From the IMG/VR virus record IMGVR_UViG_2675903366_000007: a stretch of DNA of 16,884 bases. One strand, given 5' to 3'. Under the pieces are notes generated by a model. The model did no database searches, had not been told where the DNA came from, and saw only the letters and a list, made by a program, of their open reading frames with translations. Source of the DNA: a virus (lineage: Duplodnaviria > Heunggongvirae > Uroviricota > Caudoviricetes). The position numbers were made by a program, and so were the translations under genes. This document shows positions 1 to 16,884 of this stretch, piece after piece (the first letter of the stretch is position 1; the number at the start of each line of letters is the position of its first letter).

Positions 1-461
1 CTGATCCGCGCCTCGTCGTTAGACGGGAACGTCACCAGGCTGACTTCCCAGAGGTCGATTTCTTTCAGCAGAAAGGCTTCTTTGCTCCGGTCGTATTCCC
101 AGTCTTTCAGGACGTACCCAATAGAAAGGCCGGTTAACGAACCGGCCTTCATGTGTGCATGTGCGCGTTTTGCGAGGGGATCATCATCAATGAGCAACCG
201 CCCCCTGACGTAAAGCCCGACATCGTCTTCCTTCATTTCGGTGTAAACACCGATGGGTTCATCCATGCGGTGCTGCCAGAGCAGCGCAGGTAACGCTTTT
301 CTGTCACTCCACGCCCGCAGGGAAGCAGCAAATGCCCCGGACATCACCACATCATCGTGGCTGTCCTTTACACCAAAGACGGAGCCATACCCTTCAAACT
401 CACCGGAGTCACTGACAGATTTCAGACTCAGCGGTACATCAAGACGTTGTTTCGTCTGCAT
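1..461 (-). CDS. Prohead (head maturation) protease, HK97-type; C-terminus runs off the window start
   Basis: Own translation of the minus strand from ATG 461..459: MQTKQRLDVPLSLKSVSDSGEFEGYGSVFGVKDSHDDVVMSGAF... SD-like AAGGA about 9 nt upstream. The SVFG..DSHDDVV..GAF pattern is typical of HK97-family prohead proteases, and the gene sits directly after portal. Absent from the ORF track because no stop lies inside the window. Confidence 0.75.
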   Translation of the reverse strand, partial: MQTKQRLDVPLSLKSVSDSGEFEGYGSVFGVKDSHDDVVMSGAFAASLRAWSDRKALPALLWQHRMDEPIGVYTEMKEDDVGLYVRGRLLIDDDPLAKRAHAHMKAGSLTGLSIGYVLKDWEYDRSKEAFLLKEIDLWEVSLVTFPSNDEARI

Positions 462-1680
462 TGGCGTTATCCTTCTGCTTACCGGCTTTACTGCCATCGG
501 AGGGTTTCGTGGTCATGTTCATCGGTGTGAGATAGACATCACCACCGGGACGCGGATTCATATCTTCCAGGTCGCGGCAGTCATTGGGAGAGTAAATTCC
601 CCAGTTGATCCCGGTAGCGTAGGCTTCAAAACGGGACTTCATATCCCCGCGCAGTAAGGCCCCGGCGTTAAATTTGGCGTAATAAACGCCCTGCTTACTT
701 TTTCGTACCAGTCCGGTGTTGATCCGCTGCTCAATGCGGGTCAGATACGGCACCAGTGAATAGTTGATAAATCCCAGCCCCAGCTCTTCGATATTGTTGA
801 AGGTGGCGCGATCGGTGTTCTGCACCATGTGCAATGGCACCCGGAACAGACGACAGATTTCTTCAAGCTGAAACTTGCGGGTTTCCAGGAACTGGCTGTC
901 CTCGGCGTTCAGCGCCATCGACTTCCAGTCCAGCCCCATCTCAAGGATCATCGGGCGGTGAGCATTGCCAAGCCCGGTGTGACGCTCCTCAAAATCTTTC
1001 TTCAGGCGCTCGTAAGCCTGATCTGACAGCGTCTGCTCTGTACGCAACACACCCGACGTCACCGCACCATTGCTGAACAGTCTGGCCCCGTGCTCTTCGG
1101 TCGCTGCCGCCAGCGATATTGCCTCGCGGGCATAGGCGATGGGATTCAGCCCCACCAGTCCGTCCAGCGTCAGCGTACGCACATGCCAGATATCCTCCTG
1201 GCTCAGTACATCCGTGGAGCCATCCGGAAATGTGACCTGATAGACCGGTTCCCAGCTACTGTTAAGCTTCGGTACCACACAGCCGGGATCGACGGGCAGC
1301 AGTTCAGCCACTTCGCCAAATGCTTTCACTTTGTAGGCGTAAAAGTTTCCCCTCAGGCACAGACAGGTGACCACCAGCTCCCAGAACTCCTGCGGCGTCA
1401 TATAGCCATTGGGATGCGTGGAGATCAGCTTATGCAGACGTTCGCCGGTGGCTCTCTGCTTCAGGCTACCGTTCAGGTGATACAGATTGCAGGGCAACAT
1501 CCCGACCGACTCTGCCAGCACTCTGACGCAGGAAAAAACCGCCGTCAGTCGCATGGCCCGCTGACTGCTGATCTGCTTTCCGGTATAGGTGTCATACGAC
1601 AGCCCGATGGCATCCGCCAGCTCTGCTGGCGTGGTCACCGGTGCGTCACTTTTTCGTTGAAATAATCCCGAAAAGAACAC
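439..1680 (-). CDS. Phage portal protein (HK97 family)
   Basis: 413-aa ORF with a portal-like sequence, placed between terminase and protease. GTG start at 1680 preceded by GGAGGT. Confidence 0.9.
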   Translation of the reverse strand: MFFSGLFQRKSDAPVTTPAELADAIGLSYDTYTGKQISSQRAMRLTAVFSCVRVLAESVGMLPCNLYHLNGSLKQRATGERLHKLISTHPNGYMTPQEFWELVVTCLCLRGNFYAYKVKAFGEVAELLPVDPGCVVPKLNSSWEPVYQVTFPDGSTDVLSQEDIWHVRTLTLDGLVGLNPIAYAREAISLAAATEEHGARLFSNGAVTSGVLRTEQTLSDQAYERLKKDFEERHTGLGNAHRPMILEMGLDWKSMALNAEDSQFLETRKFQLEEICRLFRVPLHMVQNTDRATFNNIEELGLGFINYSLVPYLTRIEQRINTGLVRKSKQGVYYAKFNAGALLRGDMKSRFEAYATGINWGIYSPNDCRDLEDMNPRPGGDVYLTPMNMTTKPSDGSKAGKQKDNANADETTS

Positions 1681-1862
1681 TATTTACCTCCGCCGACAGA
1701 CGACTGTGTACGGTCGAGATATCGCGCCACCAGCCACGACCAGAACAGGCACAGCGCCCCGGCAACAACAAAACCCGCCGGGGGATAAATCAGCCAGGCA
1801 CCATACGCCAGCAAAAGCGCACCCAGCACGCCCACCAGAGGCGCGAGAATCAGCATGATCAT
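1680..1862 (-). CDS. Small hydrophobic protein (60 aa, about two predicted TM segments), unknown function
   Basis: [70 protein letters not shown] about 6 nt upstream of the ATG. Its stop overlaps the portal start (TAGTG) and it lies 11 nt downstream of the TerL stop. Confidence 0.45.
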
Positions 1863-1873
1863 AATTACCTCAG

Positions 1874-3607
1874 TTAAAGCGAGCGGATCCCGTAGGACTC
1901 AATGTGATCAGACAGCGTGTCTTCTTTCTCGTACAGCATGGCTCTGCCAACCGCCATAATCAGCGCAACTGCACCATCGATTTTGTTTTCCGCCTGCTCC
2001 TTGACGGGCTTCACCACATCATCGTTACCCGGAATGGTTTTGCCGACCACGTTGCCGATACACCAGGTCATGATGGGATTGCCGTCATGATGAAAGCGCC
2101 CCGATTCAATCGCCGCTTCCAGCTCTTTCATCGGATCGGACATGTTGGTGTAGTTCTGAATGATGGTGACGGGGTTCAGGTCTTCATCAGCAAGGTCATG
2201 TGACAGCCCGGTCGCCCCGAAGGGGTCGATAGGTGACTCACTGACCGGGCTGATTTTGTTCGCCGCTTTGGCCTCTTCGAGGATGTAGCGATAATCCACC
2301 TCCGCACCATCGGTAACGGTCAGAACGCCCATTTTCACCCATTTCTGAAAGCGTTCGGCTGTCCGGCGATCTTCATTTTTCTCGACGCTGTACACCGTGT
2401 CATACGGTACCCAGAAACGCGGGGCCACACTGTAGTAATGCGTTTTACCGTCAATCTCGCGGGTATAAAGTCGCGCCATGCTGTTCATATCCAGCTTACG
2501 GGCCAGGTCAAAGGCCAGAATGCACGGCTGCCCCTCGAACTGCTCAAGGGTCAGTGATTTATCCTCGCAGCTCTGCCAGCTCACCAGGTTGAAATACGCC
2601 GAACGCGCCGACACCCAGATATTGAGGTGTTTTGTTTTAAAGACGTTTGCCAGACGGGCGTTATTTTTCGCACGCTGCTGCTGACTTAACAAAAATTCGC
2701 GATAAACCGACACGCCAATATTCGGGTTAGCTTTTTCCAGCACCTGCGGGTCGGTCCAGTCATCGCCTTCGTCAACGGTATAGATGATCCCGAACAGTTC
2801 ATCGTTGGGTACCGACCCGTTGAGCATCTCGATAACTTCCCGTCGCTTGTCGTAGCACGGCCCCTCAATGTTGTACCCGGCAGTAGTAATGGCCCACATC
2901 AGTGGCTGACGTCGCGCCCCCATCCCGGTAAGCATCGTGGTGTAAAGCGCATCGGTGGCGTGCTCGTGATATTCATCCACCACCGCACAGTGGGGTGATG
3001 AACCATCACCGGGGTTACCGATCAGCGGTTCAAACCGCGCGCCATCCTCCGGACGATTCATGTTTGAGGCGTTAACCTCAATCCCGAACGCTTCCGTCAG
3101 CATGGGTGTGCGTTTACACATCAGTCGCGCCGGGCGAAAGACTTCCCACGCCTGTTTCTCTGTCGTGGCACCGGAATACACTTCCGCGCCAAACTCGTTA
3201 TCACAGGCAAAACAATACAGGGCAACACCGGCAGAGATTGCCGATTTGCCGTTCTTACGGGGGATTTCGGTATACACCTCCCGGAAGCGGCGCAGCCGGG
3301 ACCCTTTATTGACCCAGCCAAACGCACAGCAGACCACAAATAGCTGCCACGGCTCCAGCGTGATGGGCATCCTCTTGAATGCCCACTCACCCTTGGTGTG
3401 CGGCAACAGCTGAATAAATTTGGCGGCCCGTTCAGCCAGGTCCTTGTCGAAGCGGTAACGAAACGACTTACTTTTTTCCGCCATCAGGTCATCAAGATGG
3501 CGCTGGCAGGCCTGAATCACAAACTGGCAGGCCACAATCTTTCCGCGCACAACATCACGGGCATACTGATTGGCAGCATTTACGTTGGGGTAAGATTTCC
3601 GGCTCAT
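1874..3607 (-). CDS. Terminase large subunit
   Basis: 577-aa ORF with typical terminase-large N- and C-terminal regions. Its ATG overlaps the TerS stop (ATGA). Confidence 0.92.
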
Positions 3608-4098
3608 GACTCGATGATTTTCAGAAACGGGTTAGTGGCTTTCTTCTGCCCCGCCAGGCCAATCAGACGCTGGCGGCTGCTGGGGTCGAGTCCGAGCATT
3701 GCCCCCGTGCTGCTCATCTCGGACTCCTGTTCTTTTTTGGCGGTCAGCTCCGGATTTTTGACCCTGCCGCCCATTGCACCGGTGATGGTGTTGCCCTGTA
3801 TGGCAATATTTTTCACGGCACGTCGCCAGAACTCATAGGCCACGCACCACCGCTCAAGCACCGCGAGGTCAGTCACGCACAACAGGCCCTGACCGCAGAG
3901 TTCTTTGGTTGTCAGTTGCCACATGATCGTGGCGAGAGGGAGATTTTCTTCTGCGAACCACTCCGGTGGCTCAACACCTTTGATGGGCGTAAAAACAGGT
4001 TCATCTTTATTCAGGGCTCGCTTGCCGGGGTTTCCGGCCAGCGCCTTGCGCGCCGTTGGCTTGGGGCGACGCCCGGAACGCCCCGCCGTTCCAGCCAT
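3604..4098 (-). CDS. Terminase small subunit (P27 family)
   Basis: Translation [36 protein letters not shown]... matches the characteristic P27-family TerS N-terminus. Start taken at ATG 4098 (AGGAG 8 nt upstream) rather than the track's GTG at 4107. Confidence 0.85.
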
Positions 4099-4224
4099 AT
4101 GCGGCACTCCTGGTTAAATTTCATTTTTCGCGGGTATAAAAAAACGATGGGGCGGGCAGTCCGGAAGACGTCAGGTCACAGGGATTTGACCCGCCCCTCC
4201 CCCACATACAGTTGAGAATTATTA
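4099..4224. other. Putative cos / packaging-site region between the HNH endonuclease and TerS
   Basis: 126-bp non-coding interval in the position cos occupies in HK97-like genomes. Contains a GC-rich imperfect inverted repeat, GGGGCGGG at 4149..4156 and CCCGCCCC at 4190..4197, flanking a GACGTC palindrome. The exact nick sites cannot be determined from sequence. Confidence 0.3.
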
Positions 4225-4575
4225 TCACTTTAACCGTTCACGGGCCGTCTTCGCCTTATGGCAGGGCCAGCACAGACTCTGCAGATTACTGTCGGCATCA
4301 GTGCCACCATGCGCTTTAGGAACGATGTGGTCAACGGTTTTCGCCTCACGCACCACACCAGCATGCAGACATGACTGACATAAACCTTTGTCACGCTTCA
4401 GGACGCGCTCGCGGATACCGTCCCACTTCGAACCATAACCGCGCTGATGACGAGACTGGCCCGGCTTGTATTGCTTCCAGCCTTCGCCTTTGTGGCTTTC
4501 GCAATAGCCTGACGGGTCTGTGGTTGTAGAGTGGCAGCCGCGAACACGGCAGGCTTTTGGGATTCGTGGGGGCAT
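4225..4575 (-). CDS. HNH endonuclease (terminase-associated, HK97 gp74-like)
   Basis: 116-aa product MPPRIPKACRVRGCHSTTTDPSGYCESHKGEGW...CQSCLHAGVVREAKTVDHIVPKAHGGTDADSNLQSLCWPCHKAKT with Cys-rich and HNH motifs. Start taken at ATG 4575 (GGAG 5-6 nt upstream); the track's longer ORF begins at an upstream TTG. Confidence 0.85.
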   Translation of the reverse strand: MPPRIPKACRVRGCHSTTTDPSGYCESHKGEGWKQYKPGQSRHQRGYGSKWDGIRERVLKRDKGLCQSCLHAGVVREAKTVDHIVPKAHGGTDADSNLQSLCWPCHKAKTARERLK

Positions 4576-5086
4576 ATGTACTCCAATGAAGAAGCCACCG
4601 ACATAGCCTCCTCCATTCATAGTGAAACTATTTTCATCTACCCAGTAATGAATTCTTTGAAGAGTCGAGATCAATACAACTCACTAATGGGGAGGCTTGT
4701 CTCACACGTGAAACAAGCCTCCTGTTTGATTTACTGGACAGTATAGGACTGCAGAATGCCTTCCTCACTCGAATAACATCAATTAAGGAGGTTTAACACG
4801 GGTCAGTAGTGGTATTGCGGCAGCCGCGAACGCGGCAGACTTTCGGGATTCGTGGGGGCATATGTACTCCAATGAAGAAACCAGCGAAATAGCCGCCTTC
4901 ATTCGTAGTAAACCTTCTTCATCTACGCAGTAATTAATTCTTTGAAGAGTCGAGATCAATACAACTCACTGATAGGAGAGGTTTGTCCAACACGTTGGAC
5001 AAGCCTCCCGTTTGATTTACTTGACACTATAGAAGGACAGAATGCCTTCCTCACTCGAATAACATCAATTAAGGAGGTTCAACATG
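4512..5086. repeat. Head-to-tail tandem duplication, two ~286-bp units (about 4512..4797 and 4798..5086), roughly 85-90% identical by eye
   Basis: Direct alignment of the two units at a 286-nt offset, for example acgggtc at 4512 and 4798 and gggggcatatgtactccaatgaagaa at 4569 and 4855. Each unit carries the HNH start codon region, a long hairpin and an AAGGAGGT motif. Confidence 0.75.
4793..4861 (-). pseudogene. Truncated duplicate of the HNH endonuclease 5' end (22 codons, then stop)
   Basis: The minus strand from ATG 4861 reads MPPRIPKVCRVRGCRNTTTDPC then TAA. This parallels the first 21 codons of the intact HNH gene, which starts 286 bp away at 4575. Confidence 0.6.
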
Positions 5087-5153
5087 TTTCATTCCACAAG
5101 TCATCAGTCTGTAATTATGGTAGCATCAGTTTGTGCCACATACCTTTTCCGCT

Positions 5154-5429
5154 TCACTTTGAGTATGATTCATTTCTACCTGACCGGTTCGCCTCTATCT
5201 TTCTAATCCCCGCTTTGTCAATATTGCATTGTCCCAACGCTGACAACAGACTCACATTCAACTCCAGACTGGCACCATACGTCAGCGGATTGGGTATAAA
5301 CGGTACAGGAGTATCAGAAGTCAGGCTGGCTGGCAGTGGTGCCACCGGAGTGCTCACGTAAACTGTCCGCGTACTTCCGCAACCGATCAGCAGCGGCAAC
5401 AGGCACAGGACGTGAAGCACAGTCATCAT
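5154..5429 (-). CDS. Rz1-like o-spanin (outer-membrane lipoprotein), overlapping Rz in another frame
   Basis: MMTVLHVLCLLPLLIGCGSTRTVYVSTPVAPLPASLTSDTPVPFIPNPL...: signal peptide with lipobox LIGC followed by a Pro-rich mature region. Starts inside Rz and extends past the Rz stop. The C-terminal extent is uncertain. Confidence 0.5.
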   Translation of the reverse strand: MMTVLHVLCLLPLLIGCGSTRTVYVSTPVAPLPASLTSDTPVPFIPNPLTYGASLELNVSLLSALGQCNIDKAGIRKIEANRSGRNESYSK

Positions 5430-5706
5430 CCGCAATGACCATTTTGATATCTTCCTGGGTTCTCTGTGACTCCAGTGCGATCTGCTGTTTTGCATGCTGG
5501 TTAGCCTCCAGAACTGTATTGAAGATTTGTAGTGATTGCAGGACGTTATTGGTAATGGCTGTTGCTGATTCAGCATTTCGTACAGTCTCATCAGCACGTT
5601 TCTTTTCGCGCTGATATTTGCTGTAGTAGTGGTTGGCAGACCAGATGAAAGAACCGATGACGGTAAAGAAGAATGCAGCGATAACCAGCTTATAGCTCAA
5701 CTTCAT
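5314..5706 (-). CDS. Rz-like i-spanin
   Basis: 130-aa ORF with an N-terminal TM segment (LVIAAFFFTVIGSFIWSA) and a charged, probably coiled-coil periplasmic part. Directly downstream of the lysozyme gene and overlapping its 3' end. Confidence 0.65.
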   Translation of the reverse strand: MKLSYKLVIAAFFFTVIGSFIWSANHYYSKYQREKKRADETVRNAESATAITNNVLQSLQIFNTVLEANQHAKQQIALESQRTQEDIKMVIADDDCASRPVPVAAADRLRKYADSLREHSGGTTASQPDF

Positions 5707-6166
5707 TTACCACCCCACCAGCCTCTTTAAACCGGGAAATCAGGTCACCGATTTTATGTTCATACTGACCGTAACCTGCACCAGGTAGCGACGCCCAGAT
5801 ATTGCTGCAACGGTCGATAGCCTGACGGATATCACCGCGATCAATCATCGTTAAAGCGCCACGCTCTTTAATCTGCTGTAATGCCACGGAGTCCTGGCTT
5901 CTGGGAGAGAAGTCTTTCAGCCCTAGCTGCTTGCGGTAGGCATCCCACCAACGGGAAAGAAGCTGGTAACGTCCGGCGGCTGTTGATTTGAGTTTCGGGT
6001 TTAGCGTGACAAGTTTGCGAGGATGATCGGAGTAATCAGTAAACAGTTCACCACCGACAATAACGTCATAACCGTGGTTACGTGTCGGTTGTCGCCCGTT
6101 ATCCGTTCCTTCTGACCATGCCACCATATCGAGGAAAGCTTTACGCTGGGAATTTAGTGCCTGCAT
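5690..6166 (-). CDS. R: Endolysin, lambda R-type lytic transglycosylase
   Basis: MQALNSQRKAFLDMVAWSEGTDNGRQPTRNHGYDVIVGGELFTDYSDHPRKLVTLNPKLKSTAAGRYQLLSRWWDAYRKQLGLKDF... is near-identical in my recollection to phage lambda R. Confidence 0.9.
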   Translation of the reverse strand: MQALNSQRKAFLDMVAWSEGTDNGRQPTRNHGYDVIVGGELFTDYSDHPRKLVTLNPKLKSTAAGRYQLLSRWWDAYRKQLGLKDFSPRSQDSVALQQIKERGALTMIDRGDIRQAIDRCSNIWASLPGAGYGQYEHKIGDLISRFKEAGGVVNEVEL

Positions 6167-6169
6167 AAA

Positions 6170-6496
6170 TTACTCCTTCGTGCTACCAAATTTGTTACCG
6201 ATTACTCGCATTGCAGCCCCACGAATAGCATCGACACCGATCAGCCCAACACCGCCACCAATGGCTACAGAAAGCGATTTAGGCCATCCGACATACTCAA
6301 GAGCGGATGCAAAGGTCAGCGTCAAAGCGCCACAGAGCAAAATCTCGAGCGTTTTTCGCTTCCAGCCACCACCACCGCCAAAATAGGCAATGCGCAAGCC
6401 AGCCATAACGATCGACATAATCACTGCGCCCAGCGGTGTGTCTCCACGCCACCAGCTCTGGACCAACTCCAGCCAGGTATTTGGGTTATGAGGCAT
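6170..6496 (-). CDS. Holin, lambda S-like (three TM segments)
   Basis: 108-aa ORF with three hydrophobic segments and a charged C-terminus, directly upstream of the lysozyme gene. The Gly-rich loop plus KRK motif resembles lambda S. Confidence 0.8.
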   Translation of the reverse strand: MPHNPNTWLELVQSWWRGDTPLGAVIMSIVMAGLRIAYFGGGGGWKRKTLEILLCGALTLTFASALEYVGWPKSLSVAIGGGVGLIGVDAIRGAAMRVIGNKFGSTKE

Positions 6497-6648
6497 TTGT
6501 AGTTATCTCTCACCTCGCCGATACAGGAGGTGCAAATTGAGGGAGTACCACGAACCGCAAATCAGAAGCGGAAACGTAAAAGAAGCCGAGCCAATGGATA
6601 AGTACTAGATAGACCAAGCCCAACGAATACCAAGGCCCAGAAACGACA

Positions 6649-6670
6649 AAACCCGCTCAATGGCGGGTTT
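6649..6670 (-). terminator. Candidate intrinsic terminator upstream of holin (tR'-like position) on the late strand
   Basis: Inverted repeat AAACCCGC (6649..6656) and GCGGGTTT (6663..6670) with a 6-nt loop. On the minus-strand RNA the stem is followed by UUUUGUCGUUUCU. Confidence 0.4.
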
Positions 6671-6715
6671 AAGCTGTGTGGCGAAGTAACCACTCTTAAC
6701 ACGATACAATAATTT

Positions 6716-6744
6716 TTGCGTACGCGTTAGCGCTTTTGTATATT
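6716..6744 (+). promoter_or_regulatory. Candidate sigma70 promoter for the plus-strand cargo cassette
   Basis: TTGCGT (6716..6721), 17-bp spacer, TATATT (6739..6744), about 30 nt upstream of ATG 6778. Confidence 0.3.
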
Positions 6745-6777
6745 CAGCTTAATCCTATGTATTTATGGAAAAATAAG

Positions 6778-7809
6778 ATGAGCAAGCGTGAAATCAAAAC
6801 TAAAAAAATAATCTATAAAGAAGTCACAATGTCAGGTGTGTCAAAGACGCTCCAGTCGATGCTAATGGAGCTGCTCAAAAAACACACTAAAGCAGATTCT
6901 CGCAAGGAAATGGTCAACCCAGGAGAGGAAGACTTATTCCGATTAATTAATAAACATGAAGAGTTCCAGGGAATGCTGTTTTGCCAGCTTGTTGCCTTCG
7001 AACCAGGCCATTCTCAACGCTATATACAGCTTAAAAATGATGCTGAATCTTATGAAATAAGATCCGTAACATCAGATGAACTTTCTAAAATGACTGTTGA
7101 AGAAGCTGAAGAAGCACGCACAGAGAGGGAACAGGTTGTGCGTGAGTTTATAGATTCAATTCTTTATTTCGGTGTATTTGGTAACAGCATCGTAGTAATG
7201 CAATCCAGATCTCTTACAACAAGAGAACTTGAAACACATCTGAAATGGTTACTTGGCTCTTTAAGCAATTACTTAGGCGCAGAAAACATCTTAAAAGTTT
7301 CCGATAAGCCCAAAGAAGAGATCATTGAGGAAGTTCTAAAACGACCTGTAAAATCAGTTTCTATAGGTGCCCCTGTAACTGCCGTTAACGAATTTAGTCA
7401 AGGAAGCAAAAGCCCAGGCTGGGTTCCCGCAGGAACTGCCTCTGAACTCCTTAAAGCTATGTTAGCAGAGAAATGGGAAAGCTTCTTACGTAGTAGCAAG
7501 CTTGAAGATTGTCTTGATGACGCTAATCTTGAAGTAACGCTGAAAATCACATACAAGAGGAAAACTTCTGATTCAGGAGAAAGGATGTTAAGAAATCTTG
7601 TTGACGCTACCAGACACTACCCGGATGATGACGTCGTTGTTGAAATGGTTGGTGGGACGCGTTTAACTGGTAAAGAGATTCGTTTATGGAATACTGTTAA
7701 ACTCACAACTTACAATAGCTTAATTGATGAACATGAACTATATGGCCAAATGCATGATTGGATGGTCGCTCTGATCAACAATGGAGAAATAGAAGAGACC
7801 GATGAATAG
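6778..7809 (+). CDS. Hypothetical soluble protein (~343 aa), cargo gene A; no family recognised
   Basis: Long uninterrupted ORF in an AT-rich block on the strand opposite all flanking phage genes. Start taken at ATG 6778 (MSKREIKTKK...); in-frame alternatives are ATG 6757 and the track's TTG 6736, which lies inside the putative promoter. Charged and largely hydrophilic, with no P-loop, HTH or nuclease motif that I can recognise. Confidence 0.7.
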   Translation: MSKREIKTKKIIYKEVTMSGVSKTLQSMLMELLKKHTKADSRKEMVNPGEEDLFRLINKHEEFQGMLFCQLVAFEPGHSQRYIQLKNDAESYEIRSVTSDELSKMTVEEAEEARTEREQVVREFIDSILYFGVFGNSIVVMQSRSLTTRELETHLKWLLGSLSNYLGAENILKVSDKPKEEIIEEVLKRPVKSVSIGAPVTAVNEFSQGSKSPGWVPAGTASELLKAMLAEKWESFLRSSKLEDCLDDANLEVTLKITYKRKTSDSGERMLRNLVDATRHYPDDDVVVEMVGGTRLTGKEIRLWNTVKLTTYNSLIDEHELYGQMHDWMVALINNGEIEETDE

Positions 7810-8341
7810 AGAGGCTGCTAAGTGCATATCCTACCAACAACCAAGTAGAGCATTCCACTTGGTTGTTGTAGTATTGCTTATGTCTACAGCCTGGTTTATC
7901 GCCAATAAGTACATCATTTTAACATCCATTCCTTGGGGCGTATTAACTATCCTCATCTTACCAATTGCAAGTAGCGCAACCCTGTTTCATAAGTTATCTG
8001 AAACCCAAAAAAACGTTGCTGAGGATTTATCTCGCAATGAACAAAGAAGGTTAACAAGGCTTATTAAAGAAAAAAGCCGGGCAACATTATTCATGCTTAC
8101 GCTACAAATTTCGATAATAATTTTTGTGGCATTGATTAGCCTTGGCAATGAGTCCTCTTTTGTTCAACAGCACATTCATACTATAAGTAAATTCGTTGTT
8201 TGTGCTTTGGTTTTTTCACTATACTCATTAATCCCTGTTTTACTAGGAGTAAAGGAAGTCATTGATTTTGAAGGGTTAATAAAAACACGAAAAACATTAA
8301 ATAAGCGTAAAAAATCTGCATTATCCAAGCTTGGGAAGTAA
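7802..8341 (+). CDS. Hypothetical integral membrane protein (~179 aa, four predicted TM segments), cargo gene B
   Basis: ATG 7802 overlaps the last codons of gene A by 8 nt, suggesting translational coupling. Four hydrophobic stretches: FHLVVVVLLMSTAWFIANKYIIL, IPWGVLTILILPIASSATLF, TLFMLTLQISIIIFVALISLG, ISKFVVCALVFSLYSLIPVLLGV. Lys-rich C-terminal tail. Confidence 0.7.
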   Translation: MNREAAKCISYQQPSRAFHLVVVVLLMSTAWFIANKYIILTSIPWGVLTILILPIASSATLFHKLSETQKNVAEDLSRNEQRRLTRLIKEKSRATLFMLTLQISIIIFVALISLGNESSFVQQHIHTISKFVVCALVFSLYSLIPVLLGVKEVIDFEGLIKTRKTLNKRKKSALSKLGK

Positions 8342-8353
8342 TCCAAGCTTGGG
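8323..8353. repeat. Two copies of ATCCAAGCTTGGG (each with the palindrome CCAAGCTTGG) separated by 5 nt, between the convergent gene B and Q
   Basis: Copies at 8323..8335 and 8341..8353. The first copy encodes the last codons of gene B (SKLGK then stop) and the second repeats them after the stop. The two palindromes can pair into a 10-bp hairpin. Confidence 0.55.
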
Positions 8354-8362
8354 TTAGCACTC

Positions 8363-8704
8363 TTAAACCATTCTCAGAACACCATCAATAAAACCTAAAG
8401 CAGTTTGCAATTCCTTTCTGATCGTACCATCTGAGCATTTCCGCTTCTTTGCAATTGTACGGAGCGAAACCCCAATAACAAAATGTGCGATTATCAGCTC
8501 ATATTCTTCAGGCCTATATTTACGCAACCGAGCCACACAACTGTCTATCATAATGCCTTCGTCATCATCACACTGAATCCGGGACTTTTTGCCATGAGGT
8601 AAAAGCCCCTTGAAGCCAGCGGCTACCGGTTGCCAGTCCACTCCGCTATTGTCTGAAGCAGCCCAAGCCCCCCAACGATCCATCACTTCATACATATCAC
8701 GCAT
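8363..8704 (-). CDS. Late-gene antiterminator Q (QuuD-like family)
   Basis: MRDMYEVMDRWGAWAASDNSGVDWQPVAAGFKGLL...SRIQCDDDEG...KKRKCSDGTIRKELQTALGFIDGVL matches the conserved pattern I recall for the DLP12 QuuD-type Q proteins. Start taken at ATG 8704 (GGAG 8 nt upstream). Confidence 0.7.
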   Translation of the reverse strand: MRDMYEVMDRWGAWAASDNSGVDWQPVAAGFKGLLPHGKKSRIQCDDDEGIMIDSCVARLRKYRPEEYELIIAHFVIGVSLRTIAKKRKCSDGTIRKELQTALGFIDGVLRMV

Positions 8705-8721
8705 CAACTTTCTCCACAAAA

Positions 8722-9717
8722 TCAGGCCAGCACGCCAATTGCCAGCGCACGATCGATAAAACGAAATATCAGCTCCAGCTGGGAGCCATACATCTCTTCA
8801 AATGCCACGGTATCCGCATGCAGCTCGTCGTGATGCTTTCTGCACAAAGGCAACACAAAGAGGTCATGCGCTTTTGTACCCATTCCACCCTGACCGTGAC
8901 CTATCAGGTGGTGGGGATCATCAGCAGGTTTTCCACAACATGCGCACGGCTGCGTCTTAACCCAACGCGTGTACTTTTCGTTAACCCAGCGGCGACGTTT
9001 TGGGCGTAACATAAAAGAGTCCGGCGACTCCGGATCCACTTTCAGCGCCAGCACCTTTTTTGCCTTATCCTGGATGATGCTGGTGGCAGGAACCGAAGGC
9101 ACAAGGCCACTTTCCCGGGTGACAGACGGCACAACAGGCTTTGGTAATCTCAGTGCCTTACGGGCTGCACTTTCCGGTAAGGCATCCGCCAGGTCATTAC
9201 GAATCAGCCACCAGCACAGTTCCGGCATTGTCACAACGTGACTGTCATCAAAACCGAGATCCCGACGCACAACAGACAACACCCAGCGGGCACAGTTATC
9301 CGTTGCCATTGACTCCAGCCGTTCCGTGAACTGATCGCGCAGCTGGTTATCGCAGTGCCAGCACAGACGGATTGCGCCCGGAGCGTGTCGCATTGTGGTC
9401 ATGTTCTCGCTGTGCCAGTCGGAATGAGGCCACTGGCAGCCTTTTTCACGAAGTAACCAGCTTTCAAGACATTCCACGCCACCAGCACGACGGATCACTG
9501 CCTCATTGCGGAACACGGCCCGAACGGCAGGATCATCCGCCAGCGGTTGTGATGCCGCCGGAACGGCACCGCTGGCGAAAGATGAATAACGTTCCGGCTC
9601 AGGCTCCAGCAGGACACGCCCCTGCATAAACAGGGGCATCAGCTCTGAACCAGGTCTGAACAATACGATCCCCATACGCGGGGCAATTTCAGGGGTCAGT
9701 AGTGCTCTCACAGTCAC
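8722..9717 (-). CDS. DUF968-family prophage protein (YdfU-like) with a C-terminal Cys/His-rich motif
   Basis: 331-aa ORF. C-terminal CACCGKPADDPHHLIGHGQGGMGTKAHDLFVLPLCRKHHDELH is characteristic of DUF968 proteins, which sit next to Q in lambdoid prophages. Confidence 0.6.
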   Translation of the reverse strand: MTVRALLTPEIAPRMGIVLFRPGSELMPLFMQGRVLLEPEPERYSSFASGAVPAASQPLADDPAVRAVFRNEAVIRRAGGVECLESWLLREKGCQWPHSDWHSENMTTMRHAPGAIRLCWHCDNQLRDQFTERLESMATDNCARWVLSVVRRDLGFDDSHVVTMPELCWWLIRNDLADALPESAARKALRLPKPVVPSVTRESGLVPSVPATSIIQDKAKKVLALKVDPESPDSFMLRPKRRRWVNEKYTRWVKTQPCACCGKPADDPHHLIGHGQGGMGTKAHDLFVLPLCRKHHDELHADTVAFEEMYGSQLELIFRFIDRALAIGVLA

Positions 9718-9718
9718 C

Positions 9719-10516
9719 TCAATGAACGGTATCGAGCAGCTTTAACAGCTCAGGGAATCGGGATTCGAAGAAATGCGGCTGCGTCTCGCGCGGATTTGCG
9801 GGACTGGTGATGTTCTTGCCGAACATGCAGCCTTTCGCTGTCAGCGACCAGAATTTTTTGATGTTGTTAATCGAGGTACGGCTGTATCGTTCGCGTTGTT
9901 CAACGATCCCCAGCTTCGCCATCTGGTGATATGCCTGATTAGCCGTCAGGCAGATACCATACTGTTTCAGCAGTGCACTCAGTGACAGTGTCGGGCGACT
10001 TGAGCCATCAGGCGCGTCAGCAGGAGCATCAATGGCATAGCGCGGTGCCAGATTCGGTAAGCCAACAGCCTCCTGAAGCTTCTGACAGGCACCAAGCACT
10101 GAAGAGTTAGACAGGTTTAATTCCCGGCGCATAAAGTCCAGCAGAATCACACCAGCCTGCATCTTGTCAGCAGCCTGTCCGGATAATTTTTCCGGTGCGC
10201 TGGTTACCATGTCGAAAGTACGGATCACCTTCAGATGGAATGACGGGCTGATCCACATTGCATAGGCATACACCAGTTCTTTGCAGACATACGTCCCCTG
10301 GTTATTTCCGCCACGAATAACGTTAACTGGCTCTATATTGACCGAGTTGCAAATCTGCAACTCGCTTATTAAACGTTCAGTTTGCTCATTGCGGAGCCAG
10401 AATGCAGGCTTATGCTTATCCAGAGAACCGGCAGCCCTGTGCAGATCGTTCAGGCTGTAACGCCCATAAGCATCACGACGAACTTCAATACCATCAATGA
10501 CCATCAGATTATTCAT
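9719..10516 (-). CDS. KilA-N domain protein
   Basis: N-terminus MNNLMVIDGIEVRRDAYGRYSLNDLHRAAGSLDKHKPAFWLRNEQTERLISEL fits the KilA-N pattern. Start taken at ATG 10516 (AGAGGAG 8 nt upstream). Confidence 0.65.
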   Translation of the reverse strand: MNNLMVIDGIEVRRDAYGRYSLNDLHRAAGSLDKHKPAFWLRNEQTERLISELQICNSVNIEPVNVIRGGNNQGTYVCKELVYAYAMWISPSFHLKVIRTFDMVTSAPEKLSGQAADKMQAGVILLDFMRRELNLSNSSVLGACQKLQEAVGLPNLAPRYAIDAPADAPDGSSRPTLSLSALLKQYGICLTANQAYHQMAKLGIVEQRERYSRTSINNIKKFWSLTAKGCMFGKNITSPANPRETQPHFFESRFPELLKLLDTVH

Positions 10517-10535
10517 ACTTCGTTTCTCCTCTTGA

Positions 10536-10925
10536 TCAGGCGGCTGCACCCGCCGTTTTCTCGTACTTACTGATAGTGATCTCGACCTTCCCTTCCGGGA
10601 TAACCGGTCCCCACTCCACCAGCATTCTTTTCACCTGACTGTCGTCTTCCCACACCCCCGCGTGGGTCAGGGCGTCAAACAGCGCCTTGTTATAGTTGTC
10701 CAGATCGCGGATCCGGTTATCCGGAGGAAATAACACGATCTCCACAGAAGCAGGTGCCGACGTTGGTTTCGGCAGACGACGTAACTGTTCAACTATTGCT
10801 GCACACGCCGCGCTCTGGAATTTTCGCCCCGCCTCGCTTATCAGGCTCTTACCTGCAAACGCCCCTTTGTTGGGGTGTCGCCAGTACGTGTTCACGCTGG
10901 GCGGAAAAGGCAGAATCAGCTTCAT
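10536..10925 (-). CDS. rusA: Holliday-junction resolvase RusA
   Basis: MKLILPFPPSVNTYWRHPNKG...DLDNYNKALFDALTHAGVWEDDSQV is a hallmark RusA sequence. ATGA overlap with the upstream gene. Confidence 0.85.
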   Translation of the reverse strand: MKLILPFPPSVNTYWRHPNKGAFAGKSLISEAGRKFQSAACAAIVEQLRRLPKPTSAPASVEIVLFPPDNRIRDLDNYNKALFDALTHAGVWEDDSQVKRMLVEWGPVIPEGKVEITISKYEKTAGAAA

Positions 10926-11248
10926 ACTTTCATACCCCTCTTATGTAACCAGTGGGTTGCACGCAGCCTGGCGTTTTCCTCACCGGCAAGCAGTGAGCGG
11001 ATAATCCCGACCGCCTCGCTGTCGTCGTCCTTCACCGCGGTATGAAGCGTTATCCCCCGGGCCACGCCACGCTTTATCGTGATGACGCCTTTTTTCTCCA
11101 GTGCGCGAAGATGCTCCACCGCTGCATTCACCGAACGGTATCCCAGCATGGTTGCCACCTCCTGATTGGTTGGCGGAAAGCCACGTTCTTGCTGGTAAGA
11201 AATCAGCATATCCAGCACCTGCTGCTGGCATTGAGTTAACGTCGTCAT
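10922..11248 (-). CDS. LexA-type DNA-binding domain protein (winged HTH only, no S24 peptidase domain)
   Basis: MTTLTQCQQQVLDMLISYQQERGFPPTNQEVATMLGYRSVNAAVEHLRALEKKGVITIKRGVARGITL closely parallels the LexA N-terminal DNA-binding domain. Start taken at ATG 11248, which overlaps the upstream stop by 1 nt (TAATG). Confidence 0.6.
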   Translation of the reverse strand: MTTLTQCQQQVLDMLISYQQERGFPPTNQEVATMLGYRSVNAAVEHLRALEKKGVITIKRGVARGITLHTAVKDDDSEAVGIIRSLLAGEENARLRATHWLHKRGMKV

Positions 11249-11742
11249 TAAGCCCCCACGTAATTCCCTGACAGATACCATTCATCACCCGATACAGCGC
11301 GCTTGCTGCTTTTCCGTAAGCACAGCTCACGACGCGCCAGAAAGTTGTTTCGTTCTGGCTGGGAGTGACTTTCACGGAATGCCGCCATCCACACCGTTGC
11401 AGCACGACGGTATAACCCCCTCGACTCCAGTTCTTCAGCCTGGCGGGTCAGGCATAAAATCACCCGGGGATCGTTAGTGCCGACATAGAAATTGCGCACA
11501 GGTCTGGTTTCACGAACTGGTTGTGGTTCCGGCTCCTGCGCTCTATCAGTCAGGCGCGGGAAATGTCTGCGTGTATCTCCTTCACAACGGTGAGCCACAC
11601 GCCCACTCTGACGTAACTTGCTTGCTGACTGCAGAACGCGCTGCCGTGAGTAATCTGCAAAAGCATCCGCAATGTCTGCGGAAGTACACCCCGGATGGGC
11701 TTCAATGAATTTCTGAACGTCATTCAAAAGACTCATGATCAC
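11248..11742 (-). CDS. Hypothetical regulator with a PerC-like C-terminal motif
   Basis: 164-aa ORF. AEELESRGLYRRAATVWMAAF...ERNNFLARRELCLRK resembles the PerC-family signature as I recall it; the N-terminal half looks HTH-like. Confidence 0.45.
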   Translation of the reverse strand: MIMSLLNDVQKFIEAHPGCTSADIADAFADYSRQRVLQSASKLRQSGRVAHRCEGDTRRHFPRLTDRAQEPEPQPVRETRPVRNFYVGTNDPRVILCLTRQAEELESRGLYRRAATVWMAAFRESHSQPERNNFLARRELCLRKSSKRAVSGDEWYLSGNYVGA

Positions 11743-12557
11743 CCCCTGAATCCTGCCGGGATCTGGCTGTAGTCCACGTTGTCGTAACTGGCTTTGAAGT
11801 ACGGGTCCTCGCGTCTGGCTGCAGATACCGCAGGAACTTCCCAGGATTCTTCGAAATGACGATCCGGACCAAAGAACGTGACAGCCTGTTTCACAAATTG
11901 TGTGCCGCTGTTACCCATCGCAGATACCCAGCCCGCGTAGCGTTTCACACCTTCCAGCATGGTTTCGGGGTTTACCCCCTCATTCAAACGGGCTTTCCAG
12001 GCTTTGAAGGCTGCAGATTTTGAATTGCCACCAGCACGTTTGGGATATGCCAGCCATGCCTGCTCAAACTCCGGAGAGTATTCCGGTCGGTTTGAACGAA
12101 CTCGCACGGACTCATCAACTGATGCACCAACAGCTATTGGTTCATTGACTGATTCTTTGACTGGTTCAAAAGAGTGACTGGTTCTGGGTGAATCTCCTGC
12201 ACTACCCCCTGATGCAACTCCTGCACTACATGGTGAATTTGCTGCACCAGATAGTGAATTATTTGCACTACCCCCTAGTGAATCTCCTGCACCATCCAGA
12301 TGAAGGAGATAGATATTACTTGAGTTACCTTTTTCACCTTTCCGGGTGACTTTTTTTACCAGCCCGGACTCACAAAGGGCCGCAATATGATTCATCACAG
12401 AACGTTTGCTAATCTCGCACTGGTCAGCAATATGCTGATAGCTGGGCCAGCACTCCCCCTGATCGCTGGCATTATCAGCCAGCTTGATCAGAACCAGTTT
12501 TCGCAATGGATTACCCACTCGAATTTTCATCGCTTTAACCATCAGCTCCATACTCAT
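11739..12557 (-). CDS. Putative replication initiation protein (O-like, N-terminal HTH domain)
   Basis: N-terminus LRKLVLIKLADNASDQGECWPSYQHIADQCEISKRSVMNHIAALCESGLVKK is typical of phage replication-initiator HTH domains. Followed by a Gly/Ser-rich linker and a C-terminal FEQAWLAYPKRAGGNSKSAAFKAWKARL motif. Sits in the O position downstream of cro and cII. Confidence 0.55.
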   Translation of the reverse strand: MSMELMVKAMKIRVGNPLRKLVLIKLADNASDQGECWPSYQHIADQCEISKRSVMNHIAALCESGLVKKVTRKGEKGNSSNIYLLHLDGAGDSLGGSANNSLSGAANSPCSAGVASGGSAGDSPRTSHSFEPVKESVNEPIAVGASVDESVRVRSNRPEYSPEFEQAWLAYPKRAGGNSKSAAFKAWKARLNEGVNPETMLEGVKRYAGWVSAMGNSGTQFVKQAVTFFGPDRHFEESWEVPAVSAARREDPYFKASYDNVDYSQIPAGFRG

Positions 12558-12778
12558 GCTGCACCTCCGAGATGCTTCATGTTTTTTCCGGAGCGAAAGG
12601 CTATAAGCGGCATACTGACGCGGTAATTACGGCCCAGCGGTTCACAAATCACCTTCTGACATTCACGGTCAACCAGGCTAACACGTAGAACATGCCCTGC
12701 AGGCGTGGTGTACCACTGACCCGGACGAGGACAACGGAAAGTCTGATTGGTAAACCGTTTGAAAATATTTCGGATCAT
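12554..12778 (-). CDS. Small hypothetical protein (74 aa)
   Basis: ORF with ATGA overlaps to both neighbours (Rha stop and O-like start). No recognisable motif. Confidence 0.35.
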   Translation of the reverse strand: MIRNIFKRFTNQTFRCPRPGQWYTTPAGHVLRVSLVDRECQKVICEPLGRNYRVSMPLIAFRSGKNMKHLGGAA

Positions 12779-13282
12779 TTGCGCCCCCTTACCTCTGAAG
12801 AGTTCAGCGACGAATGAATAAGACGGGCAAGAAATGCCGCATCGTTAATTCGGTCATACAGACTTACTGCCAGCGGTGATTCAGCTTTTTCCAGCATGGG
12901 ATAAAGCTGCTGCAACCAGGCCTGATGAATTGATGAAATGTAGGAATAGAGAACGCTGGCGTTATGTGCAACGTCGCTCGGTACAGAGGGCTTTGAAAGC
13001 TGTTTCTCCATCTGGTTAAAGGCATTGATATATGCCTCTTTGAACTGGGCAGCACGTTTACCCGTGAAACCCATAGCAAGAAACGCAAAACCGTCGCGTG
13101 TGATTTGGTAGCAAGGAAGTTTGCGTCCTGTGCAATCAGTGTAATCACTCACCGAAAAATTGCGGGCAGTGAATGATGCTGAGCATTCAAGCGTGCGGAT
13201 CTTTTTCAGTACATCGTCATGACGTTTGGAGAAGAAGTTGGCAACAGCTAGGGATGAAGTAACAGCCTGACCATCAACGATG
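12775..13282 (-). CDS. Rha-family phage regulatory protein; 5' end interrupted by the assembly gap
   Basis: The track ORF 12775..13152 continues upstream in the same frame with no stop and no start codon as far as the N run: EIAIVDGQAVTSSLAVANFFSKRHDDVLKKIRTLECSASFTARNFS then VSDYTDCTGRKLPCYQITRDGFAFLAMGFTGKRAAQFKEAYINAFNQME. This is the classic Rha domain pattern. Confidence 0.7.
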
Positions 13283-13332
13283 GCAATTTCAGNNNNNNNN
13301 NNNNNNNNNNNNNNNNNNNNNNNNNNNNNNNN
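13283..13332. other. Assembly gap (run of 50 N)
   Basis: 50 consecutive N characters; the true length of missing sequence is unknown. Confidence 0.98.
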
Positions 13333-13670
13333 ATGGCAGAATCAATGTGTTGGTGGTCCATCACACTCAACAAAATCACGCCTGAATTTCCACAAAGGAC
13401 TAAAGCACTCATGCGGGTAGTCTTTGCGAAGATAGATAACACGCTGTGTTTCTGGTTCCCAACGAATAACATGAACATAGAGCCCTCTTCCGTCACGAAA
13501 CCAGCGGTTAAGTTCCTGCACAACTCGCCCCCCACAGTCAGGTAAAGTTCTCTGTGGTTACTTACAGCCAGGTGATTTGGTAATCTGCATTCACGCCGTA
13601 ACAACAGGTGTTCAGCGGCACTGACCACCAGCTGTTGCGACAAACGGTTATTTGCCGTTAAACTGTTCAT
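13333..13670 (-). CDS. Hypothetical protein, 3' end lost in the gap
   Basis: ATG 13670 overlaps the stop of the upstream cII-like gene (ATGA). The frame stays open to the gap. Composition is unremarkable, so confidence is low. Confidence 0.3.
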
Positions 13671-14230
13671 GCGTTAGTTTCTCCACAGACACAAAACGCC
13701 ACGACGCCCGGAGCTGCACACTCGCGGGCGTCACTCTTTTCTGGAGCGCAAAAGATTTTGTAGACCAGTGCTGCATGCTCCTGGAGCTTCGAAATTGACA
13801 GATACAACTCATCATTAATTGCTGTCTGCTCATGTGGCTCCACTACCCCATCTTCGATTGCCGAACGAATCTGCTTTGAGTAACTCCCGATCTGTTCGAT
13901 GACTTCCAGCAGGCGCTGGTTTATATCGGCGTTCTCTACTTCCTCAATTTCAGGAAGCGATACAAACACCCCACCAGCAGACTGTGCGACAGCATCCGCA
14001 ATGTAGTGAGTGCCAGCCGCGCGCTGTAAAATCATTGCCCATCCCAACGGGAAAATCTGATCACCATCTGCACGAAGGCGGTTGAATAAAGCATTCTCTG
14101 TTACATCAAGCCAGTCAGCCGCTTCAGCGTAACCACCCGGCAACGCCGCGATAGTTTTTCTGACAGCTTTCACGTACCACTCAGGCTGTTTTTCTACTTT
14201 CCAGTGATGCTTACCCACGGTTAGCCTCAT
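13667..14230 (-). CDS. CII-like early regulatory protein (tentative)
   Basis: 187-aa ORF immediately downstream of cro. Sequence (...ALFNRLRADGDQIFPLGWAMILQRAAG...) resembles the phage CII regulatory family as I recall it. Assignment is by position and weak recollection. Confidence 0.45.
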   Translation of the reverse strand: MRLTVGKHHWKVEKQPEWYVKAVRKTIAALPGGYAEAADWLDVTENALFNRLRADGDQIFPLGWAMILQRAAGTHYIADAVAQSAGGVFVSLPEIEEVENADINQRLLEVIEQIGSYSKQIRSAIEDGVVEPHEQTAINDELYLSISKLQEHAALVYKIFCAPEKSDARECAAPGVVAFCVCGETNA

Positions 14231-14261
14231 CGTTCTGTGGTTAAAAATTGAAGGTGTTCTG

Positions 14262-14462
14262 TTAATCTTTCGGATAGATATCCGGTCTTAAGTCAGATTT
14301 CGTAATTGCACTTGACGTGCATTGCTCAAGTTTTTTAGCCAGCACAAAACTGGCTTTTTTATAACCATTGAAAACCAGCCGTAAGTAGCCAGGTGTTGAG
14401 CCAACTTTTCCGGCCAACTCGCCCTGCTGTTCTTTGGTTAAAGAGTCCCAATACGCTTTCAT
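14262..14462 (-). CDS. cro: Cro-like repressor (YdaS-type HTH)
   Basis: MKAYWDSLTKEQQGELAGKVGSTPGYLRLVFNGYKKASFVLAKKLEQCTSSAITKSDLRPDIYPKD (66 aa). GGAGGT 9 nt upstream of ATG 14462. Divergent from cI across a 90-bp operator region. Confidence 0.7.
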   Translation of the reverse strand: MKAYWDSLTKEQQGELAGKVGSTPGYLRLVFNGYKKASFVLAKKLEQCTSSAITKSDLRPDIYPKD

Positions 14463-14468
14463 ACAACA

Positions 14469-14535
14469 TGTACCTCCAGTATACATACTACATGATTGAG
14501 ATGAACCTTCAAGATACTTGTACCTTATCGGTACA
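14469..14535. promoter_or_regulatory. OR-type operator region between cro and cI
   Basis: Perfect 17-bp palindrome TGTACC-N5-GGTACA at 14519..14535 and a degenerate copy TGTACC-N5-TATACA at 14469..14485. Confidence 0.5.
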
Positions 14536-14552
14536 AAGGTTTTAATTTCGTT

Positions 14553-15227
14553 ATGAAAACAATCCATGACATCCGGCGGTCTAACGCCAGAAAACTGAGA
14601 GATGGTGTTGGCGGAAATTCATCCTTTGCCACCATGATTGATCGCGAGCCTACCCAGACCAGCAGGTTTATGGGGGATGGCGCTACTAAAAATATCGGTG
14701 ACAGCATGGCACGGCACATCGAAAAATGTTTCGACCTGCCTGTCGGATGGCTTGATCAAGAACACCAGACAACGAACATCACAAAAAAACCTGATGTTTC
14801 AATCACTAATAAAAAAATAACGTTAGTCCCTGTCATATCATGGGTACAGGCCGGAGCATGGAAAGAAGTTGGCTATTCTGAGGTTGATTTGAGCACAACA
14901 GAAACGTATCCCTGCCCTGTACCCTGTGGCGAAATGACTTATATATTGAGGGTGATTGGTGATTCAATGATTGATGAGTACCGTCCGGGAGACATGATTT
15001 TTGTCGATCCAGAAGTACCAGCCTGCCACGGCGATGACGTTATTGCATTGATGCACGATACAGGTGAAACCACCTTCAAAAGGTTGATAGAAGACGGGAC
15101 ACAGCGTTATCTCAAAGCATTAAACCCCAACTGGCCTGAGCCTTACATTAAGATAAACGGTAATTGCTCTATCATTGGTACAGTTATTTTCTCAGGAAAA
15201 CCAAGAAGATACAAAATTAAAGCCTGA
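14553..15227 (+). CDS. cI: CI-type prophage repressor (HTH plus S24 LexA-like peptidase domain)
   Basis: 224-aa ORF. C-terminal VIGDSMIDEYRPGDMIFVD...TFKRL carries the Ser/Lys dyad context of S24 peptidases, with an Ala-Gly (WVQAGAW) in the linker. Confidence 0.88.
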   Translation: MKTIHDIRRSNARKLRDGVGGNSSFATMIDREPTQTSRFMGDGATKNIGDSMARHIEKCFDLPVGWLDQEHQTTNITKKPDVSITNKKITLVPVISWVQAGAWKEVGYSEVDLSTTETYPCPVPCGEMTYILRVIGDSMIDEYRPGDMIFVDPEVPACHGDDVIALMHDTGETTFKRLIEDGTQRYLKALNPNWPEPYIKINGNCSIIGTVIFSGKPRRYKIKA

Positions 15228-15241
15228 TCAATGTCTATGAA

Positions 15242-15262
15242 CCTGCTTCGGCAGGTTTTTTT
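15242..15262 (+). terminator. Intrinsic terminator immediately downstream of cI
   Basis: CCTGC-TTCG-GCAGG hairpin (15242..15255) followed by a T run of seven (15256..15262). Confidence 0.7.
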
Positions 15263-15266
15263 ATAC

Positions 15267-15304
15267 TTGACAATGTACCCTGTAGGTACATAATGTACCT
15301 ACAT
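15267..15304 (+). promoter_or_regulatory. pL-like promoter with overlapping OL-type operators
   Basis: TTGACA (15267..15272), 16-bp spacer, CATAAT (15289..15294). The spacer is the operator palindrome TGTACC-N5-GGTACA (15274..15290), and a second palindrome ATGTACCTACAT lies at 15293..15304. Confidence 0.5.
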
Positions 15305-15369
15305 AAGATATCGAACAGGCAGGACGCCCACGAAGTAGCCGTCCGGGGCATACGAAGACCGGAATGATT

Positions 15370-15398
15370 CGTAAATAAAAAAGCGCCCAAATGGACGC
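15370..15398 (-). terminator. Intrinsic terminator for the small minus-strand ORF
   Basis: On the minus-strand RNA, GCGUCCA and UGGGCGC form a stem with one G-U pair, followed by UUUUUUAUUU. The terminator lies 25 nt past the ORF stop. Confidence 0.55.
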
Positions 15399-15422
15399 TT
15401 CACTTTTGAACTGGATTTATAA

Positions 15423-15632
15423 TCAATTATTTTCTTCATAAATGTTTTGTAATGTATTTATGAGATTTGGTATTTCTTTTATGGGAAAAGAATATATTGG
15501 ACTTTCGATAATTTTATCAGATTCAAATGGTGGTTGTTTGCAGGACAGTTGAACTATAACTGAATTATGATCTTTAACTGGCACACAGTACCAACCACAT
15601 ACATCAAAAACAGGAGTATTTTGATTATCCAT
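15423..15632 (-). CDS. Small hypothetical protein (69 aa) in an AT-rich island
   Basis: MDNQNTPVFDVCGWYCVPVKDHNSVIVQLSCKQPPFESDKIIESPIYSFPIKEIPNLINTLQNIYEENN. GAGGA SD 5 nt upstream of ATG 15632, with its own downstream terminator and an AT-rich upstream region. Confidence 0.5.
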   Translation of the reverse strand: MDNQNTPVFDVCGWYCVPVKDHNSVIVQLSCKQPPFESDKIIESPIYSFPIKEIPNLINTLQNIYEENN

Positions 15633-16293
15633 TATGTCCTCGACAACTAAAAACACTGCGTACAAAACTCAAAAGCAGGGAGTTATTTATAAAATTTCAT
15701 AAAGAATAATTACCGATAGCGACAATTCATTGTTCTTGAATTTTGAAAAATAGCAAGACAAAACAATGTAAACTTATTTAAAAAAACTTCTTATTATGTA
15801 AACAAAACAACCAATTCGTTATATAGGAAAAACAAATAGTACACAAGAAAATATTCAACAGGGGTATTACATTCAACCATAAGAGTAATCGTCTCTTTGG
15901 TAACTAATACCGAACATTTTATTGTAACACGGCGTATGGCACATGCGTCGTTAGCGGTCTGGGGACGTTAAAGGGGACAATCCACTCCTTGCTCGGGCAA
16001 ACAAACCAGGTAGCCGGAATGTGCAAGTCAATGATGATGCTGATAAGACGCCTAACCAGCGTGGCGATCCGGTTTGACGCCTGGGAAGAGACCAGGGTGC
16101 AACGATGAGGGTATTTATGGAGCCGCGACAAAGTGTGGTGCCGTAACTGGCTAAGTGCTCTCAGCGTTGTGGTAATCCGCGAAATGGCGCGGCGGTAAGT
16201 ATGGCGGGGTTACTCTTTCCCCGTTGAGGACACCGGATTGTCAGGTTGACCATACGCCTGAGTGACAACCCCACCACAACAGCCACTGCTTTG

Positions 16294-16345
16294 GCGGTAC
16301 CAGTTTGTACACTTGCTTCCGGCTGGTACCGCTCTTTTTACAAAA
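16294..16345 (+). terminator. Hairpin plus U-tract (terminator or attenuator-like) upstream of the 16477 gene
   Basis: 10-bp inverted repeat GCGGTACCAG (16294..16303) and CTGGTACCGC (16323..16332) around a 19-nt loop, followed by TCTTTTTAC. Confidence 0.3.
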
Positions 16346-16476
16346 CAGAGAAGAGCATCACCGGACGACGGGCTCATAACCCAATCCATCCGGGCGGCAG
16401 CCACCGCAGGTGTTCTTCTCTGTTTTGTGGAGAAACTAATCGGCCTTGCAGGGTCGATATGATGAGGAGCAGCAAA

Positions 16477-16839
16477 ATGGCTAGCGAACGCAGTACTGAT
16501 GTGCAGGCATTTATCGGGGAGCTGGACGGCGGCGTATTTGAAACCAAAATCGGCGCAGTTCTCAGTGAAGTCGCTTCCGGTGTGATGAACACGAAAACCA
16601 AAGGTAAGGTCTCACTCAACCTGGAAATCGAACCATTTGATGAGAACCGTGTGAAAATCAAACACAAACTCTCATATGTTCGCCCGACTAACCGCGGGAA
16701 AATTTCCGAAGAAGACACTACCGAAACGCCGATGTATGTCAATCGCGGTGGTCGCCTGACTATTCTGCAGGAAGACCAGGGACAGTTACTGACTCTTGCC
16801 GGTGAACCTGACGGAAAACTCCGCGCAGCAGGTCGTTAA
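16477..16839 (+). CDS. Hypothetical protein (120 aa), first gene of the leftward (pL-side) early region
   Basis: MASERSTDVQAFIGELDGGVFETKIGAVLSEVASGVMNTKTKGKVSLNLEIEPF... GAGGAG 9 nt upstream of ATG 16477. The long track ORF from 16246 is an upstream extension without support. Confidence 0.55.
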   Translation: MASERSTDVQAFIGELDGGVFETKIGAVLSEVASGVMNTKTKGKVSLNLEIEPFDENRVKIKHKLSYVRPTNRGKISEEDTTETPMYVNRGGRLTILQEDQGQLLTLAGEPDGKLRAAGR

Positions 16840-16884
16840 TATCGTTTTTAATTAACTGATTATTTATCTCATCACTGAATATCT

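Follow-up and report, generated by a model that had tools for sequence, protein, structure and literature searches.

The window analysed here, i.e., the whole stretch of 16,884 nucleotides from the IMG/VR virus record IMGVR_UViG_2675903366_000007 (Caudoviricetes), carries an HNH endonuclease gene and the o-spanin gene Rz1 on its minus strand, and two head-to-tail copies (A and B) of a 286-bp unit lie between the body of the former and the latter. On the opposite strand, each copy displays a predicted T7-group promoter (P1), a hairpin and a predicted SP6-group promoter (P2), and a 40-codon open reading frame (ORF) follows copy B. The features of the locus are the following:

4225..4575, minus strand: HNH endonuclease gene, 116 aa (Pfam PF01844, E = 4.6e-15), its first 64 nt lying in copy A
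4512..4797, no strand: tandem copy A of the 286-bp unit (TRF and alignment)
4672..4694, plus strand: P1-A, predicted T7-group (Berlinvirus-type) promoter CAATACAACTCACTAATGGGGAG, 30.5 bits, predicted +1 at G4689
4690-4723, plus strand: hairpin A, Watson-Crick part 4691-4722 (fold, covariation and strand test)
4728..4750, plus strand: P2-A, predicted weaker SP6-group variant GATTTACTGGACAGTATAGGACT, 26.3 bits, predicted +1 at G4746
4785..4800, plus strand: dead start of copy A, with Shine-Dalgarno (SD) sequence AAGGAGG at 4785-4791 and ACG replacing ATG at the duplication junction (sequence and junction variants)
4793..4861, minus strand: residual HNH 5' end of copy B, 22 codons long, MPPRIPKVCRVRGCRNTTTDPC and stop (translation)
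4798..5083, no strand: tandem copy B of the 286-bp unit (TRF)
4957..4979, plus strand: P1-B, putative degenerate T7-group promoter CAATACAACTCACTGATAGGAGA, 21.1 bits
4975-5009, plus strand: hairpin B, core 4978-5007, 13 bp (fold; terminator-like on the plus strand only)
5014..5036, plus strand: P2-B, predicted SP6-group (K1-5/K1E-type) promoter GATTTACTTGACACTATAGAAGG, 35.6 bits, predicted +1 at G5032
5032..5083, plus strand: 52-nt leader, with 5' stem GAAGG (5032-5036)/CCUUC (5045-5049), SD AAGGAGG at 5071-5077 and a 6-nt spacer
5084..5206, plus strand: 40-codon ORF MFHSTSHQSVIMVASVCATYLFRFTLSMIHFYLTGSPLSF (fixed length and codon constraint)
5154..5429, minus strand: Rz1/LysC o-spanin (Pfam LysC, E = 5.9e-17; phase analysis)

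The preliminary description of this sequence, in which the repeated segment was taken as a leader of HNH, had left out the plus-strand flanks of the hairpin, namely the T7-group promoter, the SP6-group promoter, the consensus SD and the conserved 40-codon ORF.

TRF detected a single array (4512-5084; period 286, 2.0 copies, 86% matches, 0% indels, score 878), and our own alignment of copies A and B gave 85.6% identity, which bears out the head-to-tail duplication with diverged copies proposed in the preliminary description; its assignment of the real HNH start to copy A, and of a 22-codon remnant to copy B, agrees as well with the HNH Pfam match and the translations. One end of the duplication lies 64 nt within HNH and the other at the A of the start codon (ATG) of the 40-codon ORF; its outcome is a live HNH start in copy A, a live ORF start after copy B, and a locus with four promoters, all co-directional. 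The copies meet at the junction CAAC/ACGGGTCAGT with a 1-nt microhomology, and the identical junction recurs in IMG/VR (8 loci) and in E. coli (19 genomes). The tandem at another prophage locus, L002, is evident in the sequence and was unreported by TRF because its copies are more diverged. The duplication is an old and inherited event, and probably an incidental side-event. Copy A is most similar (92%) to the copies in the A position of further tandem loci, and copy B to single-copy units (94%); with such different relatives, the compensatory changes between the two stems did not arise from co-evolution in place.

A hairpin was found in each copy where it had been described, and on the plus strand these fold at -21.7 (A) and -23.7 (B) kcal/mol (z = -3.5 and -4.6), values that were equalled by 0/200 shuffles; the minus-strand folds reach -19.7 (A) and -23.7 (B) kcal/mol. 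The stem of hairpin A is of the type GTCTCAC..GTGAAAC, with a single C.A mismatch, and that of hairpin B of the type GTCCAAC..GTTGGAC, with a single U.G and followed by GTTTGATTT. From A to B, and from the loop outwards, the stem changes are C-G to A-T, T-A to C-G, the C.A mismatch to C-G, and C-G to U.G; the two fully compensatory swaps and the repaired mismatch of copy A that had been claimed are thus read directly from this comparison. The pairing is kept across the homologues: ~100 related loci yielded 20 distinct variants of the hairpin, in which 95.8% of cells are paired, with both sides changed in three pairs and a fourth pair occurring as GC, GU or AU. The observed pairing/covariation score was reached by 0/500 shuffles (slid controls, 31-49% paired), a statistic which, as the counts of the 98/101 type given below, refers to non-independent events, the sampled units being closely related. 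The stem is selected for pairing, which upholds the proposal of a secondary structure under selection.

Regarding the strand, the stem is 95.8% paired with 7 G.U cells when read as plus-strand RNA, versus 85.8% and 33 G.U cells as minus-strand RNA. Furthermore, the terminator scan flagged copy B on the plus strand only (13 bp, 6 GC pairs, CCGTTTGATT), left copy A unflagged, and showed no U-tract on the minus strand of the hairpin. By both tests, the hairpin and its U-rich tail belong to the plus strand, antisense to the late operon, as had been noticed before. The U-run after hairpin B is interrupted and overlaps the ATTTA at -17 to -13 of P2, and the hairpin with its U-tract might end P1 transcripts ahead of the ORF; phage SP6 possesses seven terminators for its polymerase, some of them just 14 bp from a start site (PMC11347151). 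A search of Rfam, suggested in the preliminary description, matched no family, with nothing at gathering score in the whole window and nothing at E <= 1 in 4400-5300.

Comparison with related phages places these features in a defined insertion. SfV has 26 bp between HNH and Rz1, SfIV carries one cassette and the window two, and the homology to SfV picks up directly past the ORF stop; because SfV is entirely without the cassette, the sequence comparison identifies the latter as a discrete insertion between the spanin genes and HNH. Of 5426 complete E. coli genomes, 960 (18%) contain the unit, and two exact-pattern scans of the GTDB representative genomes gave no match. The DNA downstream varies from spanins (window) to iss/bor (L002) and unrelated DNA (L003), and in L002 and L003, the two loci read in detail, the neighbour of the unit is a lambda-type terminase and no more than a 150-bp pseudogene fragment is left of HNH. 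In 77/94 units, the cassette persists beside a disrupted spanin frame (lysis side), and therefore the surrounding late-gene context differs. These observations weigh on the earlier interpretation, according to which the hairpin would be a cis-regulatory RNA of the minus-strand HNH/terminase late transcript, or an antisense terminator controlling these genes, within a duplicated leader. Although the HNH start is found 115 nt downstream of the hairpin, which folds on the minus strand too, the stem is under selection for pairing and the plus-strand tail resembles a terminator, we regard this interpretation as very improbable: the stem pairs better as plus-strand RNA and lacks a U-tract on the other strand, the element is retained amid differing late genes and even beside an HNH pseudogene, SfV has the same HNH and no element, and the phage promoters, the SD and the constrained ORF of the opposite strand would be left unexplained.

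The sites named P1 were scored with a position weight matrix (PWM) built from 13 curated promoters of the Yersinia phage Yepe2 (leave-one-out range 22.1-36.5). P1-A coincides with the curated Yepe2 promoter phi9 from -16 to +3 (19 contiguous bases), the runner-up in the window scored 5.8 bits and the top shuffle 18.4, and P1-B is slightly under the lowest natural Yepe2 site. Elsewhere, P1 reached 32.7 bits in SfIV, 35.6 in L148, where it is identical to Yepe2 phi13 (23/23), and 24.2 in IAI39; 30-mers of P1 match ~10 places per genome in Berlinvirus phages. By consensus match, P1 is thus a T7-group RNA-polymerase promoter of predicted initiation, and with G4689 as +1 the transcript would begin with a 5'-terminal stem-loop (4690-4723), as do the phi9, phi10 and phi17 leaders.

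For P2, the promoters of SP6, K1-5 and K1E were listed from their genomes, and the PWM was derived from those of K1-5/K1E (own range 24.0-39.0). P2-B exceeds the median of these natural sites (34.4 bits), and the rest of the window stays at <=1.8 bits, with 15.2 as the top of 200 shuffles. The core of P2-A, GGACAGTATAG, also occurs in the natural sites K1-5 6212 and K1E 7016, and the commonest P2 allele of the unit (37.6 bits) is identical to K1-5 12588 and K1E 13933 (23/23). In IMG/VR, the occurrences of the 20-mer TTTACTKGACACTATAGAAG comprise 74 sites in the unit, those in contigs of lytic Vectrevirus-like phages and 2 odd ones, and no others; one 53-kb contig (L086) holds an exact K1-5-type 20-mer within a 400-aa ORF adjoining RecT. 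We consider P2, again by match to the consensus, an SP6-group RNA-polymerase promoter with a predicted start. It is of the K1-5/K1E type in E. coli and of the SP6 type in SfIV-like phages, K1E and SP6 being separate specificity clusters (PMC11880802), and some lineages bear substitutions in its normally invariant core, i.e., -3T (7 SfIV-type units), -7C (L148) and -2C (L147).

The hairpin matches the same phages. Hairpin A, which spans from +2 of P1-A to 4 nt short of P2-A, has the core of the hairpins preceding K1-5/K1E promoters, and the core of hairpin B corresponds to the SP6/K1-5 hairpin consensus, with a 27/27-nt match in the Proteus phage PmP19; the two stem versions are the hairpin types with which Vectrevirus (GTCTCAC..GTGAGAC) and SP6 (GTCCAAC..GTTGGAC) precede their own promoters. 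P1 and P2 occur together in 98/101 ORF-bearing units, these being closely related, and their types co-vary, the SP6-type going with ACGACT in SfIV and the K1-5-type with ACAACT in E. coli. In a Klebsiella relative, P1, the hairpin and the ORF are retained and P2 is absent, and its P1 fits a Klebsiella-specific podophage no better than Berlinvirus, as judged from this one relative. Nucleotide diversity is minimal at SD-ATG (0.006), the C-terminal half of the ORF (0.022), the leader (0.039), P1 (0.048) and P2 (0.072), and is higher in the spacer (0.116) and the flanks (0.14-0.34). A chance resemblance to phage promoters could be invoked on the grounds that the motifs are short (23 nt); this is refuted by the scores and has practically no probability left, given sites of 30-37 bits against runners-up of 2-6 and top shuffles of 15-18, alleles identical over 23/23 positions to real promoters, two motifs in the correct order and orientation with a +1 at the stem-loop, and no other site >= 20 bits across 920 kb of prophage loci. 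No sigma-70-like site was found in 4000-5800 on either strand, by scan and by eye; the TTGACA in copy B, considered as part of a sigma-70 promoter for the plus-strand ORF, was dismissed as the -10T variant of the phage promoter.

The leader downstream of P2-B is only loosely similar to those of the capsid genes in K1E, K1-5 and SP6. The ORF is invariably 40 codons long in the E. coli/Shigella units, with no stop or indel despite its diverged N-terminal half. The latter is unconstrained (pN/pS 1.46), in contrast to the C-terminal half, with a pN/pS of 0.09 and 2, 2 and 7 variable sites at the successive codon positions. Since the 3' end of the ORF is complementary to the last 17 codons of Rz1 (the Rz1 of SfV has a different tail), we considered whether the ORF is kept just as an antisense shadow of Rz1, which the codon-phase analysis rules out: the variation of the C-terminal half falls on the wobble positions of the plus frame, i.e., the second codon positions of Rz1, with or without an intact Rz1, and Rz1 is not the constraint because its own wobble positions fall on position 2 of the plus frame. 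The C-terminal half of the ORF is under purifying selection in the plus frame. AlphaFold modelled the peptide as one helix (residues 2-34, pLDDT 85), and the SfIV-type peptide is weakly hydrophobic. No match to the peptide was obtained in Pfam, PHROGs or PADLOC, and its sources name it solely as a 'hypothetical' or 'uncharacterised protein'; as it belongs to no known family in these collections, its action is a guess, and on the same basis a type I toxin-antitoxin system and a known defence protein were discarded. An origin of the leader and ORF from a podophage gene was likewise rejected: no homologue of the ORF was found in SP6, K1-5, K1E or Yepe2, tblastn and tblastx were non-significant, and the matches were confined to the promoters and the hairpin.

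The locus might still be a neutral relic, that is, one or more pieces of podophage DNA captured by illegitimate recombination in a lambdoid ancestor, which would have spread since then as hitch-hikers of the late-gene modules and whose promoters and ORF would have no present function. The close relatedness of the units is compatible with a single origin, the boundary of the HNH fragment is identical and recurrent in lambda-type prophages, some core promoter positions have drifted, and the internal copies of the tandem loci are visibly decaying. Nevertheless, a relic would hardly present two unrelated promoter families before one ORF without podophage homologue, coding constraint in the plus frame, diversity minima precisely at the promoters, leader and SD-ATG, or a stem maintained by compensatory evolution; moreover, its alleles shift among natural variants (phi9-like or phi13-like in P1; CTG, GGT or GGG in P2), and its presence in nearly a fifth of the complete E. 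coli genomes also speaks against it. We therefore consider a relic unlikely.

The interpretation that we favour, and judge reasonably probable from the sequence anatomy, is that the unit constitutes most of a plus-strand moron cassette which would be transcribed by the polymerase of an infecting podophage, would be silent in the lysogen, and whose peptide would interfere with the infection. The plus-strand order of P1, the hairpin at about the +1 of P1, P2, the leader with its 5' stem and SD, and the peptide gene would operate as follows. In the lysogen, the cassette would remain silent, with no sigma-70 promoter, an orientation antisense to the late operon, and a hairpin and U-tract that would block read-through. 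Upon infection by a T7-like or SP6-like podophage, the RNA polymerase of the latter would read P1 and/or P2, yielding a phage-made mRNA for the peptide that should be stable and well translated. The 40-residue helical, hydrophobic peptide would then hinder the infecting phage through exclusion or abortive infection, with the membrane as the most plausible site. We infer both the transcription in vivo by the invader's polymerase and any anti-phage effect, and this effect could, if any, benefit the prophage or even the podophage and not the host.

Transcription by a podophage polymerase could also serve another product or beneficiary, such as a long antisense RNA over the lysis genes of the prophage, read-through to 6736-8341, or aid to the prophage or the podophage. 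T7-type polymerases disregard most host terminators, the terminator scan shows none past the ORF, two plus-strand genes of unknown function (6736-8341) lie 1.5 kb downstream, and the N-terminal half of the peptide has a pN/pS of ~1.5, all of which would suit this alternative. The downstream content, however, is inconsistent between the window, L002 and L003, the cassette boundary defined by SfV falls exactly at the ORF stop, and the constraint is strongest at the C-terminal half of the ORF and at SD-ATG, and hence we assign it a low probability. Extending the favoured interpretation, the cassette may be a natural 'polymerase trap' in E. coli/Shigella lambdoid prophages, in which a defence gene promoterless in the host would be placed behind the promoters of two podophage families and its peptide would limit infection; the promoter alleles, the hairpin alleles and the fast-evolving N-terminal half of the peptide would then be footprints of an arms race. 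This extension is put forward tentatively, at a confidence clearly below that of the cassette itself.

Both halves of the regulatory region have counterparts in lytic phages. The late modules of Berlinvirus (Yepe2 phi9, phi10, phi13 and phi17) share a near-identical or identical promoter, a +1 G followed by a GGGAG...CUCCC stem-loop, a TTTGA/ATTTAC tail after it and a strong SD downstream; unlike them, the cassette resides in temperate lambdoid prophages without a single-subunit RNA polymerase, its stem is longer with an SP6-like inner part, and its peptide has no homologue there. With SP6 (Zindervirus) and K1-5 and K1E (Vectrevirus), it shares the promoter already described as identical in K1-5 and K1E, the SP6-type allele of the SfIV-like units (GGT or GGG at -12 to -10), the hairpin cores of both types, and the position of the hairpin a few nt 5' of the promoter (SP6 6118, 6287 and 14286; K1-5 6020, 6204 and 14590), and it differs in its prophage carrier, the outer stem lengthened to 13 bp and the added T7-group promoter.

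The moron concept is reportedly due to Hendrix and colleagues, and bor of lambda is a moron between Rz and cos. As with lambdoid morons, the cassette is an extra transcription unit between late genes, in the slot and opposite-strand orientation of bor/iss, with its own promoter and hairpin, and it shows discrete presence or absence between conserved genes (SfV, SfIV and the window). Known morons, however, rely on sigma-70 promoters of the host for their expression in the lysogen, whereas the cassette has no promoter of this host type and bears those of foreign phage polymerases instead. Regarding phage-triggered systems, Hok and TisB are type I toxins, PifA of the F plasmid excludes T7, and in the suicide cassettes engineered in Lactococcus a lethal gene is placed behind a promoter induced by the infecting phage. 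The proposed logic of a small hydrophobic helical peptide made only on infection is the same as that of phage-triggered Abi systems and small toxins, but the cassette has no antitoxin RNA, no sequence kinship to known toxins and no PADLOC match, and it would be triggered directly, through its transcription by the polymerase of the invader. In the literature we found no natural system with such a trigger and no description of the cassette; the svsR sRNA, a prophage product that limits lytic phages (PMC12803456), was considered and corresponds to a different locus, at the 3' end of cI. In helper-dependent satellites such as P4, with Ogr of P2, and the PICIs, the helper equips the host polymerase with an activator, and the satellite propagates as a result. 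Resident genes switched on by a transcription component of another phage are common to both cases, yet the cassette would use the foreign polymerase itself, for a single peptide gene.

If functional as its anatomy suggests, the cassette would be a very small immune device (~350 bp) sensing the invader by its own RNA polymerase, at once its least dispensable and its most specific activity, with two polymerase families covered by one output gene. Being transcribed by the invader would represent a new principle of phage detection, unlike the sensing of phage proteins, nucleic-acid features or host shut-off by known defences, and escape from it should be hard, as the specificity of the polymerase and all of the phage's own promoters must change together. 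These predictions can be addressed with standard reagents, including SP6/T7-type polymerases, the phages K1-5/K1E and Berlinvirus phages from the BASEL collection. An annotation lesson also follows, in that 'intergenic leaders' of late operons may conceal genes of the opposite strand. Since the element is common (960/5426) and unannotated, it could influence which hosts are open to T7-like and K1-5/SP6-like phages, groups in wide use for phage therapy and typing. Even without a defence role, the presence of podophage promoters and leader hairpins in temperate phages attests to an unexpected mimicry or exchange of regulatory signals between phage lineages that are unrelated.

The window derives from a lambdoid prophage that is SfV/SfIV-like and has packaging genes of HK97 type; all of its late genes lie on the - strand. 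Between Rz1 and HNH it carries two tandem copies, A and B, of a 286-bp unit that makes up most of a + strand cassette, composed of a T7-group promoter (P1), a hairpin, an SP6-group promoter (P2), a leader with a Shine-Dalgarno (SD) sequence and a 40-codon ORF.

Features of the cassette and its surroundings in the window
439-1680, - strand, portal
1874-3607, - strand, TerL
3604-4107, - strand, TerS (Terminase_4)
4225-4575, - strand, HNH
4672-4694, + strand, putative P1-A, CAATACAACTCACTAATGGGGAG, directly 5' of the hairpin
4690-4723, + strand, hairpin A, from folding
4975-5009, + strand, hairpin B, from folding
5014-5036, + strand, putative P2-B, GATTTACTTGACACTATAGAAGG, directly 3' of the hairpin
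5084-5206, + strand, 40-codon ORF
5154-5429, - strand, Rz1/LysC
5314-5706, - strand, Rz (DUF2570)
5690-6166, - strand, endolysin
6170-6496, - strand, holin

Judged by its boundaries, the cassette is a discrete insertion: in the close relative SfV just 26 bp separate the HNH start from the Rz1 stop, and similarity to the window picks up again at about 5207, immediately past the ORF stop, so that the insertion spans HNH start to ORF stop. It swapped the last ~17 codons of Rz1/LysC (window 5154-5206 versus SfV, L152, 436-488); in the window and SfIV the C-terminal tail of this o-spanin is encoded antisense to the small ORF, its variation falling at second codon positions of Rz1, and the spanin evidently tolerates a different C-end. 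SfIV has one copy of the unit, which is present in 960 of 5426 complete E. coli genomes, nearly always singly. In the two E. coli loci read in detail (L002 and L003) it adjoins a lambda-type Nu1/A terminase, and all that is left of HNH is a pseudogene fragment of 150 bp. In a temperate phage of Klebsiella, P1, the hairpin and an ORF of 38 aa whose C-end is the same are retained, without P2. In a divergent lineage a further gene, of 65 aa, separates HNH from the cassette (L148, 1005-1202).

Positions 5014-5036 resemble the SP6 promoter and were scored against phage promoters. Promoters were listed from the SP6, K1-5 and K1E genomes, and a weight matrix (PWM) was derived from 24 K1-5/K1E sites, which score 24.0-39.0 bits in leave-one-out (median 34.4). 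P2-B reached 35.6 bits and P2-A 26.3 bits, the core of the latter (GGACAGTATAG) being also found in one natural K1-5 and K1E site; the next-best P2-like site anywhere in the window scored 1.8 bits, and the top of 200 shuffles 15.2. The commonest unit allele, GATTTACTGGACACTATAGAAGG, is identical at 23/23 positions to K1-5 12588 and K1E 13933. Within IMG/VR, the exact 20-mer was restricted to this unit, Vectrevirus-like contigs of 44 kb and two odd sites, and 30-mer BLAST returned 4-8 matches per genome in Vectrevirus and Zindervirus. All 93 units gathered via the SD region, independently of promoter sequence, keep the SP6-group promoter, with variation concentrated at -12 to -10: CTG, CTT or ATG (K1-5-like), or SP6-like GGT in seven SfIV-type units; the separately retrieved L148/L150 lineage has the SP6-like variant GGG. 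K1E-type and SP6-type promoters are handled as separate specificity clusters (PMC11880802). One exact K1-5-type 20-mer lies at 5195-5214 (-) of L086, a 53-kb IMG/VR contig that is neither a Vectrevirus nor this unit, inside a 400-aa ORF of unknown function adjoining a RecT gene, and could represent another setting outside podophages in which such a promoter occurs.

For P1, a PWM of 13 curated promoter features of Yersinia phage Yepe2 (own range 22.1-36.5 bits) gave 30.5 bits for window copy A, 32.7 for SfIV (CAATACGACTCACTAATGGGGAG), 25.0 for the Klebsiella relative, 24.2 for IAI39 and 21.1 for window copy B, all remaining sites scoring at most 6.2 and the best shuffle 18.4. P1-A is identical to phi9 from -16 to +3, P1 of the L148/L150 lineage matches phi13 at 23/23 positions, and P1 30-mers have about 10 matches per genome in 39-kb Berlinvirus phages. 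P1 of the Klebsiella relative fits a Klebsiella-specific podophage no better than it fits Berlinvirus. The predicted +1 of P1-A is G4689, so its transcript would begin with hairpin A; phi9, phi10 and phi17 transcripts start with a GGGAG...CUCCC stem-loop, followed by a TTTGA/ATTTAC tail.

By sequence, P1 and P2 belong to the T7-group and SP6-group promoter families, respectively. Both fall within natural score ranges in 98/101 ORF-bearing units, counts that are non-independent because the sampled units are related, and no further site of at least 20 bits was found across 920 kb of these prophage loci. Core promoter positions have drifted in some alleles, and P1-B of the window is weak; copy A has the stronger P1, copy B the stronger P2, and all four promoters aim at the ORF. 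A promoter scan of the region found no sigma-70 promoter for the cassette.

The hairpin folds on the + strand with energies far below those of shuffles (z = -3.5 for A, -4.6 for B). The compensatory swaps reported in the preliminary description are real: between A and B both members of two adjacent pairs change (C-G to A-T, T-A to C-G), the C.A mismatch of A is C-G in B, and one C-G becomes U.G. Covariation analysis of 20 distinct variants agreed, the 13-bp stem being 95.8% paired with three pairs altered on both sides and a fourth running GC/GU/AU, whereas slid registers were 31-49% paired; locus L151 adds one further compensatory pair. None of 500 shuffles matched the observed pairing or covariation score, statistics that overstate independence because the sequences are related, and counting the separate compensatory events (at least 4-5 positions) is the more honest measure. 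Read as - strand RNA, 85.8% of cells pair versus 95.8% on the + strand, with 7 G.U cells versus 33, and the + strand fold is more stable in 14/20 variants. The hairpin is the most diverse part of the unit (pi = 0.153), yet pairing is kept, and these patterns indicate that it is constrained as a + strand structure.

Its core corresponds, on sequence grounds, to a podophage hairpin. In the SP6 genome TTGTC(C/T)AAC..GTTGGACA occurs about nine times (L056: 493, 6093, 6264, 7071, 8547, 9383, 14255, 17752, 30569), the core being GTC(C/T)AAC..GTTGGAC, and K1-5 and K1E have GTCTCAC..GTGAGAC hairpins (K1-5, L137: 559, 9570, about 6000, about 6190, about 14565); in SP6 and in K1-5/K1E alike, three hairpins per genome are found just 5' of phage promoters. 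Related Proteus, Pectobacterium and Klebsiella podophages match the core at 27-28 nt, and the stem allele of copy B is of SP6 type, that of copy A of K1-5/K1E type. The occurrence of U.G on the phage coding strand in SP6 copies implies that the SP6 hairpins act as RNA too, and conservation of the core in SP6-group phages suggests recognition by a specific factor. SP6 is described as having seven polymerase terminators, some just 14 bp from a start site (PMC11347151, secondary source). The Klebsiella relative carries an additional hairpin (GGGCTTGTCTCTTATGAGAGACAAAA; L145, 1150-1180) 5' of its P1-like site.

Downstream of the predicted +1 of P2-B (G5032) come a 5' stem (GAAGG/CCUUC), AAGGAGG, 6 nt and the ATG at 5084. 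The ORF is intact, with 40 codons, in every E. coli/Shigella unit; its N-half is variable (pN/pS 1.46), and its C-half, LFRFTLSLIHFYLTGSPLSF, is almost invariant (pN/pS 0.09). Nucleotide diversity (pi) is 0.006 at SD-ATG, 0.022 in the ORF C-half, 0.039 in the leader, 0.048 in P1, 0.072 in P2, 0.116 in the spacer and 0.14-0.34 in the flanks. The last 52 nt of the ORF overlap Rz1 on the opposite strand, whose wobble is + frame position 2; C-half variable sites distribute as 2, 2 and 7 by codon position, i.e., on the + frame wobble, both in units with intact Rz1 (17) and in those without it (77), and therefore the constrained frame is that of the + strand ORF. Searches of Pfam, PHROGs and PADLOC assigned the peptide to no family, and SP6, K1-5, K1E and Yepe2 yielded no homologue; AlphaFold predicts one helix (residues 2-34, pLDDT 85), and the hydropathy of the E. 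coli-type peptide is borderline for a membrane helix, that of the SfIV-type peptide being lower.

The tandem 286-bp duplication itself was recovered by TRF as a single array (4512-5084, period 286, two copies, 86% matches, no indels, score 878), with 85.6% identity in a separate alignment, and, as previously described, the true HNH start is in copy A and a 22-codon remnant in copy B. The junction CAAC|ACGGGTCAGT is common to tandems in 19 E. coli genomes and 8 IMG/VR contigs, one of which (L055) has both copies identical to the window's. The nearest relatives of copy A are A copies of other tandem loci (92%) and those of copy B single-copy units (94%), which argues that the duplication is old and inherited and that A/B differences are between-lineage differences; the changes between copies do not represent co-evolution in place. 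Internal copies of tandems have lost the start codon (ACG), and in L002-type loci also the SD and part of the stem, and the duplication is probably incidental to the cassette. Two truncated cassettes, in L092 (about 77-96) and one IMG/VR unit, indicate that recombination breakpoints occur inside the cassette, one ending right after +4 of P2 and the other within the hairpin loop (CAGGAAACCCGGGGCGGTTCACGTTGGACAAG...).

Elsewhere in the window, two overlapping + strand genes (6736-7809 and 7802-8341; 357 and 179 aa) separate the lysis cassette from the early region; they are co-directional with the promoter cassette, ~1.5 kb further downstream. Their only matches are to PHROG families of unknown function (phrog_3482, phrog_16807), the former gene with a faint PADLOC match to the PtuA AAA ATPase (E = 0.016), and may be accessory or defence genes. 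Imperfect 24-bp (x4.6), 21-bp and 12-bp tandem repeats (TRF, 12188-12292; also 12141-12168 and 12221-12271) resemble the iterons of a lambdoid replication origin within an O-like gene.

Taken together, the sequence analysis shows two apparently genuine podophage promoters and a + strand hairpin that is under structural constraint and positioned like those of podophage leaders; a strong ribosome-binding site precedes a peptide gene under purifying selection, the insertion has discrete boundaries, and a sigma-70 promoter is absent. Podophage promoters of functional type very probably drive a real small gene here. The cassette would be silent in the lysogen, a T7-like or SP6-like phage would transcribe it with its own RNA polymerase on infection, and the peptide would then interfere with that infection, a full chain that we consider reasonably probable. 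That its purpose is anti-phage defence we put at slightly short of even, and a natural polymerase trap, the more radical interpretation, is proposed still more tentatively. No description of podophage promoters in prophages was found in the searched full-text literature; the prophage sRNA svsR, which limits lytic phages (PMC12803456), lies at another locus, the 3' end of cI.

We file the cassette as a moron or phage-triggered gene: it resembles morons in structure and position, but differs from them in having no host promoter. It sits where lambda bor does, in the same orientation, and in L002 (E. coli WP5-W18) the bor homologue iss, a serum-resistance lipoprotein gene (3148-3441), follows the 40-aa ORF at a distance of ~300 bp on the same strand; read-through from the phage promoters in this locus would take in iss.

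Follow-up and report, generated by a model that had tools for sequence, protein, structure and literature searches.

Between the holin gene and Q of a lambdoid prophage of about 50-58% GC lies an overlapping pair of plus-strand genes, here termed gene A and gene B. The features of the locus are given below in the coordinates of the window, which is the whole stretch of 16,884 nucleotides that was analysed.

6500..6731, no strand assigned: conserved hotspot flank from the holin to the cargo slot, holding a minus-strand tR'-like terminator (6670-6649) and the -35 element of the cargo promoter
6716..6744, plus strand: candidate sigma-70 promoter, TTGCGT (6716-6721), 17 nt, TATATT (6739-6744)
6778..7809, plus strand: gene A, ATG start, 343 aa, soluble and acidic, RexA-like fold predicted; putative cytoplasmic sensor
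7802..8341, plus strand: gene B, ORF of 179 aa, 4-TM inner-membrane protein with a basic C-terminal helix; putative effector
7835..7868, plus strand: stable hairpin 34 nt into gene B, with 15-nt arms and a 4-nt loop
8325-8334 and 8343-8352, no strand assigned: palindrome CCAAGCTTGG in two copies, straddling the gene B stop codon; it forms the right-hand boundary of the cassette, 10 nt short of the stop of Q

Apart from A and B, all genes from 439 to 14567 are on the minus strand, and the coding regions of the pair overlap by 8 nt (7802-7809); the ORF calls agree in both respects with the initial annotation, which had described two overlapping plus-strand frames on the strand opposite to their neighbours. 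It had also assigned about 343 aa and a soluble product to gene A, as is indeed obtained from the ATG at 6778 (no hydrophobic segment, maximum KD19 1.37; pI 5.3). The longest frame for gene A is 6736..7809 and opens with TTG; the ATG at 6778 is the conserved start and the one called in RefSeq, in agreement with the PHROG and with the N-termini of homologues. The GC content of the block from 6700 to 8353 is 38.3% (A, 39.8%; B, 35.7%; 300-nt windows, 0.33-0.43), compared with 0.50-0.60 in the adjoining windows and an average of 53.2% in the left part of the window, so that the contrast with the flanks stands, while the 32-37% originally given for the block is true only for the 3' half of gene B.

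A promoter of its own had likewise been ascribed to the cassette, for which a candidate can be named that matches the consensus at 3/6 positions of the -35 and 5/6 positions of the -10 element. It falls under the threshold of a consensus scan, yet its elements and their spacing are kept in siblings: the -35 lies in the flank common to sibling prophages bearing other cargo, and a -10-like hexamer is found at the same spacing upstream of unrelated cargo in two further loci, L116 (TAATAT) and L117 (TAAGAT). Within gene B, the hairpin region (7780-7880) has a minimum free energy of -25.3 kcal/mol (z = -2.45), and the hairpin core CCAAGT/ACTTGG is retained in orthologues whose proteins are as little as about 50% identical, the pattern across orthologues being one of conservation without compensatory changes; the hairpin may tune translation of B relative to A. 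At the right edge, the palindromic repeat at which the cassette had been said to end is present in two copies across the gene B stop codon. A role of this repeat (8325-8352) as intrinsic terminator was considered and is unsupported, since it lacks a T-run and is therefore not a canonical terminator of this type.

Genomic settings of the pair

The gap between Q and the holin had been proposed as a cargo hotspot, and the survey of related genomes bears this out, as the left flank (6500-6745) is present in 1160 of 5426 complete E. coli genomes and the A/B cassette in only 14 of them, with other plus-strand cargo filling the same slot in sibling phages. The same flank occurs in phages SfII and SfIV, irrespective of the cargo downstream. 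In SfII, the identical slot behind this flank is occupied by SfII_50/49, which match the PDC-M53A/B HMMs (SfII_49, 2.8e-54). The Q/late-promoter gap of P27/SfII-like lambdoid phages is here documented as an exchangeable slot for defence cargo with a common upstream flank.

Gene A belongs to a large, unnamed family of 728 clusters at 50% identity, across which the identities of the conserved A and B proteins range from 100% to about 25-30%, implying purifying selection. A homologue of gene B directly follows gene A in about 97 of 102 loci, at -41 to +31 nt from the gene A stop, and the co-occurrence in other genomes that the initial annotation had presupposed is thus seen. Four of the five unpaired loci are at a contig end or have a disrupted A, and in the fifth, L048, no more than a 75-aa ORF is present at this position. 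The two genes are passed on together in prophages, satellites and Mu-like phages alike. A third conserved gene accompanying the pair was not found across the loci examined, and the small ORFs upstream of A, considered as candidates for a conserved neighbor, are unrelated between lineages.

The pair occupies slots of lysogeny-expressed accessory genes, either behind cI or in the Q-late-promoter gap, where it faces away from late transcription. In 35 of 106 loci, it follows immediately on a cI/S24 repressor gene in the same orientation, for example in an Acinetobacter phage, in Providencia prophages and in Escherichia phage Perceval (order CI, A, TM protein, Kil, Gam, Bet), and this cI-A-B order is that of lambda cI-rexA-rexB. 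In 48 of the 106 loci, it is convergent with Q in the Q-holin gap. The copy in the window is in the latter slot, not beside cI, and its candidate promoter is weak. Further settings are satellite-sized IMG/VR contigs that encode capsid genes, one Mu-like prophage, the vicinity of P2-type tail genes and that of an NaeI restriction-modification (R-M) system. In the Providencia prophages, SieB genes are located near the pair. IS insertions were found in A of strain OkiPb01677 and in B of phage SfIV; they indicate dispensability, which is equally expected of a costly Abi system.

These settings bear on the idea that the pair is a lysis-timing accessory (holin- or antiholin-like), a toxin-antitoxin (TA) addiction module or non-functional, hitch-hiking AT-rich DNA. 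Such an idea could draw on the adjoining lysis cassette, on the small, multi-TM B protein with its charged C-terminus and on the IS insertions in some copies, but it is highly improbable given the orientation against late transcription, the occurrence of the pair also behind cI, in satellite-like contigs and beside the R-M system, the purifying selection implied across the 728 clusters, and the lack of a match to holin and TA families.

The encoded proteins and known Rex-type systems

Neither gene A nor gene B gave a significant match in Pfam, NCBIfam or PADLOC, nor did 71 diverse A relatives in the HMM libraries, and in PHROGs both proteins fall into families of 'unknown function' only (PHROG 16807 for gene B). 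A sequence search of the PDB returned noise (an alanyl-tRNA synthetase fragment and DARPins, with E of at least 0.08), and neither the HMM libraries nor the PDB revealed homology to a non-defence family, in keeping with the defence module that had been suggested. The RexA HMMs (Pfam PF15969; PADLOC) did not match A at E <= 1 or the 71 A-family members at E <= 0.01, lambda RexA as positive control reaching 1e-97 (Pfam) and 9e-110 (PADLOC). Alignment by hhalign of a 163-sequence A profile with a 33-sequence RexA profile gave a probability of 0.4% (E 0.14), and that with single-sequence RexA templates <1%, in runs made without secondary-structure scoring or a PDB70 profile, so that HHpred could differ. 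Gene B was not matched by the RexB HMMs (Pfam PF15968; PADLOC; control lambda RexB, 8.5e-92), and its hhalign probabilities against RexB were 1.3% and 0.4%. The PDC-M53A/B HMMs matched neither protein (control PP_5643, 8e-157; the native start of PP_5643 is GTG), and conversely the A and B HMMs did not match PP_5643/5644 or SfII_50/49, with an hhalign probability of 0.1% against the Pseudomonas putida system RexABpp. Sequence homology to RexA/RexB, RexApp/Bpp, Sbash gp30/31 and SfII_50/49 was hence rejected by hmmsearch, BLASTP and hhalign (probability <=1.3%), and without profile-level similarity to any described Rex system, homology to them is a matter of predicted structure only.

Kiwa, which shares the two-gene architecture of a membrane (KwaA) and a soluble (KwaB) defence protein, was rejected as well, as the PADLOC KwaA/KwaB HMMs matched neither A, B nor the 71 A relatives. 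As already pointed out in the initial annotation, the gene order is the opposite, with the soluble protein first and the membrane protein second; moreover, the A model resembles RexA, and KwaB is absent from both the PADLOC and the PDB fold matches. Since the HMMs of Kiwa and lambda-type RexAB do not match, and those of PDC-M53 do not either, the earlier suggestion of a possibly undescribed sequence family holds.

From its structural model, gene A is predicted to take the split globular fold of lambda RexA, as a RexA/RdgC-like soluble component. The split globular domain is modelled with pLDDT of about 75-94, whereas the middle domain (residues 180-300) reaches only 53-69, so that a match to the RexA dimerisation domain is not established. 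The match to RdgC (PDB 2OWL) is much weaker than that to RexA, and A has no Pfam RdgC match; RdgC also differs in having no membrane partner and in forming a ring dimer around DNA. Compared with lambda RexA (279 aa, pI 8.6), the A protein is longer and, with its pI of 5.3, acidic, and non-specific DNA binding may therefore not be conserved.

For gene B, hydropathy, charge and the AF2 model (pLDDT 77.5, four long helices) agree with the four hydrophobic helices and basic tail noted from the start: the hydrophobic segments lie at about 17-35, 38-56, 96-114 and 132-150, and 10 K/R are found within the last 29 residues. The helices form a 2+2 arrangement around a central loop rich in K/R, a pattern also seen in lambda RexB, Sbash gp31 and RexBpp, and at 179 aa the protein falls in the range of roughly 140-190 aa expected of the membrane partner in a RexAB-type system. 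By the positive-inside rule, the charge distribution places both termini and the basic TM2-TM3 loop on the cytoplasmic side. Positions kept in 80% or more of 71 B proteins cluster in this loop (residues 64-91), and in Sbash gp31 the TM2-TM3 loop substitutions R70A and D73A abolish defence (PMC6426596). In a BFVD structure search with the B model, a Sbash protein of 165 aa, as long as gp31, ranked fifth (probability 0.99, TM 0.53/0.57) among matches that were all weak (best E 0.06), and lambda RexB was absent from the top 50.

The likeness to lambda RexA/RexB (PDB 8TWQ) had been regarded as architectural only, which is correct as to sequence but understates the resemblance, as it extends to the RexA-like split-globular fold predicted for A and to the cI-adjacent relatives. 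Both systems are two-gene operons and prophage cargo in which a soluble protein precedes one with four TM helices, whose termini are cytoplasmic and whose central loop is basic, and many relatives of the pair share the co-oriented position behind cI. They differ in that lambda RexB has 144 aa, compared with 179 aa and a long basic C-terminal helix in gene B, and in that lambda RexAB is in the immunity region, whereas the present copy is between Q and the holin. Closer in size (330 + 188 aa) is RexABpp (PP_5643/PP_5644; PADLOC candidate PDC-M53), which also has a 4-TM partner, is prophage-encoded near a cI-like repressor, was linked to RexA via its fold and not by plain sequence search, and has in SfII_50/49 an enterobacterial member that shares the very Q-holin slot. 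For RexABpp, defence, DNA binding and toxicity that depends on RexB have been proved experimentally (Rosendahl et al., 2026, PMC12894663), whereas the A/B pair, unrelated in sequence, is known from genes and models. The Rex-like systems of actinobacteriophages (Sbash gp30/31, CarolAnn gp44/43 and Butters gp30/31) likewise combine soluble and 4-TM proteins encoded by overlapping genes, are expressed in the lysogen and need the cytoplasmic loop in the middle of the membrane protein for function, and Sbash gp30/31 adjoin the lysis cassette as A/B do; they are from a different phylum and have no sequence similarity to A/B. In Butters, the soluble protein is the effector and the membrane partner only sequesters it.

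Function and mechanism of the pair

For lambda RexAB, a sensor that acts through a membrane effector is the established model, and there is support for it in P. putida RexABpp and Sbash gp30/31. With the RexA-like fold predicted for A and the four-helix partner B, the pair is most likely a RexAB-type system, and, judging from these models, most likely a new sequence family of this type of phage exclusion. [quoted passage not shown] The sensor/effector defence or exclusion module of the initial annotation is thus supported, namely by the pairing in about 97 of 102 loci, the cI slot in a third of the loci and the validated analogue in the SfII slot (PMC12894663).

In such a module, A/B would be transcribed in the lysogen from the pair's own weak sigma-70 promoter, and A, probably as a dimer, would sense a cue made by an infecting phage, which could be a DNA-protein intermediate of replication or recombination or a phage protein. 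A would then engage the cytoplasmic loop or the tail of B, whereupon B might oligomerise or open, the membrane be depolarised or permeabilised, and growth and phage development stop.

The predicted RexA/RdgC fold and the many relatives immediately behind cI could also be read differently, with A mainly modulating the lysis-lysogeny switch or DNA transactions and B only sequestering or tuning it, so that no exclusion takes place. This would resemble the role of RdgC or that of lambda RexA, which does not need RexB to stabilise the lytic state (PMC11077077), and the merely sequestering membrane partner of Butters would be a precedent for B. We nevertheless regard this as unlikely, because two large lineages, including the one in the window, lie well away from the immunity region, in a cargo slot that is elsewhere filled by unrelated cassettes, because satellite-like contigs and the Mu-like prophage have no lambda-type cI in the flanks examined, and because the acidic A argues against non-specific DNA binding and the pairing with B is near-universal. 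Rather less probable still is superinfection exclusion by a block of DNA entry or of an early membrane step (SieA- or Imm-like), with B as the active part and A as an accessory. It would be compatible with B being a membrane protein, with a prophage-encoded pair oriented against late transcripts and with SieB nearby in Providencia prophages, but no observation is in its favour; the RexA-fold partner and a conserved B loop that is cytoplasmic, not periplasmic, favour cytoplasmic sensing, and the closest validated analogues work via membrane damage and growth arrest.

Among abortive-infection systems, RexAB was the first to be described, and to our knowledge its trigger and mechanism are unresolved after 70 years. 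In a 2026 paper, the Rex-like systems described to date are put at only five. The A/B family counts hundreds of clusters in which the 4-TM partner is obligate, and it escapes detection by Pfam, NCBIfam and PADLOC 2.0. As a tentative and rather doubtful extension, A/B could be the largest clade, as yet without a name, of a RexA-fold/4-TM superfamily in Gammaproteobacteria. With its hundreds of clusters at 50% identity, this clade would move among the slot next to cI, the Q-late-promoter slot, satellite-like elements and phages of the Mu type, and its acidic sensor would recognise a phage protein instead of binding DNA. If so, Rex would no longer be a lambda curiosity with four isolated analogues, but a widespread, sequence-hypervariable class of abortive infection that HMM-based tools have almost entirely missed. 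The family would provide many natural variants from which the essentials of Rex-type sensing could be found, candidates being the TM2-TM3 loop conserved in the effector and the motifs conserved in the sensor, and it would improve the annotation of defence in E. coli, Shigella, Acinetobacter and Stx2a-converting phages. No publication mentioning the A or B proteins was found in the literature; one GenBank record labels an A homologue 'DefenseFinder protein'.

The plus-strand cassette and its surroundings

The window is an E. coli lambdoid prophage, P27/SfII-like, in which nearly all genes lie on the minus strand, among them those for portal, terminase, HNH, spanins, DUF968, KilA-N and RusA; gene annotation was taken from the prophage in strain FDAARGOS_144 (99.3% identical). 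Genes A and B lie on the plus strand between the genes for holin and the antiterminator Q:

Cassette and neighbouring genes
5690-6166, minus, endolysin
6170-6496, minus, holin
6778-7809, plus, gene A (343 aa)
7802-8341, plus, gene B (179 aa)
8363-8719, minus, Q antiterminator

The two genes overlap by 8 nt, the GC content of their block is 38% against 50-60% in the adjoining windows, and the cassette terminates in a duplicated palindrome, CCAAGCTTGG, which together with the four hydrophobic helices of gene B confirms the initial annotation of a two-gene, low-GC plus-strand cassette with a 4-TM second gene and a palindromic end. A longer ORF for gene A, with a TTG start at 6736, found no support from RefSeq, PHROG or homologue N-termini. 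A stable hairpin (7835-7868) lies 34 nt into gene B, with 15-nt arms that are 93% complementary and a folding z of -2.45 for the 101 nt comprising it and its surroundings; its core, CCAAGT/ACTTGG, is conserved even in orthologues with as little as about 50% protein identity, with no compensatory changes among them. The hairpin may set the A:B ratio, which is of consequence in lambda Rex. Elsewhere in the window, the early region is interrupted by 40 consecutive N (masked or a gap) at 13293-13332, hence ORF calls around 13248-13670 are unreliable.

Fold, topology and relation to Rex-type systems

Neither protein matches Pfam, NCBIfam or PADLOC 2.0, PHROGs classes both as 'unknown function', and our literature search found no paper naming the proteins or their PHROGs. 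A word-index search recovered only 28 clusters for A and 15 for B; an exhaustive profile search recovered 728 representative A clusters (50% identity), 234 of them at E<=1e-30, and 71 diverse A-family members gave no Pfam or PADLOC match.

The gene A protein is soluble and acidic (pI 5.3), and was modeled with AlphaFold2 without templates (mean pLDDT 71.8; confident at residues 1-180 and 300-335, weak at 180-300). Foldseek against the PDB placed lambda RexA (8TWQ) first with E 4.8e-5 and probability 1.00, the runner-up having E 0.04, and the 164 aligned residues match in size the split globular domain of RexA (171 residues). The order of secondary structure elements, namely an N-terminal beta/alpha unit, an inserted beta/alpha domain and a C-terminal strand plus long helix, appears consistent with the split-domain topology of RexA, the middle domain being unreliable in the model. 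At the sequence level, including profile-against-profile comparison, no similarity between A and RexA was detected. A is larger than lambda RexA and acidic, which makes DNA binding by A doubtful, and it is unlikely that A serves to modulate a switch or DNA transactions.

The gene B protein contains four hydrophobic helices, the second and third joined by a loop rich in K/R, and its C-terminal helix is very basic. It was modeled as four long helices (pLDDT 77.5), is longer than lambda RexB and has a basic amphipathic tail. Its BFVD matches are all weak, the fifth being a 165-aa Sbash protein (probability 0.99, TM 0.53/0.57) likened by its length to the RexB-like Sbash gp31 (165 aa), while lambda RexB is absent from the top 50. 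Of the residues at least 80% conserved among 71 B proteins, most map to the cytoplasmic TM2-TM3 loop (K64, E67, L76, E80, R82, R83, L84, K91) and the C-terminal tail; amino-acid substitutions in the equivalent loop of Sbash gp31 destroy defence (PMC6426596).

Lambda RexA and RexB, included as positive controls, match Pfam PF15969/PF15968 and the PADLOC RexA/RexB models, which the validated Rex-like systems of Sbash and Pseudomonas putida do not match; in the literature, the RexAB kind is therefore defined by fold and architecture (PMC12894663). The P. putida pair RexABpp (PP_5643/PP_5644), retrieved from IMG/VR via a published primer sequence, corresponds to the PADLOC candidate PDC-M53A/B and has no sequence relationship to A and B. 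[quoted passage not shown] The A/B pair forms a new, widely distributed sequence family, putatively of the known RexAB kind, rather than a new kind of system; for a specialist it is a plausible extension of Rex more than a surprise, and it would aid studies of Rex mechanism and the annotation of defence genes.

The pair is probably a lysogen-expressed abortive-infection module of the RexAB type, with A as sensor and B as membrane effector. Expressed in the lysogen, A would detect an infection cue in the cytoplasm and activate B by contacting its conserved cytoplasmic loop or tail, upon which B would impair membrane energisation or integrity, and cell growth as well as phage development would stop. 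What the analysis establishes is the predicted fold, the topology, the conserved pairing and the positions in the genomes; expression, contact between A and B, the trigger and the membrane effect are deduced. That the pair instead serves superinfection exclusion by blocking entry is quite unlikely.

Pairing and genomic contexts

In a survey of 102 loci (17 GTDB genomes, 80 IMG/VR contigs and five others), an ORF of 160-225 aa with a match to the B HMM (E 1e-6 to 1e-100) follows gene A at -41 to +31 nt in about 97. Of the five unpaired loci, four are contig ends or carry a disrupted A gene, and in the remaining one, L048, gene A is followed only by a 75-aa ORF. No third gene is conserved among the loci. 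The window's cassette differs from lambda Rex in genomic location. At 35 of 106 loci the pair lies directly downstream of a cI/S24 repressor gene and co-oriented with it, as in the lambda cI-rexA-rexB layout; these loci cover 14 of the 21 A sequence clusters (70% identity), and the layout is seen most clearly in Escherichia phage Perceval (CI, A homologue, 'transmembrane protein', Kil, Gam, Bet). At 48 of the 106 the pair is convergent with Q, almost all in two enterobacterial lineages, the window's included.

Further settings comprise IMG/VR contigs of 16-18 kb (L094-L098; homologues at about 5974-7519) with a D5-type primase and capsid, protease and portal genes, which appear to be capsid-forming, satellite-like elements; a Mu-like prophage (L100, 5953-7506), between the Mu F-like and Mu I protease genes; P2-type tail genes near smpB; and a NaeI restriction-modification pair. 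In one record, of an Acinetobacter phage, the A homologue bears the annotation 'DefenseFinder protein'. In a Franconibacter prophage (L004; 2028-2321, 5075-5482), a HicB-like antitoxin gene adjoins the pair, as hicAB2 adjoins RexABpp in P. putida, and an Acb2/Tad1-hairpin (anti-CBASS/Thoeris sponge-like) gene lies beyond the lysis genes.

Gene A is split by ISVsa5 in the bovine E. coli isolate OkiPb01677 (L118, 730-3099), and the B homologue is truncated by IS1 in phage SfIV (L114, 3501-4324); these independent inactivations show that the module is dispensable, and possibly costly. A role in lysis, as a toxin-antitoxin system or as junk is highly improbable.

The Q-holin slot

Among 5426 complete E. 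coli genomes, 1160 contain the left flank of the cassette (6500-6745, 246 nt) and 14 the cassette itself. In sibling elements this slot, preceded by that flank, houses different plus-strand cargo.

Candidate regulatory features of the flank
6670-6649, minus (late-gene strand), tR'-like terminator (strong hairpin, then T-run) just upstream of holin
6716-6744, weak candidate promoter (TTGCGT, 17 nt, TATATT)

The cassette's own promoter, proposed in the initial annotation, stands as a candidate; its match is weak, and a consensus scan did not call it. Its -35 falls inside the shared flank, and a -10-like hexamer at equal spacing is kept before unrelated cargos in sibling elements, which lends circumstantial support to the idea of a slot promoter. 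The flank with its tR'-like terminator probably represents the late promoter/tR' region; the late promoter would then lie between cargo and holin, and the slot would be the gap between Q and its target promoter.

In the Shigella phage SfII (KC736978; 2783-4397), SfII_50/49 occupy this slot, again behind the shared flank; they match PDC-M53A/B and are homologous to the validated RexABpp, SfII_49 being 37% identical to PP_5644; PDC-M53 is hence RexABpp, with an enterobacterial member in a serotype-converting phage. The slot therefore alternates between two sequence-unrelated cassettes, each encoding a protein of predicted RexA fold and a 4-TM protein; for the family of one of them, PDC-M53/RexABpp, anti-phage activity has been demonstrated. 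Phage SfIV carries a 32% identical A homologue in this slot. E. coli PSUO2 (NZ_CP011915; 2779-4645) has a three-gene plus-strand cassette there, encoding proteins of 363 aa, 105 aa (with a STAS-like domain) and 153 aa (with an N-terminal hydrophobic segment), none with a PADLOC match, which is a candidate for further defence cargo of the hotspot. The cassette is also present in the Stx2a-converting phages Stx2a_1447 and WGPS2, being identical in those of O157:H7 (Stx2a_1447, AP012536; 7130-8693), where Q lies on one side of it and the methylase/tRNA/stx2AB region on the other; it is thereby placed just upstream of the toxin late operon, in opposite orientation.

Follow-up and report, generated by a model that had tools for sequence, protein, structure and literature searches.

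The window, by which we mean the whole stretch of 16,884 nucleotides of Caudoviricetes DNA that was analysed, contains an AT-rich island located between the pL-like promoter that directly follows a cI-like ymfK gene and the leader of yfdP (Table 1). The 200-nt intervals spanning 15401-15900 have the lowest GC contents of the entire window (27-33%) and single 60-nt lines go down to 18.3% (15420-15479), 21.7% (15780-15839) and 25% (15720-15779). This bears out an earlier note made from the letters alone, which had singled out the stretch as the most AT-rich one and whose described items were all found in place, among them a 69-aa ORF with its own Shine-Dalgarno sequence and terminator that is oriented against the pL-like promoter. 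An identical 210-nt coding sequence is listed in RefSeq as 'hypothetical protein' (WP_021559686.1). The terminator hairpin found by the terminator scan comprises nine pairs and is followed by TTTTTTATTT on the minus strand, where it folds with -13.3 kcal/mol (z -3.6) compared with -7.7 kcal/mol and a poor U-tract on the plus strand. In 18 IMG/VR loci, the same terminator goes along with antisense cargo of other kinds. Since the sigma-70 promoter scan returned no site upstream of the ORF that agrees in 9 or more of the 12 positions, the position of its promoter can be given only tentatively, with TATAAA at 15691-15686 as the best candidate -10 element. The element opposing the cassette is annotated as 'promoter' in phage Ayreon and conserved in e14, SfV and SfIV; a palindrome overlapping its -10 hexamer is, judged by its position, presumed to be the OL operator.

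Table 1. Features in and around the AT-rich island (positions refer to the window)
Feature	Position	Strand	Characteristics
cI-like ymfK	14553-15227		own terminator at 15239-15258; pL directly after
pL-like sigma-70 promoter	15267-15294	plus	TTGACA-16-CATAAT, 11/12 matches (promoter scan)
Perfect palindrome TGTAGGTACAT-A-ATGTACCTACA	15281-15303		11+11 nt, 100% complementary; overlaps pL -10 hexamer; presumed OL
Structured leader RNA, 64 nt	15310-15373	plus	left border of the slot, outside the island
Intrinsic terminator of the cassette	15370-15401	minus	hairpin 15401-15380 plus T-tract to 15370 (terminator scan)
AT-rich island	15412-15921		28.2% GC vs 49.6% in the whole window
69-aa ORF	15423-15632	minus	ATG start; Cys12, Cys16, Cys31
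AT-rich 5' region of the cassette, presumed promoter	15633-15915	minus	28% GC; from composition and cassette alignment
Shine-Dalgarno GAGGA	15641-15637	minus	4 nt 5' of ATG; read from sequence
Conserved non-coding leader upstream of yfdP	15916-16476	plus	right border of the slot; 98% identical to Ayreon
Strong terminator hairpin in yfdP leader	16293-16332	plus	-21.2 kcal/mol, z -4.1
yfdP	16477-16839

Phage Ayreon matches the window with 96-98% identity as far as 15324, resumes at 15916 and in between has about 40 nt where the window has about 590 nt (15325-15915). Ayreon shares repressor, pL and downstream leader with the window but lacks the island, which is therefore an insertion. The slot, bounded by a pL-proximal leader RNA on the left and by the conserved leader of the yfdP operon on the right, is empty of genes in Ayreon, contains forward cargo in e14 (ymfJ) and SfV (orf33) and antisense cargo in SfIV (SfIV_36, 144 aa), and elsewhere accommodates antisense genes for a two-transmembrane protein of 150-164 aa or a zinc-ribbon protein of 163-165 aa. 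It is a recombination-prone site of e14/SfV-type lambdoid prophages. When 15200-16480 was used as a query, some part of it was matched in 4777 of 5426 complete E. coli genomes and at least 80% of it in only 30 of these; in phage records, it is 15922-16480 that is matched. Neither direct nor inverted repeats flanking the island were found, there is therefore no sign of transposition, and insertion of a transposon was rejected as the origin of a segment without terminal repeats or target duplication. Lambdoid morons such as lambda bor/lom and HK97 gp15 reportedly carry their own promoter and terminator, deviate in composition and are expressed in the lysogen. The island resembles them in being present or absent between sequences that are otherwise adjacent in related phages, in its own terminator and in its very different GC content. 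Unlike typical lambdoid morons, the cassette is embedded in the untranslated leader of pL and points towards this promoter, and its own promoter is putative. The earlier idea of an extra, self-contained gene is thus supported by foreign composition, absence from the otherwise collinear Ayreon and a terminator that travels with the ORF elsewhere.

Taken alone, the length of the ORF is weak, marginal evidence of coding, as 96 out of 2000 dinucleotide-shuffled versions of the island contain an ATG-initiated ORF of at least 69 aa. Much more informative is a 78%-identical variant on IncF plasmids, which is linked to an adhesin island and not to phage genes. Comparison of the two yields a dN/dS of 0.12 at a dS of about 1.0. 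The variant keeps the ATG, has GGAGGG as Shine-Dalgarno sequence at the equivalent site and also stops at 69 aa; a longer product of 80 aa from a TTG start is excluded because an in-frame stop precedes the ATG of the variant by five codons. Homology 5' of the ATG is diverged in the variant and reaches roughly 110-150 nt upstream. Upstream region, ORF and terminator are conserved together as one cassette, both on IncF plasmids and in the vicinity of an IS/hsdR locus. The low dN/dS against a 78%-identical copy in unrelated contexts shows that the ORF is a real gene under purifying selection. A word-indexed protein search with the ORF retrieved four E. coli clusters only; tblastn with the ORF yielded no match among 50,697 phage records. 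Frameshifted or truncated copies exist as well (P0004, P0005 and P0025).

The encoded protein is predicted to be soluble and acidic (8 kDa, pI 4.4). It is without match at E<=1 in Pfam and NCBIfam, stays below the cut-offs for PF13991 and NF008958, hits no defence family in PADLOC-DB 2.0 at E<=1, and among the PHROGs finds phrog_10846 with an E value of just 0.31. A profile search of PDB sequences returned nothing and a structure search of BFVD with the ORF model gave no significant match. A different picture emerges via intermediates, which only an exhaustive search brought up. In this search of representatives of 1.84 billion proteins, the ORF profile retrieved P0007 (E 7e-6) and P0010 (E 3e-4), the former of which scores 31.6 bits against Pfam BssS (cut-off 27). 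With hhalign, the ORF group matches P0007 plus P0010 with 97.9% probability (E 4e-13) and these two in turn match canonical BssS with 95%. BLASTP with the ORF furthermore finds F1055_0037 from Salmonella phage F1055 (E 2e-6), which belongs to the phage BssS-like proteins (phrog_10846), scores 61.9 bits against Pfam BssS and is about 35% identical to the ORF product in the N-terminal half only. Against an enriched BssS profile built from canonical members, F1055_0037, P0007 and P0010, with the ORF group excluded, the ORF scores 25.8 bits and aligns over 62 of 69 residues (hhalign 96.3%, E 1.5e-9). Compared directly with the profile of canonical BssS and nothing else, the ORF does not reach significance (E 0.1-0.14). 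Sequence comparison therefore places the ORF product as a remote and divergent member of the BssS/YceP superfamily, reached through intermediates.

Residues G13, W14, P34, I58 and L61 are invariant in a 44-sequence family alignment and correspond to conserved BssS marks, i.e. GW in strand 1, a Pro after strand 2 and I-x-x-L in the helix. The AlphaFold2 model (pLDDT 89.3) consists of four strands followed by a helix, the element order also predicted for the likewise small and soluble BssS/YceP (PF13991; E. coli b1060). The predicted fold may resemble COMM-type modules, in which a beta-sheet with a C-terminal helix forms obligate dimers, and the protein may dimerise. Identity to canonical BssS is 13-19% and, at 69 aa compared with about 84 aa (83-86 in the family), the ORF ends about 15 residues short, ahead of the C-terminal SGD...H tail, so that its product may not act like BssS. 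In addition, canonical bssS is a core chromosomal gene adjoining the SOS gene dinI, while the ORF, with a GC content of 29%, is borne by prophage or plasmid. The three Cys described before are there, but the statement that the product lacks a recognisable motif does not hold. P0007, P0010 and BssS, which are more distantly related, have other residues in place of these Cys, and a metal or redox motif was rejected for this reason. BssS, a gene in wide use as a 'biofilm marker', has to our knowledge no known biochemical mechanism, and stating that a protein works like BssS therefore predicts a phenotype only. Such phenotypes are known for chromosomal BssS only and concern biofilm formation, the handling of indole and AI-2, and colonisation resistance (PMC3646849, and Domka et al., 2006, cited therein).

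Relatives occur in the same slot of other phages. Among 199 loci with the leader RNA, six have a BssS-family ORF at most 3 kb downstream, and all six ORFs are antisense and lie about 50-640 nt downstream of the leader-RNA motif. Gene gp0037 of phage F1055 resides in the same slot, antisense to pL and a few hundred bases from the same leader RNA; in contrast to the window, the F1055 cassette comprises a second gene, and a ClpX-zinc-finger-like ORF is situated between RNA and cassette. In locus L137, the BssS gene is convergent with the repressor-side operon and stands beside a cI/cro pair. Divergent BssS-family genes thus recur as antisense, presumably insulated cargo behind pL in temperate phages from Escherichia, Salmonella and Acerihabitans and, on IncF plasmids, next to an adhesin island, hinting at a role of the family in lysogeny-linked reprogramming of the host.

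The earlier note had also considered that the insertion displaced or inactivated an N-type antiterminator. No N gene is present at this position in the window, in Ayreon, e14, SfV and SfIV or in the prophage of E. coli 042. As relatives without the island or with other cargo lack N there too, none was displaced, and the suggested comparison with related prophages having an intact N region finds no such prophage among them. The loss of N is a tempting misreading, there being no N gene in these phages that could have been lost. The forward ORFs of SfV and e14 were rejected as N analogues: neither SfV orf33 nor e14 YmfJ reaches the threshold of any Pfam family, orf33 lacks an arginine-rich N-terminus, and the ORF is also absent from SfIV and Ayreon. 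As with nutL-N of lambda and putL of HK022, a conserved element follows pL directly in the window; unlike the situation in lambda, an N-like gene is absent from this phage group. Taken together, the observations of the earlier note are confirmed and its interpretation is partly supported.

What occupies the nutL position is an intact and conserved structured RNA, supported by covariation and hitherto unannotated, that begins about 10 nt downstream of the predicted start of transcription. Helix P1 is formed by 15310-15315 and 15368-15373, helix P2 by 15342-15346 and 15359-15363; the core, AGGCAGGACGCCCACGAAGUAGC (15317-15339), does not vary. In 102 distinct sequences, 95.3% of the cells can pair compared with 71.8% in shuffles, double changes occur at 10 of 11 variable pairs and the covariation score amounts to 0.564, with slid controls reaching at most 0.13. 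The copy in the window scores 85.6 bits against its own model R1. The RNA is present in single copy, with none near pR. Rfam gave no match here, neither at the gathering cut-off nor at E<=10, and a full-text literature search with the core sequence retrieved no relevant paper. This RNA may in the end matter more than the ORF.

Our preferred reading, which we consider probable, is that the island represents a moron in a swap-prone slot and encodes a lysogen-expressed modulator of host physiology from the BssS family; by analogy, modulation of the host from within the lysogen is the most likely function of the gene product. The cassette would be autonomous, made up of an AT-rich promoter region, a Shine-Dalgarno sequence, a 69-codon ORF and an intrinsic terminator. 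In the lysogen, a YmfK-type repressor would hold pL off and, pL being repressed, the convergent cassette would be free to run from its own promoter. Modulation by H-NS is probable in view of the 28% GC. Leftward transcription would halt 6 nt before the leader RNA and thus before pL and cI, which would insulate the immunity region. The protein might then alter host physiology through protein-protein contacts, in analogy to what chromosomal BssS does for biofilm, motility and signal uptake. Upon induction, head-on transcription from pL through the cassette should shut it off. Lysogens with and without the cassette would offer a genetic handle on the BssS family.

Other readings have to be weighed against this. 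That the ORF arose by chance in AT-rich spacer DNA would agree with its unexceptional length, but homologues in at least four contexts, purifying selection and clear family relationships leave virtually no room for the idea, which is refuted by the dN/dS value and the hhalign match to the BssS profile cited above. It also seems very improbable that a silenced or decaying hitch-hiker is at hand, i.e. a truncated, H-NS-repressed remnant of BssS type that is functionless in this prophage. Low GC content, a missing consensus promoter, a protein about 15 residues shorter than the family, the existence of frameshifted copies and the rarity of the island (30 of 5426 complete E. coli genomes) are compatible with decay. 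They are countered by a dN/dS of 0.12 at a dS of about 1, by the conservation of 69-aa length, ATG, Shine-Dalgarno sequence and terminator between two diverged lineages, and by the confidently folded AlphaFold2 model.

A smaller, yet still appreciable chance is given to a moron for superinfection exclusion, anti-phage defence or anti-defence, as suggested in the earlier note, the small protein then binding a target protein and so blocking incoming phage or host defence. Typical inhibitors are small acidic proteins like this one, and the slot holds cargo of lysogen type including the small two-transmembrane and zinc-ribbon proteins; its uncharacterised other cargo could equally point to phage defence. 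Against this stand PADLOC, which has no match for the ORF or for three other cargo proteins of the slot, the lack of any significant BFVD match, the linkage of the variant copy to an adhesin island instead of phage genes, and family phenotypes that concern biofilm and signalling. It is distinctly unlikely that the unit acts as the phage's own switch, in which the convergent unit or its protein would tune pL, repressor or induction and coding would be secondary or directed at phage regulators. One would then understand why every BssS-family gene in this position runs antisense to pL and follows closely on the leader RNA, why one adjoins the cI/cro pair in L137 and why the cassette terminator stops just short of the leader RNA, and the neighbourhood of chromosomal bssS and the SOS gene dinI would fit as well. 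However, apparently viable relatives (Ayreon, SfIV, SfV) have unrelated genes or none in the slot, and purifying selection maintains the same ORF also where no immunity region is nearby.

Returning to a host-directed moron as the preferred reading, one may go further, on a line that we regard as rather unlikely and offer as speculation. The pL-proximal slot might be a purpose-built, insulated site for lysogen-expressed cassettes, with a reverse terminator next to a leader RNA of a new host-directed class whose 21-nt core is invariant across the order Enterobacterales and which perhaps acts as a processive antiterminator unrelated in sequence to HK022 put. The BssS family would then primarily be phage lysogeny factors and chromosomal bssS a domesticated copy.

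In HK022-type put, read-through of terminators depends on the zinc-binding domain of the RNA polymerase beta-prime subunit (PMC9378689). Identity of the leader RNA with HK022 put was rejected, as blastn-short found nothing and model R1 had no hit at E<=10 in HK022 24-31 kb. Nor did R1 match anywhere in the whole of HK639 at E<=10, the putL-like RNA of which is unrelated in sequence. Traits that the leader RNA has in common with put are its position just downstream of pL, a size in the class of about 70 nt and its structured nature.

The right end of the window constitutes the immunity region of a lambdoid prophage of the e14/SfV type, in which a repressor gene and a pL-like promoter are followed by an AT-rich island and then by yfdP. 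The same arrangement is present with 99.5% identity in a prophage of E. coli 377323_2f. The further phage genes of this prophage include those for an integrase and a Q-type antiterminator. Between the Rha-like gene and ymfL, at about 13292-13333, a short masked stretch (N) appears as X in the translated ORFs.

Features of the immunity region and the AT-rich island (window coordinates)
Feature	Position	Strand	Remarks
ymfL, CII-like gene	13667-14230	minus	Pfam Phage_CP76
Cro/YdaS-like gene	14262-14462	minus	
ymfK, LexA/S24-type repressor	14553-15227	plus	
Repressor terminator	15239-15258		
pL-like promoter	15267-15294		TTGACA-16-CATAAT
Perfect palindrome	15281-15303		overlaps pL-like promoter
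Structured leader RNA	15310-15373	plus	two helices and 21-nt core; begins ~10 nt after predicted pL start
Terminator, hairpin and T-tract	15401-15370	minus	
69-codon ORF	15423-15632	minus	GAGGA Shine-Dalgarno 4 bases 5' of ATG
Conserved non-coding leader, ~560 nt	15916-16476	plus	upstream of yfdP
Strong terminator hairpin	16293-16332	plus	13 bp, then CUCUUUUU; -21.2 kcal/mol, z -4.1
yfdP	16477-16839	plus	next plus-strand gene

The earlier note had described an AT-rich island with a 69-aa ORF that is antisense to pL and equipped with its own Shine-Dalgarno sequence and terminator, and this description is borne out. GC content is 28.2% in 15412-15921 versus 49.6% window-wide, with single 60-nt lines down to 18-25%, and the terminator hairpin folds with -13.3 kcal/mol on the minus strand versus -7.7 kcal/mol for its plus-strand version. 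The predicted 8-kDa product is acidic (pI 4.4) and does contain the three cysteines noticed before, which are not conserved. ORF length alone is weak evidence, as it was reached in 96 of 2000 shuffles. A protein search returned only four close clusters, all from E. coli, one of them a 75-78% identical variant residing in quite different genomic places. Between the window and variant lineages dS is ~1.0 and dN 0.12 (dN/dS 0.12), and both share the ATG, the Shine-Dalgarno sequence, the length of 69 aa, ~110-150 nt of upstream sequence and the terminator. On these comparative grounds, the ORF is a real gene under purifying selection. A longer version starting at TTG is ruled out by an upstream in-frame stop in the variant. 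Three further copies (P0004, P0005 and P0025) are frameshifted or interrupted by IS elements.

Both on IncF plasmids and in chromosomes, the variant adjoins an adhesin locus of the two-partner-secretion type (hmwA-hmwC-DUF2919-GerE), repeatedly ~600 nt downstream of the hmwA/hmwC-type genes with DUF2919 and the GerE-family regulator (L010 6005-6214; L006; L138-L140), and is also found beside an IS element and hsdR. The recurrent proximity on both replicon types hints at a link to adhesion or biofilm formation.

Curated family libraries do not recognise the ORF, and the earlier note saw no recognisable motif in it, a view that has to be revised. When a three-sequence profile was searched against 1.84 billion representative proteins, two metagenomic proteins of 84-85 aa were retrieved, P0007 (E 7e-6) and P0010 (E 3e-4). 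P0007 exceeds the Pfam cut-off for BssS (31.6 vs 27 bits), and both proteins match phrog_10846 just as canonical BssS does. In profile-profile comparisons, the ORF group is related to P0007/P0010 with 97.9% probability and these to canonical BssS with 95%, while the direct comparison of the ORF with the canonical BssS profile was not significant (E 0.1). A further connection is provided by gp0037 of Salmonella phage F1055, which belongs to the BssS family beyond doubt (61.9 bits) and matches the window ORF in BLASTP with E 2e-6. A test profile built from canonical members, F1055_0037, P0007 and P0010, with the ORF group left out, gave a score of 25.8 bits for the window ORF and aligned with 62 of its 69 residues in hhalign (96.3%). 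Residues G13, W14, P34, I58 and L61 are invariant in 44 members; the C-terminal tail typical of the family is missing from the window ORF. Structure prediction, which the earlier note had proposed, yielded a confident AlphaFold2 model from the 44-sequence alignment (pLDDT 89.3) with strands at 10-19, 24-32, 41-43 and 47-50 followed by a helix at 51-68. By sequence comparison, the product can be assigned to the BssS superfamily. BssS itself is known by phenotype only, namely biofilm formation, handling of indole and AI-2, stress induction and colonisation resistance (PMC3646849; Domka et al., 2006, cited there).

Comparison with related prophages shows how the island is placed. Phage Ayreon shares repressor, terminator and pL with the window, the match running at 96% identity up to 15324 and restarting at 15916 (98%), with ~40 nt in between. 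The reading as a moron, i.e. an autonomous accessory gene cassette, is supported by this absence from an otherwise matching phage and by the self-contained build of the cassette, and the gene is a new, divergent member of two known kinds, lambdoid morons and BssS-family proteins. No terminal repeats were found around the island. The site between leader RNA and yfdP leader is a slot with variable cargo: e14 and SfV carry a forward ORF of 98-102 aa (ymfJ/orf33), SfIV and many IMG/VR contigs an antisense 144-aa ORF (SfIV_36, L016 2913-3347); in the E. coli 042 prophage, among others, the antisense product has two transmembrane helices (150-164 aa), and elsewhere it is a coiled-coil/zinc-ribbon protein (163-165 aa) with two CxxC pairs. 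The slot is empty in Ayreon and cdtI. Besides the window ORF, at least three uncharacterised protein families lie antisense in the slot, and all stand behind the same reverse terminator (L016; L012 3316-3795; L050, L074, L076, L094); scans of three representatives, of 144, 159 and 163 aa, gave no significant Pfam or PADLOC match.

It had been suggested that the island displaced or inactivated an N-type antiterminator. The comparison proposed for this purpose did reveal a variable slot, but an intact N region was present in none of the relatives: no N-like gene occupies this position in any of them, and orf33/YmfJ is not N-like. As this includes SfIV and Ayreon, which are deposited as complete phage genomes and are apparently viable, displacement of N is unsupported.

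The island is also present on plasmids. The segment 15287-16486, from pL through RNA and cassette to the leader, recurs with 90% identity on an IncFIB plasmid of E. coli, as a fragment of a prophage, and 144-kb conjugative Salmonella plasmids (H91-H106) match the island alone (15320-15925, 94%). A prophage fragment on pCFSAN083827_2 (L009 6968-8185) comprises the pL -10 hexamer, leader RNA, BssS-like cassette and yfdP leader. Its neighbours are IS21 and IS256 elements and a gene for an excisionase; the surrounding annotation, from a gene table that is incomplete, lists no repressor.

The stretch 15305-15411, an apparent insertion relative to Ayreon, is not cargo but forms the left border of the slot: roughly 1,800 complete E. 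coli genomes have it in ~81% conserved form, following differing repressors. It consists of the structured RNA and the minus-strand terminator. The exact 21-nt core, whose invariance is partly an artefact of collecting sequences by exact match, is present in over 120 IMG/VR contigs, and a set with one genome per species yielded 93 stretches containing it. This set spans Escherichia, Citrobacter, Enterobacter, Klebsiella, Yersinia, Serratia, Xenorhabdus, Photorhabdus, Pantoea, Erwinia, Pectobacterium and others. The core is also present in assemblies of Chryseobacterium sp. 18061 (L169) and Pseudomonas lundensis I31 (L180), which could reflect contamination or genuine transfer. Among 102 distinct sequences, the helices are paired in 95.3% of cells (71.8% when shuffled), 10 of 11 variable pairs show double changes and P1 exists in three versions (GCGAA/UUCGC, GUCAUC/GAUGAC, CCACC/GGUGG); the covariation score is 0.564 as compared with at most 0.13 for slid partners. 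Rfam contains no match. With a covariance model, a single copy is detected in each of seven places, namely the window, e14, SfV, SfIV, F1055, pCFSAN083827_2 and the E. coli 042 prophage, and none in Ayreon, HK022 or HK639; the annotated putL-like RNA of HK639 is unrelated in sequence and the put RNAs of HK022 bear no similarity. The RNA could represent a put-like or nut-like element. The minus-strand terminator directly follows it in 18 of 120 IMG/VR loci, and an antisense ORF is present in every terminator-bearing locus listed.

Some part of a 15200-16480 query is matched in 4777 of 5426 complete E. coli genomes, and matches in phage records cover 15922-16480. The strong terminator within the yfdP leader separates pL from the first early-left gene, so that early-left transcription must pass at least one good terminator. 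A role of the leader RNA in processive antitermination is therefore plausible, but Ayreon keeps the terminator without having the RNA.

The cassette (AT-rich 5' region, Shine-Dalgarno sequence, ORF and terminator) is convergent with pL, its terminator facing the immunity region. In a lysogen, the repressor would keep pL off and thereby leave the cassette free for transcription, although a promoter scan found none of consensus quality. AT-rich foreign DNA is silenced by H-NS in enterobacteria, and modulation of the cassette by H-NS is therefore probable. Its transcript would be halted 6 nt before leader RNA, pL and cI, and the protein, probably a small oligomer, may alter host behaviour by analogy with BssS-family proteins. 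Upon induction, transcription from pL would collide with that of the cassette and cover its transcript with antisense RNA.

Among 199 loci in which the RNA core is followed by 600 nt of sequence or more, a BssS-family ORF was found within 3 kb in six: the window, F1055 (apparently sampled twice), Acerihabitans sp. and two further contigs. In every case the ORF is antisense and begins or ends no farther than ~50-640 nt downstream of the RNA motif. The P0007 contig is without the RNA; its BssS-like gene, too, converges on the repressor-side operon of a cI/cro pair. This recurrent pairing and the unannotated neighbouring RNA add slightly to the modest interest of the finding. In F1055, an ORF of 61 aa (gp0038, L142 2828-3013, minus strand) is situated between leader RNA and antisense BssS cassette; its product has a C4 zinc finger of the ClpX type (Pfam 40.4 bits). 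Chromosomal bssS directly adjoins the SOS gene dinI in E. coli K-12 (L014 158-944); as dinI homologues are frequent prophage cargo, this raises the question of a phage origin of bssS.
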